Part shown: positions 1 to 64,000 of the stretch, piece after piece
Layout of the letters: every line of letters begins with the position of its first letter
How positions within the stretch are numbered: the stretch's first letter is position 1
Source: Candidatus Nealsonbacteria bacterium
Lineage (GTDB): Bacteria > Patescibacteriota > Minisyncoccia > Minisyncoccales > PWPS01
Direction: 5' to 3'
NCBI GenBank assembly: GCA_003553505.1
Contig: PWEN01000027.1
Coordinates: 3,705-67,704 of the forward strand
DNA: 64,000 bases
The notes under the pieces: generated by a model
The model's database searches: none
Told to the model about the DNA's origin: nothing
The model's input: only the letters and a program-made list of their open reading frames with translations
Program-made: the position numbers and the translations under genes

Positions 1-756
1 AAAGTGAAGATCATCTCTTAAAATAACATCGAATTTTTCCCTATACTCTTCCGAGGGATCTTCGTTGAGAACCGCTATTTTTAGTATGTTTTTATAATCA
101 AAGCCTTTTGCCATATCGGCATCATTCAGGCTATCACCGAGAAGAACAACGTTCCTTCTATCCTTTACAGTATCAAAAACATCCGGAAAGCTGCTTATCG
201 TTGTTTCATCCTTATTCATAGAATGTATAAAGGGTTTTTGAGGAGAAACAGCCTTCCCTTCTTTGTTCCAGTTAAATCTGTTTACTATGTAAAAAATATT
301 ATTATAATCCAAGCCCCTTTCTTTCAAGATCATCTCTACCGCATCTCCGCAACCGCAAGCAGAAAAGATAACAATAGGAATACCTTTTCTGTAAAGCAAC
401 TCAAGAAAATCTTCTGCACCATCTCTTAATTTTATCTTTTCGCTTTTTGCTATTTCAAGAAGGTCAGACATTGATATGCCGGAATCAACAAGCAACTTAT
501 AGTGTTCTCCCCACCACTCGTTCATTATTTCTCCTTTCTTTTCCTTGGATATGGAAGAGTCTTTTTCCAGGGGACGATACTTCTCAAACAAACGAGTTGC
601 TTTTTGTGCGTAGTCATCTGTAAGATAACTACCGTCACGCAATATAGCCATGACTTTTTGCAGCGTAAGGGTGTTATCAAAGTCGGAAACAACATGCACA
701 TCTTTCCACTGCTTTGCTTCTTCTAATTTTTGAGGATTAATGATGATGTTACTCAT
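1..756 (-). CDS. HAD-superfamily pyrimidine 5'-nucleotidase (UMPH-1/cN-III-like); C-terminus cut by window edge
   Basis: Not in the ORF track because no stop lies inside the window. My translation from the ATG at 756..754 reads MSNIIINPQKLEEAKQWKDVHVVSDFDNTLT (HAD motif I DxDxT) ... RNVVLLGDSLNDADMAKG ... KIAVLNEDPSEEYREKFDVILRDD. The start overlaps the upstream stop (ATGAGTAA). Confidence 0.7.
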   Translation of the reverse strand, partial: MSNIIINPQKLEEAKQWKDVHVVSDFDNTLTLQKVMAILRDGSYLTDDYAQKATRLFEKYRPLEKDSSISKEKKGEIMNEWWGEHYKLLVDSGISMSDLLEIAKSEKIKLRDGAEDFLELLYRKGIPIVIFSACGCGDAVEMILKERGLDYNNIFYIVNRFNWNKEGKAVSPQKPFIHSMNKDETTISSFPDVFDTVKDRRNVVLLGDSLNDADMAKGFDYKNILKIAVLNEDPSEEYREKFDVILRDDLHF

Positions 757-1480
757 TAAAGATCCGGGGATTTTTATCTTCAAACTTTTCTACCAACCTT
801 TTTATTAAAGGAACCTCCCCTTTTTTAAGATAAAAATATCCTGCCACAGAGGCAATCACTGCTCCAATAGTGTTTAGTATCATATCCCACATGGTATCCA
901 TTACCCCCACTCTCGTATCACCTTCAAGTCCCCTTGATTTCTGCATATCAGCACCAAAGATAGAGTCCACACTAAACTCAAATATCTCCCACAAAGCACC
1001 CATGGCAACAGCAAAAAAGAAGGAGAAAAAAGCTATCATCTTAAATCCCGCCCTGAACTTATCTTTTTTGTAGAGAATGTACAAAAAAAGAAATCCCGCA
1101 AAGCCAAGAGCTACTCCGGAAAAAGCGTGAAGAACAGAGTCCCACCACCAAAATCTCGTGTAATAACCCCTCACCTCACCTAAAAATAGACCGGCATATA
1201 TAAAGAGTATGATTACTATATGAAATTCGGCAATAAGCTTTACCTTGTACCTTTTTTCAAAAATCCTCGGAAAAAGAATAAGAAAAAGAGTAAGAACAGA
1301 AACAAAAAGCGCCATCCAGTTAGCTTCATAAACAGCAAAGGGGATGGCGGCAAAAAGAGTGGCTATTACTACCGAAGAAACAACTATGTGAGTCTTCTCG
1401 GCAATTTTCATGTCCTTCCACTCCTCTTCAAATCCCAATAATTTACGAATAAAGCTTCTTGTAGACAGCATACCCTTCAT
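749..1480 (-). CDS. Integral membrane protein, unknown function (about 6 TM)
   Basis: 243-aa ORF with hydrophobic helices throughout and a WWWDSVLHAFSG motif. An alternative start at M24 (1411) would remove the overlap with 1443..1760. Confidence 0.6.
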   Translation of the reverse strand: MKGMLSTRSFIRKLLGFEEEWKDMKIAEKTHIVVSSVVIATLFAAIPFAVYEANWMALFVSVLTLFLILFPRIFEKRYKVKLIAEFHIVIILFIYAGLFLGEVRGYYTRFWWWDSVLHAFSGVALGFAGFLFLYILYKKDKFRAGFKMIAFFSFFFAVAMGALWEIFEFSVDSIFGADMQKSRGLEGDTRVGVMDTMWDMILNTIGAVIASVAGYFYLKKGEVPLIKRLVEKFEDKNPRIFNE

Positions 1481-1760
1481 CTTTTAAAGCCTCCTTGATC
1501 GCCTTTCTTTCGCCTTCCTCAAAATCGAGCAAAACACTGTCGATCTCCTTTGAGTACTCCTCTTTGTTTTCGAGATAATCTATCGTCATGCCAGAAAAAG
1601 AGTCTCTGTTGTAATTTCCCTCTTCCGTGGCACTCTTTTTTCTCACCTCAAATCCGCTTTCTTCAATAACATTTATAGCCTTTTCTATATCAAGCTCTCT
1701 GGAAGGTTCCCTCTCTCCCTCATTCTCTTCATTTTTCCACATTTCCATGTTTTCATTCAT
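1443..1760 (-). CDS. Small acidic hypothetical protein
   Basis: 105-aa ORF in line with the flanking minus-strand genes. Glu-rich, no recognisable motif. Confidence 0.45.
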   Translation of the reverse strand: MNENMEMWKNEENEGEREPSRELDIEKAINVIEESGFEVRKKSATEEGNYNRDSFSGMTIDYLENKEEYSKEIDSVLLDFEEGERKAIKEALKDEGYAVYKKLYS

Positions 1761-1771
1761 ATTTTTAAAAA

Positions 1772-2701
1772 TTAATTTTTATCTTGCAAAAAAGATATCG
1801 CTTTTGCGACATCATCTTTCTCTGCCTCTTCCGGCACAAAAGATAGGATCTCCTCTAGCGACTTTCCCGCTCTTGCCTCCCCTTTCGCTATGCTGCATAA
1901 TCCACGCACATAGTAGTCTCCTTCTGGTATACTTTTAAGCGTCTCTTTAGCATCTTCCAGGTCACCTTTTCTAACTTGCATCTCAAGAAGCTCTAAGTGC
2001 ATATTGTCGCCCGCTTCTCCTTCTGTTTCGTGGGCTTCTTTCTTTTTCTCCTCTACCTCTTCGCTTGAAGGAGACTCCTCTTCGTGATAATGCTCGCCTA
2101 TCAGGCGCAGGGTCTCTTTTGCTCCCTCCTCATCACCTCTCTTGAGTTGTGCAAAAACGATCTCTTGCACGGCACGATCATAATCTTTTTTGTCTTTTAT
2201 GTGGTTTAACACCTCTTTCGCTTTTTCCACGTCTCCTAGGTACGCTTCTTTTAACAACTTTGCTTCGCGAATAAGTTTTACACGCACACCCTCTTCCTTT
2301 ATCTCTTTTTCATCTCTTGCAGCTCTTTCTGCTTCCTTAAAGTGAACTAATGCGTCACGTGTAAGAATGATCTTTTTTTCGTCCTCTGTGAAGGAATCCT
2401 CTTTTTCCAGGGACCCTTCCAGTTCTCTTAGCTCCCCTTCTAATTCTAAAAGCTCTTCTTCCAGTTTGTCATGCATCTTGCCTTCTGCACTTCCAAGCTC
2501 TTCGTTTTTCTTCTCAATCTCTTTTATTCTCTCGTTTCCTTCTACGATTCTGAGCCTTTCCTCAAGCTCTGCAATCTCTCTCTCCAACTTTTCTGCCTCA
2601 CTTCCATGGGAGTCCTTCAGCTTGTTCTCTAAGCGCTCAATCTCCTCTTCTATCTCTTTTGTTGTTTCAAGTTCGTTATTGTTTTCAACTTCTCTAATCA
2701 T
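1772..2701 (-). CDS. Glu/Lys-rich coiled-coil protein with helical repeats
   Basis: 309 aa. The N-terminal half is heptad-like (ELEGELRELEGSLEKE). A motif (K/R/L)GDxExAKExL recurs three times (LGDVEKAKEVL, RGDEEGAKETL, KGDLEDAKETL). The Ser-rich ORF 2367..2837 is its antisense shadow. Confidence 0.55.
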   Translation of the reverse strand: MIREVENNNELETTKEIEEEIERLENKLKDSHGSEAEKLEREIAELEERLRIVEGNERIKEIEKKNEELGSAEGKMHDKLEEELLELEGELRELEGSLEKEDSFTEDEKKIILTRDALVHFKEAERAARDEKEIKEEGVRVKLIREAKLLKEAYLGDVEKAKEVLNHIKDKKDYDRAVQEIVFAQLKRGDEEGAKETLRLIGEHYHEEESPSSEEVEEKKKEAHETEGEAGDNMHLELLEMQVRKGDLEDAKETLKSIPEGDYYVRGLCSIAKGEARAGKSLEEILSFVPEEAEKDDVAKAISFLQDKN

Positions 2702-3233
2702 ATTTTTTTGCGGTTATTATAAAGTAAGGAGGAATGTTCCTCGGCTCGTACTCAATTTTAACTTTTTTAAAGTATTTATTCAAGACAGAACGCATAAGAG
2801 GCGTCGTTTGATAAAGAATAAAAACCCCCTCACTTGAAAGAATCGAACTTGTATTTTTTACTATCTCTTCCCTGTCTTTTTTTTCAAAAAATGAAAATGG
2901 CACTCCGGAGACAACCGCATCAACCTCATTTTCAAGATACCGATCGACATGCCTTATGTCCTCATTTAGTACACGAAAACGGTCATCTTTTATATTTTCT
3001 AAGTCTTTGAAAAGTTTTTTATTGGTCTCAAATGCAAAGAGTTCCGCATCTTGCGATATACGCTTTAACATCTCTCTGCTTATCACTCCCTCCCCTGCTC
3101 CATACTCCACAATACTCTTCTTATCGCAAACCTTTTCTGTGATCCTTCTTGCTACATACCCAGAGCTGGGAACCAGTGCCCCTACTCTTTTGTAGTCTGC
3201 AAGAGCAGTTTTTATGAACTTAGTTATTTTCAT
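2694..3233 (-). CDS. Class I SAM-dependent methyltransferase
   Basis: 179 aa with motif I VEYGAGEGVISREM preceded by VGALVPSSGYVARRI, as in the small rRNA-adenine / phospholipid N-methyltransferase-like family. Confidence 0.75.
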   Translation of the reverse strand: MKITKFIKTALADYKRVGALVPSSGYVARRITEKVCDKKSIVEYGAGEGVISREMLKRISQDAELFAFETNKKLFKDLENIKDDRFRVLNEDIRHVDRYLENEVDAVVSGVPFSFFEKKDREEIVKNTSSILSSEGVFILYQTTPLMRSVLNKYFKKVKIEYEPRNIPPYFIITAKKYD

Positions 3234-4098
3234 GATAGATATTGTTTTTTAAAAAATCATACACACGAGGAGATCTTTCTTTAAGGTACTCTTTGTTGCT
3301 TGTCATCGCTTTTACAAAATCCTCTTCGGGGCTGTTCGCTTTCAGTGAGCACCACTGCTCTTTGAGTTCATCGGTAAGAAGGTTTATGTATATATTTCTC
3401 GCAAACTCACGTGAAACAATCTCCAACTTATGAAGCGGCAAGTCTTGTACATCTTCATCAATAAAGCTGTAAAGTTCTATGGGTGTAAGAGAGATAGTAA
3501 AATTTCTATTGCAAAAAGACATATTAGAAAAGCTTACTCTATAAGAAGCTATGCTTTCATCCTCTTTTTTCCATTTCAAGTACTCTTTTATCGGTAAATA
3601 GTAACTATCGCCCTCCTTGGAGATACAAACCGTGTCGGGAAAATAAGTAACACGAGAAACAAGCGCCTTTGATAGCAGGTCTCCGGGAAACTTATCTTTC
3701 AAGAAGTCATGCAAACCCTCAAAATCAGGATCATTTTCAAACCCCTCAAAAACAGTTCCTTTTCTCTTTTGCATTTCAAGCGCCACACTAAAACTCTCTT
3801 CTCTTTCTTTCTCTTCCATGATCATCTCTATCACTTGTTGTATAATAAGCTCCTTGTTCTTTTCTGTCTCCGACGCTCCGATATTTAAATCTATTCCACG
3901 GCGAGAACAAAGATCAACTACCTCCATCCCTTTCTCATCGATCGGTTTTTCCTCTTCTACTAATCTTCTTATCGCCGATCCATACTCTTTAATGAGCTTC
4001 TCTTGAAGTAACTTTTTTACCTCTTTCTCGTTTTCCACCACCTCTCCTATCATAATGCCACTTCTTGTATTTAAAAACTCATTGTATTTCTCCTTCAT
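3220..4098 (-). CDS. Hypothetical protein
   Basis: 292-aa ORF overlapping both neighbours by a few nt, consistent with an operon. No motif recognised. Confidence 0.55.
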   Translation of the reverse strand: MKEKYNEFLNTRSGIMIGEVVENEKEVKKLLQEKLIKEYGSAIRRLVEEEKPIDEKGMEVVDLCSRRGIDLNIGASETEKNKELIIQQVIEMIMEEKEREESFSVALEMQKRKGTVFEGFENDPDFEGLHDFLKDKFPGDLLSKALVSRVTYFPDTVCISKEGDSYYLPIKEYLKWKKEDESIASYRVSFSNMSFCNRNFTISLTPIELYSFIDEDVQDLPLHKLEIVSREFARNIYINLLTDELKEQWCSLKANSPEEDFVKAMTSNKEYLKERSPRVYDFLKNNIYHENN

Positions 4099-5054
4099 GT
4101 TGATTTTTTTCTTGAAATAATATCGCGCAGTATCTCTTTTACTTTCTCCAAGCTTTCATCATCTATCACCGAAAAGGGAACTGCCTCTTTCAGTTTCTCC
4201 GTTTTCTTTTTTAACTCTTTATCGGAAAGAAGATCCTTTTTACTTAAAAAAACGTACTCTTCTTTTTCAAGAAGAAACTCTCCATACTTTTTGAGCTCAT
4301 CACGCACTACCTTGTAGTCATGCAAGGGGTTTTCCGACTCCGCAGATATAATGTGAAAAAGAACCTTGGTGTGCTCTACAGAGCGCAAGAACTTTATTCC
4401 CAGACCCTTGCCGGAAGAAGCACCTTTTATAAGGCCCGGTATATCAGCGAGCACAAGCTCGTAGTAAACTCCTAGGTTTGGTTCCAGTGTGGTAAAAGGA
4501 TAGTTTGCCACCTTGCTACTTGCATTGGTAAGCTCATTTAAAAGACTGGACTTTCCTACATTGGGAAGACCAACAAAGCCCACATCAGCAATAAGCTTCA
4601 ACTCCAGTCTAAAATGAGAAGCTTCTCCTTCTTTTCCTTCTTGATACTGCTGAGGGGAAGTGTTGGTAGAAGATCTAAACTGAAAGTTTCCCTTTCCTCC
4701 TCTTCCCCCACGCGCGACAAGCTCTTGTTGGCCGATATTTAGAACCTCCTTTTGTTCTCCTGTATCAAGGTTGTGTGCCACTGTTCCCACAGGGACTTCC
4801 AAGATAATATCACTTCCATCCCGTCCATCACAAAGCCTCACGCCTCCGTTCTCTCCGTTTTCCGCCACTATCCGTTTTTTGTAACGAAACTTGCCAAGCG
4901 CTCCAAGATCAGAAACACCCTTTATGTAGATATCTCCCCCTTTTCCTCCACTGCCTCCCGTGGGGCCTTGAGACATCTTCTCTTTTTTAAAAGCCACTGC
5001 TCCGTCTCCCCCTGATCCGGCAGCAATGAATACTTCAACATCATCTACGAGCAT
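4095..5054 (-). CDS. obg: GTPase Obg
   Basis: Gly-rich Obg fold (AAGSGGDGAVAFKKEK, GGSGGKGGDIYIK), G1 motif GLPNVGKSSLLN, DIPGLI. Confidence 0.9.
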   Translation of the reverse strand: MLVDDVEVFIAAGSGGDGAVAFKKEKMSQGPTGGSGGKGGDIYIKGVSDLGALGKFRYKKRIVAENGENGGVRLCDGRDGSDIILEVPVGTVAHNLDTGEQKEVLNIGQQELVARGGRGGKGNFQFRSSTNTSPQQYQEGKEGEASHFRLELKLIADVGFVGLPNVGKSSLLNELTNASSKVANYPFTTLEPNLGVYYELVLADIPGLIKGASSGKGLGIKFLRSVEHTKVLFHIISAESENPLHDYKVVRDELKKYGEFLLEKEEYVFLSKKDLLSDKELKKKTEKLKEAVPFSVIDDESLEKVKEILRDIISRKKST

Positions 5055-5596
5055 ACATCATCTATTTTAGAAAGTAGTTCTTCTCTTCCTCTTTTGGTTT
5101 TTGCGGAATAAGGTATAACTTCGGGAACTTCTTCTTCTATGCTCAGTATCTTCTTCTCCTTCTCTTTTGTTTTCAATTTATCTGCCTTGTTTGCTACCAC
5201 AACCACCCTGTGTCCGTTTTGCTTTAAAGCTTCTATCATCTCCCTATCAAGGTCCGTTATACCTACTTTTATGTCGCTTATAATAAAAACAGCGCGCGGA
5301 TAACAGTTCTCCACATACCAAAACATTCTTTTTACCATTTTATCACGATCCTTCTTGGGACGCTTTGCATATCCATATCCCGGAAAATCAAGCAGATAAA
5401 ACCTGTTATTCACAAGATAAAAGTTTGCTTGAAGTGTTTTTCCGGGGGTTTTGCTCGTTTTTGCAAGCTCTTTTTTGTCCGCCAAAGAGTTTATTACGCT
5501 AGATTTTCCTGCATTAGAGCGTCCAAAAAAAGCGACTTGCGGAAGATCTGTTTTATAGCTTCCGCCAACAACGGTTTTTACAAACTCTGCCTTCAT
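5045..5596 (-). CDS. engB: Ribosome biogenesis GTP-binding protein YsxC/EngB
   Basis: FFGRSNAGKSSVINSL, DFPGYGYAK, ANKADK G4 motif. 183 aa. Confidence 0.9.
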   Translation of the reverse strand: MKAEFVKTVVGGSYKTDLPQVAFFGRSNAGKSSVINSLADKKELAKTSKTPGKTLQANFYLVNNRFYLLDFPGYGYAKRPKKDRDKMVKRMFWYVENCYPRAVFIISDIKVGITDLDREMIEALKQNGHRVVVVANKADKLKTKEKEKKILSIEEEVPEVIPYSAKTKRGREELLSKIDDVCS

Positions 5597-6213
5597 AAAT
5601 TTTCCAACACTTCTTCCGCTTTATCAAAAAAGTGCCCTATTCTTGTTTCTACAACATGTTCTCCCCCTTCTTTTTTTACAACATAAAAGCACTCCGCAGC
5701 ACTCCGTGACATAGCCCACTCACACCCTCCATCCAAGTACTCGCAGCTCATTCCTTCCCCTAGACACTCCATGCCGGAAATAAATTCACAAGTACTTATC
5801 GCGTTTCTGTCCCTGCTGCATATCTCTCCCGAGCACCCTCCTACGTAACAAAGAGGAGTAACGGTTATCGTTTTTGCTGCTGCCTGCAAGGGATAGCTCT
5901 CCATCACGGGATCGACAACAAACACTTCCACAATATCCCCTTCTCTTATGTCCTCAAAGAGAAAATCTTTCTTTCCTTCTTTTATCTTCGTCTCTTCCTT
6001 GACACTAAACCAGCCCGCTTCTCCTGTAAGCTCTTCAATGTCTCCCGTATACTCTTCTCCCTCTACTCCTTCCGCCACTAGTATACGTGCATCTTCTTTC
6101 GCATAAACTACTCCTGTATAATAAACACCTTTCTCCTCTTTGTTGTCGTAAAAATAAAACGTTCCCGCAAGCAGAAGCAGTAAAACAATTATGATAATAA
6201 CTATGTTTTTCAT
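5593..6213 (-). CDS. Membrane-anchored/secreted protein with C-terminal eight-cysteine domain
   Basis: N-terminal TM (IVIIIIVLLLLLAGTF). The C-terminal stretch PLCYVGGCSGEICS..STCEF..MECLGEGMSCEYLDGGCEW..AAEC contains exactly 8 Cys. Confidence 0.6.
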   Translation of the reverse strand: MKNIVIIIIVLLLLLAGTFYFYDNKEEKGVYYTGVVYAKEDARILVAEGVEGEEYTGDIEELTGEAGWFSVKEETKIKEGKKDFLFEDIREGDIVEVFVVDPVMESYPLQAAAKTITVTPLCYVGGCSGEICSRDRNAISTCEFISGMECLGEGMSCEYLDGGCEWAMSRSAAECFYVVKKEGGEHVVETRIGHFFDKAEEVLENL

Positions 6214-6269
6214 TATCTAGTATTGTAACATAAAACAAAAAAGGAGGGGGAATCCCCTCCTTGTGTGTG

Positions 6270-7064
6270 CTATAAAAGGAACAAGACGCCTATCATGGCG
6301 AGCCACATATTTGTTATATTGCTTACAAATATGTTGCTGCCGGCCGCCCTTACTCTTCCTTCACGAAAGAGGACCAGGCAAGACTTGAACTCCGGCCAAC
6401 TCGAAAGAGCTGCGAGAGCAAAAAATCCAACTGCCCCTTTGGGAACATTGGATATGTCTCCGGCAAACTCCACCATGGGGTCTAGGTAATATCCCGCAAC
6501 GGTTAGAACGACCAACGCGGGAAACACCGCCCAAAGAGGTAAGGAGGAAGGTGTGTCATCCTCTTCTTCCCCGGGGCGAGTAAAGAAAAAGAAGACTGTC
6601 ACGACCAGTGCAACAAAAAACCACAGGCCGTAACTAAAATCTAAATAAAAAAGCGCTACAAGTGCTATCGAGCACGCAATGCAAGAAACCGCATAAACAG
6701 TGTTCGTACGGACAACCATCAATAGCGCTCCTGACACCACCGCAGCAAGTAGCAACATAACAGGGTTCATTATATTAGAACCCAACGGAGTGCTCACTCC
6801 GAACAAAATATCGCCTGTGGCGATACCGACAACAAGCACCACCGCTTCCGGTCCATTGGTAATAAACCCGAGAACCGTGCCTACCGCACGAATTCTTCGC
6901 AGCACCTCTATAGTTATCTCTATAGAGATGCCAATGATTGTCATTAAAAGAATGACTCCCATAGAGGATACAAGAGCCATCACGAGATCTCCCCCATTCA
7001 TAGCGGCAAAAGACATAAAGAAGACGATTACCGCCATCCATATCAGAGCATCTATCTTATCCAA
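6270..7064 (-). CDS. CaCA (Na+/Ca2+ exchanger, YrbG)-like cation antiporter, short form
   Basis: Polytopic. It has two alpha-repeat-like motifs: TNGPEAVVLVVGIATGDILFGVSTPLGSNIMN and SSWPEF...AAGSNIFVSNITN (compare GTSLPE...GSNxxN). Confidence 0.55.
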   Translation of the reverse strand: MDKIDALIWMAVIVFFMSFAAMNGGDLVMALVSSMGVILLMTIIGISIEITIEVLRRIRAVGTVLGFITNGPEAVVLVVGIATGDILFGVSTPLGSNIMNPVMLLLAAVVSGALLMVVRTNTVYAVSCIACSIALVALFYLDFSYGLWFFVALVVTVFFFFTRPGEEEDDTPSSLPLWAVFPALVVLTVAGYYLDPMVEFAGDISNVPKGAVGFFALAALSSWPEFKSCLVLFREGRVRAAGSNIFVSNITNMWLAMIGVLFLL

Positions 7065-7143
7065 TCCAATACCCCCTTTCCTCTTTGCAGTTTAAAGAAC
7101 TCTTTTTAAATTATGACATTTTTAGCTATACTTGTAAACCTCC

Positions 7144-7181
7144 TTGAAGTAAACAGATAAAAATGTATAATCATAATTATA
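7144..7181 (+). promoter_or_regulatory. Candidate sigma70-type promoter (TTGAAG-16-TATAAT) overlapped by an AT-rich 6-4-6 palindrome (Fur/Zur-box-like)
   Basis: TTGAAG at 7144..7149 and TATAAT at 7166..7171. TATAATcataATTATA spans 7166..7181 and runs into the second in-frame ATG (7181). Confidence 0.4.
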
Positions 7182-7993
7182 TGATCTTGGAAGTATTTAT
7201 CGCATCCTTTGTCGTAATGCTTGCCGCTCTTGGCGGAGCTGTTTCATTTTGGAAGACTGCGGGGAGCTTTATAGAAAAGAACTTGGGATTCTTGATCAGC
7301 TTCACGGCAGGGCTGTTTCTTTTTGTTTCCTATCAAATGGGGGCAGAGGCAATAGCACACTCACATGACAAACAGGTAGGATTTTTATGGATAATGGCAG
7401 GAGCAGTAGGTATCTGGCTTATCTTTAAGTTCCTTCCCCACTCGCATGAACACGAAAAAGAGAGATCTATCGATATACGTAAGATACTCACCGGAAACGG
7501 AATACACAATATAGGAGATGGAATACTTTTGGCAGCCGCTTTTTCTGCAGACATGTATCTGGGGATAGTAGCAACTATAAGCGTATTCATACACGAATTA
7601 GTACAAGAGACATCGATATTTTTTGTGCTAAGAAAAGCAGGCTACAAGATAAAGTCCGCCATCATAATCAACTTTGCCGTGTCGGGAACCATTCTTATAG
7701 GTTCAATTGGAGGAGTTCTTCTTATATCTTTCTTCTCTTTACTTGAGGCTCCACTTTTAGGAATTTCCGCGGGAGCATTTCTCATAGTTGTCTTACAAGA
7801 CCTCATACCCCACTCTATAGAAGAGATGCAAAGAAAAAAGTGCTTTCTCTGGCACATACTTGCCTTTATCATGGGGATTCTTATTATGTTCTCCATATCT
7901 CTTGCTATGCCACACGAACACCATCATCACGAGGATCATCATCACGAACACCATCATCACGAGGATCATCATCACGAACACCATCATTACTAA
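7163..7993 (+). CDS. zupT: ZIP-family divalent metal (zinc) transporter with His-rich tail
   Basis: HNIGDGILLAAAF and HELVQETSIFFVL match ZIP signature helices IV/V. The C-terminus is HEHHHHEDHHHEHHHHEDHHHEHHHY. The true start may be M7 (7181). Confidence 0.8.
   Translation: MYNHNYMILEVFIASFVVMLAALGGAVSFWKTAGSFIEKNLGFLISFTAGLFLFVSYQMGAEAIAHSHDKQVGFLWIMAGAVGIWLIFKFLPHSHEHEKERSIDIRKILTGNGIHNIGDGILLAAAFSADMYLGIVATISVFIHELVQETSIFFVLRKAGYKIKSAIIINFAVSGTILIGSIGGVLLISFFSLLEAPLLGISAGAFLIVVLQDLIPHSIEEMQRKKCFLWHILAFIMGILIMFSISLAMPHEHHHHEDHHHEHHHHEDHHHEHHHY
7913..7990 (+). repeat. 30-nt coding tandem repeat x2.6 (His-rich tail)
   Basis: cacgaacaccatcatcacgaggatcatcat at 7913..7942 and 7943..7972, with a partial copy to 7990. 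Confidence 0.9.
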
Positions 7994-8021
7994 AAGAGGG
8001 CCATTTGGCCCTCTTTTGTTT

Positions 8022-10046
8022 TTACGGTGTCCAGTAAAGACTCAACCTTTCTGTTCTCAGATCTTCCAGTAGATTTTTTGATAGCTCAAACTCTACTGCT
8101 TTGCGGTCACTTCCTTTCGCAAACCAACGAAAAGCGGTTACCTCTACTCTGTTCCTTTCGGCAACATTGTCAGATCTAAAACTTACTTCCACATTCTTTT
8201 TATCTCCGTTTAACACATAGTAGTACTTTCCATCAAGATCGAGAGGATCAGTCGTAGAGCGTGCATTACTTTCAAGGTTAGCAAAGCTTATCGGGAAGCC
8301 TCCAAGATCAACTGCCCCTTCTCCTTGAACTTCCACCGCTTCTCGATCATCAAAGTAGATATCTCCTCCTATCGCTCTTACACTGAACTCTATATCACCA
8401 GATGCTCTGTCATTAGATTCTTTACTTATCTCCACTCTTTCAATACTGCTGCTAACAAAAGATATCTCCGGAAAAACAACATAAAGGTGTTGTTCATATC
8501 CCAATATGTCTCTGTCTATACCTACACTTTTGTCGTTTACATTATATCCTACCTCTTTGTTGTCATCCTTTTCAACGACTGCCCTCAAGTAGAATCCTTG
8601 GTCTTCTACATCTGTATCCAACACTTCCACACTCAATACCAGTGTTTTTACTTCGTCCTTCTTTATGTTAAGTCCGATATTTCTAAAAGCAGTCTTTCCG
8701 GTAGAAGGATCTACTCTCGCAATATCCAAGCTCTCTCCCTTGTAGTAAAGAATAGCATCCTGCACTATATCTCCTAAAGATAAACTCGTATTGCCCTCCT
8801 CCACCACCACTGTTAAGGTCTCAAGGTCTATGCCAGCCTCCTTGGCGGTAACAGAAAGCCTTAAAAGCTCTACCTCTTTTATCGATCTGTCGCTTATCTC
8901 TACCACTCTCTCTCCGGGATTATCTTTGTCCCTTCTTACTTCCAACACTCCCACCTTACTTCCTATGAAAGTAAAAGTTCTCTTCGCAGAAGTATTTCCG
9001 GCATACTGTAAAATACCTGCCTCATCCACTCCTCTTATCGCTGTGCTACTTGCAGGGCCAACTTCCAGTCTTTTTGTCTCATCAATGCTCTTTCCTTTCA
9101 CTTTAAAGACAACATCTTCGTAGTCCCCCTTGGGGATATGTATATCTATGTTGCTAAAGCGTATATACCTGTCATTTCTCGCCGGATTGGATGTAGAAAG
9201 TCTTATCTCTTGCAACTTTTCATCTCCTACATAGAGATAAACACTGTCTATGTATCTCCTAAACTCCGTAGCTGTAACAGAGTATTCTCCATCATGATTA
9301 AAGTAAAGATCAAAGCGACGCACATTAATATCGGAGTCATCCGCTTTTAAGCGAAAAACAGCAACATCAGTTATCTGGTTTGCCGCCACCTCCGCATTAC
9401 GGACATCAGATCTAACTTCCACAGAGAGGTCTCCCTCCGGTCCCGACGGATCTTTTTCATCTTCTTCATTAGAAGATATCGCGTCTAATCTTGCCTTGAT
9501 CCTCTCTATCTCTTCTTTTATCTTTTCTAACATCTCTGTTATGGCAGGAGTAGTAACATTGCTCTCTTTTTCTATCAACAAAAGCGAATTCAGCTTTGCC
9601 CTTGTTTGTGCACCCACGAATCCAGTAGGAGAGTTTAGCCCCACAGGGCTTAATACATCAGAAGCATACTTGCTTTGAAACTTCATTACAGCACTTCTTG
9701 TGAGTTGACCAAAATACTCTGTTTCGTTTCCGGGAGAACCGGGCCCACTTTGCGCCACTCTTGTGTTAGGATCAGAATTGAGTAATATCTGCAAGTATTT
9801 TACACTTGTGCCGCTTGCACCAATACCAAAGTTATGATTGAAAGTAAATCCAGAAGGGATGCCTGCAATAGGAGTACCCGTAACAGACACTTCTTTTTCT
9901 TCAAATCTTCCTTGTATGCTTTCTATCATCGCTTCGATGTCCTCTATTCGATTCCGTATATCGTTCTCTTCTCCTTGTACCTGTGTTGCGCCCAGTGCGA
10001 CAAAACAGAGAAAAAGAGCCAATACGGTAAAAATTAATTTTTTCAT
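8022..10046 (-). CDS. Secreted surface protein with peptidoglycan-binding (PG_binding_1-like) domain
   Basis: Signal peptide MKKLIFTVLALFLCFVALGA, then a coiled coil, then GASGTSVKYLQILLN...GQLTRSAVMKFQSKY, then a long beta-rich region. 674 aa. Confidence 0.7.
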   Translation of the reverse strand: MKKLIFTVLALFLCFVALGATQVQGEENDIRNRIEDIEAMIESIQGRFEEKEVSVTGTPIAGIPSGFTFNHNFGIGASGTSVKYLQILLNSDPNTRVAQSGPGSPGNETEYFGQLTRSAVMKFQSKYASDVLSPVGLNSPTGFVGAQTRAKLNSLLLIEKESNVTTPAITEMLEKIKEEIERIKARLDAISSNEEDEKDPSGPEGDLSVEVRSDVRNAEVAANQITDVAVFRLKADDSDINVRRFDLYFNHDGEYSVTATEFRRYIDSVYLYVGDEKLQEIRLSTSNPARNDRYIRFSNIDIHIPKGDYEDVVFKVKGKSIDETKRLEVGPASSTAIRGVDEAGILQYAGNTSAKRTFTFIGSKVGVLEVRRDKDNPGERVVEISDRSIKEVELLRLSVTAKEAGIDLETLTVVVEEGNTSLSLGDIVQDAILYYKGESLDIARVDPSTGKTAFRNIGLNIKKDEVKTLVLSVEVLDTDVEDQGFYLRAVVEKDDNKEVGYNVNDKSVGIDRDILGYEQHLYVVFPEISFVSSSIERVEISKESNDRASGDIEFSVRAIGGDIYFDDREAVEVQGEGAVDLGGFPISFANLESNARSTTDPLDLDGKYYYVLNGDKKNVEVSFRSDNVAERNRVEVTAFRWFAKGSDRKAVEFELSKNLLEDLRTERLSLYWTP

Positions 10047-10186
10047 ACTTTTAAATAATTAATGACTCTTAATACTGTTTTGTCACTATCGATCATTCCT
10101 TTCGCACATTTGTGCTACCGAGAACAGTGACTTTTTGGCACATTAGTGCCTATAATAATGTAGACGTTTTTTTTGCTGTTTCATTA

Positions 10187-10215
10187 CAAAAAAACACCCT
10201 TTTTCTAGAGGGTGT
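10187..10215 (-). terminator. Rho-independent terminator after the pseudouridine synthase gene
   Basis: Stem acaccct (10194..10200) / agggtgt (10209..10215). On the minus strand it is followed by a U-run (A-run 10188..10193). It overlaps the stop codon. Confidence 0.6.
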
Positions 10216-10876
10216 TTTTGTCTTCTATGAAAGCCCACTTTTTCTCTCCTATGTCACCAAGTTTGTACTTATCTATTCTTACTCTTTTTAAGTCAAGCAC
10301 CGTACGCTTGAAAACCTCAAACATACGCCTTATCTGTCTTTTTTTTCCTTCTGTTAAAACAACTCTGTACGTTCTAAAGCCCACTCTCTCAACCTCTTTC
10401 ATTCTTGCTAAGCTCTTCTCTTTTATGTTCACTCCCTCCTTGAGTCTTTTTTTTATCCTCTTGTCTATGTCCTTGCTAAGCTTAACTATATACTCCTTCT
10501 CACACGAAAAAGAGGGATGTGTAAGACGATAAGCAAACTCTCCGTCATTTGTTAGTATCACAAGTCCGTGACTATCCTTATCAAGTCTCCCTACAACAAA
10601 AAGCCTTTCTTTTCTTTTTACAAGAGAAAAGATATTCTTCTTTTCGTCTTTCGTGCAAACATACCCCTTAGGTTTATTCAAGGCGATATACACATATCTC
10701 TCCGCAGGTCTTACATTCTCCCCGTCAAGAGAAACAACATCTCCCTCTCTAACACGTGTCCCTAGGGTTGCTTTTTTCCCGTTAATCTTCACTCTTCCTT
10801 CCCTTATTGCCTCTTCTGCTTTCCTTCTCGAGCAATATCCACTGTCTGCTATATGTTTTTGTAATGTTTTTTCCAT
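10205..10876 (-). CDS. Pseudouridine synthase, RsuA/RluB family
   Basis: S4 domain LQKHIADSGYCSRRKAEEAIREGRVKING. Catalytic GRLDKDSHGLVILTNDG. Confidence 0.85.
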   Translation of the reverse strand: MEKTLQKHIADSGYCSRRKAEEAIREGRVKINGKKATLGTRVREGDVVSLDGENVRPAERYVYIALNKPKGYVCTKDEKKNIFSLVKRKERLFVVGRLDKDSHGLVILTNDGEFAYRLTHPSFSCEKEYIVKLSKDIDKRIKKRLKEGVNIKEKSLARMKEVERVGFRTYRVVLTEGKKRQIRRMFEVFKRTVLDLKRVRIDKYKLGDIGEKKWAFIEDKNTL

Positions 10877-10903
10877 TGCACTTCCTATTCTGACACAGAA
10901 CCT

Positions 10904-12142
10904 TTAAATAAGATAGTTGTAAAGCATATCATCCTCCTTTACCTCCACATAATCCATTCCAAGCTCCTTCATGCGAGAAACAAGGGGATCGTAATCTTCT
11001 TTGCTTAAAAGCTCTATCCCCACAAGAGCGGGACCTGCGTCTTTGGAGTTCTTTTTCATGTATTCAAAGCGCACTATATCGTCTGTCGGCCCCAGCGCTT
11101 CGTTTACAAATTTTTTCAACTGTCCCGGTTTTTGAGTAAATTTTATAATAAAGTAGTGTTTTCTTCCTTGATAGATAAGGCTTTTCTCCATGATCTCAGG
11201 ATAGCGCATTATATCGTTGTTTCCTCCGCTCAAGACACAAACTACCGTTTTTCCTTTTATCTCTTCTTTTATGTTGTCCAACACAGAAATAGAGAGAGCT
11301 CCTGCCGGTTCAGCTATTATACCTTCACTCTGATAGAGCTCTATCATTGTGCTGCACACTTTTCCTTCCTCCACTACACATACATCATCCACGATCCGAG
11401 AAACAATACCAAATCCTGTTTCACCCACTTTTCTCACCGCTGCTCCGTCAACAAATGGATCAAGCGACTGCAGAGGAGAAACTTCTCCCTTTTCTAAGGA
11501 GTTACACATTCCCGCCGCTCCTTGAGGTTCTGCTCCTATTACTTTTACCCCTTCTTTGTTTGATTTAAGATATGATGCTACTCCGGATATAAGGCCACCT
11601 CCGCCAACAGGGCACAAGACGTAGTCAACATCACTACACTGCTCCAAGACCTCCTTCCCCACTGTTCCTTGTCCGGCAATAACAGTTTCATTGTCAAACG
11701 GGTGCACGAAAACCGACCCTGTCTTCTTGCAGAAGTCAGATGCCGCCTGAAAACTTTCATCGTAATTGGACCCGACAAGCGTTATGTTCGTTTTATCTCC
11801 TCCAAACCACTCCACTTTACCCACTTTCTGCTGCGGAGTGGTTACCGGCATGAATATGTGAGCCTTTACATTTAATAGCGATGCGCTAAGAGCAACTCCC
11901 TGAGCATGGTTCCCGGCACTCACACAAACTACACTCTTGCCGTTTAGGGAGCTATAAACGCTTTTTATGAAGTTGTAAGCTCCTCTTATTTTATAAGAAC
12001 GTACTTTCTGTAGATCCTCTCTCTTTATATAAACGTTTGCATCATAAAGAGAAGAAAGTCTCTCGGAAAACTGTAAAGGGGTTCTTTTGGCAACACCCTC
12101 TAGTCTTCTACTTGCCTCTTCTATTTTTTTATTTTCCAGCAT
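10904..12142 (-). CDS. ilvA: Threonine ammonia-lyase (threonine/serine dehydratase) with C-terminal regulatory domain
   Basis: YIKREDLQKVRSYKIRGAYN, SAGNHAQGVA, GGGGLISG. I place the start at the ATG at 12142 (MLENKK). The track's 37 extra codons are Arg/Cys-rich and overlap ridA. Confidence 0.85.
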   Translation of the reverse strand: MLENKKIEEASRRLEGVAKRTPLQFSERLSSLYDANVYIKREDLQKVRSYKIRGAYNFIKSVYSSLNGKSVVCVSAGNHAQGVALSASLLNVKAHIFMPVTTPQQKVGKVEWFGGDKTNITLVGSNYDESFQAASDFCKKTGSVFVHPFDNETVIAGQGTVGKEVLEQCSDVDYVLCPVGGGGLISGVASYLKSNKEGVKVIGAEPQGAAGMCNSLEKGEVSPLQSLDPFVDGAAVRKVGETGFGIVSRIVDDVCVVEEGKVCSTMIELYQSEGIIAEPAGALSISVLDNIKEEIKGKTVVCVLSGGNNDIMRYPEIMEKSLIYQGRKHYFIIKFTQKPGQLKKFVNEALGPTDDIVRFEYMKKNSKDAGPALVGIELLSKEDYDPLVSRMKELGMDYVEVKEDDMLYNYLI

Positions 12143-12503
12143 AAGCGATACAGGACACCTCCACTTTCGCGTCCTTCGGCAAGCTTTGCACTCCCACTGT
12201 CTGGCGCGCGGAGTTCTGAAAATACTTTTTATAAACTTCATTGACCTTTTCAAACTCTTTCATGTTCGTTAAAAAAAGCTCTACCCGTACAACGTCCTGA
12301 AACGAAAGATTAGCACTTGCAAGTATCTCTTGCATGTTCTCAATCGCCTGCTCTGTCTGTGCTTCCACGTTATCCCCCACAAGCTCACCTGTACTAGGAG
12401 AAAGACCTACCTGTCCGGAACAAAACAAAAACTCTCCTGCTTTTACCGCTTGAGAATAAGGTCCCGCAACAGGAACTTTGTTTGAAGATATCTCTTTTAT
12501 CAT
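12129..12503 (-). CDS. ridA: RidA/YjgF-family reactive-intermediate (enamine/imine) deaminase
   Basis: APYSQAVKAGEFLFCSGQVGL...VKVEVSCIA. An ATG at 12503 lies 9 nt after AAGGGAG; the track start at 12509 is TTG. Confidence 0.85.
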   Translation of the reverse strand: MIKEISSNKVPVAGPYSQAVKAGEFLFCSGQVGLSPSTGELVGDNVEAQTEQAIENMQEILASANLSFQDVVRVELFLTNMKEFEKVNEVYKKYFQNSARQTVGVQSLPKDAKVEVSCIAYAGK

Positions 12504-12661
12504 AAACAAAAACTCCCTTTTTAAGGGAGGATTACTTTACTTTATTACTTTAATATATCAAAGCAAAGACCCTCCCTTGGGGGAGATAATGATCATTTTA
12601 GAAATCATGTTCTTTGCTTTAAACATTAAGAAGATGATACCACACAATAAAAGAAAGTCAA
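12504..12661 (-). promoter_or_regulatory. Candidate promoter (TTGACT-16-TATCAT) plus a roughly 125-nt structured leader of ridA-ilvA
   Basis: -35 at 12661..12656 and -10 at 12639..12634. A 10-bp stem pairs 12560..12569 with 12611..12620. Inner hairpin CUCCC-CCAA-GGGAG. The hairpin CCUCCCUU-AAA-AAGGGAG (12513..12530) sequesters the SD and is followed by UUUUUGUUU. Confidence 0.45.
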
Positions 12662-12666
12662 TAAAT

Positions 12667-12694
12667 TAAAAGGAAGCGGCACTTAAGCCGCTTC
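12667..12694 (-). terminator. Rho-independent terminator after lysA
   Basis: Stem gaagcggc (12673..12680) / gccgcttc (12687..12694) with a U-rich tract downstream on the minus strand. Confidence 0.5.
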
Positions 12695-12700
12695 TTGCAG

Positions 12701-13882
12701 TCAGATCACATCATAGATGCTTTCTCTTTTTCTTATTAAAGAGAAGTAGTTTTTCTCCATCAGCACTTCCGCCGGTTTCGCTCTCAGGTTGTAGTGAGAA
12801 GACATGGAAAAGCCGTACGCACCTGCCATCCCTATGGCAAGAACATCACCTTCACGCACGCGAGATATTTTCCTTTCTTGCGCAAACCTGTCCCCGCTCT
12901 CGCAGATGTTGCCCACTATATCAACCTCCTCCTTCTTTCCTTTCGGGTTGGAGACATTTTCTATAGGATGATAAGAGCCGTACATCGCAGGACGTAGCAA
13001 GTGATTAAAGCCACTGTCAACTCCCGCAAAAACACGTCCATCAGGATTCCTCTTTACCGTGTTAACGGTAACAAGAAGCCATCCGGAGTCGGCAATCAGA
13101 TAACGACCGGGTTCGATCATCATGGTGACGGGTTTCCCATAATTATGAGAAAACTTTAAAAACTTATCCGACATCATCCTTCCCAGTCTCTTTACAGGCA
13201 ACTTTCTGTCTTCAGGATTGTAGGGCACTCCAAGCCCTCCTCCGAAGTTAACGAACTCAAGATCCGGAAAGCGATGTGCCTCTTTGAGCAAGACATCCAT
13301 GGCGAGAAGGAATTTGTCTGTCTCTAGTATCTGAGATCCGATATGTTGATGAATCCCTTTTATTCTCAGGCAGTTTCTTTTCGCTATTTCCAGTGCCTCA
13401 TCTAACTGAGAGTGCCAAATACCAAACTTGGATTCCGGCCCTCCGGTTATGCAGTGGCTGTGATGACCAGCGCCAACATCAGGATTGATCCTTATAGAAA
13501 CATCCTTCCCACAGTGTCTTGATCCGAATCTCTCCAGAGCAGAAAGGGAGTCAATATTTATCATCACCCCTTTTTCGGCAACAAAGTCCATCTCATCATC
13601 GGTAACATTGTTACCGGTGAAAAGAACAAAAAAATCATGACGCAAACCAAGCGCCACCTCTCCCGGAGAAACAGCGTCAACGCCCACACCCTCTTCTTTG
13701 AGTATCTTGAGAATCTCAGGATTGCTGTTTGCCTTCATCGCATAAAGAACTTTCGTTGGGAAGTACGGAATAGCATCCCTCAAAGTCCTTGCCTTCTCTC
13801 TTATCCTTCCTCCTTTATAAACGTAGGTTGGTGTTCCAAAAATTCTATTCACCTCTTTGAGTCTCTTTCTCAGTTCATTCAT
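12701..13882 (-). CDS. lysA: Diaminopimelate decarboxylase
   Basis: YAMKANSNPEIL (PLP Lys), GGGLGVPY, EPGRYLIADSG, CESGD. Start chosen at the ATG at 13882, 8 nt after AAGGAGGG. Confidence 0.85.
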   Translation of the reverse strand: MNELRKRLKEVNRIFGTPTYVYKGGRIREKARTLRDAIPYFPTKVLYAMKANSNPEILKILKEEGVGVDAVSPGEVALGLRHDFFVLFTGNNVTDDEMDFVAEKGVMINIDSLSALERFGSRHCGKDVSIRINPDVGAGHHSHCITGGPESKFGIWHSQLDEALEIAKRNCLRIKGIHQHIGSQILETDKFLLAMDVLLKEAHRFPDLEFVNFGGGLGVPYNPEDRKLPVKRLGRMMSDKFLKFSHNYGKPVTMMIEPGRYLIADSGWLLVTVNTVKRNPDGRVFAGVDSGFNHLLRPAMYGSYHPIENVSNPKGKKEEVDIVGNICESGDRFAQERKISRVREGDVLAIGMAGAYGFSMSSHYNLRAKPAEVLMEKNYFSLIRKRESIYDVI

Positions 13883-14001
13883 CTCTTCTCCCTCCTTCTT
13901 CTTATAATTTAAAGTGTGCTTCCCCCCTTCTATTAGAAATAGATTATACAATAAAAAAGAGTTAAAAACAATCCTTAATAAAAATAATAAACCCTAGGCG
14001 C

Positions 14002-15405
14002 CTAAACCCTAATTTTGTATCCTGCAGGTATAGGCTCTCGAGGGTCTCTTATAGCAGGATTTATCTTCTGTAATCTTTTCACATCAACACCGTTCTCTTT
14101 TGCTATGCCTCTAATAGTTGGTTCTTCTTTAGTGCCGGGAATGATTATTCTCTCTCCTCCCTGTAGGTTGTCAGGATCAATGTGGGAATTAGCCTCTAAT
14201 ATGTCATTAACAGTGACTCTAGAAAAATTAGAAGCCAAGCTGTAAATACTTTTGTCTTCTCTTTTAAAAATATGTTCCTTGACACCCCTTCCCTTGACCT
14301 CTTTTTTTTCAAAGAAAAGAAGGTCATCTTTGTCTTCTACAAATCCTTCCTCTATCAGCTCGTATATAGCATCAAATTTGTGGGGATAGTTTAAGTTTTC
14401 TACCATCCCTCTTATTTTTCTTTTAAAAAGCTCTCTTTTTTTCTCTCTTGGCACAGGGACAACTATCTCTTGTCCGACATAGATCTGATTTTCGTTCTCT
14501 ATGTTGTTTATCCTACACAACTCCTCTACTTGCATGTTAAATCTTTGCGCAATAGATGTCATGTTGTCTTCACTTCTTACTCTATATCTTTCATTTTCAC
14601 TACTTTGAACCTCATCTTTTATCTTGTTTATCCTCTTTTCTAAATAATCTAGAAAACCTTCATAAGAAATATCTTCCCTTCTGCTTCTTGCTTGCTTTAA
14701 GTAACGCCAGAAAAAACCTCCATTATACCCGGAAAGAGACAAGCTCCAATCACCACTTGCCTCATAAAGGTCGCTTAAAAGACTGGCACAGGCACGCGCG
14801 CTTTTTATGGGATCTCTTCTTTCTTCTATGTTGGGATGGTGATCTTTGAAGTAGCTCGTCTTTAAGCCATAAGATCTTGCCGTTTGAGGCATAAACTGAT
14901 AGGGCCCTACAGCCCCTGCAGGAGATACCGCATTTAAGCGCCAGTGAGACTCTGGTATGGATAGATAAGCATACTTCTCTTCTATTCCTTGCTTTCTAAA
15001 CTCTTCCATTAAGTAGTCTTCCCACTCCCCCATTTTTCTGTAGGCTTGCAGAAGGCTGTTTCTTAGTTCCGGGGATTCTTGATATCTCTTCTTCCAGTAA
15101 TTCTTTATCGCTTCCATTGTCTCCAAATCAAGCTTTATGTCCCCCTCTTTCTCGTAATCAAGCACCTCACATAGAGAAGATATGTCCTCTTCTTCTATCT
15201 CTTCCTGTTCTTCTGTGGGAGGATCAACAGAAGCTTCTTTTTTCTTTTCTTCTCCTTTTTCTTTCTCTTTTAATATCTCTAAAAGAGGGCTGCTCAAAGC
15301 AAGCCCTCCCAGTGTAAGTCCAAGTCCTTTAAGAAACTCTCTACGAGTTATCTTCTTTTCTCCTTCATCGTCCTTTTCTCTTTCAAAAGGATTAGGTTCT
15401 TGCAT
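14002..15405 (-). CDS. Secreted lytic transglycosylase (SLT domain) with LysM repeats
   Basis: Tat-like RREFLKGLGLTLGGLA. SLT core ESHWRLNAVSPAGAVGPYQFMPQTARSYGL. LysM-like YRVRSEDNMTSIAQRF...VGQEIVVP plus further C-terminal copies. Start placed at M31 (MQEPNPF). Confidence 0.75.
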   Translation of the reverse strand: MQEPNPFEREKDDEGEKKITRREFLKGLGLTLGGLALSSPLLEILKEKEKGEEKKKEASVDPPTEEQEEIEEEDISSLCEVLDYEKEGDIKLDLETMEAIKNYWKKRYQESPELRNSLLQAYRKMGEWEDYLMEEFRKQGIEEKYAYLSIPESHWRLNAVSPAGAVGPYQFMPQTARSYGLKTSYFKDHHPNIEERRDPIKSARACASLLSDLYEASGDWSLSLSGYNGGFFWRYLKQARSRREDISYEGFLDYLEKRINKIKDEVQSSENERYRVRSEDNMTSIAQRFNMQVEELCRINNIENENQIYVGQEIVVPVPREKKRELFKRKIRGMVENLNYPHKFDAIYELIEEGFVEDKDDLLFFEKKEVKGRGVKEHIFKREDKSIYSLASNFSRVTVNDILEANSHIDPDNLQGGERIIIPGTKEEPTIRGIAKENGVDVKRLQKINPAIRDPREPIPAGYKIRV

Positions 15406-15463
15406 AGGCAAAAATAATTTTACTACAATACGATGATGTTCTACTATAAAACAATCTACCAGC

Positions 15464-15784
15464 TTAAATTTTCTTCTTAAACCTATTTTTGTCACGACCG
15501 TGACTCTTTTCGTCCATCATTTTCTCCCACTCCTTCTCTAAATCTATGTCTTGAGAGTTGGCCATACAGGTCACCGTAAAAATGATATCTATAAGCTCCT
15601 GTCCCAAATTGCTCTCTTTTTCGTCTCCTCTCTTCTTTTTTGTGCCGAAAAGATGATTAACTTCACGAGCAACTTCGCCTGTTTCTTCAGACAACCTTGC
15701 CGTTATTTCGTGTGGAGGCCAGTATTGAGGATCAAACTGCTTTGTCCAGTTATGAACATCTTTTTGTATATCTTTTAATGACAT
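15464..15784 (-). CDS. MazG-like nucleotide pyrophosphohydrolase
   Basis: LSEETGEVAREVNHLFG...LGQELIDIIFTVTCMAN, the EExxE/ExxD four-helix MazG pattern. 106 aa. Confidence 0.75.
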   Translation of the reverse strand: MSLKDIQKDVHNWTKQFDPQYWPPHEITARLSEETGEVAREVNHLFGTKKKRGDEKESNLGQELIDIIFTVTCMANSQDIDLEKEWEKMMDEKSHGRDKNRFKKKI

Positions 15785-15804
15785 ATGTTTTATAAATTAT
15801 TTTA

Positions 15805-16362
15805 TTATTTTAAAAGCAACATCGCGGCTTCAAATTTTGATTTGATCATTTCTTTGGATTTTTCAAAATGAAGCCGATTCCATTTTTGCTCCAGCTTTTT
15901 TCTTGCAGAGTCCTTTGCTTCACCTTGATCTTTGTCTTCATACACAAAAGCAGCCTTAAATATTCCCGCGATATTGTCAAAGTTACTCATAGCATCAGCT
16001 TCAGCAACTATTTGCTCTTCAATACTGTCTCTGCCGTTTTCCTGAGAACTTCTATGGTTTAAGATACACTTTTTAACTAACTCAATTCTTTCTTCGGGAT
16101 ACTGAAACTCTTTTAGTTTTTCTTCTGCGATTCTTGCTCCAGTTATATGATGATCTTCACGACCATGAACTATTGATCCAATATCATGCAACCAGCAAGC
16201 AATTAAAATTATCTCCTTGTCCCCGCCCAACTCATCGGCAAGTTTTTCTGCGTAACTAGCCATTGGGACAAAGTGAAAAGGAAAAGGTTCATAGCCATAT
16301 CTGCTGCTCGGTTTTCTGCACTCTTTCTCAACAAAGTCTTTTATCTCATTAATTATATCCAT
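15805..16362 (-). CDS. HD-domain phosphohydrolase
   Basis: H...HDIG (ACWLHDIGSIV) ... D pattern. 185 aa. Confidence 0.75.
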   Translation of the reverse strand: MDIINEIKDFVEKECRKPSSRYGYEPFPFHFVPMASYAEKLADELGGDKEIILIACWLHDIGSIVHGREDHHITGARIAEEKLKEFQYPEERIELVKKCILNHRSSQENGRDSIEEQIVAEADAMSNFDNIAGIFKAAFVYEDKDQGEAKDSARKKLEQKWNRLHFEKSKEMIKSKFEAAMLLLK

Positions 16363-16534
16363 AAGAAAGTTAAAAAATTCAATCTATATAATAGTATCAC
16401 AATAATAAATTAACTAAAATTATTATCTTTTTGATTTAAAAAGAAGACATTTACTTATCCCGCTTTTTGTGTCATAATTGGAAAAGTGGAGGGATTTTTT
16501 ATAGCACATTTTTAGAATTAAAAGGAGTGAGAAA

Positions 16535-16966
16535 ATGAAGAGAGAAGGTCACAACTTGAACACTTTAACAGAAAATGCAAGAAAGAATGCTGCGGCATGT
16601 GAAACCTCAGAGGAAGCAAGGGAGTTGCATAAAAACGCCCCCACCGAAAGTATTGAAGAAAAAATATATCACAGAAGATTTGAGAGTCTTGTCAACGCAG
16701 AAGCGCCAAAGAAAGCGGCAGAGTGCAAAAGTTCAGATGAGGCAAAGGAGTTGTGTAAAGGTGTTCCTATCGGAAGTTCTGCAAGAAAAATATATGAAAA
16801 AAGATGGAAAGAGCTTTCCGATATAGAGGCTCCAAAGAAAGCGGCAGAGTGCAAAAGCTCAGATGAGGCAAAGGAGTTGTGTAAAAACGCTCCTGCTGAG
16901 TGTATCGCTGAGAAAATATACATAAAAAGGTGGAGAGAGCTCTCCGAAAAGGAAGAAAAAGTCTAG
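16535..16966 (+). CDS. Cytoplasmic repeat protein (3 x 42 aa), unknown function
   Basis: Good SD (AAAAGGAGTGAGAAA-ATG). The repeat unit is APKKAAECKSSDEAKELCK-x12-IYxKRWxELS. Confidence 0.6.
   Translation: MKREGHNLNTLTENARKNAAACETSEEARELHKNAPTESIEEKIYHRRFESLVNAEAPKKAAECKSSDEAKELCKGVPIGSSARKIYEKRWKELSDIEAPKKAAECKSSDEAKELCKNAPAECIAEKIYIKRWRELSEKEEKV
16577..16954 (+). repeat. 126-nt coding tandem repeat x3
   Basis: Units at 16577..16702, 16703..16828 and 16829..16954. Units 2 and 3 match at 55 of their first 57 nt and then diverge strongly. Confidence 0.85.
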
Positions 16967-16990
16967 CACTCCTTCAACAAAATCACAAAA

Positions 16991-17020
16991 GCGGGCAAAA
17001 CAATCATGTGCCCGCTTTTT
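16991..17020 (+). terminator. Bidirectional rho-independent terminator between convergent genes
   Basis: Stem gcgggca (16991..16997) / tgcccgc (17009..17015), T-run 17016..17020, and an A-run upstream. Confidence 0.6.
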
Positions 17021-17040
17021 CATACACGCCTGTTATAATT

Positions 17041-18207
17041 CTACTCTACTTCAATGCTAAGAAGAATGTCTCTTACTTTCTGATCATAGCCTTTGTCTTC
17101 AGGGTCAGCAATAAAATGAGAAGTGATAACAACTTTATTATTATCTTCAAACAGAAAAAAGACATGTTCTCCGTTCAAACCCCCTTCTATCTTAAAAGTT
17201 AATGCACTCTTTCCGTTTACTTCTGCCCGAGAAGGGTCCGCAATAGGATCAACTTCTTGTGTTCTCTCTTCAAACTCTTCTTCTGCGATACTCTCTAAGC
17301 TTCTTTCCTCCTTATCCACCACATCAACAAAGAAAGTAAAACCATCGGTAATTTGCGTCATATGACTATCTTCTCCAACATAGGTAACCTTTATCCTCTC
17401 TTCCTCATAATCAACAAATGCAGAAGAAGGATACTCGAAAAAAACACCCAGAGAAAGGCTTCTGTATGCTTTATGATCCTCTTTTTGCAGCCCTTCTCCT
17501 TCTTTATCAATAGACCATCTTACTTGGTCGTTTCCGGGATGCTCTGTTGTGAAGTAAAGCCTTTCTTCTGACCACTTTAAGTACTGAAATACGGGCATAA
17601 ACTGCCCCGCCTCTTCATCAGATTCTAGAGCTTCTAAAATATCTCTCTCATCAAGCATGAACCTTCTCTCTAAGTTGACTACATCATCAACCAAGAGAAA
17701 GTCTCCTCTTGCTCTACCAGTTCCAACAGTGTAGGCAACCAAGTCGTTGTCTTTAGACCAAAAGTAATCCTCAACACTTCCCGGCGAAGGATCTCTTACC
17801 ATCTCCATTTCTCCTGAATCAATATCAACTACAATAACAAATGATGTCGTGCTAGCAACAGCATAATCGGAAACAGAGAAGACCATCTTTCTATTGTCAT
17901 TTGACACAGAGACAGCCCTGTCAAAAAAACCAAACCCTGTCGGATCAACTTCTCTTCCTCCAACTTCCGGCTTTTCTTCAAAAACATGCCAGTTCTCTTC
18001 TGTCCACTGATTAAGCTCATCAATGGTAAGTTGAAATACGATATCACCTTCTTCATTTAAGACTCTAATCTCTTGTGACTCTATTCCATCCTCAGGGATA
18101 AACTCTACTTCTAGTCTCATATCCTCCTCCATGTCTCTTGTCACAAAATATCCAGCCCCAACTAAAGCAATAATAGCGATTAATAAGAATATGTATACTG
18201 TTCTCAT
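17041..18207 (-). CDS. Membrane-anchored extracytoplasmic protein, unknown function (possibly beta-propeller-like)
   Basis: N-terminal TM IFLLIAIIALVGAGYF. Beta-rich acidic body. 388 aa. Confidence 0.55.
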   Translation of the reverse strand: MRTVYIFLLIAIIALVGAGYFVTRDMEEDMRLEVEFIPEDGIESQEIRVLNEEGDIVFQLTIDELNQWTEENWHVFEEKPEVGGREVDPTGFGFFDRAVSVSNDNRKMVFSVSDYAVASTTSFVIVVDIDSGEMEMVRDPSPGSVEDYFWSKDNDLVAYTVGTGRARGDFLLVDDVVNLERRFMLDERDILEALESDEEAGQFMPVFQYLKWSEERLYFTTEHPGNDQVRWSIDKEGEGLQKEDHKAYRSLSLGVFFEYPSSAFVDYEEERIKVTYVGEDSHMTQITDGFTFFVDVVDKEERSLESIAEEEFEERTQEVDPIADPSRAEVNGKSALTFKIEGGLNGEHVFFLFEDNNKVVITSHFIADPEDKGYDQKVRDILLSIEVE

Positions 18208-18558
18208 AATTAAGTTTATTTAAATTTCTTTATTGTGCCTTAGTAGTACCAGTAATGACCATGATTCGTTTATCTTCTCTAATAATTTATTCTATCCCGC
18301 TTTTCTCTCAACCACAAATATTTCTACCTTATCTTTAACTATAGCATAGATTGCAGGCTTTAGTGAACAATCCTACTTCTTACAAATTTTATTCTATTTT
18401 TTTTAAATCATGAATTGGAAAATACATCGAACCGAAACCTCTACCAGTTTTTATAAGGCGACAGATGTCTTCCCAAGTAAAGTGAGAACGCAACATGGTT
18501 TGAATTCAACTGATCAATATCCTATATATTATACAAACTGCTTAATGGTGTCACGAAA

Positions 18559-18585
18559 TAAAAAACCGAGCTATTCTCATCTCGG
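18559..18585 (-). terminator. Rho-independent terminator downstream of tRNA-Gln
   Basis: Stem ccgag (18566..18570) / ctcgg (18581..18585), followed on the minus strand by UUUUUUA. Confidence 0.5.
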
Positions 18586-18602
18586 TCACTATCACAAATT
18601 TG

Positions 18603-18673
18603 CTGCCAGGCTAGGACTCGAACCTAGACTACGAGTGCCAGAAACTCGCGTCCTACCATTAGACGACCTGGCA
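18603..18673 (-). tRNA. tRNA-Gln (anticodon CUG)
   Basis: Hand-folded cloverleaf: acceptor TGCCAGG/CCTGGCA, anticodon arm CGAGT-TTCTGGC-ACTCG, T-arm with GGTTCGAGTCC. No encoded CCA. Confidence 0.85.
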
Positions 18674-18677
18674 ATAA

Positions 18678-19574
18678 TTATCCCAAGTACTTTCTCGCCG
18701 CTACAACACTTGATACCACTCCCAATATTACTCCCACGGAAAGTTGCATTATCAAAACGAACGGCATGCTCTCTAGCAGATGCTTGTAAACATTAACCTC
18801 CATGTAAGTATAAGGGACAAGCATAAGCGCAACGAGAAATACAATAAACGATAAAAGTGCGGAAACAATCCCTGTTATCACTCCCTGTGTTACAAAAGAT
18901 CCTTGAATAAACATACTGGAAGATCCCACAAGACCCATTACACGTATCTCTTCTTTCATTCCGTATATAGCAAGCTTGACGGTATTAAATACCAGCAAGA
19001 CAGCGATAAGGGCAAGTAAACTGCTCACTATTATCCCCGCACTTCTTAGTGTTTCCGTAATAGAGAATATTCCTTCCACTACTGCCTGCCTGCCATAAAA
19101 ATCGATGCCATATATAAGTTCCGGATAAGAGTCGTTTGCAAACTCCGATATCGCCCTATAAGTATCAGGATCACCGGCTTTTATATTAAGAGATGCCGGA
19201 AAAGGGTTTCCCACTTCATCGAGGGCCTCCATTACCACCGGTCTGTCGCCAAAACTCTCTACAAACCTCTCTTTTGCTTCTTCGCGAGAAATGTAATCCG
19301 TTTTGTCTATATCAAACTTCTCACTTATCTCTCCTTCTAGCTCCATTATTCTTTCCTCACTCACTATACCCTCAAAATCAATGGTCATATCCGCCTTGTC
19401 CTCCACTTCTGATATCGCCTCTTCGGATAACCCACGAATAAGGAAAAGAGAAGTGATAAGCGATATAGTGACTACAAGAACAAATATAGAGACAAGCGAA
19501 AGTCCTATCTCTCGTGAAAAGTTCTTCCAGCCGAATATTAACACTCTTTTAAGCGATGTAAAGGGATTTGTCAT
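18678..19574 (-). CDS. ftsX: Cell-division permease-like protein FtsX
   Basis: One TM, a large extracytoplasmic loop and three C-terminal TM. Overlaps the ftsE stop by 4 nt. Confidence 0.8.
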   Translation of the reverse strand: MTNPFTSLKRVLIFGWKNFSREIGLSLVSIFVLVVTISLITSLFLIRGLSEEAISEVEDKADMTIDFEGIVSEERIMELEGEISEKFDIDKTDYISREEAKERFVESFGDRPVVMEALDEVGNPFPASLNIKAGDPDTYRAISEFANDSYPELIYGIDFYGRQAVVEGIFSITETLRSAGIIVSSLLALIAVLLVFNTVKLAIYGMKEEIRVMGLVGSSSMFIQGSFVTQGVITGIVSALLSFIVFLVALMLVPYTYMEVNVYKHLLESMPFVLIMQLSVGVILGVVSSVVAARKYLG

Positions 19575-20266
19575 AGTATAAATTTTCCTTTTTCACAGTC
19601 ATTTGCTATTCTTCCGTCTTTTAAAGTTATTACCCTCTTGCAGAGGTCGTTTACCGTTTCCTTGTTGTGTGTTGCAAGAACAACTGTCGTTCCTCCTTCG
19701 TTTATACGCAAAAGAATGTTCATCACATCTCTTGCATGATACGGATCAAGATCCCCCGTCGGTTCATCAGCAAGAATAACATCAGGTTGATGTATAAGCG
19801 CACGGGCAATCGCTGTTCTTTGTTGTTCTCCTCCCGACAGCTGGTAAGGAAAGTGTGATGCCTTTTCAAGAAGGCCTACCGTCTCTAAAAGCTCGGGGAC
19901 ATCACGCTCAATCTCTTCATCTTTTGTGCCGGTAACTTCCATAGCATAAGCAACGTTCTCATATACCGTTTTAGAAGAAAGAAGCTTATAATCCTGAAAT
20001 ATGGTTCCTATTCTTCTTCTTGTTTTATGAAAACGCGTAAATGGAATCTTGTGAATATCTTGTCCATCAAAAAAAACACTTCCTTCTGTAGGCCTCTCTT
20101 CGCCCAGTATTATCCGAAAAAGCGTTGTTTTTCCCGCACCGGATCGCCCCACAATGGAAACAAACTCTCCTTTATCAATCTTAAAAGAGATGTCCTCTAA
20201 CACAACTGTCTCTTTTTTAGTAAAGTGCGCAGGATATATTTTTGTTACTTTATTGAAAAAAATCAT
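19571..20266 (-). CDS. ftsE: Cell-division ATP-binding protein FtsE
   Basis: GRSGAGKTTL (Walker A), LSGGEQQR (ABC signature), ILADEPTG (Walker B). Confidence 0.9.
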   Translation of the reverse strand: MIFFNKVTKIYPAHFTKKETVVLEDISFKIDKGEFVSIVGRSGAGKTTLFRIILGEERPTEGSVFFDGQDIHKIPFTRFHKTRRRIGTIFQDYKLLSSKTVYENVAYAMEVTGTKDEEIERDVPELLETVGLLEKASHFPYQLSGGEQQRTAIARALIHQPDVILADEPTGDLDPYHARDVMNILLRINEGGTTVVLATHNKETVNDLCKRVITLKDGRIANDCEKGKFIL

Positions 20267-21358
20267 TTTCTTTTTATCATCGCCTCAATGAAGGAATCTA
20301 TTTCTCCGTCAAACACTGCATCGACATTTGAAGTTTCTGTTCCCGTACGAAGATCTTTTGCCATTCTGTAGGGATGCAACACATAGTTGCGAATCTGACT
20401 TCCCCAACTCGCAGAGGACGATTCCCCTTTCTCTTCTTCCATTTTCTTTTTTCTTTCTTCTTCTGCTCTTTTTTCCAGCTTGGAGCGAAGTATACTTATG
20501 GCAACTTTCTTGTTCTCTCCTTGCAGTCTTTCATTCTGCGAGCTTGCAGTAAGTCCCGTGGGAGTGTGCGTTACACGCACCGCAGACTCTGTTTTGTTTA
20601 CATGCTGCCCTCCCGGGCCAGAAGAACGAAAAGTGTCTACTCGAAGATCTTTATCGTTTATCTCTACTTCTCCCGCCCCTTCTTCTACTCTGGGATAAAC
20701 ATCAACAGAAGCAAAAGAAGTATGACGCAACTCGTCGGAAGAAAACGGCGATTTACGAACAAGCCGGTGTGTTCCGTTCTCTCCTTTCAGGAATCCGTAA
20801 GCGTAACTGCCCTCTACCTGAAAGGAAACGCTTTTTATGCCCATCCTTCCTTCCGGACCTCCCGCCTCTCCAAAAGAACAGTCTATCTGTTTTACATTAT
20901 ATCCTTTTCTCTCCGCATACCTTTCATACATGCGCAAAAGCATGGCAACAAAGTCTTCCGCATCTCTTCCCCCTACTCCGGAAGATATCTCTATCACAGC
21001 ATCACTACGATCAAACTTACCGGACATAAAAGACCTGAAACTCTCTTTTTCTACTTCTTCTTTTAACTTATCAAGACGCGCAAAAACCTCTTCCATCATC
21101 TCCTTGTCATCTGCAAAATCTCTCATCATCTCTTCTATGTCATAAGCCTCCTTCTTCAAGCGTTCTATCTTCTCCACCTCCTCTTTTAAAGAAGATAACT
21201 CCTTGCTTTTTTTTGCGGCCGTCTCAGGGTTATTCCAGAAGTCAGGAGAGTACGTTTCCTTGTCCAGTTCTTTTATTCTACTTTTTTTCTTTTCAATTTC
21301 AAAGACACTCCTCCATATGGAGGATGTTATCTTTCGTTTCTTTTATTCCATTATTCAT
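20263..21358 (-). CDS. prfB: Peptide chain release factor 2, two frames joined by a programmed +1 frameshift
   Basis: The track ORF (20263..21177, GTG start) contains SGPGGQHVNKTESAVRVTH. Frame 0 from the ATG at 21358 reads MNNGIKETKDNILHMEECL-TGA. Shifting +1 at CTT TGA continues as EIEKKKSRIKELDKETYSPDFWNNPETAAKKSKE..., which is the conserved RF2 N-terminus and runs in frame into the track ORF. Confidence 0.85.
21299..21314 (-). promoter_or_regulatory. RF2 autoregulatory +1 frameshift site
   Basis: The minus strand reads GGAGGAG-TGT-CTT-TGA-A: an internal SD 3 nt before the CUU slippery codon and the in-frame UGA, the same spacing as in E. coli prfB. Confidence 0.85.
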
Positions 21359-21361
21359 ATG

Positions 21362-21434
21362 AGCCAGCGACCGGACTCGAACCGGTGGCCTACTCTTTAC
21401 GAAAGAGTTGCTCTGCCACTGAGCTACGCTGGCC
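21362..21434 (-). tRNA. tRNA-Thr (anticodon CGU)
   Basis: Acceptor GCCAGCG/CGCTGGC, D-arm GCTC-AGTGGCA-GAGC, anticodon arm ACTCT-TTCGTAA-AGAGT, T-arm ACCGG-TTCGAGT-CCGGT. No encoded CCA. The 3' end lies 3 nt from the prfB ATG. Confidence 0.85.
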
Positions 21435-21484
21435 TTTAAACTGGTGTATACTTTAGCAAAAAATAAGAAAAAAGAGAAGTGCAT

Positions 21485-21512
21485 AAAAAAGCGGGAAATA
21501 TCATCTTCCCGC
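21485..21512 (-). terminator. Rho-independent terminator after the MFS gene (bidirectional shape)
   Basis: Stem gcgggaa (21491..21497) / ttcccgc (21506..21512), with a U-run on the minus strand (A-run 21485..21490). Confidence 0.6.
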
Positions 21513-21519
21513 TTTTGTT

Positions 21520-22704
21520 TTAACTTCGCCCATTTCCCATTAAATAAAGTGTTAATGCTAAAAGAACTCCTCCCGAAAACATCCACGCCGCTGAAATTGA
21601 AACGTATTCAGCGGTAAAGCCACAAAAAAGCAGCCCTGTCATCCCTCCAACATGACGAAACATCGACTCAAAAGAGATAAGGGTTGCACGCTCATCCGAA
21701 GTGATGCTTTTATTGAGATAGAGATCTTTGATCGGGCGAAAAACTCCTCTTGCAAACTCGTGTATTAAAAAAACACTCAACGCAAAAGGGAAACAATCAA
21801 AAAGCACTGTCATAAATACACCTGCGCCAATAACGGCCTGTGAAGCAACCAAAGCCCTTCTTTTACTTTTCATAGCTCTTAAAAAGTAAGAAGAGTATGC
21901 AGCCCCCAAAATAATACAAACAGAAACCATCCCAAAAATGACACCGAGACTTGTTTTGCTGGACAAAAACTGAGAAAAAAACGGTTGCCACTGCATATTT
22001 GGAGCCTGTATTGTAAAATAGTGAAAGATGCCCATTAAGGCAATAAACTTAAAGGCTTTGTTTTCTCTGCTATACCGAAAACTCAACAATGCAGTCCTTT
22101 TCATGGCAGATATTCCCTCTTTGAAAGAGATTTTTTGTCGAACAAAGTGTTCTTCTCGCATAAATATAATGGCTAAAATGCCAGCAAGAAAAAAAGAAAA
22201 GCCACCAGCTATCCAAGGAAAAACAATGTTCTTGTCGGCAAGGAACGCACCACAAAAAGCTCCTACAATACCAGCAAAATGAGTAACCTGTTGCTCTCTT
22301 GCAAACACTACTTCTAAAGGCCCTTTGTAGTTCTCACTTTTCAGTTTATCGACAATCCATGCCTGAAACGCCCCGCTTGAAAAAGTAAAGCCCAGTGCTG
22401 CAACAACCTCTGCAAAAGCAAATCCCCAAAAAGAGTACATCGCTGCATAGATAAACATGCTTAAAGATAAAAGAAAGCAAGAAATAACAAATGAAGTTTT
22501 TCTTCCAATGTTATCGGCAACGACCCCCGTCGGAACCTCACAAAAAAATAGAGTTGCAAAAAATACAAAGTTAATAAGACTGACCTCAAAAAGGTTCATT
22601 CCTCGAGAAGTGAGAAACACAACATAAGTTGCGGAAATAAAAGAGATTGCCAAACCCTTTATTAAGGCCAACAACAAATACACTCCGATCGTGTATTTTG
22701 ACAT
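21520..22704 (-). CDS. MFS transporter
   Basis: 12-TM profile and an MFS motif-A-like GVVADNIGRKTS. SD AAAGGAGGGG 4 nt before the ATG. Confidence 0.8.
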   Translation of the reverse strand: MSKYTIGVYLLLALIKGLAISFISATYVVFLTSRGMNLFEVSLINFVFFATLFFCEVPTGVVADNIGRKTSFVISCFLLSLSMFIYAAMYSFWGFAFAEVVAALGFTFSSGAFQAWIVDKLKSENYKGPLEVVFAREQQVTHFAGIVGAFCGAFLADKNIVFPWIAGGFSFFLAGILAIIFMREEHFVRQKISFKEGISAMKRTALLSFRYSRENKAFKFIALMGIFHYFTIQAPNMQWQPFFSQFLSSKTSLGVIFGMVSVCIILGAAYSSYFLRAMKSKRRALVASQAVIGAGVFMTVLFDCFPFALSVFLIHEFARGVFRPIKDLYLNKSITSDERATLISFESMFRHVGGMTGLLFCGFTAEYVSISAAWMFSGGVLLALTLYLMGNGRS

Positions 22705-22749
22705 AAGTCCCCTCCTTTCTTTTTGATGTTTAAAGAGCTATCTAGGTAA

Positions 22750-22782
22750 ACAAAAACGTCTCGTTTACCTAACCGAGACGTT
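22750..22782 (-). terminator. Rho-independent terminator inside the leader region upstream of the MFS gene
   Basis: Stem acgtctcg (22756..22763) / cgagacgt (22774..22781), followed on the minus strand by UUUUUGUUU. It lies 45 nt upstream of the MFS ATG. Confidence 0.55.
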
Positions 22783-22943
22783 TTTAATATTCTTTATAGA
22801 TATAATTTTTATTCCGAGTTCTTATAAAAACCGCCTTGGCCAGGCAAACCAGTGGCACTCCAGAAATAAAAAGGAGCCCCAATCTCTCTTTGAAGCATGA
22901 CTGTAATATTCTTTTGGCAGTTATTATTTATCATAATGGCAGT

Positions 22944-22972
22944 AATATAACACTTAAATATAATTACGTCAA
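22944..22972 (-). promoter_or_regulatory. Candidate sigma70-type promoter TTGACG-17-TATATT
   Basis: -35 at 22972..22967 and -10 at 22949..22944 on the minus strand, 13 nt downstream of tRNA-Gly. Confidence 0.4.
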
Positions 22973-22984
22973 ATTAATAAAAAG

Positions 22985-23058
22985 TGGAGCGAGTGACGGG
23001 AATCGAACCCGCGTACCTGGCTTGGGAAGCCAGTGCTCTACCATTGAGCTACACTCGC
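22985..23058 (-). tRNA. tRNA-Gly (anticodon CCC), CCA encoded
   Basis: Acceptor GCGAGTG/CACTCGC, anticodon arm CTGGC-TTCCCAA-GCCAG, T-arm GCGGG-TTCGATT-CCCGT, 3' TCCA. It directly abuts the stop codon of the upstream CDS. Confidence 0.85.
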
Positions 23059-23412
23059 CTATCGTAAAATTTCCATTAACCCTTCCCAGAACCCCGGCTC
23101 TCCTTCTTCTTCCTCCTCCTCTTCTTCCTCCTCCTCTTCTTCGTCTCGCAGTATAAAGACAACGCTCTCCCCTTCCCTTTGCATGATTAGCTGCTCCCTT
23201 GCTTTGCGCTCGATCTCCTCATCGTCAAGCTCAACAACCTGCACTGTTTCACTTTCAAGGCTTTCTTTTCTTTCTTTTATCTCCTCCATGTGCTGCCTAT
23301 TCTCTACCCTCTCTAGCCATATTTTTACGTTTAAAAAAAGAAGCAACAAACACCCAAGAACAAGAAAAATAAAAACGATCTTATGAGGAGATTTGTTCTG
23401 CTTCTTTTTCAT
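23059..23412 (-). CDS. Septum formation initiator (FtsB/DivIC)-like protein with poly-Glu tail
   Basis: One TM (IVFIFLVLGCLLLLFL), a coiled coil, REQLIMQREGESVVFI, then a run of 14 Glu. Confidence 0.6.
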   Translation of the reverse strand: MKKKQNKSPHKIVFIFLVLGCLLLLFLNVKIWLERVENRQHMEEIKERKESLESETVQVVELDDEEIERKAREQLIMQREGESVVFILRDEEEEEEEEEEEEEGEPGFWEGLMEILR

Positions 23413-23433
23413 AGAATTAATTATAGCAGAGTG

Positions 23434-25203
23434 TCACTCACTGCGAAACACTTTCAAGAAAGCTTCTTGCGGAATATTTACTCTCGCACCCTGCGCAAGC
23501 TTCTTTTTTCCTTTTTTCTGCTTTTCAAGAAGTTTTCTCTTTCTTGTTACATCCCCTCCGTAAAGATGCCCGGTAACATTCTTTCTTCTCGCACTTATTG
23601 TTTCACGAGCGACAACCTTTCCTCCTACTCTTGCCTGCAAGGGTACGGCAAACTGCTCCGGAGGAATGATCTCCTTTAAGCGGGAAACTATCTTTTTGCC
23701 CTCTTGAAAAACCTCGTCACGTGCAACAATGCGTGAAAAAGCCTCCTCTACATTGAAAGCAATAAGTATCTCCATTTTCACAAGATCCGACTTATAAAAG
23801 TCGGTAACTTCATACCCCGCAGAAGCATATCCTTTCGTGGCGCTCTTTAGCTTGTCATGAAAGCCAACTATAACAAGACGTAAGGGAGCTTCATAAGTTA
23901 TAAGCACCCTCTCGGCAGAAATATACTCTGTATCAACATACTTTCCCCTTAAAAGTGATAACACCTCTGTTGCTCCCCCTAGTTCGGAAGCAGGAGTGAC
24001 AACCTCCAAAAGAACCCACGGCTCTCTTGTTTCACCTATAAGAGAAGTGTCCGGCCAGTCAGAAGCGGAACATATGTCAACTTCTTCTCCGTTTTTCTTT
24101 AAAACCTTGAAAGTAACAGAAGGAGCGGAAACAATGAGATCGAGCTCGTAGTCACGACGCAGGACCTCCGATATTATCTCCGAATGAAGCGATCCGAGAA
24201 AACCACAACGAAATCCTCTTCCAAACGCTTCCTTGAACTCCGGAGAAAAAGTGAATGCGGGATCGGTAAGGCTTATCTCTTGCAGGGCATTATAGAAAGA
24301 GAGGTAGTGATCGGGATTTTTAGGATAGAAGCTGGAGAAAACCATCGGCATGGGCTCCTTGTATCCCGGAAGAGGCTCTATCTTTTCTCCTTTTTTGTAA
24401 ACCGTATCACCGGACTTTATCGCCCCCCTCTCTTTTATGCCAGTACAAATATATCCTATATCCCCCGCGCATATCTTGTCCTGAGGCATCATACGCGGCA
24501 CAAAAAATCCCACCTCTTTTGCATCTCCTTCTTTTGTGGAGGCAAAAAGAGCAACACGATCACCCTTTTTTAGGGTTCCATCGACCACACGCAAGTGAGC
24601 TATTATCCCTTTATAAGAGTTATACTCCGAATCAAAGACAAGCGCACGCAAAGGAGTAGAAGAGTCTCCTTTCGCAGAAGGAATACGTTCTACTATCGCA
24701 TCGAGCACCTTTTTTACGTTTTCTCCTTTCTTGGCAGATATCTTTATTATCTCTTCCCTTGAAACACCAAGGGCACTGATCATCTCTTCTTCCGTCTCTT
24801 CTATACAGGCGTTCTCCGCATCTATCTTGTTTATCACCGGAACTATCACAAAACCGCTCCCTTTTTCCTTTGCAAGCTGCAGATTAGCAAGCGTTTGAGC
24901 TTGTATACCCTTTGTCGCATCCACTAGCAAAACCGCCCCCTCTACCGCGGAAAGCGAACGAGACACTTCATAAGAAAAGTCCACATGACCGGGAGTATCT
25001 ATCATGTTCAAGATCTCTCCTTCATGTTTCATGCGCACGGGGCGCAACTTTATCGTTATCCCGCGCTCACGCTCCAACTCCATGTCATCGAGATACTGGT
25101 CTTGCATCTCTTTTGCGGAAACGGTCTTTGTCATCTCCAAAAAGCGATCCGCAAGAGTGGATTTGCCGTGATCTATATGACTTATAATACAAAAGTTTTT
25201 CAT
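23434..25203 (-). CDS. lepA: Elongation factor 4
   Basis: NFCIISHIDHGKSTLADRFLE, DTPGHVDF, NKID, and the LepA C-terminal domain. Confidence 0.95.
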   Translation of the reverse strand: MKNFCIISHIDHGKSTLADRFLEMTKTVSAKEMQDQYLDDMELERERGITIKLRPVRMKHEGEILNMIDTPGHVDFSYEVSRSLSAVEGAVLLVDATKGIQAQTLANLQLAKEKGSGFVIVPVINKIDAENACIEETEEEMISALGVSREEIIKISAKKGENVKKVLDAIVERIPSAKGDSSTPLRALVFDSEYNSYKGIIAHLRVVDGTLKKGDRVALFASTKEGDAKEVGFFVPRMMPQDKICAGDIGYICTGIKERGAIKSGDTVYKKGEKIEPLPGYKEPMPMVFSSFYPKNPDHYLSFYNALQEISLTDPAFTFSPEFKEAFGRGFRCGFLGSLHSEIISEVLRRDYELDLIVSAPSVTFKVLKKNGEEVDICSASDWPDTSLIGETREPWVLLEVVTPASELGGATEVLSLLRGKYVDTEYISAERVLITYEAPLRLVIVGFHDKLKSATKGYASAGYEVTDFYKSDLVKMEILIAFNVEEAFSRIVARDEVFQEGKKIVSRLKEIIPPEQFAVPLQARVGGKVVARETISARRKNVTGHLYGGDVTRKRKLLEKQKKGKKKLAQGARVNIPQEAFLKVFRSE

Positions 25204-26834
25204 CGTTTAAATACTGACTGATAAATCGCTGATATCTCCGGAGACCTCATAAGACGCGCAACAATAAGATAGACGCAAAAAGAGACGACAGAAGCAACAC
25301 ATAACTGCAACAACTGTCCTTGCGCAAATATCTCTTCTAGTTCAAAGAAGTAGTCCACTGTATAGCGTGAAGTAAACGCCGCAATTCCTACAAAAAGAGA
25401 CGCGACAAGCGTTGCAAAAAAAGAGTTCATTATCTCCCTTCCTCTAAGACTCCCCATCTTTCTCTTTAAAAAGTACAATAAAAGAGAAAAGTGCACAATC
25501 CCGGAAACAAACAGTGCCATGGGAAAAGCGATAACCGCTATGTCGGCTATAGATTGTAGCTTCAGTACGCTTGCAGCAAAGTCACGTAAAATATTCTCAA
25601 AACCAAGAAGCCAGACAAAAAGAAAAGAAAGCACTATATTAAGCCCCATCGAGAAAAGTGAGGCAAAGAGAGGCGTTTTTGTGTCCTGCATAGAAAAGAA
25701 AGCACGGACAAGGATGTGTATAAGAGAAGTGGCAAAAAGCCCGAAAGCAAATATTCCCAGAGAAGCAGCCGTTAATCTTGTGTCTTGCCATCCGAACTCT
25801 CCTGTACCAAGGACAAGGCGCACTATCTCCGCACGCATAAAGAATATAAAAACACTAAGAGGAATAATAAAGAAAAGCACTTGTCTTACAACGGCACTAA
25901 ACTGCTCTACAAACTTTTCTTTCTTCTGCATTGCAATTGCTCGTGAGAACGCGGGAAAAGCGGCCACTGCAAACGCCACTCCGACTATGCGCACCGGAAA
26001 TGCTTGTAAGTGATCGGCAAAATTGAATATCGCTACACTTCCCGCTGTAAGTGTAGAAGCGATCGCTGTTATAACAATAAGGTTTATCTGTGTAGACGAC
26101 TGTCCGATTATGCGTGGAACTACAAGTCGAATGACCTTACGAAGATCTTTTTGTTCAAGGTCAATAAATGGCCTGTAAGAGTACCCACAAGAAAAAGCAA
26201 TAGGAACCTGAATTAAAAGGTGCATGAGAGAGCCCAGCACAACTCCATAGGCAAGACCCACAAGCCCGAACATATCAACAAAGAACAGTATTCCGAAGAT
26301 AATGCCGAGATTATACATTATGGGAGCCAAGGAATATACGAGGAAACGGTCAAAGTACTGCAACATCCCCGACAAAACACTGGAAACTCCGAGCAAAACG
26401 GGGCTTATCATCATGATACGCGTAAGAAGAACGGTCTTCTCCGCCTGCTCCGGTCCAAATCCGGGAGCGATAAGTTTCACTATAAGCGGTGCAAAAGAAA
26501 AAAGTATAACAGAAAGACACAAAAGAAGAAGCAATAGAAAGTTCAAAGTATTGTTTGCCAACCTCCAGCCTTCTTCTTTTTTTCTTTCCAGTGTTTCCGC
26601 AAAAACAGGAAGAAAAGCAGCTACTATTCCTCCCGTTATAAGTATTCCGTAAACCATGTCGGGAATACGGAACGCGGCAAAGTAGATATCTAGCTCCTCT
26701 CCTGCACCAAATTCTCCCGCTAAAAGACGATCTCTTAAAAGACCGAGAAGCGCACTAACGCCCACTGAAAAAGCGATGAGCGCAGCAGAAAAAGTGATCG
26801 TTCTTGATTGTAGATTTAATATGCGTCGGATCAT
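25200..26834 (-). CDS. murJ: Lipid II flippase MurJ
   Basis: LGLLRDRLLAGEFGAGEELDIYFAAFRIPD, 14-TM profile. Start moved to the ATG at 26834 (MIRRILNL) because the track's first 21 codons lie inside the RNase P RNA. Confidence 0.85.
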   Translation of the reverse strand: MIRRILNLQSRTITFSAALIAFSVGVSALLGLLRDRLLAGEFGAGEELDIYFAAFRIPDMVYGILITGGIVAAFLPVFAETLERKKEEGWRLANNTLNFLLLLLLCLSVILFSFAPLIVKLIAPGFGPEQAEKTVLLTRIMMISPVLLGVSSVLSGMLQYFDRFLVYSLAPIMYNLGIIFGILFFVDMFGLVGLAYGVVLGSLMHLLIQVPIAFSCGYSYRPFIDLEQKDLRKVIRLVVPRIIGQSSTQINLIVITAIASTLTAGSVAIFNFADHLQAFPVRIVGVAFAVAAFPAFSRAIAMQKKEKFVEQFSAVVRQVLFFIIPLSVFIFFMRAEIVRLVLGTGEFGWQDTRLTAASLGIFAFGLFATSLIHILVRAFFSMQDTKTPLFASLFSMGLNIVLSFLFVWLLGFENILRDFAASVLKLQSIADIAVIAFPMALFVSGIVHFSLLLYFLKRKMGSLRGREIMNSFFATLVASLFVGIAAFTSRYTVDYFFELEEIFAQGQLLQLCVASVVSFCVYLIVARLMRSPEISAIYQSVFKR

Positions 26835-26846
26835 GATAAACAAAAA

Positions 26847-27173
26847 ACTCAAGCAGGGAGTAAGCCGAATTCTGTTACCCTTTCGGGCGGTGATCATCTA
26901 CCTGGGCTCCGAGTTACCCCGAAGCTCTAGCGAGCTACCAATACTTGCTCTTGCATCCGGATAAGGGTTTAGCCGTTTCACCCCTCATCTTTCGATGAGG
27001 ACTACTCCTCAAGGGAGCCGCTTCTCCTTGCGGAGAAACGCGTCTCTGCTCGCACCTCTCGGATTACTCCGGACGGGTGTTACCCGCTATCCTTTTAACC
27101 CCTAAAAAGGGGTGGATGTTCGGACTTTCCTCCCTCCGCATATGCGGAGAGCGATCACCTCTCCTGCTTGAGT
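26847..27173 (-). ncRNA. rnpB: RNase P RNA, bacterial type A
   Basis: The minus strand contains GGGAGGAAAGTCCGAAC (P4 5' strand) and ACAGAATTCGGCTTAC (P4 3' strand, compensatory to GTCCGAA). It also has GGGTAACACCCG, GCGAGCAGAGA, GGGGTGAAACGG and GCCCAGGTAGATGATCACC. The P1 helix pairs ACTCAAGCAGGAG (27173..27161) with CTCCCTGCTTGAGT (26860..26847). Confidence 0.85.
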
Positions 27174-27206
27174 TGCTTTTTACCGTAACACAAAAAGCAG
27201 GAAAAA

Positions 27207-28619
27207 TCAAGAATTAAAGGACACAAAAGTAAGTGCGTTCTTTGTCGGCTCGCTCCTCTCTCTGTGTTGTCCGTGTATAATTATCATCGCCTCTTCCGGT
27301 ATCTCTAGCTTCCTCTTGGATAACTTTTCAAGTATAAGCTCGGAAGAGTGGAACTCATATGTAAGAGAAGAACAGTAAATGGGAGTAACTCCGTAATAAA
27401 GAGTCATTATCTCCGCTGTTTTAGGGTTGCTTGTGATCGCTACCACGGGCACCGGAAGACGGAAAGCGGAAAAAGTTTTTGCGGAATATCCCGTTTCCGT
27501 AAAAATGGCTGCCATATCGGTCTTTATCTTTCTGCTTTCCGTCATTAAAGCAGCAGAGTTTATAATAAAATCCGTAGGATTCTTCAGCTCCAATCGCACT
27601 TTCTCAAAAACATCGAACTGTTCGTTAAAACAAAGTATGTCACGCATCGCGGAAACTGTCTCCACGGCATACTTGCCCATCGCCGTCTCCTCGGAAAGCA
27701 TAACAGCATCTGTACCATTAAATACCGCATTTGCTACATCAGTAGCTTCCGCTCTTGTGGGGCGCGGATTTTCTATCATAGAGTAAAGCATCTGAGTGGC
27801 AACAATGACCGCTTTCCTTTGCATGCGACACTTATATATTATCTTTCTTTGCCAAAAAGCAAGCTCTCCGATGGGGATCTCTACTCCTAAATCCCCTCTT
27901 GCGATCATGACCGCGTCAGAGGCATCAATAATTTCATCTATGTTATCGAGAGCATGCTTGTTCTCTATCTTTGCAACCACACCGGCCTCTATTCCTCTTT
28001 TGTTAAGCTCTTCGCGAAGCATGGCTATATCTTTCTTGGACCGTACAAAAGAAAGAGTGACAAAGTCAACTTTACTCTTTGCCATTGCGTCAAGTTTTTC
28101 CAAGTCGCTGTCCACAATAGAAGAAACATCTATATACTTACCGGGAACATTCATGCTCTTCTTGTGCTTTATTGTTCCTCCGTTGCTTGCCTCTGCGATG
28201 ATAGACCCCTCTCTCTTTTCTTTTACGAAAAACTTCAACAGCGCATCATCAATGAAGAAAGCGTCTCCTTCGTCGAGAGATTGAAAGACAACGTCCTGTG
28301 GGATAACAACGTTTGCGTCTTCATTGTCAAAAGAGCTCCCGATAGTAAGTATATCTCCTTTGCGAATACATATATCCGCACTTTCACGAGTTTCGATCCT
28401 TATCTCAAATCCCTGCAGGTCTATAAGTATTCCTATTGCTTCTCCCATAGAGTCCGCTACTTGCTGCACTCTCTCTATGCGCTCTTTATGAGACTCCGCA
28501 TCTCCATGCTTCATATTAAAACGAAAAACGCTCACCCCCTCTCTTATCATGCCTTCTATTTTTTCCGAGGTATTGGAGACGGGTCCTACCGTTGCTATTA
28601 TCTTTGTTCTCTTTTTCAT
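27207..28619 (-). CDS. pyk: Pyruvate kinase
   Basis: KIIATVGPVS, MIARGDLGVEIP, ATQMLYSM. 470 aa. Confidence 0.9.
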   Translation of the reverse strand: MKKRTKIIATVGPVSNTSEKIEGMIREGVSVFRFNMKHGDAESHKERIERVQQVADSMGEAIGILIDLQGFEIRIETRESADICIRKGDILTIGSSFDNEDANVVIPQDVVFQSLDEGDAFFIDDALLKFFVKEKREGSIIAEASNGGTIKHKKSMNVPGKYIDVSSIVDSDLEKLDAMAKSKVDFVTLSFVRSKKDIAMLREELNKRGIEAGVVAKIENKHALDNIDEIIDASDAVMIARGDLGVEIPIGELAFWQRKIIYKCRMQRKAVIVATQMLYSMIENPRPTRAEATDVANAVFNGTDAVMLSEETAMGKYAVETVSAMRDILCFNEQFDVFEKVRLELKNPTDFIINSAALMTESRKIKTDMAAIFTETGYSAKTFSAFRLPVPVVAITSNPKTAEIMTLYYGVTPIYCSSLTYEFHSSELILEKLSKRKLEIPEEAMIIIHGQHRERSEPTKNALTFVSFNS

Positions 28620-29296
28620 ATGTTCCTTATCTTGCAGGGCACAAACTCGCCCATTATCTTTTTAAACTCTTTCATCTCTTCTTCCGAGAAAGATCTTATG
28701 GAAAGAAGACTCTCATCGAGCGTCTTCTGTGCAAGAAAGTTCTGCAGGAAGTGTATTTTGGATCCTTCTATAAGCTGTCCTATTTTATAAATATCCTCCT
28801 TTGTGTGAAATCCGGGAACAACAGTGGTACGAAACTCATAATCCTTCGCGGACCGCATTACAATATCTATGCTTTTCTTTATGTTATCACTTTCATAAAA
28901 ACCCACCTCTTTATATCTTTCCAAGGGAAGCTTTACATCCATAGCAATATAGTCTGTAAGAGACAAAACTCTCTCTAGTGTGTCGGGGTTTGAGCCGTTA
29001 GTATCCAACTTAACAAGGAATCCTTCTTTTTTTATCTTTTCCAAAAACTCTCCTATCCTCACACTTACCGTCGGCTCCCCTCCACACACTACAACCCCTT
29101 CCAGTTTTCCCTTTCTCTCACTTAAGAACTCAAAGAACTCCTCTTCTTTCATTAACACTTCTTCTTTTTCCGGCAAAACAAGCTCCGGATCATAGCACCA
29201 AGGGCAACGAAAATTACACCCGGAAAGGAACACTGTACATGCCACCTTTCCGGGATAATCTATAAGAGTAAATCTTTGGAGTCCTCCTATCTTCAT
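28616..29296 (-). CDS. nrdG: Anaerobic ribonucleoside-triphosphate reductase activating protein (radical SAM)
   Basis: CNFRCPWCYDPELV (CxxxCxxC), GGEPT. Overlaps the upstream gene by 4 nt. Confidence 0.85.
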   Translation of the reverse strand: MKIGGLQRFTLIDYPGKVACTVFLSGCNFRCPWCYDPELVLPEKEEVLMKEEEFFEFLSERKGKLEGVVVCGGEPTVSVRIGEFLEKIKKEGFLVKLDTNGSNPDTLERVLSLTDYIAMDVKLPLERYKEVGFYESDNIKKSIDIVMRSAKDYEFRTTVVPGFHTKEDIYKIGQLIEGSKIHFLQNFLAQKTLDESLLSIRSFSEEEMKEFKKIMGEFVPCKIRNI

Positions 29297-29571
29297 GCCA
29301 CGTACTCCTTTCTCTCGCTATACTCCTGCCTTTTTCCGTCATTCCACTGTTTTACAGGCCTCAAATAACCAACAATACGAGAGTAAACCTCGCACTCCTT
29401 GTACTCCGAGAGAGAAGGATTGTTTTCAAGACACTTTTCACACTTGAAAACAAAAAGTTCCTTGCCATCCTCTTCATATACGGCAAGAGAAAGATCTTTC
29501 TTGCTTTGACAGTCAAAGCAGAAAGCATCCGCTTCACGTGCCTCTTTTTCACTTGTAAATATTTTTTTCAT
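29293..29571 (-). CDS. Stand-alone NrdD C-terminal module: Zn ribbon plus glycyl-radical loop
   Basis: CFDC...CEKC followed by EVYSRIVGYLRPVKQWNDGKRQEYSERKEY. This matches the class III RNR C-terminal consensus (RxxGY...WNxGKxxE). Its ATG overlaps the nrdD TGA (ATGA). Confidence 0.7.
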   Translation of the reverse strand: MKKIFTSEKEAREADAFCFDCQSKKDLSLAVYEEDGKELFVFKCEKCLENNPSLSEYKECEVYSRIVGYLRPVKQWNDGKRQEYSERKEYVA

Positions 29572-31565
29572 TTTATTACTTTTTTAGGACTTTTAATTAC
29601 ACACTTGGGACAACGATTTACCTCACCTTTAATATAACCACATTTGGGACAAATTGAAAAGGTGGGGGTAATAGTCACATATGGTAAAGCATAATTCTCA
29701 AACACCTTACGAATAAGGTTTTTGGCAGCATCGGCATCCGGCAATCTCTCGCCAAGAAAGAGATGTAAAACTGTTCCTCCTGTAAAGGTCTGTTGCAACT
29801 CGTCTTGCAGCTCAAGCGCTTCAAAGGGGTCATCCGTGTAGTTTACGGGAAGGTGTACAGAGTTTGTATAGTAAGGAGCATCTTCTGTTCCAGCAGTGAT
29901 GATGTTGGGATAATTATCCTTATCAACACGCGCCTGCCTGTAAGAAGCTCCTTCACCCGGCGTAGCTTCCAGATTGTAAAGATTTCCTGTTTCTTCTTGG
30001 TACTCCACCAGCTTGTCATTCATAAAGTTCAAGACCTTTAAGGCAAAGCTCCTTCCTTCTTCCGAAGCAATATTTTCCTTGAGGAAATTTAAAAGCGCTT
30101 CATTCATGCCAATAAGCCCGATGGTAGAGAAATGGTTTCCAAAATATGATCCACGCAACTGCTTTACAGAAGAAAGATAATGTTTCGTATAAGGATAGAG
30201 GCCCTTCTCTGTAAAGTTCTCCAGCACTTTGCGCTTTATCTCCAAGCTCTCCTTTGCGAGATCCATTGTCTCTCCCAGCCTTTCAAAGAACTGCTCTTCT
30301 GTTTCAGAAAGATACCCTATACGCGGAAGATTAATGGTTACCACTCCTACGCTTCCCGTAAGAGGCTGTGATCCGAAAAGTCCTCCACCGCGCTTTATAA
30401 GTTCACTGTTATCAAGTCGCAAACGACAACACATGCTACGAAAGTCCTCCGGGTTCATGTCGGACTGAATAAAATTAGAAAAGTAGTTTATTCCATACTT
30501 GGCGGTTGCCTCCCACATCTTATCTAAAGTCTCGTTCTCCCAATCAAACTCTTTCGTAATAGATATTGTCGGTATAGGGAACGTGAAAACTCTACCCTTT
30601 GCATCACCTTCCATCAAAACTTCGTAGAACGCTTTATTGAAAATATTCATCTCTTCTTGAAACTCTCCATACGTCTCCTTTTGCGGCTTTCCTCCAATTA
30701 TTATAGGTTGATCCTTCATAAATTTCGGAACAGTAACATCAAGCGAAACATTTATAAACGGTGTCTGAAATCCCACACGAGTAGGCACCATGCAATTAAA
30801 AACAAACTCCTGCAAGGATTGTTTTACCTGCTTGTAGTCCAGTTTATCCCTTCTTATGAACGGAGCGAGAAGCGTGTCAAAATTACTCATCGCTTGCGCT
30901 CCTGCAGACTCTCCTTGGAGAGTAAAAAAGAAGTTCACTATCTGGCCCAACGCAGGCCGCAGGTGCTTGGGAGGCTTAGACTCTACCTTAGAGGTAACTC
31001 CTCCAAAGCCACGCACAAGAAGATCCTGAAGATCCCATCCGCAACAGTAAGTGGCAAGAAGGTTTAAGTCATGTATATGAAAGTCCTGATTCTTAGCAGC
31101 CTCACGTATTCTTTCAGGATATATCTTGTTTAGCCAATACTTCTTAGAAATATTAGAGGTAGCATACTGATTTAATCCCTGCAGAGAGTACGTCATGTTA
31201 GCGTTCTCCTTTATCTGCCAGTCTATCTCATCAATGTACTTTTCTATGAGCTCTGTAGAATCATCAAAAGAGGCCTCTCTCACTTCTCGACGTTTTTCTC
31301 TGTATATTATGTAGGCACGAGCCGTCTCTGCAAGACCCTCCATGATAAGCACCTCTTCTACAATATTCTGTATATCCTCCACTTGAGGTACATCATCTCT
31401 ACTAAACCTTCTCAACAAAAGATCAACAGCTTTCTTGGAAAGCTCTCCTGCTTCACTCTTACCTCCTTCTTTTGTAAAAGTGAGCGCTTTATATATCGCT
31501 TGCTCTATCTTTTCAACCTTAAAATCTACTTGTTCCCCGTTTCTTTTTTGGACTTTGGATATCAT
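29568..31565 (-). CDS. nrdD: Anaerobic ribonucleoside-triphosphate reductase, large polypeptide lacking the glycyl-radical loop
   Basis: N-terminal ATP-cone (VQKRNGEQVDFKVEKIEQAIYKA), class III core, and an end at ...TITPTFSICPKCGYIKGEVNRCPKCVIKSPKKVIK-stop. Confidence 0.9.
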   Translation of the reverse strand: MISKVQKRNGEQVDFKVEKIEQAIYKALTFTKEGGKSEAGELSKKAVDLLLRRFSRDDVPQVEDIQNIVEEVLIMEGLAETARAYIIYREKRREVREASFDDSTELIEKYIDEIDWQIKENANMTYSLQGLNQYATSNISKKYWLNKIYPERIREAAKNQDFHIHDLNLLATYCCGWDLQDLLVRGFGGVTSKVESKPPKHLRPALGQIVNFFFTLQGESAGAQAMSNFDTLLAPFIRRDKLDYKQVKQSLQEFVFNCMVPTRVGFQTPFINVSLDVTVPKFMKDQPIIIGGKPQKETYGEFQEEMNIFNKAFYEVLMEGDAKGRVFTFPIPTISITKEFDWENETLDKMWEATAKYGINYFSNFIQSDMNPEDFRSMCCRLRLDNSELIKRGGGLFGSQPLTGSVGVVTINLPRIGYLSETEEQFFERLGETMDLAKESLEIKRKVLENFTEKGLYPYTKHYLSSVKQLRGSYFGNHFSTIGLIGMNEALLNFLKENIASEEGRSFALKVLNFMNDKLVEYQEETGNLYNLEATPGEGASYRQARVDKDNYPNIITAGTEDAPYYTNSVHLPVNYTDDPFEALELQDELQQTFTGGTVLHLFLGERLPDADAAKNLIRKVFENYALPYVTITPTFSICPKCGYIKGEVNRCPKCVIKSPKKVIK

Positions 31566-31640
31566 TATTTTACTAAACTTTACTTTTCAAGTACTGCATA
31601 AGCTACGCAGCAATTTTGCCATTATATAACAATTTAGAAC

Positions 31641-32747
31641 TCACCTCAAGTACCTCCTTTTTTTTAACTTGGAAGGCAAAAAACTCTCCCGAGAATACTT
31701 TTCATACCCTTTTCCGTAACCCATTTCACGCATCATCTTAGTAGGAGCATTCCTTATTTTTTCAGGAACAGGAAGCTCTCCGTAGCTTTTCACATCCTCC
31801 ATGGCTCTCAAAAATCCTTCGTAAGCGCGACGATCCTTTTTGCAAGAAGAAAGGTACACGACGCCGTGTGCAAGATTTATACCACATTCCGGCAAACCAA
31901 CCGTTTCTACGGCACGAAACACCTCATTTGCCACCACCACTGCAGTGGGCTGTGCAAGACCGACATCTTCTGAGGCAAAGATAACCATTCTTCGTGCAAT
32001 AAATTTGGGGTCTTCTCCCGCATTTATCATACGCGAAAGATAGTAAAGCGCGGCATCCGACTGACCGGCGCGCATACTCTTTATAAAAGCAGATGTCGTG
32101 TCGTAATGTTTCTCTCCTTTTTTGTCGTAATAAAGAACTCCCCCTTGCAAGACACTCTCCAGCGTGCTTGGATCAACTTTTCCATAAAGCCTATAAGCGT
32201 TCTCCACCAAGCTTATGCCACGCCTCGCATCACCATCCGCCATTCTTGCCACCCACTCAATAGTCTTCTTGCTCATCTTTATGCCGGTACGCTTTAATAT
32301 AGACTCTACATCATCATCTTCCAGTTTGTAAAAAACAAAAACACGACAACGAGAAAGCAATGGAGAGATCACCTCAAAACTGGGATTTTCCGTGGTGGCA
32401 CTGATAAGCACTATCTTCCCGGACTCCACATAAGGAAGCAGAAAATCCTGTTGCGCTTTGTTGAAGCGATGTATCTCATCTAGAAAAATAACTCTCTTTC
32501 CTCTCTTTAACGCCTTTTTTATATCCTCCTTTCCCGCGGAAACAGCAGACATCTCCTCTATTTCATCTCCGGCATATATACGAGCTAAGGTAGTTTTACC
32601 CGTTCCGGGAGGGCCCCAAAAAATAACCGAAAAGAGGTGTCCCTTTGAAACAGCGACATGCATCGGTTTCCCTTTTGCGGTCAAGTGCTTCTGTCCCACA
32701 ACCTCCTCTATATTTTGGGGGCGTATTTTTGATGCAAGGGGTTCCAT
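31641..32747 (-). CDS. rarA: Replication-associated recombination protein A (AAA+)
   Basis: FWGPPGTGKTTLARI, IFLDEIHRFNK, MgsA C-terminal YYLSRMINAGEDPKFIARRM. The ATG at 32747 lies 1 nt after the upstream stop; the track start at 32795 is TTG. Confidence 0.85.
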   Translation of the reverse strand: MEPLASKIRPQNIEEVVGQKHLTAKGKPMHVAVSKGHLFSVIFWGPPGTGKTTLARIYAGDEIEEMSAVSAGKEDIKKALKRGKRVIFLDEIHRFNKAQQDFLLPYVESGKIVLISATTENPSFEVISPLLSRCRVFVFYKLEDDDVESILKRTGIKMSKKTIEWVARMADGDARRGISLVENAYRLYGKVDPSTLESVLQGGVLYYDKKGEKHYDTTSAFIKSMRAGQSDAALYYLSRMINAGEDPKFIARRMVIFASEDVGLAQPTAVVVANEVFRAVETVGLPECGINLAHGVVYLSSCKKDRRAYEGFLRAMEDVKSYGELPVPEKIRNAPTKMMREMGYGKGYEKYSRESFLPSKLKKRRYLR

Positions 32748-32748
32748 T

Positions 32749-33081
32749 TTAACGCAAACTTTCCCATTCCCTGACATCCCTTTCGCTAAAGCCAAAGTGG
32801 TGTGCTATTTCGTGATAAACAGTATCTCTCACAACATCTCGCACTTCTTCTCTGTTGTTTCGTGCAACACGAAGAATGGGTTTTTTAAATATAGTTATTT
32901 TATCCGGAAGCTCTCCTCCCGACCCTCTTCCCCACTCCGTCTTAGGAACTCCTTCATAGAGACCCAAAACGTTATCTTCATACACACCCTCCTCCACACA
33001 GATAGCAACGTTATCCATCATCTCTCTTATGTCCCGGGGGAGAGAATCAAGGGCCTCTACAACAAGCTTTTCAAAATTCAT
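32749..33081 (-). CDS. Small zincin-like metallopeptidase-family protein (DUF1025-like)
   Basis: HExxH motif in VYHEIAHHFGFSERDV. 110 aa. Confidence 0.6.
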   Translation of the reverse strand: MNFEKLVVEALDSLPRDIREMMDNVAICVEEGVYEDNVLGLYEGVPKTEWGRGSGGELPDKITIFKKPILRVARNNREEVRDVVRDTVYHEIAHHFGFSERDVREWESLR

Positions 33082-33323
33082 TCCAAGAGAAGTACAAGGG
33101 AACCTTTTTTGGGAGCCTGAGAAACCTTAATACTGACTGCCTCTCCCTTCTTTCCTTCCTTTACGTCCTCTCCTTCAATCTGCATAGAATCCACTGTTTG
33201 CTCGAACCCCTCTCCTTCTTTTTCAATTCTTACGTCGTCTCCCACTTTCAGATCTCCGTGAAGCTCTACTACGGCCGCACTCACCTTTCCGTAATAATGG
33301 GTGATTTTGCCGATGGGCTTCAT
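33078..33323 (-). CDS. Small beta-barrel protein resembling EF-Tu domain II
   Basis: 81 aa. ITHYYGKVSAAVVELHGDLKVGDDVRI...GEAVSIKV pattern. The assignment is weak. Confidence 0.4.
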   Translation of the reverse strand: MKPIGKITHYYGKVSAAVVELHGDLKVGDDVRIEKEGEGFEQTVDSMQIEGEDVKEGKKGEAVSIKVSQAPKKGSLVLLLE

Positions 33324-33330
33324 ATTTTAT

Positions 33331-33810
33331 TTATTTTTTATAACTCGACCTTTCCCAACGATAAAGCTCTTGGTGCCACTCATCCTTGAGAATATTTGTC
33401 GATACCTCTTGCTCTTCCTGCCAACTGCTGACAACATCACGAAAATCCTCTGGTGGAATAGTATAGAAAGCGTCTTCTTCTTTGGATATGTGAAGCAAGC
33501 AATACTCCTCTGTCTCTCTTTCCGCGACCACAACCATCCCTTTTCCTATTACATCTACGACCATATCGCCCTCAAAGTTTACCGTCTCACACTCCTTTGC
33601 AAACTTTGCAAAACAATCGAGATCGTCCTTGCATCTCGCTTCCATGATAGGGCCCTCATAAGGGCTCACTCCTTCCGGGACAGAAGGAGGGGTCTCTATC
33701 ACTCCTCCTTTGTGTATAAAGTTTAATACAGGTATGGTGGCAAGAAATACCAGAACAAAAACAACCACCCCTGCAAGAGAGAGAATTTTAAGTAAAGTCT
33801 TCGTACTCAT
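33331..33810 (-). CDS. Membrane-anchored hypothetical protein
   Basis: N-terminal TM LSLAGVVVFVLVFLATIPVL and a Cys-containing ectodomain. 159 aa. Confidence 0.5.
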   Translation of the reverse strand: MSTKTLLKILSLAGVVVFVLVFLATIPVLNFIHKGGVIETPPSVPEGVSPYEGPIMEARCKDDLDCFAKFAKECETVNFEGDMVVDVIGKGMVVVAERETEEYCLLHISKEEDAFYTIPPEDFRDVVSSWQEEQEVSTNILKDEWHQELYRWERSSYKK

Positions 33811-33914
33811 GCTTTCTTATTTTGGCATAAATGAGATCTTTTGGAAATAGATTGACAAGAGACCCCTTTTTAATATATAATTTAGTATCTTTGAACATAA
33901 AAAAGGAGGGAAGC

Positions 33915-34241
33915 ATGAAAGAAGAAGAAATATTCTCTGAGCTGAGAGACCACGGGTTTCAGCCGCAAATGTGTGTTACGGCAATCCCCTATTTGAGCGA
34001 CAAAAAAATACTAGAAGTGGTGTGCAGATGTACTGATGTAAAAGTTTGCATTGCGGCCGTGGAGAGCGTAAGCTCTCAGGAAAGCATTTTGCATATACTG
34101 CAAAAATGCGATCACCACATCGACGTCTGCAGAAAGGCGATACCACTCCTAAAGGCTTCTTATCTCTCGTGGCTCGTAAACGAATGCCACTACCGTCGCG
34201 ATGTGGTGGAAGCGGTTCTGCAAGAACTAAAGAGCCGCTAG
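33915..34241 (+). CDS. Hypothetical Cys-rich protein
   Basis: The ATG at 33915 is preceded by AAAAGGAGGGAAGC; the track start at 33831 lacks an SD. 108 aa. Confidence 0.45.
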   Translation: MKEEEIFSELRDHGFQPQMCVTAIPYLSDKKILEVVCRCTDVKVCIAAVESVSSQESILHILQKCDHHIDVCRKAIPLLKASYLSWLVNECHYRRDVVEAVLQELKSR

Positions 34242-34247
34242 CTCTTT

Positions 34248-34271
34248 AAAGGCACATAGGTGCCTTTTTTT
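34248..34271 (+). terminator. Rho-independent terminator
   Basis: aaaggcac-atag-gtgccttt followed by tttt. Confidence 0.65.
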
Positions 34272-34272
34272 A

Positions 34273-34301
34273 TTGCACTACAAAAATATTTGATGTATCA
34301 T
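34273..34301 (+). promoter_or_regulatory. Candidate promoter TTGCAC-17-TATCAT for efp (leaderless or near-leaderless)
   Basis: -35 at 34273..34278 and -10 at 34296..34301. The efp ATG starts at 34310, only 8 nt after the -10, with no SD. Confidence 0.4.
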
Positions 34302-34309
34302 AGACCCGT

Positions 34310-34873
34310 ATGAAACACACAGAAGTACGCAAAGGAACAATAATAAATATAAACGGAGATCCGTACGAAGTCTTGGAACACTCCCACAGTGTAAAGGCGC
34401 GTGGAAGCTCTGTGATGCAGACACGTATACGCAATCTCAAAACGGGAAACGTGATACAGAGATCGTTCCATCCAAAAGATGATATAGAAGAAGCAGACAT
34501 AGACAAGGAAGAGGCTATTTTTATATACGCACGGCGCGGAAGCTGTATTTTTGCCAAAAAAGAAGACCGTGGAAAACGGTTCACTTTAAGCGAAGAGTGT
34601 GTGGGAGATAAGCTAGACTACCTCAAAGAGAACACTCCCGTAACAATTATACTTTTCAATGAAGAGCCCATTTCAGTGTCCATACCGGTAAAAGTGGAAC
34701 TAAAGGTGACAGAGGCTCCTCCCGGAGTAAAAGGAGACCGCTCCCAAGGGGGAACAAAAACAGTCACACTGGAAACCGGTAAAAAGATGGAAGTTCCTCT
34801 CTTTGTAGAAAGAGAAGAGATAATAGAAGTAAACACGGAAACGGGAGAGTATGTCAGGAGGATGCAGAAGTAA
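34310..34873 (+). CDS. efp: Elongation factor P
   Basis: KGTIININGDPYEVLEHSHSVKARGSSVMQTRIRNLKTGNV and the three-domain length (187 aa). Confidence 0.9.
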   Translation: MKHTEVRKGTIININGDPYEVLEHSHSVKARGSSVMQTRIRNLKTGNVIQRSFHPKDDIEEADIDKEEAIFIYARRGSCIFAKKEDRGKRFTLSEECVGDKLDYLKENTPVTIILFNEEPISVSIPVKVELKVTEAPPGVKGDRSQGGTKTVTLETGKKMEVPLFVEREEIIEVNTETGEYVRRMQK

Positions 34874-36674
34874 ATAAGCGACGGTAAGTTGCATTGCAAG
34901 AAAGCGTTTCTCTATCTCCTATTACCACAAGCTTTCTTTTTGCTCTCGTAAGAGAAACATTCAGTCTGCGCATATCATTTAAAAAGCCGATTTCGCCTTT
35001 CTTGTTGCTCCTTACAAGAGAGAGTATCATTACCTCCCTTTCTTGTCCTTGGTATCCGTCCACCGTATAAGCCTCCATGCCGCACTTCCTTGTGATTAGC
35101 TCTGCTTGATCGTCATAAGGAGTAATTATACCTATATTCTCTTTTTTTAATCCTTTTGAAAGAAGGTTTTTTAATGTTTGCACAACCATCTCCGCTTCAC
35201 GTTCATTATAGATAGAGAAAGAGTCTTTCTTTCTTTTTTCAAAGCGATCACTGTATATAGAAGTGTCAAAAATCTCAAAAACCACACTGTCTTGCACTCC
35301 CAGATCGCAAAGCGTTATATCTTTTACAAGAGAAGATGCTTTTAGCTTCCCGTCATAGAACTCATTTGAAGGAAAGCGCATAAGCTTCTCGTTCATTCTG
35401 TACTGCTCCTTTAAAAGAAGTGATGACTCCGGAAATCTTTTTATGAGCACCTTAAAAAGTGTTCTTTGTAATATCTCCGTACTACTTTTTAAGGTAGGTG
35501 GAAGTTGTTTATGATCACCTGCAAGAATAAAACGTGGAGCTTTTGAGAGCGGTATAAGAGAGCTGGGAAGCGTGGCCTGCGGAGCTTCATCCATCACAAC
35601 AACATCAAACTCTCCTTCAATTGTAAAAGAGGAAGAGTTGGTAGAAACAACCACTTGCGCCTCGTTTATAATGCGCCTTGATATCTCTTCTTCCATGGCA
35701 CGCGCACCTTCATAGTAGCCATCCGCCTTTTCGTTTAAAGAGATCCACTCCGCCATAGAGGAAACCTTGTGGGGAGAGAGTTTTCCTTTCTTTTTTGAAA
35801 AGTGCATCTCCATTATCTTGCGCTTGGGAAGAGTGGGTTTTTCATATTTTTGTTGCTCCTCTTTTGCTTCTTCCCCCATATCTCTTAACTTCTTAACAGA
35901 GGAGTAACTACCATCACTCTCCATGAGAGAGTGTAGCATCACATCCTTTAAAGAGCGTGATATTCTTGCAGGATGACCGATGCGCACAATGTTCACTTCT
36001 CCATAAAGCTCTTCTGCAAGATTGTCGGTAGCAACATTGCTCTCCGAAGTGGCAAGCACCCTATTTCCTTTTCTCACCTCTTGCCTTATTACTTCTGCCG
36101 CAGTTTTCGTTTTTCCGGTACCAAAGGGTCCATGAATTAAAAAGAAGTCCTCCGCTCTTAAGGACTCCGCAACCGCTTCTCTCTGCTCCCTATTTAGATC
36201 AACAGAGAGGTCTTCCTCTTCACCAAAAGAAGGACTCCTTTCTCCCAAAAAGAACTTCAAAACGCGCGCTCCTTCCTCGCTCAAGTTCTCCAGATTCTCA
36301 TACATACGATAAAAAGTAGTATCGTTTGCGGAAAGATCAAGGCGCACTTCCCCGGAAAGAGGATTTTCTGTGGCAACTATAAAGTGCTTGCTTCCCGTTT
36401 CCGTAACAATTCCCTCGCTTACGCTCTTTCCAGCACTAATCGTTACAGAGTCCCCGATAGATATTTCAGAGAGTATCTCTTTTTTTCGAGTAAGCTTTAC
36501 AAGTTTGTAGCCAAACTCTCCCCCAATAATCTTTGACTGTAAAGAGAGAACCGCCCTTCCCCTTTTTTCGCGTTCCTTTCCGGATATGCTGCGCATCTCT
36601 TTTTCCATCTCTTCCACTTCCGCCTTTCTCTCTTTTTGCAGCTCTTTTTTAAGATCTTCTATAAGCTCCTTCAT
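34854..36674 (-). CDS. Superfamily-1 helicase, Upf1/IGHMBP2/DNA2-like
   Basis: IHGPFGTGKTKTAAEVI (motif I), VVMDEAPQA (II), QYRMNEKLMRFPSNEFYDGKL, TVDGYQGQEREVMILSLVRSN, RRLNVSLTRAKRKLVVIGD. Its 3' end overlaps efp convergently by 20 nt. Confidence 0.8.
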   Translation of the reverse strand: MKELIEDLKKELQKERKAEVEEMEKEMRSISGKEREKRGRAVLSLQSKIIGGEFGYKLVKLTRKKEILSEISIGDSVTISAGKSVSEGIVTETGSKHFIVATENPLSGEVRLDLSANDTTFYRMYENLENLSEEGARVLKFFLGERSPSFGEEEDLSVDLNREQREAVAESLRAEDFFLIHGPFGTGKTKTAAEVIRQEVRKGNRVLATSESNVATDNLAEELYGEVNIVRIGHPARISRSLKDVMLHSLMESDGSYSSVKKLRDMGEEAKEEQQKYEKPTLPKRKIMEMHFSKKKGKLSPHKVSSMAEWISLNEKADGYYEGARAMEEEISRRIINEAQVVVSTNSSSFTIEGEFDVVVMDEAPQATLPSSLIPLSKAPRFILAGDHKQLPPTLKSSTEILQRTLFKVLIKRFPESSLLLKEQYRMNEKLMRFPSNEFYDGKLKASSLVKDITLCDLGVQDSVVFEIFDTSIYSDRFEKRKKDSFSIYNEREAEMVVQTLKNLLSKGLKKENIGIITPYDDQAELITRKCGMEAYTVDGYQGQEREVMILSLVRSNKKGEIGFLNDMRRLNVSLTRAKRKLVVIGDRETLSCNATYRRLFTSASS

Positions 36675-36676
36675 TC

Positions 36677-37111
36677 TTAGAAAAGGGTCTTCTTTTCATC
36701 AAGCGCTTCATTTGCCATTCTGTCCGCTTCTTTGTTGTAGTTACGAGAGACCGCCTTAAAACTTACTTTTTTAAAATCAAGACAAAGATTCCAAAGCTTT
36801 AAAAATAAAGGTTGCAACTTCTCATTCTCTATCTTGTACTTTCCTTTCATATGATTTACAAGCAACTCGGAGTCCGACCTAAGCTCCACTTCCGTTTCCT
36901 TTGCAAGACTTTTTCCAAAAACAGATTTGAACTTGGAGAGCGCAAAAATAACCGCCTTGTACTCCGCTTCATTGTTTGTAAGACTATCACCAAGATACTC
37001 TTTGTACTCTTTTATCTTCTCTTTTTTTTCATTATAAAAAACGGCTCCTGCCGCTGCGGGTCCGGGATTTCCGCGTGCCCCGCCGTCAGTGTATATAGTT
37101 ATTTTTTTCAT
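36677..37111 (-). CDS. rnhA: Ribonuclease HI
   Basis: IYTDGGARGNPGPAAAGAVF, NNEAEYKAVIFAL, NKEADRMAN (DEDD residues). Confidence 0.8.
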   Translation of the reverse strand: MKKITIYTDGGARGNPGPAAAGAVFYNEKKEKIKEYKEYLGDSLTNNEAEYKAVIFALSKFKSVFGKSLAKETEVELRSDSELLVNHMKGKYKIENEKLQPLFLKLWNLCLDFKKVSFKAVSRNYNKEADRMANEALDEKKTLF

Positions 37112-38195
37112 AGAAGTAACTTGTAAGACACTTTTTAAATTTTTCTATGTTTTCATTTTTAAGATAAAAACCCGCTGCAGGATGGTGTCCTCCAAAAGAT
37201 AAAAGACAATCCGAGCAGTGCTCCATTGCTTCCACGGCACTAAAACCGGAAGGAACACGCGCAGAGCCCTTGCTTACACTTTCTCCTTTGCTAAACACAA
37301 ATACGGGCTTCTTTGTTCTGCTTATCACCTGTGAAGCAACAGCCCCTGCAAGGTCGGGCGGAAAACTTCCTCCTCCAAAGACAATTATATCTCCATGATT
37401 AACACCATCTATTATCTCCTCTGTTTCTTTTTTTATCTCTTCGTCTCTTTTGTTGCGCTTTTCAAACAAGGATTGCACTATCTTCTCTGCCTCCTTCTCC
37501 GTTTTTGCGGAAAGAAAAAGATAAGCATCATTTATCGCTCCTCTGTTCTCTGTAATATTTAAAAGTGAAACGGTTTTTTGGACAAAATCACTTTCTATCT
37601 TTCTGCGGAGAAGCTTTAATGCCGGTGTCCGGGGATTATCGAGTAATGGCAATCCTTCATCAAGTATTTCCTTGTTCTCTCCTTTTTGGGGAACCATATC
37701 AGCAACAGTGGCAAGCGCAACAAGTTCTATAAGCTCCCTACGCATAAAAGATATATCGCTCATCTCTTGTGCAAGAGAAAAAGTAACGCCCGCATTGGCC
37801 ATCTCTTTGAAGTGATAACCGTCCCCTTTCTGCTTGGGGTCAACAATTACCTCTGCGTCCGGCAGTCCGTTCAACTGCTCGTGATGATCGACAACAATAA
37901 GACGAAAACCGGTTTCTTTAGCAGCACGGGCGCCTTCAAAGCTCGCTATTCCGCAATCAAGAGAAACAAGCAACGCAGGAGACTCATCTTGCATAAAAGA
38001 AACAGCATCAGGTGTCAGTCCGTGACCCCATCTGTTTATGTCAGAAATATAAACAGAAACACTTCCTCCCATGCTCTCTATTGTTTTTTTGAGAATGATC
38101 ACAGAACAAACCCCGTCCAGATCGGCGTCTCCGAAAAGCACAACACGCCCTTTTTCGTTTAAGATCGCTTTTGCAGCCTTTTCTATGTTCTTCAT
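37086..38195 (-). CDS. recJ: DHH/DHHA1 phosphoesterase, short RecJ-like exonuclease
   Basis: GDADLDGVCS, SLDCGI, VVDHH, and C-terminal GGHHPAAGF (DHHA1). At 369 aa it lacks the OB-fold extension. Confidence 0.65.
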   Translation of the reverse strand: MKNIEKAAKAILNEKGRVVLFGDADLDGVCSVIILKKTIESMGGSVSVYISDINRWGHGLTPDAVSFMQDESPALLVSLDCGIASFEGARAAKETGFRLIVVDHHEQLNGLPDAEVIVDPKQKGDGYHFKEMANAGVTFSLAQEMSDISFMRRELIELVALATVADMVPQKGENKEILDEGLPLLDNPRTPALKLLRRKIESDFVQKTVSLLNITENRGAINDAYLFLSAKTEKEAEKIVQSLFEKRNKRDEEIKKETEEIIDGVNHGDIIVFGGGSFPPDLAGAVASQVISRTKKPVFVFSKGESVSKGSARVPSGFSAVEAMEHCSDCLLSFGGHHPAAGFYLKNENIEKFKKCLTSYFYEKNNYIH

Positions 38196-39397
38196 AGCCC
38201 TTCTAGTCCCGGCATAGGGCTGTTGCTCAGATAAGCAAGAAGTGCACCTCCTCCGTAAGAAACGTGATCCATTTTATCGAGAAGTTCAAACTTGGAAAGA
38301 GCACTGATAGTATCTCCTCCTCCTACTATACTCAAAGCGCCGTGATTCCTTATAATACGATCTGCGATCTCCATCGTTCCCCTTTCAAAACTACTTTCCT
38401 CAAAAAGTCCTAGGGGGCCGATCCACACTATTGTTCCCGCTTCTTTTATGATCTCCCCATACATCTTAATCGTTTCCTTCCCTATATCAAATATGTCCTC
38501 ATCCCCTCTTGTATTTCCGGGTCCCGTCTCTCTTATGTATGCCGTCCCCGTTCTGTCGGGAGAAGCGATAACATCTACGGGAAGATGCGCTTTGGGAGAA
38601 GTAAAATCAACCTCTTTTACTGCATCAATAACCTCGTCTTCCGGCAAAGGAAGACCAACCGAGATGCCTCGCACTACAAGTACCGCGTTTGCCAACTTGC
38701 CACCCAAAAGAACATGGTCGGTATGTTCTATAAAGTACTTGATAGCAGAGATCTTGGACTTTACCTTTGATCCTCCAATGATCATGACTATCGGTCTTTT
38801 GGCGTTTTTCTTTACCCTGTCAGCCATAGTAACCTCTTTTTGCAGGAGCATTCCCGCAGCAGAGGGAATAAAGCGCGATATCTTTGCAACAGAAGCGTGC
38901 TTGCGATGACAAACGGAAAAGGCCTCATTTACGTAAAAATCCGCCAAAGAAGCAAGCTTGCGCGCAAACTCTTCCGAGTTTTCTTTTTCTTCTTTGTAGA
39001 GTCTTACATTCTCAAGTAAAAGCACATCTCCTTTTTTCATTTGCGAGATGCGATCCTTTACTTTTTTGCCTATACAGTCATCGACAAAGTCCACTTCTCT
39101 CTTTACAGCACTTGAAAGATGATCCTTTACACAGTAAATACTTCCTTCCGGCAACTTAGAGCTTATCCTTTCCAGTAAAGGTTTTTTTTCGTTCATTCTC
39201 CTTTTTTTGGAAGGATTTCCAAGATGACTCATCACAATCACCTTTGCTCCTTTGTTAATGAGATGTTTTATGGTGGGAGCGGCTATCTTTATGCGTATAT
39301 CGTTGCTTACACTTCCATCCTTGTTCAAAGGAACATTGAAGTCACAACGCACAAGAACGCACTTCCCGTCCACATTCATGTTCTCTATATTCTTCAT
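38192..39397 (-). CDS. pgk: Phosphoglycerate kinase
   Basis: VLVRCDFNVPL, SHLGNP, GGGDT. Confidence 0.9.
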   Translation of the reverse strand: MKNIENMNVDGKCVLVRCDFNVPLNKDGSVSNDIRIKIAAPTIKHLINKGAKVIVMSHLGNPSKKRRMNEKKPLLERISSKLPEGSIYCVKDHLSSAVKREVDFVDDCIGKKVKDRISQMKKGDVLLLENVRLYKEEKENSEEFARKLASLADFYVNEAFSVCHRKHASVAKISRFIPSAAGMLLQKEVTMADRVKKNAKRPIVMIIGGSKVKSKISAIKYFIEHTDHVLLGGKLANAVLVVRGISVGLPLPEDEVIDAVKEVDFTSPKAHLPVDVIASPDRTGTAYIRETGPGNTRGDEDIFDIGKETIKMYGEIIKEAGTIVWIGPLGLFEESSFERGTMEIADRIIRNHGALSIVGGGDTISALSKFELLDKMDHVSYGGGALLAYLSNSPMPGLEGL

Positions 39398-41004
39398 TTT
39401 TTTCTCAACGCTTCTCGAAGCGCTTCTTTTAAACTTTTACTCTCTGAGGGCTCTTGTTGTTTCTTTTTGTGCTCCCGAAGAACCTCTTTTAGTTTGTTTG
39501 TTTCTTCTTTCTGCGGCTTCTTTTCTGTTTTAAGCGCCTCCTTTAAATTTTCCGCACTCTGTTCTTGTTTCTGTGGCTTACTCTCTTCTTTTTTAAGCGA
39601 TTTACGGCAAGTCTTGCAGTAAGTGGGGCGTGTGCCATCCGGCACAAAAGGAACTTTTGTCTTTTTCCCGCACTTAGAACACTGCGCATCATAAACATCC
39701 TTCGTGCTTTCCACTACAGAGTTCTGGAAATCTCCCAGCCAACGTGAAAGCTTTTCCTCAACAACACTTCTCTCGGTAGCGTAACGCTCTATAGATGTCC
39801 TTATTATCTTGTCACGCACTTTTTCACTCTCTCCTTCCCACGGAGGTATGGTGGTAGCGGAAAAAGGTCTCCCGGACACACCATTAATCATCAGTTTTGC
39901 ATAAATATTATACTTGGGCAAGTTTATGAGATCATCAACTTTAACATCGGGAGCAAACTCTTTTTCAAGCCTTTCCGCATCCTCTGATCCAACACGGAAA
40001 GACACTATCGTTCCCATGTTACCAAAAACGGCATCCTCCACTTCCTCCTCCATCTGAGATATGTACTGGTGACCGAGTATGAGCGACAAACGGTACTTGC
40101 GCGCCTCTGAGAGTATGTTCACAAAAGATCTCGTAGCAAAGTTCTGAAACTCGTCGATGTAAAGAAAAAAGTCTTTTCTCTCTGGCTCCGGGATCTCCAC
40201 ACGCGACATGGCGGCAAGTTGCAGCTTTGTAACAAGAAGCCCTCCCAGCAACATAGAGTTGTCTTCTCCTATCTTTCCCTTGGAAAGGTTCATGATAAGC
40301 ACTTTGCGATTATCCATTATTTCACGCATATTTATGCTCGAAGTAACCTGCCCCACTATGTTTCTTATAAGCGGGTTTGAGATAAACTGCCCTATCTTGT
40401 TTTGAATAGCTGCTGTCGCTTCCACGGCGTACTGTTCACTGTAGCGCGCAAACTCGTTCATCCAAAAAGATTTTACCACCGGATCGGTAACTTTTTCGGT
40501 TACCTTGTTGCGATACTCTGTGTCCGCCATCATGCGATTTATTCCCAAAAGCGTAGAGTTGGGAGACTCCAAGAGCGCAAGGATAGTGTTATTTAGTATA
40601 TACTCCATGCGCGCCGACCAGACATCGGGCCATATCTTCTTGAAAACACCCATAAGCCCCGAAGCAACAAGGTGACGATACTCCTGATCAACGCTCTCCA
40701 TGACATTAAAGCCCATGGCATAACTCACATCAGAAGGATTAAAGTATATAACATCATTTATTCTTTCTTTGGGAACAAAAGACAAGACTCTCTGGGAAGC
40801 CTCTCCATGCGGATCAATAAACCCAACTCCTTCACCTCTTACTATGTCTTGGATGGCCATGTTCTCCAGCATAGCCGTTTTCCCCATGCCCGTTTTTCCA
40901 ATAGCATAAAAGTGACGCCTTCTGTCATCACGCTTTATGCCAAACCTCCTTTGCTTGTTGCGAAAGTTGGTTATTCCGAAAAGTGTAATATCGTTTTCAT
41001 TCAT
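39394..41004 (-). CDS. Type IV coupling protein (VirD4/TraD/TraG)-like P-loop ATPase with C-terminal CxxC-x17-CxxC zinc ribbon
   Basis: Walker A AIGKTGMGKT, Walker B FFLYIDEFQNF, ARKYRLSLILGHQYISQM. C-terminal CSKCGKKTKVPFVPDGTRPTYCKTC followed by a Lys/Glu-rich tail. No TM segment. Confidence 0.7.
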   Translation of the reverse strand: MNENDITLFGITNFRNKQRRFGIKRDDRRRHFYAIGKTGMGKTAMLENMAIQDIVRGEGVGFIDPHGEASQRVLSFVPKERINDVIYFNPSDVSYAMGFNVMESVDQEYRHLVASGLMGVFKKIWPDVWSARMEYILNNTILALLESPNSTLLGINRMMADTEYRNKVTEKVTDPVVKSFWMNEFARYSEQYAVEATAAIQNKIGQFISNPLIRNIVGQVTSSINMREIMDNRKVLIMNLSKGKIGEDNSMLLGGLLVTKLQLAAMSRVEIPEPERKDFFLYIDEFQNFATRSFVNILSEARKYRLSLILGHQYISQMEEEVEDAVFGNMGTIVSFRVGSEDAERLEKEFAPDVKVDDLINLPKYNIYAKLMINGVSGRPFSATTIPPWEGESEKVRDKIIRTSIERYATERSVVEEKLSRWLGDFQNSVVESTKDVYDAQCSKCGKKTKVPFVPDGTRPTYCKTCRKSLKKEESKPQKQEQSAENLKEALKTEKKPQKEETNKLKEVLREHKKKQQEPSESKSLKEALREALRKK

Positions 41005-42355
41005 CTTCTTTTATGGGAAGATCATGTGGTGCTTCCCTCTTTCTTGCCTCTACGCGTTGAATAACGGAAGGCGGAGCAGTAATACGCGAAGGAAAGTGAA
41101 ACAAGGAAGCGAGCTCCTCCGTATTAAGATAAAAGTAAGCGCCTTTTACGTTTTCCGGCCAGTACGCCTGCCGACGATCAACGGCGTTACGGAACATTCT
41201 CCTCTGTTTTAAATAAAGTCTTCTCTTCTGGAACCAGTAAAAGTCATACCAGTTCTGTTTTACCTTCGTTATCGTTTCTCCCCAAGGAATTATAGAGTTC
41301 ATGGCAGGATTATTAAACTGATTGAAGTAACTCATAGGAACCTTAAACCTTCCTCCGAAAAACTTATCATTTCTCGCAAGATAAACAAAGCGCAGATTCA
41401 CCTTAAACATCTGCTTAGAGATCTTTCTTTCTATCGCGGCAACGGTCTCTTTCTCACCGGGAGTAAGCATCATCTCCGGAGGATGCATCTTCTCTTCCTC
41501 TTTCTGAGGAGAAGATATTATGCCATGAACAAGCATGTCCCAGGCCTCTTTTATTATAAGCCCCCTTTCTTTGGGAGGCTTTCTTTTTACAAGCCTATCA
41601 CGCTCCTTTCTTGCTTGTGTGACCACTCCACTCTCCCCATCAGTAACAGGATTTAACTTCATCTGAATCCAAACCTGCTCCCCTTTTTCCAGTAGCGACA
41701 AGCCTTCAAGAAGAGAGGATATAGGGTCGATACGCTTCTCTTCTTTTGCTTCTCTCTCCGTCTCAAAATCAACGTAAGTTCTTATAGGATAACAACTGGG
41801 AGCAACCATGGTATAATCCGCACCCAGTATCTTCCAGCGATCGTTGGGAATATCCTGAGGAACCTTTTTGGTGTAGTCCTGTACCTGCACTATCTCCGCA
41901 TCGGGATACTGAGCATAGAGATGTGACTCGAAAACATTGCGCTGATTCTCCGGAATGCGGACAAGGAAGTGCGGGACCCCATCTATAGATGCTATCTCCA
42001 GCCCAAAAGAGAGAGAATACTCTCCCTTCCACCACTTCTCAAACCAGTTAGGAGGGCCATATATCTGCCAAAATCCCGCCAAAACAGAGTCCATGGCGCG
42101 GATAGGCTTCAATATCTCTCCCGGTATGCGTACCTCCAAAAGTATCGTCTTGGGCTTTTTGGTCATGTCCCACAAGATGTTGCGCCAAAAAAGCCAGTGA
42201 TACTTAAACTTCGGCCAGAGAATAAAAGGTAGAGGGACCCACCACCATGTTTTAATAAAATCCCACGCAATAGGTAAGATATAAGAAAAAGTAACTGTCG
42301 CCACCTCTGCCGCTTGGTATACTATATCTTTAAGCAATGGTATATTTTCCATCAT
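40997..42355 (-). CDS. Membrane protein partner of the coupling-protein-like ATPase
   Basis: Two N-terminal TM helices (Trp-rich), a large soluble region, and an end at ...LNTEELASLFHFPSRITAPP. Overlaps the ATPase gene by 8 nt. Confidence 0.55.
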   Translation of the reverse strand: MMENIPLLKDIVYQAAEVATVTFSYILPIAWDFIKTWWWVPLPFILWPKFKYHWLFWRNILWDMTKKPKTILLEVRIPGEILKPIRAMDSVLAGFWQIYGPPNWFEKWWKGEYSLSFGLEIASIDGVPHFLVRIPENQRNVFESHLYAQYPDAEIVQVQDYTKKVPQDIPNDRWKILGADYTMVAPSCYPIRTYVDFETEREAKEEKRIDPISSLLEGLSLLEKGEQVWIQMKLNPVTDGESGVVTQARKERDRLVKRKPPKERGLIIKEAWDMLVHGIISSPQKEEEKMHPPEMMLTPGEKETVAAIERKISKQMFKVNLRFVYLARNDKFFGGRFKVPMSYFNQFNNPAMNSIIPWGETITKVKQNWYDFYWFQKRRLYLKQRRMFRNAVDRRQAYWPENVKGAYFYLNTEELASLFHFPSRITAPPSVIQRVEARKREAPHDLPIKEDE

Positions 42356-43295
42356 GGCTTCTTACGAAGCGCCTCTTGTTGTTCAAGTTCTGTACAATAG
42401 TGTTCTTTTTAACCATCCTTTGAGAGAACACTTTTTCGATGATCTCATCTTTCGTTAAAGGCCCTTCTTTTTTCAGTATATCACGGATGACGTCTTTTAC
42501 TTCCCCCACGCTATAACCCCACTCCGAGAGAGCATAAACACCTCTCCCTACTAAAATAAAGCGATCGTCTTTTATAAGTTCATTGTGTACCGTTTGCGGA
42601 TTCGCTCCTCCTATGAGACTGCACACTTGACGGAAGTGCAGAGGCCTTCCTTCTCTTTTCATCGCAAGATACGATTTGTCTTTTACGCCACGCGGATTAA
42701 CTTCCGGCCAAGAAGAGAGCCCGAAGTTTCCGTCCTGCGTTTCACCTATCTTTTTTGATATCTCTAAGTAAGAAACAAGCTTCTCTTTCGGTATGCTATT
42801 TGAGGGATCAATATCCTCCACAGAAAGAACAGCGCCCTCCTGCATAAGCAACTTGCAAGCATGTTCAATGACTTCATTTGCAGAATAAAGAGAGTTCTCA
42901 TTGTTGGTCCACAAGGAGTGTCTCTCTTCTGTTTCCGACATGCGCTTAAAGTACTCTCCTACACTTAAAAGAAATATGAGGTGGCTGTCCTTCTGCTCCT
43001 CTTTGGAAAGCGAGCGTACAAGTTTGTCTTCACGCTTTACTCCCCCGAAGCGCTCCATTTCATTATTTAAAGAAATAAAAACAGAGATCTTCTTTTTGGA
43101 GTTCTCCATAACTCTTCTTACGCCATCCCTCTCTATCTGTCGCACTCTTTCACGCGTTATGCCATACTCCTCTCCTATCATCTCCAGAGTCTCTCTTCTG
43201 TGTCCGTGAAGCCCGAAACGACGCACAAGAACCTCCCTTGTTCTTTCTGGGAGGTCTGCCAATAAGGAGTGCGATATTTCGTTGTACTTAAACAT
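42330..43295 (-). CDS. Sigma-70 region-4-like HTH protein with C-terminal HARE-HTH-like domain
   Basis: LPERTREVLVRRFGLHGHRRETLEMIGEEYGITRERVRQIERDGVRRV resembles sigma region 4.2. The C-terminus VKDVIRDILKKEGPLTKDEIIEKV...RRFVRSHDGKYTI is winged-helix-like. Confidence 0.6.
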   Translation of the reverse strand: MFKYNEISHSLLADLPERTREVLVRRFGLHGHRRETLEMIGEEYGITRERVRQIERDGVRRVMENSKKKISVFISLNNEMERFGGVKREDKLVRSLSKEEQKDSHLIFLLSVGEYFKRMSETEERHSLWTNNENSLYSANEVIEHACKLLMQEGAVLSVEDIDPSNSIPKEKLVSYLEISKKIGETQDGNFGLSSWPEVNPRGVKDKSYLAMKREGRPLHFRQVCSLIGGANPQTVHNELIKDDRFILVGRGVYALSEWGYSVGEVKDVIRDILKKEGPLTKDEIIEKVFSQRMVKKNTIVQNLNNKRRFVRSHDGKYTIA

Positions 43296-43315
43296 GTTCC
43301 TACTTTTATAAAATA

Positions 43316-44200
43316 TTATTTGCTTTTTGTCAAACTATATAACAGAGGCCCTGCAAGAAACACGGAAGAGTAGGTTCCTATCGCTATTCCGACAATAAGC
43401 GCAAGCATGAAGTAGAAAAGCGTAGAAGCTCCCATAAGAAGAACGTCAAGAAGTACAAGTATTGTGGTAATAGAAGTGGCAAGAGATCTTCCGAGCGTCT
43501 CCGTAAGACTTCTGTTCACTATCTTGTAAAATCCTTTTTCCGTTCCCCTCTCTAGGTTTTCACGCACCCTGTCAAACACCACCACTGTGTCATTTATAGA
43601 ATATCCAAGAGTAGTTAGTATAGCCACCACAATAGGTATCGTCATCTGCACTCCGTAAAAATGCCCCAAGACAGAGAACAATCCCACCAGTATAAGTACA
43701 TCGTGCAAAATAGCGACTCCCACGGCAACCGCGCCGTATCTGCCAGAGTTTACGAGCTGCTCCCCTCTAAAACTTATAGCAACATAAATAATCACCAGAA
43801 GAGAAGCGATGAGTATAACTGTTACGGATCTACTTCTTAGCTCTTCTCCTACCGCTGGCCCTATCGCTTCAAAGTACTCTTCTTTAGCCCCTTCCATAGC
43901 GGAAGATATCTTTTCATAAGTTTCTTCATCGGCAGAAGAGGTGCGCACAATAAAGCGATCCTCTTCCATGTGTTGCACACGCACATCTTTCACTCCCGCC
44001 TGAACAAGACTCTCTTCTATCTCACTTACAGAGGGACGCTCTTCTTCATAGTATCCCTCAAACACACTTCCACCAGAGAACTCTATTCCCGGATTCACAC
44101 CCCAAAAAAAGAGTGAGAATACGGAAAGTAAAACAAGCAGCAGAGAGAGTGCGTAATAAAACTTCCTGTGTTTTATAAAATCAATAATCTTTATAACCAT
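43316..44200 (-). CDS. secF: Protein translocase subunit SecF
   Basis: GIEFSGGS, 6-TM profile, INDTVVVFDRVRE. Confidence 0.85.
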   Translation of the reverse strand: MVIKIIDFIKHRKFYYALSLLLVLLSVFSLFFWGVNPGIEFSGGSVFEGYYEEERPSVSEIEESLVQAGVKDVRVQHMEEDRFIVRTSSADEETYEKISSAMEGAKEEYFEAIGPAVGEELRSRSVTVILIASLLVIIYVAISFRGEQLVNSGRYGAVAVGVAILHDVLILVGLFSVLGHFYGVQMTIPIVVAILTTLGYSINDTVVVFDRVRENLERGTEKGFYKIVNRSLTETLGRSLATSITTILVLLDVLLMGASTLFYFMLALIVGIAIGTYSSVFLAGPLLYSLTKSK

Positions 44201-45618
44201 AGCTCTTCCTTTTTACCGAGCATACTGTCCGCGGCAAGCATAAGAAGAAAGCGTGTCACTATCATCGCAGAAAACATGCTTACCAAAATACCAAGCATTA
44301 AAGTTACCGCAAATCCTTGCACAAAACTGGTAGCAAACAGAAACAACATCAAAGCAACAATAAGCGTAGTAAAATTCCCGTCCCTTATAGACGGCCAAGC
44401 CCTTCTAAAGCCTTCGTCTAAACTTTCCGTAATACTGTTCCCTTTTCTTATCTCTTCACGTAACCGCGAAAAAATAAGTATATTAGCATCGATCGCCATT
44501 CCCATGGAGAGAATAAAACCTGCTATTCCGGAAAGCGTAAGAGTTATCGGTATAGTCTTAAACAAAGCAACCACTATAAGTCCGTAAAAGAGAAGCGAAA
44601 AGATGGAAAGAAGACCGGGAAGGCGGTAAGCAACCACCATGAACACACATATCGCCAAAAATCCCCAGATCGCCGCCATTACAGAGAGATGTAGAGACCT
44701 CTCTCCAAGAGAAGGTCCGATGCTCTGCTGAGAGATAAGGTTCATAGGAATGGGAAGCGCTTCTTGCAAGCTTCTTGCTATCTCTCTCGCCTCTTCCTGT
44801 TGAAGGTTTCCGCTTATCTGTGCTCTTCCCTCCGTTATCACCTCTTCTACCGTTGCCTGTTGGAGCATCTCATCATCAAGAAAAGTAGCTAAAGGACGAT
44901 CTACGTTGCGCTCTGTTATCTCTCTTAGCATCTCCGCACCCTCGTTATCAAACTCAAGAAGTATCATCGGTCTGTTTGTAGAGTAGTCAACTTCCATTCT
45001 CGCATTACGCAGATTTCCTCCTGTAAGCCCCGTAGGCTCAAAAAGATCATCGGAAAGAAGTATTTCAAGCCCCTCAAACTCTTCCTCTTGCAGTAGTGCA
45101 AAATCTTCTTCCGTAAACTCCCTAAACGGCTTTCCTATTATCTCTTCCGCCTCCTCTTCTCTTTCTTCTCTTTCCTGTTCAACACCCTCCGGTATTTCAC
45201 GAAACTCAAGAAAAGGAGTCTCTCCTATTTTGCCTATCGCTTCTTCTAGGTCATGAACTCCGGGAATTTCCACCACGAGACGCTCTCCCTTAACCTGCAC
45301 AGCAGTCTCTCCTATTCCAAATATATCTATACGCCGCTCTATTACGTTGCGCAAGCCCTGCATACGTTCTCCTACTTCGTGCTCCGGGACGTCACTAAGG
45401 TCCGCCTCATAAAGGAGGTATGCTCCACCCTGAAGATCAAGTCCTAATTGAAAATCTCTCTCTTCCATCTGTGGAAGCGAGAGGTGCGCTTTATCGTTTA
45501 AAAACTCTATCCCGCGATTAATATGCGCGGGAAAAATTGCCATATAAGCGAGAAACGCTAGAAATATCAGCAGTATTGCCGTTACTTTCTTTTTAGTCAT
45601 ATTTTTTGAGTATAACAC
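44191..45618 (-). CDS. secD: Protein translocase subunit SecD
   Basis: LGLDLQGG, periplasmic domain, C-terminal 5 TM with DANILIFSRLREE. Confidence 0.85.
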   Translation of the reverse strand: MLYSKNMTKKKVTAILLIFLAFLAYMAIFPAHINRGIEFLNDKAHLSLPQMEERDFQLGLDLQGGAYLLYEADLSDVPEHEVGERMQGLRNVIERRIDIFGIGETAVQVKGERLVVEIPGVHDLEEAIGKIGETPFLEFREIPEGVEQEREEREEEAEEIIGKPFREFTEEDFALLQEEEFEGLEILLSDDLFEPTGLTGGNLRNARMEVDYSTNRPMILLEFDNEGAEMLREITERNVDRPLATFLDDEMLQQATVEEVITEGRAQISGNLQQEEAREIARSLQEALPIPMNLISQQSIGPSLGERSLHLSVMAAIWGFLAICVFMVVAYRLPGLLSIFSLLFYGLIVVALFKTIPITLTLSGIAGFILSMGMAIDANILIFSRLREEIRKGNSITESLDEGFRRAWPSIRDGNFTTLIVALMLFLFATSFVQGFAVTLMLGILVSMFSAMIVTRFLLMLAADSMLGKKEELWL

Positions 45619-45635
45619 TTTTTCTTGTCCTGGTC

Positions 45636-45669
45636 AAAAAAGGAGGGAGGACCTGAAACAAGTCCTCCC
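45636..45669 (-). terminator. Rho-independent terminator-like hairpin between the small membrane gene and secD
   Basis: gggaggac (45645..45652) / gtcctccc (45662..45669), followed on the minus strand by UCCUUUUUUG. Confidence 0.5.
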
Positions 45670-45683
45670 TTGTTAAAAGGAAG

Positions 45684-46052
45684 TTACATGCGGAAAGATC
45701 TTATCATGATCCATAGCCCAATCAAGGCAAAGCCCATGACAAGAAGCATTCCCAGCAAATCTGGCTCTACAAGGTACAAAACCAATATGGCCGCTGCAAC
45801 GACCAAATAAGGTGCAAGAGACCTTATGGTTTTCTTTATGCTGTCTCTCATTCCGTGGAATATATCCGGAATGGCAAGTCCCAGCATAATGCACCCTGCT
45901 ACAGAGAGAATAGTCAAGAGAGGATCCCAGTAAAAGAATCCCCACGCTCCGACCGCCCCAATCGCCAGCAGCGCAATAAACTGCCACACGAGGCGCACTG
46001 TAAGGCGGAAAAGAAGCGCAAAAGCTATCACGGTTAATACTATCAGTTCCAT
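45684..46052 (-). CDS. Small integral membrane protein (4 TM)
   Basis: 122 aa and hydrophobic throughout. Preferred over the overlapping Cys/Arg-rich frame 45673..46071. Confidence 0.5.
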   Translation of the reverse strand: MELIVLTVIAFALLFRLTVRLVWQFIALLAIGAVGAWGFFYWDPLLTILSVAGCIMLGLAIPDIFHGMRDSIKKTIRSLAPYLVVAAAILVLYLVEPDLLGMLLVMGFALIGLWIMIRSFRM

Positions 46053-46116
46053 TGCAACCTCCTTTTCTCAAAAATGAACTGTTATGACTTAATTATGACA
46101 CAAAAGTGTGTTTATG

Positions 46117-46989
46117 TCAATTAATCTCTCTTTCTTCTTTGCTTTTCATTAAAATACACTCTACCCCTAAGTCTTCCACTCCTTTTTTAAACCCCTTGCT
46201 GTCAGCGGGAATCATGTTTTTGCCCCACATAAAGTAGTCATAGTGACAAGGAATAACCTTTTTTGGTTGCATTAAACGTACAGCTTCAACAGACTTGCTT
46301 TCATTCATAGTGTTTCTAAGCAAAATGCCTCCTATAGGAATCATTAACAAGTCAGGACTCATTCCTTTCCACTCTTCTTGTAAAAGAGTATCTCCAAGGT
46401 TAATAACCGATCTCTCCCCTACTTTGATTTCAAATCCTATAGAACCTTTTGCAAAATTAATATTGTCTTTCTCCATTCTTAATAGCCCGAAAAGAAACCT
46501 GATCGTTCCGTGATTTTTTACTTCCCCTGCTTCCTCTTTTTTATAAATCCTCTTTGAGAAAAGAAATATCTCTCTTTTAGGATGATCCCCTTCTGTTAAG
46601 TAAGCTTTCATTTCAAACACTCCCCATCCCAAGCTTATCTTAAAAGGACCATGTTTTGTCTTTACTCCTCTTACCTTTACTTCCCCGAGATCAACAAAAT
46701 CATCTACACCAATCACATATAAGTTCTCAACTCCTTTTTTATAAAACTCTTCAGACAACTCTTCTCCACAAAAAACCTTTGCACCGGTTTTCTTGGCCAT
46801 AGAGATAGCATAACCAAAGTGATCAAAATCACCATGAGTAACAAAGATATGCGTAACACCTTCCCATTCTGATTTAGGGATTAAACTGTAAGGTTTAATT
46901 AAAAAAAGACCCGTTCCCGGGTCAATAGCAATCTTTGCTTTTCCTTTTTCAATAATAAAAGCGTTTAGTCCGTAATATCTTATCTTCAT
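46117..46989 (-). CDS. MBL-fold metallo-hydrolase
   Basis: FVTHGDFDHFG (HxHxDH-type motif), 290 aa. Confidence 0.7.
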   Translation of the reverse strand: MKIRYYGLNAFIIEKGKAKIAIDPGTGLFLIKPYSLIPKSEWEGVTHIFVTHGDFDHFGYAISMAKKTGAKVFCGEELSEEFYKKGVENLYVIGVDDFVDLGEVKVRGVKTKHGPFKISLGWGVFEMKAYLTEGDHPKREIFLFSKRIYKKEEAGEVKNHGTIRFLFGLLRMEKDNINFAKGSIGFEIKVGERSVINLGDTLLQEEWKGMSPDLLMIPIGGILLRNTMNESKSVEAVRLMQPKKVIPCHYDYFMWGKNMIPADSKGFKKGVEDLGVECILMKSKEEREIN

Positions 46990-46990
46990 T

Positions 46991-48613
46991 TTATGACGAC
47001 CCCATTACTCTTACCATGGAACAGTAGCGCTCCAGTTCTTTTGTTACTTTTTCATTTAAAACGGCATCCACCTCTAAAAAGAAGTAGTAATCCCAAGGCC
47101 TCAGATGAGAAGGAACGGAGTGTAGCGAGGTAAGATTTAGTTCGTGCTGTGCAAAAACGTGAAGTATGTCACGTAACACCCCCACTCTGTCATAAACCGC
47201 AAGAAGCAGAAGCGTTCTTCCGGAAGAAGGGTGCTTTACATCCCTGGCTATAAAATAAAACTTGGTGATATTGTCTTTATTGTCTTCTATTCCTTCTTCG
47301 GAAACAGACATATCATACACCTCTCCCGCTATACGGGGAGCTATAAATCCCGTCTCCTCTCCTCTTTCTTCTTTCATAGGAGCAGTGGTGGAAGAAGACT
47401 CTTTAAACTGCACACCGGGTAAGTTTCTCTCTACCCAGCGACGACACTGACGAAACGCTTGGGGATGTGTTTCTATCACCCTCACCTTCTCTTTGTCTCC
47501 AAAAAAGCACTGACTGATACTTATCTCACACGACCCAGCCACCTTTAAAGGATAGTCAATGAGGCAGTTTATCGTTTCTGACACTACACCTTCCGTAGTA
47601 TTCTCTGCAGGAACCACTCCTATCTCCACTCTTCCGGAGTTAACCGCCTCAAAAACATCACGTATCGTTGAACAAGCAACATGACGATCCGAAAAAGTGT
47701 TTGCTGCCTGATGGGAAAAGGTTCCTTCCGGTCCCAAAAAAGCAGTAAGAGCACCCTTTATCTGTGAAGCCCCTCGCGCAGCGCGCGTTCTCACAGGTTG
47801 ACTCTCCACTACACTCAAAACTTCATTTGACTTTGCCTCCGCCACCTTCTTGAAGCCTTCAAGAGAGCTAGAAGTCTTTTTGAATATCTCTTTGAATCCT
47901 TCTCTGTCCTTTTCTTCCACCTTACGCGCTAAGTCACGTACTTGATCTTCAAACTCACGCATAATTTCGGGGAAATAAGGGTTGCCTATCTCCAGCTCCG
48001 CATAAAGGTCAGGACTTTGAGATAACACTCTTCCTAATATAAGGCTTTGCAAACGAAAAACAGGTGTCAAGAAGGAGTCGTTTATCTCGTGAAGAGTTAT
48101 CGTACGTGCCAAGCTGATGTTTGCAAAGTGTACCAGTGCTTGTATGAGAGCCATCTGCTTGTCATGCTCTTGTGCATCAATCTCGATGATCTCCGCCCCT
48201 TCTTTCTTGAACATACTTTTCATAAAATCGGTAAGCTCTCCTTCTTTCCCGGCAGAACAAAATACCACGTTTTGACCTTTCAAGCTACTTGCCAGCGGAC
48301 CAAAAAGAGGATGAATACCAACACACTCCGAACGACAATCCTTCATAGCGGAAACAGGACCTTTCTTAAGAGAGGCAATATCACAGAGAAGCGCATCCTC
48401 TCTCATATTTTCCTTTACTTCCTCTATTACTTCTTTTGTATGCAAAAGAGGTACAGAGACAATAACTATATCGCTACGAGAGGCAAGATCAGAGTTTGAG
48501 AGCTTTGTGCCGTAATCAGAGACAATAACATCAAAGCCACGAGACAGAAAAAAGTCTTTAAACCAACACCCCATTCTTCCTTCACCTCCTATTATTCCGA
48601 TTTTTTTACGCAT
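46991..48613 (-). CDS. Fused prephenate dehydrogenase (TyrA) / prephenate dehydratase (PheA) with ACT domain
   Basis: N-terminal half: KIGIIGGEGRMGCWF, IVSVP, GIHPLFGP, EHDKQMALIQALVHF. C-terminal half: FLGPEGTFSHQAA, ITKFYFIA, and an ACT-like end LNLTSLHSVPS...WDYYFFLEV. Confidence 0.75.
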   Translation of the reverse strand: MRKKIGIIGGEGRMGCWFKDFFLSRGFDVIVSDYGTKLSNSDLASRSDIVIVSVPLLHTKEVIEEVKENMREDALLCDIASLKKGPVSAMKDCRSECVGIHPLFGPLASSLKGQNVVFCSAGKEGELTDFMKSMFKKEGAEIIEIDAQEHDKQMALIQALVHFANISLARTITLHEINDSFLTPVFRLQSLILGRVLSQSPDLYAELEIGNPYFPEIMREFEDQVRDLARKVEEKDREGFKEIFKKTSSSLEGFKKVAEAKSNEVLSVVESQPVRTRAARGASQIKGALTAFLGPEGTFSHQAANTFSDRHVACSTIRDVFEAVNSGRVEIGVVPAENTTEGVVSETINCLIDYPLKVAGSCEISISQCFFGDKEKVRVIETHPQAFRQCRRWVERNLPGVQFKESSSTTAPMKEERGEETGFIAPRIAGEVYDMSVSEEGIEDNKDNITKFYFIARDVKHPSSGRTLLLLAVYDRVGVLRDILHVFAQHELNLTSLHSVPSHLRPWDYYFFLEVDAVLNEKVTKELERYCSMVRVMGSS

Positions 48614-48643
48614 ACAAGAATCATAGCAAACTTTTGCAACAAT

Positions 48644-48670
48644 TAAAAAGGCCTCGAATCTCTTCGAGGC
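48644..48670 (-). terminator. Rho-independent terminator (bidirectional shape)
   Basis: gcctcgaa (48651..48658) / ttcgaggc (48663..48670), flanked by A- and T-runs. Confidence 0.6.
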
Positions 48671-48678
48671 TTTTTTTC

Positions 48679-49008
48679 TTAAACCTTTTTTGGCTCATGG
48701 AACCACTCTCCTTTCTTTAGGAAAATGACTCCCTTGGCCGCATTTATAGCATCTTCCCACTCTACGTAGGGGCAAAAGAATCCTCTCACTCTGGCGGGAG
48801 AGCATCCCACGGGAGTACCACCAATGTGAATAACAGCGGGGCGCCTTAGAAGGTCCGCCGCAGAAAGATAGAAGTAGTAAAAAAGATAATCTTCCGCCGC
48901 AACAACGATAACTCCGGGAGCTATCTCATAAAAGTTTCCGGTAAAGTTGTCGCCAGAAAACAACTCAAAGTTACGACGTACCTCCCTTGAAAGTGCATGA
49001 CTATCCAT
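48679..49008 (-). CDS. Hypothetical protein, paralogue of 49014..49379
   Basis: 109 aa. Shares FSG-x8-Y-x-IAPGV-x-VV with its neighbour. Confidence 0.5.
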   Translation of the reverse strand: MDSHALSREVRRNFELFSGDNFTGNFYEIAPGVIVVAAEDYLFYYFYLSAADLLRRPAVIHIGGTPVGCSPARVRGFFCPYVEWEDAINAAKGVIFLKKGEWFHEPKKV

Positions 49009-49013
49009 CTATT

Positions 49014-49379
49014 CTACTCCTCTATTAGTTTCTGCTTAAATTTCGCGGGACTCCGGAAGAAATCCAGACTTTCTCCGTTTCTTTGCTGCAGAGCGCCGTT
49101 TACTTTGCCTATAATGCTTTTCCAATCGATCCTTGTTTTCCAAGCAAGACCGTAAATCTTGCCCTTTTTTTCATTGTTAATTTTCCAGCCATTTGCCGCT
49201 CCCTCCTTTACAACTACTTTTGAAGATTCAAAAAAGCAGTGCCAAACACCTCCTTTTTCTGGGACAACAACAACGACTCCGGGAGCAATAACGTAAATAC
49301 TTCTGCTCTCATATCCGGAAAAAATCTTGCTCATGCGCGACAGATGCATGATCGCTTCACTTATGGCATCCATAAGCAC
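49014..49379 (-). CDS. Hypothetical protein, paralogue of 48679..49008
   Basis: 121 aa. Contains FSGYESRSIYVIAPGVVVVVPE. Confidence 0.5.
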   Translation of the reverse strand: MLMDAISEAIMHLSRMSKIFSGYESRSIYVIAPGVVVVVPEKGGVWHCFFESSKVVVKEGAANGWKINNEKKGKIYGLAWKTRIDWKSIIGKVNGALQQRNGESLDFFRSPAKFKQKLIEE

Positions 49380-49446
49380 CTCCTTGTTTTATAAGGTTCA
49401 AGACGTAAGTAACGTTATTAAAACATATTTTTTATTAAAAATCAAC

Positions 49447-49743
49447 CTAGTGTATGCGAAACTCCACCACCTTTACTTCTTTCGTGGGGTCCATGCTTTG
49501 GCGCTCACACTCACGCAACACTTTTTCTGTATCACAGAAACCCCTCTCCTCCATCTCTTGCGGTGCGATTTCATACGTCTCCACCACCTGCGCTTCCGCA
49601 AAACTGGTTTCCGTTCCACTGTTTATAAAATTGAGATGATCACCGATCTGTATGTTTTGATCATCAGAAGAAAGACACAAGAACTCTCTATTGCCGCTCA
49701 AGATCTCTTGTACTTCTCCCTGATCAAAGTATAGCTCTTTCAT
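49447..49743 (-). CDS. Small ASCH/PUA-like domain protein (tentative)
   Basis: The ATG at 49743 overlaps the secA TGA (ATGA). MKELYFDQGEVQEILSGNRE...IGDHLNF pattern. The assignment is weak. Confidence 0.4.
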   Translation of the reverse strand: MKELYFDQGEVQEILSGNREFLCLSSDDQNIQIGDHLNFINSGTETSFAEAQVVETYEIAPQEMEERGFCDTEKVLRECERQSMDPTKEVKVVEFRIH

Positions 49744-52193
49744 TTTCCACAACACTTTTTATATTTATTTCCACTACCGCAAGGACAAGGATCGTTCCTT
49801 CCCGCCGCCGCTTGCGGTTTTGCTTTTATAGTAACACGCGATCTCTCTGCAGGACGTGTGCTCTTGACGCGAAATATCCTTTCCGTGATCTCTTTGTCTA
49901 TACTTTCCATGAGATGATTAAAGTAGTACTGTCCCTCTCTCTTGTACTCGATCAACGGATCACGTTGACCGTACGCACGCAGACGCACCGACTCACGTAA
50001 CTCGTCCATCATGGAAAGATGCTCTTTCCATAGAAAATCCATCGTGTGCAAAGCTACAAACTTTTCCACTTTACGCATATTCTCTTCTCCCAGCTCCTTC
50101 TCTTTCTCTTTATACTCTTTCTCCGTACGTCCCTGCCTTTTTATTATATCAATCATGAAAGAGCGTAGATCACCTTCTCTGCGCAAAATCTCGTCTCTCA
50201 TGGAGTAAAACTTATTACGGTGTTTGAAAAGCACTTCATCATACTGCAAAATGTGCTTTCGAGCATCAAAGTGACGCCCCTCCACTTTCTTTTGAGCGGA
50301 CTCTATTACGTTTGAAACAAACTTCATATCTATCGCCTGCTCCTCGGGAAGATTGAAGCGATCCATAAGGTCCTGTATCTTCTCTCCCGCAAATATTCGC
50401 ATAAGATCATCTTCCAGAGATACGTAGAACTGACTCTCTCCGGGATCTCCTTGCCTTCCACACCTACCACGTAGCTGATCATCTATTCTTCTTGCTTCGT
50501 GACGCTCCGTGCCGAGAACAAAAAGGCCTCCTGCCTGACGCACTTTTTCCGCTTCTTCTTTGTCGGGAGGATTACCACCCAAGATTATATCCACTCCTCT
50601 TCCCGCCATGTTCGTGGCCACCGTAACAGCACCAAAACGTCCCGCCTGCGCAATTATCTCCGCTTCTTTTTCATGATTCTTGGCGTTAAGTAGACGGTGC
50701 TCCACTCCTTCTCTTTTAAGCATCTGTGATAATGTCTCGTTTTTCTCTATAGAGATAGTTCCGATAAGCACCGGTTGACCATTGGAGTGTCTCTTTTTAA
50801 CTTCTTCCACTACAGCATTGAACTTTGCTTTCTCTGTTTTATACACTCTATCCGAAAGAGATCTTCTTATAAGTGGCTTGTTTGTCGGTATAACCACCAC
50901 TTCCAGTCCATACACCTTAAACAACTCTTCCGCAGAAGTCTCCGCTGTGCCGGTCATACCCGCAAGACCTTCATACATGCGAAAAAGATTCTGGAAAGTA
51001 ACACTTGCCATGGTGTCCGACTCCGGCTTTATCTCCAACCCCTCTTTTGCTTCCAGTGCTTGGTGCAGTCCTCCGGACCACCTTCTTCCGGGCATGAGCC
51101 TTCCCGTGGAATCGTCTACAATAATTATCTCGCCATTTTTTATGACGTAGTGTATATCCCTTTCATAGAGCGGTTTTCCCGTTTCCGCACTCTTTGCCTG
51201 TGCACGGAGAGCCTGTTCTAGGTGATGCAAAGAGTTTATACCCTTCTCTTCATATATATTGTCCACCCCCAACATGTCCTCCACCTTTTTAATGCCTTCC
51301 TCTGTGAGCGTAACGGTCTTCTCTTTCTCTTTTACTTCGTAGTCCTGTACAGCAACAAGCTTGGGAACAAGACGAGAAAAGTCAAGATACATCTGCTTCT
51401 TATTCTTGAACTCTTCACCTTCTTCCGGCACGGATATAACAAGGGGCGTGCGTGCTTCGTCTATGAGGATAGAGTCCCCCTCGTCCACGATGGCATAATT
51501 AAATCCACGTTGCACACGGTCCTCAAGGCTCATGACCATATTGTCCCTTAAGTAGTCAAACCCAAACTGATTGTTTGTTCCGTAAGTTATATCAGCGCCA
51601 TAAGCCTCCTTGCGCGTGCAAGGACGCAGGAAATCCTCTTCCACTCGAAAAGATCCCAGCGTATCTCTGACATCATCTTTCTCTTCTTCGGTTCCCGATT
51701 TGTACTCCGGATCGTAAATAAAGGACTGTTTATCATTTATGCAAGCAACACTAAGTCCCAAGTAGTGATATATCTGTCCCATCCACACCGTGTCCCTGCG
51801 AGCAAGATAGTCGTTCACCGTAATTATGTGCACTCCTTTCCCGGGCAGGGCATTGAGATAAGCGGGAAGCGTGGCGGCAAGCGTTTTTCCTTCACCGGTC
51901 TTCATCTCCGCTATCTTTCCTTGGTGAAGAGCTACTCCTCCAATAACCTGCGAGTCGTAGTGAAACTGATCAAGCGTCCTTCTTGCGGTTTCACGTACCA
52001 AAGAAAAAGCTTCCGTAAGAAGGTCATCTAACGGTTCTTTTTGAGAGCGCTCTCTTAACTTATTTGACCTTTCCAGCATCTCTTCCGAAGAGAGATCTTC
52101 TAAGTTCTCGGCGTTTATGTTGTCCAGCAGGGGTTGTATCTTCTTTAGCTGTTTTTCATTGGGATCCCCGAATATTTTCTTTAAAAAAGACAT
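49740..52193 (-). CDS. secA: Preprotein translocase ATPase SecA
   Basis: MKTGEGKTL, DEGDSILIDEARTPL, TNMAGRGVDI, and the C-terminal Zn motif CPCGSGNKYKKCCG. Confidence 0.95.
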   Translation of the reverse strand: MSFLKKIFGDPNEKQLKKIQPLLDNINAENLEDLSSEEMLERSNKLRERSQKEPLDDLLTEAFSLVRETARRTLDQFHYDSQVIGGVALHQGKIAEMKTGEGKTLAATLPAYLNALPGKGVHIITVNDYLARRDTVWMGQIYHYLGLSVACINDKQSFIYDPEYKSGTEEEKDDVRDTLGSFRVEEDFLRPCTRKEAYGADITYGTNNQFGFDYLRDNMVMSLEDRVQRGFNYAIVDEGDSILIDEARTPLVISVPEEGEEFKNKKQMYLDFSRLVPKLVAVQDYEVKEKEKTVTLTEEGIKKVEDMLGVDNIYEEKGINSLHHLEQALRAQAKSAETGKPLYERDIHYVIKNGEIIIVDDSTGRLMPGRRWSGGLHQALEAKEGLEIKPESDTMASVTFQNLFRMYEGLAGMTGTAETSAEELFKVYGLEVVVIPTNKPLIRRSLSDRVYKTEKAKFNAVVEEVKKRHSNGQPVLIGTISIEKNETLSQMLKREGVEHRLLNAKNHEKEAEIIAQAGRFGAVTVATNMAGRGVDIILGGNPPDKEEAEKVRQAGGLFVLGTERHEARRIDDQLRGRCGRQGDPGESQFYVSLEDDLMRIFAGEKIQDLMDRFNLPEEQAIDMKFVSNVIESAQKKVEGRHFDARKHILQYDEVLFKHRNKFYSMRDEILRREGDLRSFMIDIIKRQGRTEKEYKEKEKELGEENMRKVEKFVALHTMDFLWKEHLSMMDELRESVRLRAYGQRDPLIEYKREGQYYFNHLMESIDKEITERIFRVKSTRPAERSRVTIKAKPQAAAGRNDPCPCGSGNKYKKCCGK

Positions 52194-52194
52194 A

Positions 52195-52578
52195 CTACTT
52201 ATTTCTCTTTTCTTTCGCTTCCTTTCCTCCTTTCTTGGAGAGGTCTTGTACCTTCTCCTTGTACCGTCTTACCGCTTTCTCCAAACTTTCACGCGTTTTA
52301 TCAATAGACTCCCTGAGGGTTTCCGCACTCCCTTCCGCTCTTATCGTCTTGCGGGGAAGCTTTAGATGAACCTCTGTGCGATACTCTGCTCCGGCAACCT
52401 GTTCTAGTTCTACCTCCATAATGATGCGATCCGCTTTCTCGCCTATCTTCTCTCTGTCCTCTTCTTCTTTCTCTACCATGTGAGGAATAAAGCGCGTCAC
52501 AGAAAATAACTTCTTTTCTACATACTCTTTCACGTACTCGGAAACTTCTACATTTTTTGATCTTATTGATATCTCCAT
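52195..52578 (-). CDS. hpf: Ribosome hibernation promoting factor / RaiA family
   Basis: MEISIRSKNVEVSEYVKEYVEKKL...EVHLKL pattern. 127 aa. Confidence 0.8.
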   Translation of the reverse strand: MEISIRSKNVEVSEYVKEYVEKKLFSVTRFIPHMVEKEEEDREKIGEKADRIIMEVELEQVAGAEYRTEVHLKLPRKTIRAEGSAETLRESIDKTRESLEKAVRRYKEKVQDLSKKGGKEAKEKRNK

Positions 52579-52611
52579 ATATTTTAATATTAGTTTTTGT
52601 TTATTTTACCA

Positions 52612-53475
52612 CTACTTCATCATCAGGTCTACCTCCTCTTCTATCTCCACGCCAAACCTCTTTTTCACCTCTTTCTTGGCAAGATCTATAAGATGCTCCA
52701 CGTCCTCTCTTGTCGCCCCACCGGTATTTATAATAAAGTTGGCGTGCTTCTCTGATATCTGCGCTCCCCCCTTCTTTTTTCCTTTTAGCCCACACTGCTC
52801 TATTAGATAAGCGGAAGAGACATCTCCAGTATTCTTAAAAACACTGCCGGCAGATGGTTCAGAAGGATGATTCTCTCTCCTTAACGCGAGAAGTTCTGCC
52901 ATGCGATCCGCACCTCCCTCCCCTTTGGGAACTCTCATCTCCGATGAGATTATTACAAGATTTCCCTTTCGCTTAAATACGCTGTCGCGGTATGCAAAAC
53001 GGCACTCCTCGTTTGTAAGCTGCAGCTCTTCAATATTCTCGGTATCTATGGCAATAACATTTGTTACAAGCTCCGCCATGGATCTCTCAAAAGCTCCCGC
53101 GTTACCGTATATCGCTCCTCCCACAGTGCCCGGCACACCGGCGCCCCACTCTATACTTACCGCCCCCTTGTTTGTAAGCTCACGTGAAAGCCATACAAGT
53201 GATACACCGGCATCGGCAAAAACGGTAAACCCGCTTCTATCTTCCTCTATAGAGCACTCTTTCATATCCATCTTTATCACCACCCCTCCATACCTTTTTG
53301 CGGGAACAGTGTTGCTTCCCGCACCGAGAATAAAAAAAGGCAGACCTTTCTCTTTGGAAAAAGATACCGCCCTTATAAGCTCTTCTTCGTTTTTCGCCCT
53401 AAGAAAGTAGTCCGCCTTTCCGGGAATACGCATGGTGGTGTACTTATCGAGAAGAACGTTTTTTTGTAGTTCCAT
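52612..53475 (-). CDS. murB: UDP-N-acetylenolpyruvoylglucosamine reductase
   Basis: YTTMRIPGKADYF, ILGAGSN, GAGVPGTVGGAIYGNAGA, and SAGSVFKN in the C-terminal domain. Confidence 0.85.
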   Translation of the reverse strand: MELQKNVLLDKYTTMRIPGKADYFLRAKNEEELIRAVSFSKEKGLPFFILGAGSNTVPAKRYGGVVIKMDMKECSIEEDRSGFTVFADAGVSLVWLSRELTNKGAVSIEWGAGVPGTVGGAIYGNAGAFERSMAELVTNVIAIDTENIEELQLTNEECRFAYRDSVFKRKGNLVIISSEMRVPKGEGGADRMAELLALRRENHPSEPSAGSVFKNTGDVSSAYLIEQCGLKGKKKGGAQISEKHANFIINTGGATREDVEHLIDLAKKEVKKRFGVEIEEEVDLMMK

Positions 53476-53494
53476 GATCTTTATGCAATAAAAA

Positions 53495-53543
53495 GGACAG
53501 GAAGCGTTAACTCCGAGTCTAGTGAGTGCATGCCTTCCTGCCC
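53495..53543 (-). other. 10-bp stem / 29-nt loop hairpin followed by a U-run in the murB 5' leader
   Basis: On the minus RNA, GGGCAGGAAG pairs with CUUCCUGUCC (one G-U pair), then UUUUUAUU, 14 nt before the murB ATG. The loop contains AUGCACUCACUA. Confidence 0.5.
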
Positions 53544-53549
53544 AGTGTT

Positions 53550-53577
53550 ATTCTAGCAAAGGGGATTTCCTTGTCAA
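53550..53577 (-). promoter_or_regulatory. Near-consensus sigma70 promoter TTGACA-16-TAGAAT facing murB
   Basis: -35 at 53577..53572 and -10 at 53555..53550 on the minus strand. Confidence 0.6.
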
Positions 53578-53581
53578 GTAT

Positions 53582-53646
53582 AAAAAAAAGAAAGGCAAAA
53601 TCCTTTCTTGGCAAAAGCAAAAAACCTCGCTCGAGTGAGGTTTTTT
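53582..53646 (-). terminator. Two tandem rho-independent terminators after the 479-aa membrane protein gene
   Basis: Hairpin 1 is cctcgc-tcga-gtgagg (53625..53640), flanked by A6 and T6. Hairpin 2 is aagaaagg-caaaat-cctttctt (53588..53609) with a minus-strand U8 run. Confidence 0.6.
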
Positions 53647-53715
53647 GCCGACTCGAAGCAACCCCTTTCGGATATGCACTCACTATCAGAATGATAGCAG
53701 AGAGGCTTATTAATG

Positions 53716-55155
53716 TCAATAGCGATCTTTCCCCGCTTTTCGTGAGAGTAGGTATGACAGATATCCCGCTCCCATAAGCAGAAAACCGGCCACGATAAGT
53801 GTTATCGGCCACCCTACAGTATCGGCAAAGTGACGCACAGAAACGTTAACAATAACCCCCGCAAGGAGAACTCCTCCACAAATAACAAGTATCTTCCTTT
53901 GCAGATAAACTCCCAGAGAGATGATAATAAGCACGAGAAGCGCGGAAAAGAGATCCCACAGTCCGCCGTACATTTCACCAAACCAAAAGAAAGGAACAAC
54001 AAGGGAAAAGGATCCCAAAAAGTACAACACACCGGATAACTTCCTCTGAGAGAATAATTTGCCAAGAAATATATAAGATATTCCCAAAACAGAAGTGAGG
54101 GCGAAAAAGAAAGTCTCCGGATTTTCTCTTGCCGCAAACCGATCCAAGAAAAACTCTGTCGAGAATATTAGATAAGGTATCCAGGTAAGAGCTCCTACGG
54201 CAACAAGCAGAGAAGCAGAGCGTACATCTCTCTTTGCTATAAAGAACAGCAAAGCGGCGGCAATAAAGAGAATGCCGGTAACAAGGAACGCTCCCATAAG
54301 AGAGAAAACCACTCCCGCCACGAGAGCAACTCCTCCGGCAAAAGAAAATACAACGCGTTGCAAAAAGTTCCCCGCCATTCCGACTACAAACACAAGCAGC
54401 GCACATATAACGTAGTAAAGATTTGAAGAGTATATCTCACCCAAAAAGATAAAAGGCACAGTGAGCATCACACTTCCCAACAAGTAAAGCAGTGTAGAAA
54501 GTTTTGGCCTCGGAAAGTAGTAAGCAAAAAGAGCATAAAGGATACCAATAAGAGAAGTGAGATAGGCATAAAAAGATCGCGGCTCATCTACTGTGCGGTG
54601 CAGTCCTTCTTGTATAACATTAAGAGAGATAAAAGAGTAAAAGACATAAGTAAGTGAAGCAATAACAAAGAAAAGATAAAAGGAAGAACGACGTATAAAG
54701 AAAAGTCCCGCAAACATGAACGTTAGAAGAAGGGAGACGGAAAGAAAGACGCCCGGAGTGATGTCTAAGTCGGCAACCTCTCTTACAAAGACAAATCCTC
54801 CCACTCCCACAAGAGAAGCGGCAATAACAGAGAGAGCATCCCTCAGCACATGCATCCCTTGTGAACGTATCTCAAGAAAGAGAGTAAGCAAGAACACTGC
54901 AATTCCCAATCCAAACGTAAACATCACTCTTAGTGTAGATCCGATATCTCCCCAGTACTGCAAAAGAAGAAGGAGCACTCCCGTAATAACGATAAGTGCT
55001 CCGATACCGTAAGAGACGCCAGCGATCGCTTTGCGTCCCGCAAACGGCTTGCTCTCGCCACTCTCCTTTTTTATGACAGAAAGAAGCTCTTCTTTGCTGA
55101 ACTCTTCTTTTCTCTCCCTTATCTCATTTAATATCTCTTCCTTTGTTCTTTGCAT
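53716..55155 (-). CDS. Polytopic membrane protein with internal duplication
   Basis: 479 aa. Cytoplasmic N-terminus, then about 12 TM. Two blocks align with each other: FYAYLTSLIGILYALF...LLYLLGSVMLTVPFIFLGEIY versus FFFALTSVLGISYIFL...VLYFLGSFSLVVPFFWFGEMY. Confidence 0.6.
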   Translation of the reverse strand: MQRTKEEILNEIRERKEEFSKEELLSVIKKESGESKPFAGRKAIAGVSYGIGALIVITGVLLLLLQYWGDIGSTLRVMFTFGLGIAVFLLTLFLEIRSQGMHVLRDALSVIAASLVGVGGFVFVREVADLDITPGVFLSVSLLLTFMFAGLFFIRRSSFYLFFVIASLTYVFYSFISLNVIQEGLHRTVDEPRSFYAYLTSLIGILYALFAYYFPRPKLSTLLYLLGSVMLTVPFIFLGEIYSSNLYYVICALLVFVVGMAGNFLQRVVFSFAGGVALVAGVVFSLMGAFLVTGILFIAAALLFFIAKRDVRSASLLVAVGALTWIPYLIFSTEFFLDRFAARENPETFFFALTSVLGISYIFLGKLFSQRKLSGVLYFLGSFSLVVPFFWFGEMYGGLWDLFSALLVLIIISLGVYLQRKILVICGGVLLAGVIVNVSVRHFADTVGWPITLIVAGFLLMGAGYLSYLLSRKAGKDRY

Positions 55156-55156
55156 A

Positions 55157-55594
55157 TTACTTTACCCACCCGATAAGGGTGAATCTATGAGAACTACGAT
55201 CCAAGTCTAGCTTGTATCCTTTACTGTTCTTTTGAGCATAAAAACCACTGTATCCCCTTCCGCCAAAGAGGCTCTGCAGTCCACTTCTACGACGATACTC
55301 CACTTCAAATCCTTCCGGAGAATCTTCCATTAATGTAAGCTGCTGTGCCTCTCTTAGTGATATCTCTTCTTCTCTGTCATCTTCCATATGGTAGCGCCAC
55401 AAAGCGACATCGTCATCATCTTCCGTTTGCAGTATGCCCCGCTCATCAATGTAATAAGGGTTTGTTCTGTTTTCTATAAAGATAAAGTCGTTCTCCGGAG
55501 GTTCAGGTCCCGACAAAAGAACAAACAGAAGTGTTCCTATTATGAATATCAAAGGTGCTCCCAGAGCCGGTATAAGTGGTAAGTATTTTTTCAT
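55157..55594 (-). CDS. Membrane-anchored hypothetical protein
   Basis: 145 aa. N-terminal TM. Overlaps the upstream gene by 4 nt. Confidence 0.5.
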   Translation of the reverse strand: MKKYLPLIPALGAPLIFIIGTLLFVLLSGPEPPENDFIFIENRTNPYYIDERGILQTEDDDDVALWRYHMEDDREEEISLREAQQLTLMEDSPEGFEVEYRRRSGLQSLFGGRGYSGFYAQKNSKGYKLDLDRSSHRFTLIGWVK

Positions 55595-57282
55595 CGTGTT
55601 ATAAGATCATTTATAAACGACCTAGTGGACGGTCCTACGTATCCCGTTCCACTTGTCAGCCCCAAAGGGGCAAGTATCTCGTTTTTGTGGAGTTCTTGAA
55701 ATCGCGCAACCGCATCCCGGGTAAGCGACAAGAAGTTCCCCGTTACAAGTCCTTCAGGGTATATCTCTTCTCCCTGTGCTTTTAGTATCTGCTGTAAACA
55801 GGCCACCTCTCGAGAGTTTGTCATTCCCACACTCAAGTTCTCCGTTATCCTTTCACAGGGAAGCGATTCTGCAACGATACGCGCACGCAGATAGGAAAGC
55901 TCTCTTTTAACTTCCTCTATCTGTCTTAAAAGCTCTCTTACGCGCTCCTCTCTGGTCATCTCTTCTGACTTTCTTTTTATATCCACTTCCCAAGAGAAGT
56001 AGTGCGAAGGGTTAGGTCCATTAAAGCCCTCGTGCCTGCTTTGCAGAGAAGGAATGATGGTGAGCGAAGAATACTCCTCTCCGAACTCAGAAATATTTAT
56101 CTCTCCTTTTCCATCATCAGAGAGGTCTATAAAGTCCAGCTTACAGTTCTTGTTATTGTTCTCTTTGCAGAGCACATAAGGAACTTCAAATCTGTTCTCG
56201 TTATTCCCATCAAAGCGGAAAGAGAGATGTCCTTCTCCTCCCACAATACGGTACCAGTTACCCGCCCAATCCTTGGTATTGTATCCTACGGAGAGCGACC
56301 CTCTCTCGGTAAAAGGAAGTATGTTCGTTTTGGGACGGATCGTAAGATCGGAGAGGTGCTCATTTTTATAACAGTAGTACTCTCCCAGAGAGCAATCATT
56401 CATATAGACCGCTATCGTCCAATCTGTAAAGATATCGGAAAACGACTTGTCGTATCCAAGAGAGTCAAGCGCATAGTCAATACTCGGTATACCCACAAGA
56501 GAGGACTTCAAAGACTTCTCTAACACCTCTACTCCGTAGTGATCGACAAGATACTGTCCAAAAAGTGTCACCGATCCATAATCCGCGTTCCTTCCTTCCC
56601 ACTCTGTGAGAGGGTTATCGGGGTTGGATTTGAAGTTATTCACTCTTCTCTGTAAATTACTGCCCTCATACTCCTCATCATAACCAAGAAAGGTGGGCAT
56701 ATACTCCGCACGTAACTCGTTTAGCCACACCTCTTCTATCACACCGTGTTCACGATTCTTTTGCGCAAAAGTAACAAGATGCATGAACTCATGTCCCAGA
56801 TCAGCGGGAAGAAGAGGTTCTTCTATCTTGTTACTGCTAAGATAGAGAAGATTTCTTTCATTGGAGTTTTGCACTTGGCGTTCACTGTACTGGTCCGCGG
56901 AGTTGAAGTACCCTCCTACTCCACTGGGCATCTCGTGAAAAAGGACGGATATTCGTCTCTCATCGCTTATCCTGTGGTCGGGTTCCGAGCCAAAAACGGA
57001 GGTTATCTGGTCATATATCTCTTTTTCGAACTTATTACCGAGACTATAAATTATACTCTCATACTCGCTCCTTTTGTCGCTTGAAAGATCCTCCCACCAG
57101 GAAGAGTCCACGTAAAAATGTAGTTTGTTGGTCGTTTTTTGCAGATGAGCATCTATTTTTGAGCGTCCGTGTCTGTCATAGCTTTCATCAACAAAAAACT
57201 CTTCTGAGCTATCCGAAAAAGCCCCTGCTGTCAAAGGGAGTGCAAAAACAACCAAAAGCAGTATTTTAATGCTTCTTTTCAT
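55591..57282 (-). CDS. Secreted putative zinc metalloprotease with C-terminal peptidoglycan-binding domain
   Basis: Signal peptide. HEFMHLV (HExxH) with a downstream Glu (WLNELRAEY). A coiled coil, then ACLQQILKAQG...LTRDAVARFQELH (PG_binding_1-like). Confidence 0.6.
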   Translation of the reverse strand: MKRSIKILLLVVFALPLTAGAFSDSSEEFFVDESYDRHGRSKIDAHLQKTTNKLHFYVDSSWWEDLSSDKRSEYESIIYSLGNKFEKEIYDQITSVFGSEPDHRISDERRISVLFHEMPSGVGGYFNSADQYSERQVQNSNERNLLYLSSNKIEEPLLPADLGHEFMHLVTFAQKNREHGVIEEVWLNELRAEYMPTFLGYDEEYEGSNLQRRVNNFKSNPDNPLTEWEGRNADYGSVTLFGQYLVDHYGVEVLEKSLKSSLVGIPSIDYALDSLGYDKSFSDIFTDWTIAVYMNDCSLGEYYCYKNEHLSDLTIRPKTNILPFTERGSLSVGYNTKDWAGNWYRIVGGEGHLSFRFDGNNENRFEVPYVLCKENNNKNCKLDFIDLSDDGKGEINISEFGEEYSSLTIIPSLQSRHEGFNGPNPSHYFSWEVDIKRKSEEMTREERVRELLRQIEEVKRELSYLRARIVAESLPCERITENLSVGMTNSREVACLQQILKAQGEEIYPEGLVTGNFLSLTRDAVARFQELHKNEILAPLGLTSGTGYVGPSTRSFINDLITR

Positions 57283-57320
57283 TGCTACTTATGATAACCG
57301 ATATTTAAAAACCATGCAAA

Positions 57321-58037
57321 CTAACTTCCGAAAAGCGATATGAAGCGGTAATAAGCCATACCGAGATACTCGTGCACCGCCCTGTCAGCATTCCTTATAC
57401 TCTGCGAGTGAGGCATAAAGTCCAGCACACCGTAGCTCATCCTCTTCCTTTTAAAGTCTGCCGCGGAAGGAATGGGTTCTGCGTTGTGTCTTTCAAACTC
57501 TCTTACGGAACGTGTCATATGATAGGCAGAAGTAACAAGGAAGAACGGCTCCTCTCCAACTATCTTGGAGACGTTCTCCACGTTCTCTTTTGTGTTACGT
57601 GACTCTCCTTCTATCGTAATTATCTCTTCCGGAATCCCACGATTCATAAAAAAGTTTTTCACGGCAAGCGCTTCTGTGCTGCTTTCCAGTATGGGGTCAG
57701 TTCCCGATATGATTATCTCTTTGTTGTGTCCGGAGAGATGTGATATCCGCAAAACCTCGCTTCCACGCAGTACGTTTGCCTCTCTTCCTCCTAAAAGAAG
57801 AACGATCTTGTTTGCCTCATCTATGTCCTCCACTTGCTTGTAGTTCTTTTCTAGAGGATACAGCAAAAGATCGCTTGTCGGTGTAAGGGAAAAAAGAAAA
57901 AGCGCCGCAACAGAAAAGATAAATATCTTTTTGCCACACTGCTTTTTTAGAAGAAAAAGAACCACTCCCAGGATAGCAAGGAGTATAAACAGTGTGCCGG
58001 GAAGCAGGGCGCTAGTTAATAGCTTAAAAAAAGTCAT
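57321..58037 (-). CDS. YdcF/ElyC (DUF218) family protein
   Basis: N-terminal TMs. IEGESRNTKENVENV...LVTSAYHMTRS signature. Confidence 0.75.
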   Translation of the reverse strand: MTFFKLLTSALLPGTLFILLAILGVVLFLLKKQCGKKIFIFSVAALFLFSLTPTSDLLLYPLEKNYKQVEDIDEANKIVLLLGGREANVLRGSEVLRISHLSGHNKEIIISGTDPILESSTEALAVKNFFMNRGIPEEIITIEGESRNTKENVENVSKIVGEEPFFLVTSAYHMTRSVREFERHNAEPIPSAADFKRKRMSYGVLDFMPHSQSIRNADRAVHEYLGMAYYRFISLFGS

Positions 58038-58070
58038 ACAGTAACTATATTACCACCTTTCATTTTTTTG

Positions 58071-59387
58071 TTAAAGAACAGTCTTTAGAAATATGACAAC
58101 ATCCATAAGAAGGGTTCTGTTTTTTATATAATAAAGGTCATACTTGAACTTCTCTTTTGCCTCTTCCGTAGAGGTAGACGGCTTATAACATATCTGCGCC
58201 CACCCTGTTATGCCGGGACACACCATGTGCCGTAAATTGTAAAAAGGTATCTCTTCTTCAAACATGGAAGCCGTCCTCGCCCACTCCGGGCGCGGCCCCA
58301 CAATGGTGATATCTCCTTTGAGAAGATTGTAGAACTGCGGGAACTCATCAATGTGCAGTTTTCTTAAAACTTTTCCTACGGCGGTCACCTGATTCTCTTC
58401 TTTCTCTCTCCAAGGGTTATCACCTTCCTCTCTTTCTCTCATAGTACGAAACTTATAGAGAGTAAATCTCTTGCCTCCCCTTCCCACACGCTCTTGCTTG
58501 AATATTACGTCTCCCTTAGAGTTTATTTTTATCGCCAGATATATAATCGGAAAAAGCACTCCTGTAACAAGAAGACCCACCAAGGAGATCAGTATATCGC
58601 ATATTCTCTTTAAGATCTCTCCCGCTTTGTTCCTTTTACGAGAAACGTTCTCCAGAAACCACAGCTCGTCGACAGAGTACAAGGGAATCTTTCGTGTGAC
58701 CTCTTCATAGAAGTGGGAGAACTCCATATACTTCATTCTCAGAGGAAGAGAAGCAAATATGCTTTTTATAAAACTCTTGTCGTTTCTCACTTCCGGAGTA
58801 AGCACGGCGACGTCCGCTCTTTTGGCGTACTCTTCCAGTTCCCCGAAGGTTCTTATCACTTTATCGGTAATAACCTCTTTTTTGGTAAACACGGCAATAA
58901 TCTCGTATCCCAGATGCCCCATCTCTTTGTCCGCCACTTCTTCCACTTCCGGACAACTCCCCACAATTATCACCTTGTCCTTAAAGTTGTTCCTTCCGTA
59001 AAAAAAGGAGAACAGATAACGCCACAGTGTAAGTAGTACAGCGGCATTTATGCTTGTTATTATAAGCACGGCACGAGGAGTAAGGTCTAGCTCGGGGAGA
59101 AGATAGAAGTATGCCGTTCCGGACAGTATCGATAAAAACAAAAAGACAATGATGTTCTTGAGATATAGCAGCTTGTTCTTGAAAAAAAGAGGATCATAGA
59201 AGTTACAGATAAAAAGAAAAGCTATCCATACCAGAAAAAGGGCTCCAAATGGTGCAAGCAACGGTCCGTAAAGATTCTCTCCCGGAAAGGAAAAGTTGCG
59301 CACTAAAAGCGCCAAGTAGAGAGAGGCGTAGAGAAGCGCCACATCTCCCAGTAAGACAAAAAACGCATATATCTTCTTCTTGCTCAT
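58071..59387 (-). CDS. Polyprenyl glycosylphosphotransferase (WbaP/EpsL-type initiating sugar transferase)
   Basis: KRICDILISLVGLL...KQERVGRGGKRFTLYKFRTM, DEFPQFYNLLKGDITIVGPRP. Confidence 0.85.
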   Translation of the reverse strand: MSKKKIYAFFVLLGDVALLYASLYLALLVRNFSFPGENLYGPLLAPFGALFLVWIAFLFICNFYDPLFFKNKLLYLKNIIVFLFLSILSGTAYFYLLPELDLTPRAVLIITSINAAVLLTLWRYLFSFFYGRNNFKDKVIIVGSCPEVEEVADKEMGHLGYEIIAVFTKKEVITDKVIRTFGELEEYAKRADVAVLTPEVRNDKSFIKSIFASLPLRMKYMEFSHFYEEVTRKIPLYSVDELWFLENVSRKRNKAGEILKRICDILISLVGLLVTGVLFPIIYLAIKINSKGDVIFKQERVGRGGKRFTLYKFRTMREREEGDNPWREKEENQVTAVGKVLRKLHIDEFPQFYNLLKGDITIVGPRPEWARTASMFEEEIPFYNLRHMVCPGITGWAQICYKPSTSTEEAKEKFKYDLYYIKNRTLLMDVVIFLKTVL

Positions 59388-59389
59388 CG

Positions 59390-60445
59390 CTAAAGATTAT
59401 AGCATTTTAACGTTTTATTCACCACCAGTTCATCCTTAAATTCACGTTCTATCTTCTCTCTGGAGCGTTTCCCCATGCTCTCTGTGTCACTGTCCATAAC
59501 CATCCTTATCTTCTCTGATAGATCCTTTGCATCCTGGGGCTTTGCAAGGAAGCCGTTCACTCCGTGATCTACCCCCTCCCTGCATCCGGGAGTATCTGTG
59601 GTAACGAGAGGAAGTCCCATCGCTCCCGCTTCAAGCAACACTTTAGGAACTCCTTCCCTGTCACGTGAAGGAAGCACAAATATGTCTGTCTTGGAAAGAA
59701 CCTCTCTTGAGTCATCCACCTCTCCTATATACTCTACACTCTTTATCTCTCTTTCTTCTATTCCGGAAGGGTTCTCTCTGTCTATCGGTCCTGCAAGAAG
59801 AAACCTTACATCAAACTCTTCTGATGCTTCCATAAACTCATAGACCCCTTTCTGCTTTAAAAGGCGTGCAATCATCGAAACGGTAAACTCTTCTCCTTCT
59901 TTCTTTTGGGGATAGAAGTAGTCCGTATCCACTCCAGAACTCTTTATTACCTCTGTTCTCTCTTTTTCAACTATTCTGTGTCTCAAAAAAAGCTCTCTAT
60001 CATCCGGATTCTGGAATATAACCTTCTTTGCACGTTTTAACGTTCTCCTGTAGAGAAAGACAACTATCTTCTTTAGAAAACGGTTCTCAAAACCGTATCC
60101 TACTCCCGTTATAGTACAGTATATATTCTCCACTCCCGCCAAGCTCTGCCCCATAGTGGCGTATATACAGGGCTTCACAGTAAAGTTGTGACACAAGAAA
60201 GGCTTCTCTTTTTTACAGAAAGAGTAAACTCTGTAAAGATACAAAAGATCCCCTCCCAACAGATCCACTCCCCTTTTTAGAGGAATATTGTAGAAAAAAA
60301 ACCTCTTCTCTAGTGATTTCTTGTGTTTACCCGCAGGCGCGCAAGCATAAACGGCAAAACCCTTCTCCTTCATTTTTTCCATGAGTGCAAAACGGAAATT
60401 GTAAAGGGAGAAGTCTGTATTGGAAAAGTATGCCGCTTTTTTCAT
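59390..60445 (-). CDS. Glycosyltransferase family 4 (GT-B)
   Basis: C-terminal EGVPKVLLEAGAMGLPLVTTDTPGCREGV (E-x7-E region). Confidence 0.8.
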   Translation of the reverse strand: MKKAAYFSNTDFSLYNFRFALMEKMKEKGFAVYACAPAGKHKKSLEKRFFFYNIPLKRGVDLLGGDLLYLYRVYSFCKKEKPFLCHNFTVKPCIYATMGQSLAGVENIYCTITGVGYGFENRFLKKIVVFLYRRTLKRAKKVIFQNPDDRELFLRHRIVEKERTEVIKSSGVDTDYFYPQKKEGEEFTVSMIARLLKQKGVYEFMEASEEFDVRFLLAGPIDRENPSGIEEREIKSVEYIGEVDDSREVLSKTDIFVLPSRDREGVPKVLLEAGAMGLPLVTTDTPGCREGVDHGVNGFLAKPQDAKDLSEKIRMVMDSDTESMGKRSREKIEREFKDELVVNKTLKCYNL

Positions 60446-61911
60446 TTTATCTTACTTTTTAATCTCTCTACGATAAGCGAAAGAGGTAGAGAAGAGACAA
60501 GGATAAGAAGGAAAGCTATCTTCTGCCTGTGACGAAAGGCTGTTCCGCTATTAGAAGTACCCCATGCAAAGACAAAAGAGAAGATAATGACCATAAGCAG
60601 AAGAGCAACAACAAGCGGCCTCTCTTCCCTCCTTATATCCCACAACCCCTTAAAGAACAAAACAAGCAAAAACAGATAAAACAGTCCGTCAAGCGATCCC
60701 ATGACATCTTCACCTGTCTCTACGTCCCAAGGAACGGGTGCGAGGTATAAGTAAGCTGTTCTTACGGGGGTCTGATATAGCACTTGAAAACAGTTGTCCG
60801 GATACATCTCTTCCAGATAGGCGGTTCTGCCTGCTGTGCGCGTATCAACCATTCTTTGAAAAGGTTTACAGAAAGAATCTCTTTCCACGGGCTCTTCTTT
60901 TGTGGGCTCTTCATCGGTAGGCTCCTCGGTGGGTTCTTCGGTGGGTTCTTCGTCAGTGGGCTCCTCGGTGGGTTCTTCGGTGGGTTCTTCGTCAGTGGGC
61001 TTCTCTGCTACTTCCGCTGAAGGATCTTCTTCTGTGTAATGAGAAACAACAACTACAGCATGCTCATACACCATAACGGGAATATTTGGTATCTTGTAGT
61101 GGAAGAATCCGAAAAACACAAAAGAGTAAACTGCCGCCATTCCTATTCCCATAAGGAGTTGTCTTCTAAAGATAAACCAGCGCTGGTTATAAGGATAGTA
61201 GAAAGAGAAGACAAAAAGATATGCAAACCCTATAAGGAAAAATCCTCCGTGCATCATGCTTGGCACAATAAGTGCTGCAAGAGACAAAGCAACCCATCTT
61301 TTCTGTCCTTCTTTAAGCCATAAACAGAAAAGATAAAAAGAAAGCGCAAAGAGGAACACCATCACCGCTTCGCGCATAGTAATTGCAGAGTAAAGGTTTA
61401 GTGCCGGAAATACTGCCGTAATAAGGGCGGCAATATGTGCCACTCTTCTCTTAAAAAGCAACAGTCCTGTCCTGTAAACTATATAGATAAGCGCCACTCC
61501 TAAAAGGACATTCAAGAACTGTGCCGCAAGTGGAACTCTTTCAAAGAAATAGTATATAAAAGCGATTATCTGAGAGTAGTAGTATGCTCCCGAAAGAGAG
61601 GATAGCTCCACTTCCCCTATCGCTATCTCCCAACCCCTTCTCTCAAAACTTGTTGCATCAGAAGTGCTATCGGGAAGATTTCCTATAAACCTTTGAAAAT
61701 AAGCAAGAGCACAACGTAAGAGAAGCCCTAAAAGCAGTATCTTTGATAGTATCTTGTCTTGAAGTTTAAAACACAAAAAGACCACCCAGAGGATGGCAAT
61801 AACAGAAAAGAACACCTCAAACACTAAAGTAGAAAAAAGATAACTTACTACAAAAAGAGATAGTACGCTTGCAAAAGCGCAAAACAAAATACGGGTAATA
61901 TTTTCAGGCAT
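60442..61911 (-). CDS. Polytopic GT-C-like glycosyltransferase / polymerase with an acidic repeat insertion
   Basis: About 11 TM. The first loop is PDSTSDATSFERRGWEI. A low-complexity loop reads PTDEEPTEEPTEEPTDEEPTEEPTEEPTDEEPTKEEP. Confidence 0.5.
   Translation of the reverse strand: MPENITRILFCAFASVLSLFVVSYLFSTLVFEVFFSVIAILWVVFLCFKLQDKILSKILLLGLLLRCALAYFQRFIGNLPDSTSDATSFERRGWEIAIGEVELSSLSGAYYYSQIIAFIYYFFERVPLAAQFLNVLLGVALIYIVYRTGLLLFKRRVAHIAALITAVFPALNLYSAITMREAVMVFLFALSFYLFCLWLKEGQKRWVALSLAALIVPSMMHGGFFLIGFAYLFVFSFYYPYNQRWFIFRRQLLMGIGMAAVYSFVFFGFFHYKIPNIPVMVYEHAVVVVSHYTEEDPSAEVAEKPTDEEPTEEPTEEPTDEEPTEEPTEEPTDEEPTKEEPVERDSFCKPFQRMVDTRTAGRTAYLEEMYPDNCFQVLYQTPVRTAYLYLAPVPWDVETGEDVMGSLDGLFYLFLLVLFFKGLWDIRREERPLVVALLLMVIIFSFVFAWGTSNSGTAFRHRQKIAFLLILVSSLPLSLIVERLKSKIK
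60922..60999 (-). repeat. 39-nt coding tandem repeat x2 (with 12-nt sub-repeat)
   Basis: ctcctcggtgggttcttcggtgggttcttcgtcagtggg occurs at 60922..60960 and again, identical, at 60961..60999. Confidence 0.9.
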
Positions 61912-62237
61912 TATTTTTTAATATCTTTTATCTTCTTTCCTATCTCGAAAAGATTAGGCTCTCTCATTCCTATCTTAAACACGTTCTCGATTAGATCTCC
62001 TCCCGCATAACCGGCAATAAGAGCAAAAGAGATAGGTATGGTTTCCAGTTCCAAGAATATATGAGCAACATCTTGTGCTATCCAGGCACTAGCGTAACCT
62101 ACAACACCAGAGATAAACACTGCTCCTGTAAAATAATATGGTCTTATCTCTACATCTTTATAAGAAGTCATGTATTTCACAAGACCTACTCCCCCTCTTA
62201 ATATACCTCCTATGAAACCTGCTATTAGAAAAGACAT
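61911..62237 (-). CDS. Small membrane protein (3-4 TM)
   Basis: 108 aa. Its stop overlaps the start of the next gene by 1 nt. Confidence 0.5.
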   Translation of the reverse strand: MSFLIAGFIGGILRGGVGLVKYMTSYKDVEIRPYYFTGAVFISGVVGYASAWIAQDVAHIFLELETIPISFALIAGYAGGDLIENVFKIGMREPNLFEIGKKIKDIKK

Positions 62238-62241
62238 AGTT

Positions 62242-63360
62242 TTAGTTTATTAATTTTTCATACTCTTTTACCATTTTATCAATAGAGAATTTTTCTTCAA
62301 CACTTTTTCTTGCTCTGCTCGTTATTTCTTCTCTTTTTTCTTCTGAAAGATTTAAAAGATATTCTATTTTTTCTGCTAACTTTTCAGGATCACCAACAGG
62401 AACTAGTTCTCCGTACTTCCCATCTTCCAATATCTCTGAGGGGCCACTAGGACAATTAGTGCTTGCCACAGGAACTCCACAAGCCATAGCCTCAATAAGT
62501 ACATTTGGCAATCCTTCCCACCTAGAAGAAAGAACAAAAACATCTGCTCTGCTTATATAGGCATAGGGATTACTTACAAATCCCGGCATAAAAACTCTTT
62601 CTGATAATTCTAATTCTCTTATTAATTTTTCTAAATTAGATCTTTCTTCTCCCTCTCCTAGTATAATTAATTTTGCTGATTTATTTATTTGCACGAATGA
62701 TTCAATAAGAGAAGAAAAGTCTTTTTGCGAATGAAGTCTACCTACAGAAATAATTACTGGGAAATCTTTTTCTTTAAGCCAAGGATGAGTAACTACTTCT
62801 TTTAATTTATTATCTATATTAAATATATCTGTAGGATTATATATAACCTTTATTTTCTCTCTTGATATTTTCAATGTTCTAGATAAATCATCGGCGGATC
62901 CTTTTGAGTTTGCAACTATTTCGTCAACAAAACGATAGAAAATCATGGCACCATATTTTCTAATCCATCTTTTGTACCATTTGGTGCCCTGTAGAGAAAA
63001 AGAAAGTGTATTAGCCACACGTGCGATAATTTTCGTTTTTGAAAAAGACAAGATCTTGGCCAAAACAGAGATAATAACAACATGCTCCATGGATGCAATC
63101 AAAACTTGGGGACGTGATCTTTTAAGATATTTTATTAAAGGAAACAAGCTAAAAAGGATACGGCTTGCTTTTAGGTTGACAATATTAACTTCCTCTTTAA
63201 TATCAGAAAAATAATCACCTTCTTTTTGAGCAATAATAAAATCAATTATGTAATCCCAATCAGAAAGTTTATTGGCCATATTAACCATTACTCTTTCTGC
63301 TCCCCCTCCTCGAAGAGAAGGAATGAAAAATACTATTTTTTTGTTTTTATTTCCTTCCAT
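62242..63360 (-). CDS. Glycosyltransferase family 4
   Basis: SVGRLHSQKDF, SRWEGLPNVLIEAMACGVPVASTNCPSGPSEIL. Confidence 0.8.
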   Translation of the reverse strand: MEGNKNKKIVFFIPSLRGGGAERVMVNMANKLSDWDYIIDFIIAQKEGDYFSDIKEEVNIVNLKASRILFSLFPLIKYLKRSRPQVLIASMEHVVIISVLAKILSFSKTKIIARVANTLSFSLQGTKWYKRWIRKYGAMIFYRFVDEIVANSKGSADDLSRTLKISREKIKVIYNPTDIFNIDNKLKEVVTHPWLKEKDFPVIISVGRLHSQKDFSSLIESFVQINKSAKLIILGEGEERSNLEKLIRELELSERVFMPGFVSNPYAYISRADVFVLSSRWEGLPNVLIEAMACGVPVASTNCPSGPSEILEDGKYGELVPVGDPEKLAEKIEYLLNLSEEKREEITSRARKSVEEKFSIDKMVKEYEKLIN

Positions 63361-64000
63361 TATATTTTATATTTTAAAACTTCAAGCCATTTTTCAATCC
63401 ATTCTTTAATGCCAAAATCCTTTGCTCTCTGAAGTGATTTCTTTAGATACCCCTGTCTAAATTCTTCATTTTCTAACATTTGAAACATTGCTTTTGAAAT
63501 CTCATTTTCCTCCTTTGTTAACTCATCTTTAACATCATAAAAATTACCATCCGGCACAGCGGTAAGTATACCGTATTTTGCAAACTCTATTTCTTTCGCT
63601 TCTTTGCGAAAATCAGTATCTGGTGCCAATATTTCTCTCGGACCACTTCGACAGTCAGTAGAAATTATCGGTAAACTGCAAGCCATTGCTTCTACAATTA
63701 CTTTTCCAAAACCCTCACACAATGAAGAAAGAATAAAAATATTTGCTTTAGAAAAGTATATATAAGGATTCTTTTGAAACCCAACAAAATAAATGTCTTC
63801 TTTAACGCCAAGGCTTTTTGCTAAGTTCTTCAATTTGTCTTCCATTGGGCCTTCTCCTAAAATAACCAATCGACAAACTTTATCTTCTCTTAGTTTAGAA
63901 AAAGCCCTAATCAAATGCCAACAACCTTTTTGTTCAACTAATCGTCCGGCTGTAATTATTATAGGAATCTTCTCCTGAATCCATATCTTAAACAAAGGGT
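63360..64000 (-). CDS. Glycosyltransferase family 4, N-terminal half outside the window
   Basis: TAGRLVEQKGCWHLIRAF, SLCEGFGKVIVEAMACSLPIISTDCRSGPREIL. Only the C-terminal Rossmann domain is present, so the true start lies beyond 64000. Confidence 0.7.
   Translation of the reverse strand, partial: PLFKIWIQEKIPIIITAGRLVEQKGCWHLIRAFSKLREDKVCRLVILGEGPMEDKLKNLAKSLGVKEDIYFVGFQKNPYIYFSKANIFILSSLCEGFGKVIVEAMACSLPIISTDCRSGPREILAPDTDFRKEAKEIEFAKYGILTAVPDGNFYDVKDELTKEENEISKAMFQMLENEEFRQGYLKKSLQRAKDFGIKEWIEKWLEVLKYKI

Follow-up and report, generated by a model that had tools for sequence, protein, structure and literature searches.

Organization of the locus

The window, i.e., the whole 64-kb stretch of DNA analyzed, carries on its minus strand three adjacent genes which encode a protein with sigma-r4 and HARE-HTH domains, a DUF8128 protein, and a T4CP-type ATPase. 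The genes and features are as follows.

44191..45618, minus strand, secD, conserved upstream neighbour (Pfam, syntenic loci)
43316..44200, minus strand, secF, conserved upstream neighbour (Pfam, syntenic loci)
42330..43295, minus strand, sigma-r4/HARE-HTH gene, 321 aa, upstream-most gene of the module (ORF call)
43110..43265, minus strand, Sigma-70 region 4 domain, residues 11-62 of the 321-aa protein (Pfam)
42342..42500, minus strand, HARE-HTH domain, residues 266-318 of the 321-aa protein (Pfam)
40997..42355, minus strand, DUF8128 protein, 452 aa, N-domain subunit (precomputed Pfam PF26449, AF2 model)
42161..42334, minus strand, Trp-rich hydrophobic helical hairpin of the DUF8128 protein, residues ~8-65, presumed membrane anchor (AF2)
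41087..41128, minus strand, conserved DUF8128 C-terminal motif LNTEELASLFHFPS (homologue alignments)
39394..41004, minus strand, T4CP-type ATPase, 536 aa, soluble (Pfam, profile, fold)
40876..40899, minus strand, Walker A GKTGMGKT, ATPase residues 36-43 (homologue alignments)
40144..40170, minus strand, Walker B FFLYIDEFQ, ATPase residues 279-287 (homologue alignment)
39607..39681, minus strand, CxxC-x17-CxxC treble-clef zinc ribbon, ATPase residues 442-466 (zf_Tbcl_2, TIGR04272)
39397..39606, minus strand, Lys/Glu-rich ATPase tail, predicted disordered (pLDDT, alignment)
38192..39397, minus strand, pgk, downstream neighbour of the ATPase gene
37086..38195, minus strand, DHH/DHHA1 phosphoesterase gene, downstream neighbour
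36677..37111, minus strand, RNase HI gene, downstream neighbour

The three ORFs and their overlaps lie exactly where the preliminary description had placed them. In the DNA, a 26-nt overlap joins the end of the HTH gene (...ATT GCT TAA) with ATGATGGAA... of the 452-aa ORF, and an 8-nt overlap, ATGAATGA, is common to the stop of this ORF and the start of the ATPase gene. The overlaps had been read as translational coupling of the trio; however, further head-to-tail overlaps (ATPase/PGK 4 nt, PGK/DHH 4 nt, DHH/RNase H 26 nt) continue down to RNase H, so the trio is not singled out by coupling and the whole compact operon is coupled. The GC content is even across the trio locus. A Pfam scan of 43 ORFs found housekeeping genes alone in the window, with no VirB4, VirB6, relaxase, pilin, or integrase, and no T4SS, ICE, or phage genes were found within the 64 kb, which upholds for this stretch the earlier account of core-genome surroundings.

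The 536-aa protein is a T4CP-type motor

The coupling-protein layout proposed for the ATPase was borne out by Pfam (TrwB_AAD_bind, 1.6e-9; TraG-D_C, 1.2e-6), by hhalign (TrwB residues 117-393, probability 93%), and by Foldseek, where DotL, TrwB, and Cagbeta lead the matches of the model (E ~1e-10, TMt ~0.6). Its nucleotide-binding and all-alpha domains are followed at the C-terminal end by the zinc ribbon and a tail rich in Lys and Glu. Homologues form at least 8000 clusters, at 63-80% identity. Walker A (GKTGMGKT) is invariant in two homologue alignments and present in 145/145 ATPase ORFs, D284, E285, F286, and Q287 of Walker B are invariant among homologues, and ARKYRLSLILGHQYISQ is likewise invariant or nearly so, all three being located where they had been described. 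As claimed earlier, the ATPase has no hydrophobic segment (the highest Kyte-Doolittle 19-mer is 1.28). The 536-aa protein is a T4CP-type motor with intact Walker motifs and no membrane anchor.

The CxxC-x17-CxxC zinc ribbon, CSKCGKKTKVPFVPDGTRPTYCKTC, which occurs once in the whole window, is genuine, with 45.9 bits against Pfam zf_Tbcl_2 (curated cut-off 27; 4.6e-12) and 46.3 bits against TIGR04272 (curated cut-off 36; 2.6e-12). It is found in 116 of 145 homologous ATPase ORFs and missing in 29. The tail carries two SLKEAL motifs (SLKEAL is kept in homologues) and an amphipathic helix at its end; in the model, residues 476-522 have a pLDDT of ~30 and a helix is predicted at 522-534.

The best matches of the ATPase by sequence, profile, and fold are the T4CPs (VirD4/TrwB/TraD/DotL/Cagbeta), with which it shares the nucleotide-binding and all-alpha domains, Walker A/B, and a TraG-D_C-type C-terminal region. 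Unlike them, it lacks an N-terminal transmembrane domain, carries the zinc ribbon and Lys/Glu tail, is paired with a separate 452-aa VirB4-NTD-like protein, and is encoded without relaxase/T4SS neighbours in a chromosomal, core, and vertically inherited setting. FtsK/SpoIIIE and Streptomyces TraB belong to the same ATPase superfamily and resemble the module as a concept (a membrane-anchored hexameric DNA translocase with a winged-helix DNA-recognition element), but the ATPase has no FtsK_SpoIIIE family match in Pfam and the DNA-binding domains are on a separate protein.

The DUF8128 partner and the split architecture

The 452-aa protein was assigned to PF26449 (DUF8128) by precomputed Pfam, and its homologues form 2653 clusters. 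Foldseek comparison of its AF2 model (pLDDT 85, pTM 0.80) with the PDB returned TrwK/VirB4 as 12 of the 12 top matches (best E 9e-5), followed by weak matches to ESX-3 translocon chains (E from 0.011). The link to VirB4 is one of fold only, with TM-scores of ~0.3 against the VirB4-NTD and no hhalign match to TrwK, TrsD, or TrsE. The two Trp-rich TM helices described before were retained in part: residues ~20-48 are Trp-rich and AF2 helices 8-37 and 42-65 form a predicted hairpin, but the TM nature is putative, with favourable Wimley-White partitioning around residues 22-47 and a Kyte-Doolittle peak of only 1.3. The TM stretches are clearer in divergent homologues. The model comparison shows the DUF8128 protein to be an N-domain subunit with a predicted VirB4 N-terminal-domain-like fold and, in this lineage, a hydrophobic hairpin. 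A classical coupling-protein TMD was rejected as the partner's identity, the 380-aa soluble DUF8128 domain being without counterpart in VirD4, TraD, or TraG. Towards the C-terminus, E414, H420, F421, and P422 are invariant in 50 homologues and also in the divergent set, and in the tail after LNTEELASLFHFPS (pLDDT <60) R434, P443, L446, and P447 are invariant; this motif and tail are a candidate docking site for the ATPase.

The nearest relatives carrying both halves belong to phrog_5156 (phage G gp156, CP-51 gp91, TP-84 gp48, and 0105phi7-2 gp32), from phages of Bacillus and Geobacillus. The phrog_5156 profile matches the ATPase at positions 403-804 (E 6.4e-55) and the DUF8128 protein at 82-290 (E 3e-4). 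In Bacillus phage G, gp156 is a protein of 825 aa whose N-terminal part (gp156 residues 32-160) aligns with the DUF8128 protein (hhalign probability 94%, E 8.5e-8) and whose C-terminal part (gp156 residues 377-754) aligns with the ATPase (99.9%, E 2.4e-33), and the best BFVD match of the DUF8128 model is again phage G Gp156 (E 5.6e-17, TMq 0.52). Since gp156 joins both halves in one chain, the polypeptide in the window is genuinely split, and the DUF8128 and 536-aa proteins correspond to the halves of a single ATPase of the VirB4/VirD4 superfamily (FtsK-HerA clade). The earlier suggestion of a split single polypeptide is correct to this extent, but not in taking VirD4/TraD/TraG as the prototype; the unsplit prototype, with its VirB4-like N-domain, is a VirB4-style two-domain ATPase and not a classical TMD-plus-NBD coupling protein.

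The phage proteins are fused chains of ~750-910 aa, whereas the Patescibacteria version is two proteins. The alignment with gp156 begins at DUF8128 residue 92, and the hydrophobic hairpin thus lacks an equivalent in this phage protein. Pfam did not find the zinc-ribbon family in the five phrog_5156 homologues scanned. The genes of phrog_5156 are located in phage or plasmid-prophage replication/partition regions, next to ParA, RepA, or nicking Rep genes. Among the best 150 of the 2653 DUF8128 clusters, no representative is long enough to be a DUF8128-ATPase fusion. VirB4 (e.g., TrwK of R388) similarly places a membrane-associated N-domain before a RecA-like motor, and separately encoded N-domain pieces have precedents in TrsD (PMC12102498) and CedB/CedD (bioRxiv 10.1101/2024.09.27.615246). 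The motor half in the window, however, is T4CP-like; VirB4 is not among its top 50 fold matches, and the ATPase-VirB4 hhalign alignment is confined to the P-loop.

The sigma-r4/HARE-HTH protein

Both domains ascribed to the third protein were found by Pfam, Sigma70_r4 in the N-terminal part (1.8e-14) and a HARE-HTH winged helix in the C-terminal part (3.7e-6). Against PDB sequences it matches RpoS/RpoD region 4 (E 1.8e-12), with a conserved TRERVRQIE recognition helix. Parts of the literature describe HARE-HTH domains as DNA or 6mA-sensing winged helices. The zinc ribbon, the conserved sigma-r4 recognition helix, and the HARE-HTH domain lean towards nucleic acids.

Conservation and gene neighbourhood

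A synteny census of 158 species-level genomes from two Patescibacteria classes (Paceibacteria-type and ABY1) found the DUF8128 gene followed by the ATPase gene in 109/135 informative loci (61/67 plus 48/68) and the HTH gene directly upstream of DUF8128 in 120/145 (70/74 plus 50/71). In the same loci, the median identity of the ATPase is 61%, versus 59% for SecA. In at least two classes of the Patescibacteria, which are tiny symbionts, the trio is inherited vertically as a core module of high conservation, and the preliminary label of an orphan does not hold; VirD4-like genes have been reported in 2,918 of 3,035 Patescibacteria genomes (96%) and VirB4 in 2,417 (PMC12102498).

SecDF is usually upstream of the module and is its most persistent neighbour, with SecF next to the HTH gene on its upstream side in 50/68 Paceibacteria-type loci, or directly upstream of DUF8128 in 15 ABY1 loci without the HTH gene; SecA lies further upstream. 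SecDF is a protein-export component, an observation that speaks against a DNA-translocase reading. The next gene after the ATPase is PGK in 35/57 Paceibacteria-type loci and in no ABY1 locus. The trio is frequent and not obligate, because some ABY1 lineages lack the HTH gene in the module and one clade has its ATPase gene elsewhere, in the order NrdD-NrdG-ATPase with an RNase_T exonuclease next in most cases. This Falkowbacteria-type relocation was probably a single event. As the zinc ribbon and the HTH gene are each missing from part of the homologues, the core mechanism cannot depend on either. The DHH phosphoesterase and RNase H genes downstream and the NrdD-NrdG-ATPase/RNase_T order lean towards nucleic acids by context, and these nuclease and RNR neighbourhoods may be inherited gene order.

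Possible function

We read the trio as a core split-ATPase module with a DNA-binding partner, which would serve T4SS-independent translocation of a polymer (most likely DNA) in housekeeping, and give this reading a probability of about 0.5. The function is most likely that of a membrane-anchored nucleic-acid translocase independent of a T4SS. On the model of the hexamers of TrwB and VirB4, the pair would assemble at the cytoplasmic membrane face, DUF8128 forming the membrane-proximal ring and probably docking via its conserved EELAxLxHFP/RVEAKK..LP tail. The polymer moved by ATP hydrolysis would most likely be DNA. The zinc ribbon, the Lys/Glu tail, and the sigma-r4/HARE-HTH protein, with its two dsDNA-binding domains, may recruit or select the nucleic acid, a step modelled on the relaxosome accessory proteins that feed classical coupling proteins. 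Without a conjugative T4SS, candidate housekeeping roles would be the import or handling of DNA to supply nucleotides, or the handling of the chromosome; for nucleotide scavenging or host interaction, the context offers no more than weak hints. The same ATPase superfamily also moves proteins (e.g., EccC/EssC and effector-recruiting T4CPs).

The ATPase could instead be the ordinary coupling protein of a Patescibacteria T4SS encoded elsewhere, delivering effectors or DNA to the host with DUF8128 as its detached anchor. The T4CP fold and family matches agree with this, and T4SS genes occur in ~80% of Patescibacteria with t4cp genes often far from virB4 (PMC12102498), the window being 64 kb of the genome. 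We nevertheless consider it unlikely: more genomes carry VirD4-like genes than carry VirB4, only 148/5,713 VirD4-like genes are near virB4 (PMC12102498), canonical T4CPs do not need the VirB4-NTD-like domain of the partner, and the module has a fixed place among housekeeping and Sec genes of one operon, with conservation like that of SecA. Moreover, in Southlakia epibionticum a t4cp homologue, which may be outside the family of the window ATPase, is dispensable for epibiotic growth while other T4SS genes are essential (PMC12102498).

The persistent SecD-SecF neighbours, including the ABY1 loci without the HTH gene, the more distant SecA, and the weak ESX-3 fold matches of DUF8128 would fit a Sec-linked protein-handling ATPase, which might extract or feed membrane or secreted proteins (cf. 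VirB4-pilins, EccC-T7SS) and to which the HTH gene would be unrelated. Gene order of the secDF-recJ type is also present in Firmicutes, so the Sec context may be ancestral gene order and not a functional link. With the ATPase nearest to DNA-associated coupling proteins, its zinc ribbon and basic tail, and the HTH gene adjoining in most informative loci, such a role appears quite improbable to us. Finally, a mobile-element remnant or cargo (conjugative or prophage) or a HerA/MADS-type anti-phage defence, to which the fused Bacillus phage homologues beside ParA, RepA, or nicking Rep and the PADLOC matches (mad8, 1.7e-13; weak HerA matches) might point, deserves hardly any credence, being contradicted by the gene content of the window, by the uniform GC of the locus, and by the census, in which position and order kept across both classes with SecA-like conservation are the opposite of patchy.

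Organization of the module

The three ORFs of the preliminary description, all on the minus strand, were confirmed exactly.

39394..41004, minus strand, ATPase ORF (536 aa)
40997..42355, minus strand, DUF8128 protein ORF (452 aa)
42330..43295, minus strand, sigma-r4/HARE-HTH protein ORF (321 aa; HTH gene)

By reading the DNA, we verified the 26-nt overlap between the HTH gene and the DUF8128 gene (ATGATGGAA... through ...GCTTAA) and the 8-nt overlap between the DUF8128 gene and the ATPase gene (ATGAATGA). Overlaps are also present between the ATPase stop and the pgk start (4 nt), pgk and DHH (4 nt), DHH and RNase H (26 nt), and secD and secF (10 nt), and such head-to-tail arrangements span the whole operon (window 36677..45618). 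Translational coupling, earlier ascribed to the trio, therefore characterizes the compact operon as a whole and is not trio-specific. GC content is even across the region, and the profile shows negative GC skew in each of its 2-kb bins; the minus strand carries nearly every gene of the 64-kb window. Housekeeping genes alone were found in the window (SecA, SecDF, PGK, LepA, MurJ, NrdDG, pyruvate kinase, Obg, FtsEX, RF2, EF-P, MurB, and others). This gene content, together with the synteny of the locus in 158 species-level genomes, led us to reject a conjugation or ICE remnant.

The ATPase and type IV coupling proteins

Pfam, NCBIfam, PDB search, hhalign, and the AlphaFold fold all group the ATPase with type IV coupling proteins (T4CPs). 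In Pfam, it matched TrwB_AAD_bind (PF10412, residues 26-321, 1.6e-9, 37.6 bits; cut-off 20.5) and TraG-D_C (PF12696, 1.2e-6, 28.9 bits; cut-off 22); the TraD models of NCBIfam were matched partially, and a PDB sequence search with the ATPase as query found TrwB and DotL. A profile of 40 homologues aligned with TrwB over residues 117-393 (hhalign, probability 93%), whereas the match to the VirB4 protein TrwK was confined to the P-loop. The nearest folds of the AlphaFold model (pLDDT 72) were DotL, TrwB, and Cagbeta (Foldseek E ~1e-10, TMt ~0.6; probability 1.0 for TrwB and DotL) followed by HerA, with VirB4 absent among the top 50 matches. No Pfam match was obtained for a VirB4-type C-terminal ATPase domain (CagE_TrbE_VirB / AAA_10) or, at E <= 0.1, for the FtsK_SpoIIIE motor/gamma winged helix. 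The profile-HMM, hhalign, and Foldseek results thus support the coupling-protein-like nature proposed in the preliminary description.

The ATPase shares with T4CPs the TrwB-type nucleotide-binding domain, the Walker A/B motifs, and the all-alpha domain, which is modelled as a helical block at residues 107-217 inside the nucleotide-binding domain and is traversed by the TrwB alignment. T4CPs typically carry a TM domain on the same chain; in the window ATPase, however, no N-terminal TM domain or hydrophobic segment was found (maximum Kyte-Doolittle 19-mer 1.28, with the TrwB alignment beginning at TrwB residue 117). A small number of known T4CPs also lack this domain (PMC7431656). Further, T4CPs are tied to virB4 and/or a relaxase, whereas no T4SS (virB4) or relaxase gene lies in the 64-kb window, so that the claim of no T4SS nearby holds. 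None was found either in the Pfam-annotated homologous loci, the remaining loci having been screened just for window-type neighbour genes.

The zinc ribbon noted earlier is upheld by zf_Tbcl_2 (residues 436-467, 4.6e-12; Pfam) and by an above-cut-off match to TIGR04272 (CxxC-x17-CxxC; NCBIfam). Among 145 homologous ATPase ORFs from the retrieved loci, Walker A was present in all 145 and the zinc ribbon in 116; the ribbon is thus common but dispensable. The literature on CxxC-x17-CxxC yielded zinc binding in Methanosarcina small proteins and nothing further. The tail is Lys/Glu-rich, predicted to be disordered, and bears conserved SLKEAL motifs. A subset of the aligned homologues (e.g., P0056, P0066, P0086, and P0108 in alignment A2) ends in a conserved G(I/L)(I/M)KPGE(T/V)(I/V)KF motif after this tail; the window ATPase ends in SLKEALREALRKK instead, and the two endings may be alternative docking motifs.

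The DUF8128 protein and fused phage relatives

The 452-aa protein had no match in NCBIfam or in our local Pfam copy, which does not include PF26449; DUF8128 (PF26449) is the precomputed Pfam annotation of this protein and of most homologues. The protein is well conserved. Its invariant residues include a C-terminal EELAxLxHFP motif, and R..P..LP is conserved in the tail, which is otherwise of low confidence in the AlphaFold model (pLDDT 85, pTM 0.80). The preliminary description had assigned it two Trp-rich TM helices. A Trp-rich hairpin is indeed present at the N-terminus, with favourable Wimley-White partitioning and sub-threshold Kyte-Doolittle values in the window protein, and divergent homologues show clearer TM stretches; membrane anchoring of this subunit is therefore likely, while two clean TM helices are unproven.

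The top 12 PDB fold matches of the DUF8128 model were all R388 TrwK/VirB4 (best E 9e-5, probability 0.96-1.0, TM ~0.3), and the next, weak, matches were ESX-3 translocon chains. We found no sequence homology to TrwK, TrwB, pGO1 TrsD, TrsE, or any PDB sequence. The DUF8128 partner would hence have a VirB4-type N-domain by resemblance of fold to TrwK (TM ~0.3), with no sequence-level similarity. There is precedent for separate VirB4 N-domain pieces in TrsD (PMC12102498) and CedB/CedD (bioRxiv 10.1101/2024.09.27.615246). Among viral proteins, the best fold match was gp156 of Bacillus phage G (E 5.6e-17, TMq 0.52), followed by proteins of phages JL and Slash and by phage G gp155 (E 1.5e-6), the C-terminal domain of which is VirB4-like (P-loop_TraG, AAA_10).

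The phage relatives bear directly on the suggestion that a usual single polypeptide has been split. Both proteins matched a single PHROGs family of Bacillus/Geobacillus phage proteins, phrog_5156 (824 positions): the ATPase covers positions 403-804 (E 6.4e-55), and the DUF8128 protein covers positions 82-290 (E 3.2e-4). By hhalign, residues 30-390 of the ATPase aligned with residues 377-754 of gp156 (probability 99.9%, E 2.4e-33), and residues 92-240 of the DUF8128 protein with residues 32-160 (probability 94.4%, E 8.5e-8); gp156 (825 aa) has both halves in one chain. The N-domain of CP-51 gp91 did not match the DUF8128 profile significantly (hhalign); the related phage JL protein does so by fold. 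Since phrog_5156 and gp156 span both proteins, the split-polypeptide idea is correct: the halves are fused in the phage proteins, whereas Patescibacteria encode them as two genes. What is split is not, however, a classical TMD-plus-NBD coupling protein; the models point to a VirB4-style N-domain-plus-motor ATPase as the ancestral form. We found no DUF8128-ATPase fusion in cellular relatives among the best 150 of 2653 DUF8128 representatives (lengths 199-579 aa).

The phage homologues lie in replication/partition regions, where their neighbours are ParA, RepA, or a Rep protein of the nicking type. In CP-51 (L091:6460-7311) and 0105phi7-2 (L093:7343-8513), the fused homologue adjoins a gene for 'replication initiation by nicking' or ParA/RepA partition genes, which suggests a role in phage/plasmid-prophage DNA handling. 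In phage G (L090:2196-6338), gp155 and gp156 are adjacent ATPases, both with a DUF8128-like N-domain by fold, the C-domain being VirB4-type in gp155 and T4CP-type in gp156; this looks like a phage-borne VirB4/VirD4-like pair.

The sigma-r4/HARE-HTH companion

Pfam upheld the domain assignment of the third protein, with sigma-70 region 4 at residues 11-62 (1.8e-14) and HARE-HTH at the C-terminus (3.7e-6). The region 4 domain carries the recognition helix TRERVRQIE and is closest to that of RpoS/RpoD. Sigma region 2 is absent, and therefore the protein is not a sigma factor; all NCBIfam sigma models scored far under their cut-offs. Both domains are dsDNA-binding or RNA-polymerase-associated modules, and published discussions of HARE-HTH domains treat them as DNA or 6mA-sensing winged helices.

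Conservation across Patescibacteria

The ATPase search returned at least 8000 clusters at 63-80% identity, and all taxon-bearing source names among the matches listed were Patescibacteria; DUF8128 comprises 2653 representatives at 50% clustering. We compared gene neighbourhoods in 80 species representatives nearest to the window (set 1; Nealsonbacteria, Moraniibacteria, and other Paceibacteria) and in 78 loci centred on class ABY1 (set 2; Falkowbacteria, Buchananbacteria, Magasanikbacteria, Kerfeldbacteria, and Uhrbacteria). The trio proved syntenic. The ATPase is directly downstream of DUF8128 in 61/67 cases in set 1 and 48/68 in set 2, and the HTH gene directly upstream in 70/74 and 50/71, respectively. 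SecF precedes the HTH gene in 50 of 68 set 1 loci, and in 15 of set 2 it abuts DUF8128 without the HTH gene; PGK follows the ATPase in 35/57 in set 1, and no such case was found in set 2. The ATPase had a median identity of 61% in set 1, close to that of SecA (59%); the values for the HTH protein and DUF8128 were 42% and 38%, respectively.

The module is thus real, beyond chance, and is a conserved, vertically inherited core-genome unit. The label "orphan" needs correcting, as the module is nearly ubiquitous in Patescibacteria and its ATPase is as conserved as SecA. Its product is a split ATPase of the VirB4/VirD4 superfamily, in which the catalytic motifs are intact and the N-domain subunit is very probably membrane anchored; a two-domain DNA-binding protein is usually co-encoded. 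The module constitutes a distinctive Patescibacterial branch of the conjugation ATPase superfamily.

Some deviations were observed. In a Falkowbacteria-like ABY1 clade (L176-L198, 15 species representatives; e.g., L177:2206-8501), the ATPase is away from DUF8128 in the order NrdR-NrdD-NrdG-ATPase, and the HTH and DUF8128 genes remain paired. An RNase_T/DnaQ-type exonuclease follows the relocated ATPase in 10/15 of these loci, its start overlapping the ATPase stop in L177. Parcubacteria DG_74_3 (L001:6375-6629) has an extra 84-aa ORF without Pfam match between the HTH gene and DUF8128, which is missing from the window. Many contigs with a Patescibacteria-type locus (L036, L066, L084, L086, L098, and others) are titled Gammaproteobacteria, Saccharibacteria, Pacearchaeota, Binatia, Bdellovibrionales, or Planctomycetota, and several of them also have secA and/or secDF. 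Mislabelling or misbinning of the MAGs is the probable cause, and record titles are therefore an unreliable guide to taxonomic distribution.

Possible functions of the module

We place the probability that the module is a DNA translocase at about one half. The split ATPase would assemble as a hexamer at the membrane, its substrate would be nucleic acid, most likely DNA, recruited via the zinc ribbon, the tail, and the HTH protein, and the whole may work independently of a T4SS. Tentatively, and with less confidence, we propose a T4SS-independent, lineage-defining housekeeping translocase, in which a two-subunit VirB4/VirD4 hybrid membrane motor could import or handle DNA, e.g., for nucleotide supply in organisms unable to make nucleotides, and the sigma-r4/HARE-HTH adaptor might choose the DNA, perhaps according to its sequence or methylation. 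A weak hint at nucleic-acid or nucleotide metabolism comes from the nuclease and RNR neighbourhoods, which may equally be inherited gene order.

Conceivably, the ATPase could serve in trans as the ordinary coupling protein of a T4SS. Quinonero-Coronel et al. (2025) reported that, of 3,035 Patescibacteria genomes, 2,918 carry VirD4-like proteins (5,713 in all) and 2,417 carry VirB4; just 148 of the 5,713 are near virB4, and the authors left exaptation of these genes possible, the Southlakia t4cp being non-essential (PMC12102498). We regard the in-trans explanation as unlikely. A Sec-associated protein-handling role is more doubtful still, and the persistent SecDF linkage keeps it alive. Very little weight is left for a mobile-element or defence origin: PADLOC returned mad8 and HerA matches, but we reject a defence system in view of the distribution and conservation of the module.

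No paper found in our literature search mentions DUF8128, and we found none that describes this partner, the sigma-r4/HARE-HTH companion, the zinc ribbon, or the phage fusions; Wang et al. (2023) make no mention of a T4CP in their main text. Much of bacterial diversity belongs to Patescibacteria, and most of their conserved genes lack an assigned function. The virB4-unlinked VirD4-like genes (PMC12102498) can now be given a modelled anatomy, namely, a two-gene split motor whose DUF8128 partner has a putative VirB4-type N-domain, together with a usual sigma-r4/HARE-HTH companion, fused Bacillus phage relatives, and SecA-level conservation. Should the module prove to be a stand-alone DNA or protein translocase, the conjugation ATPase family would gain a new role in the cell, and the module would be a candidate route by which reduced symbionts acquire or manage nucleic acids; DNA import or handling, if true, would be a use of this lineage not recognised in cells before. 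The module is open to experiment, for instance with the genetic systems of Saccharibacteria and Southlakia, provided that they carry it.

Other genes of the window

The window also encodes a 388-aa ORF without Pfam match (17041..18207) and two large proteins of 674 and 563 aa (8022..10046 and 55591..57282), each with a weak PG_binding_1 match and nothing else. At 46991..48613 and 10904..13951, we found a fused prephenate dehydrogenase/prephenate dehydratase/ACT protein (540 aa), a threonine dehydratase, and an Orn/DAP/Arg decarboxylase, amino-acid metabolism genes that are somewhat unexpected for a reduced Patescibacteria genome.
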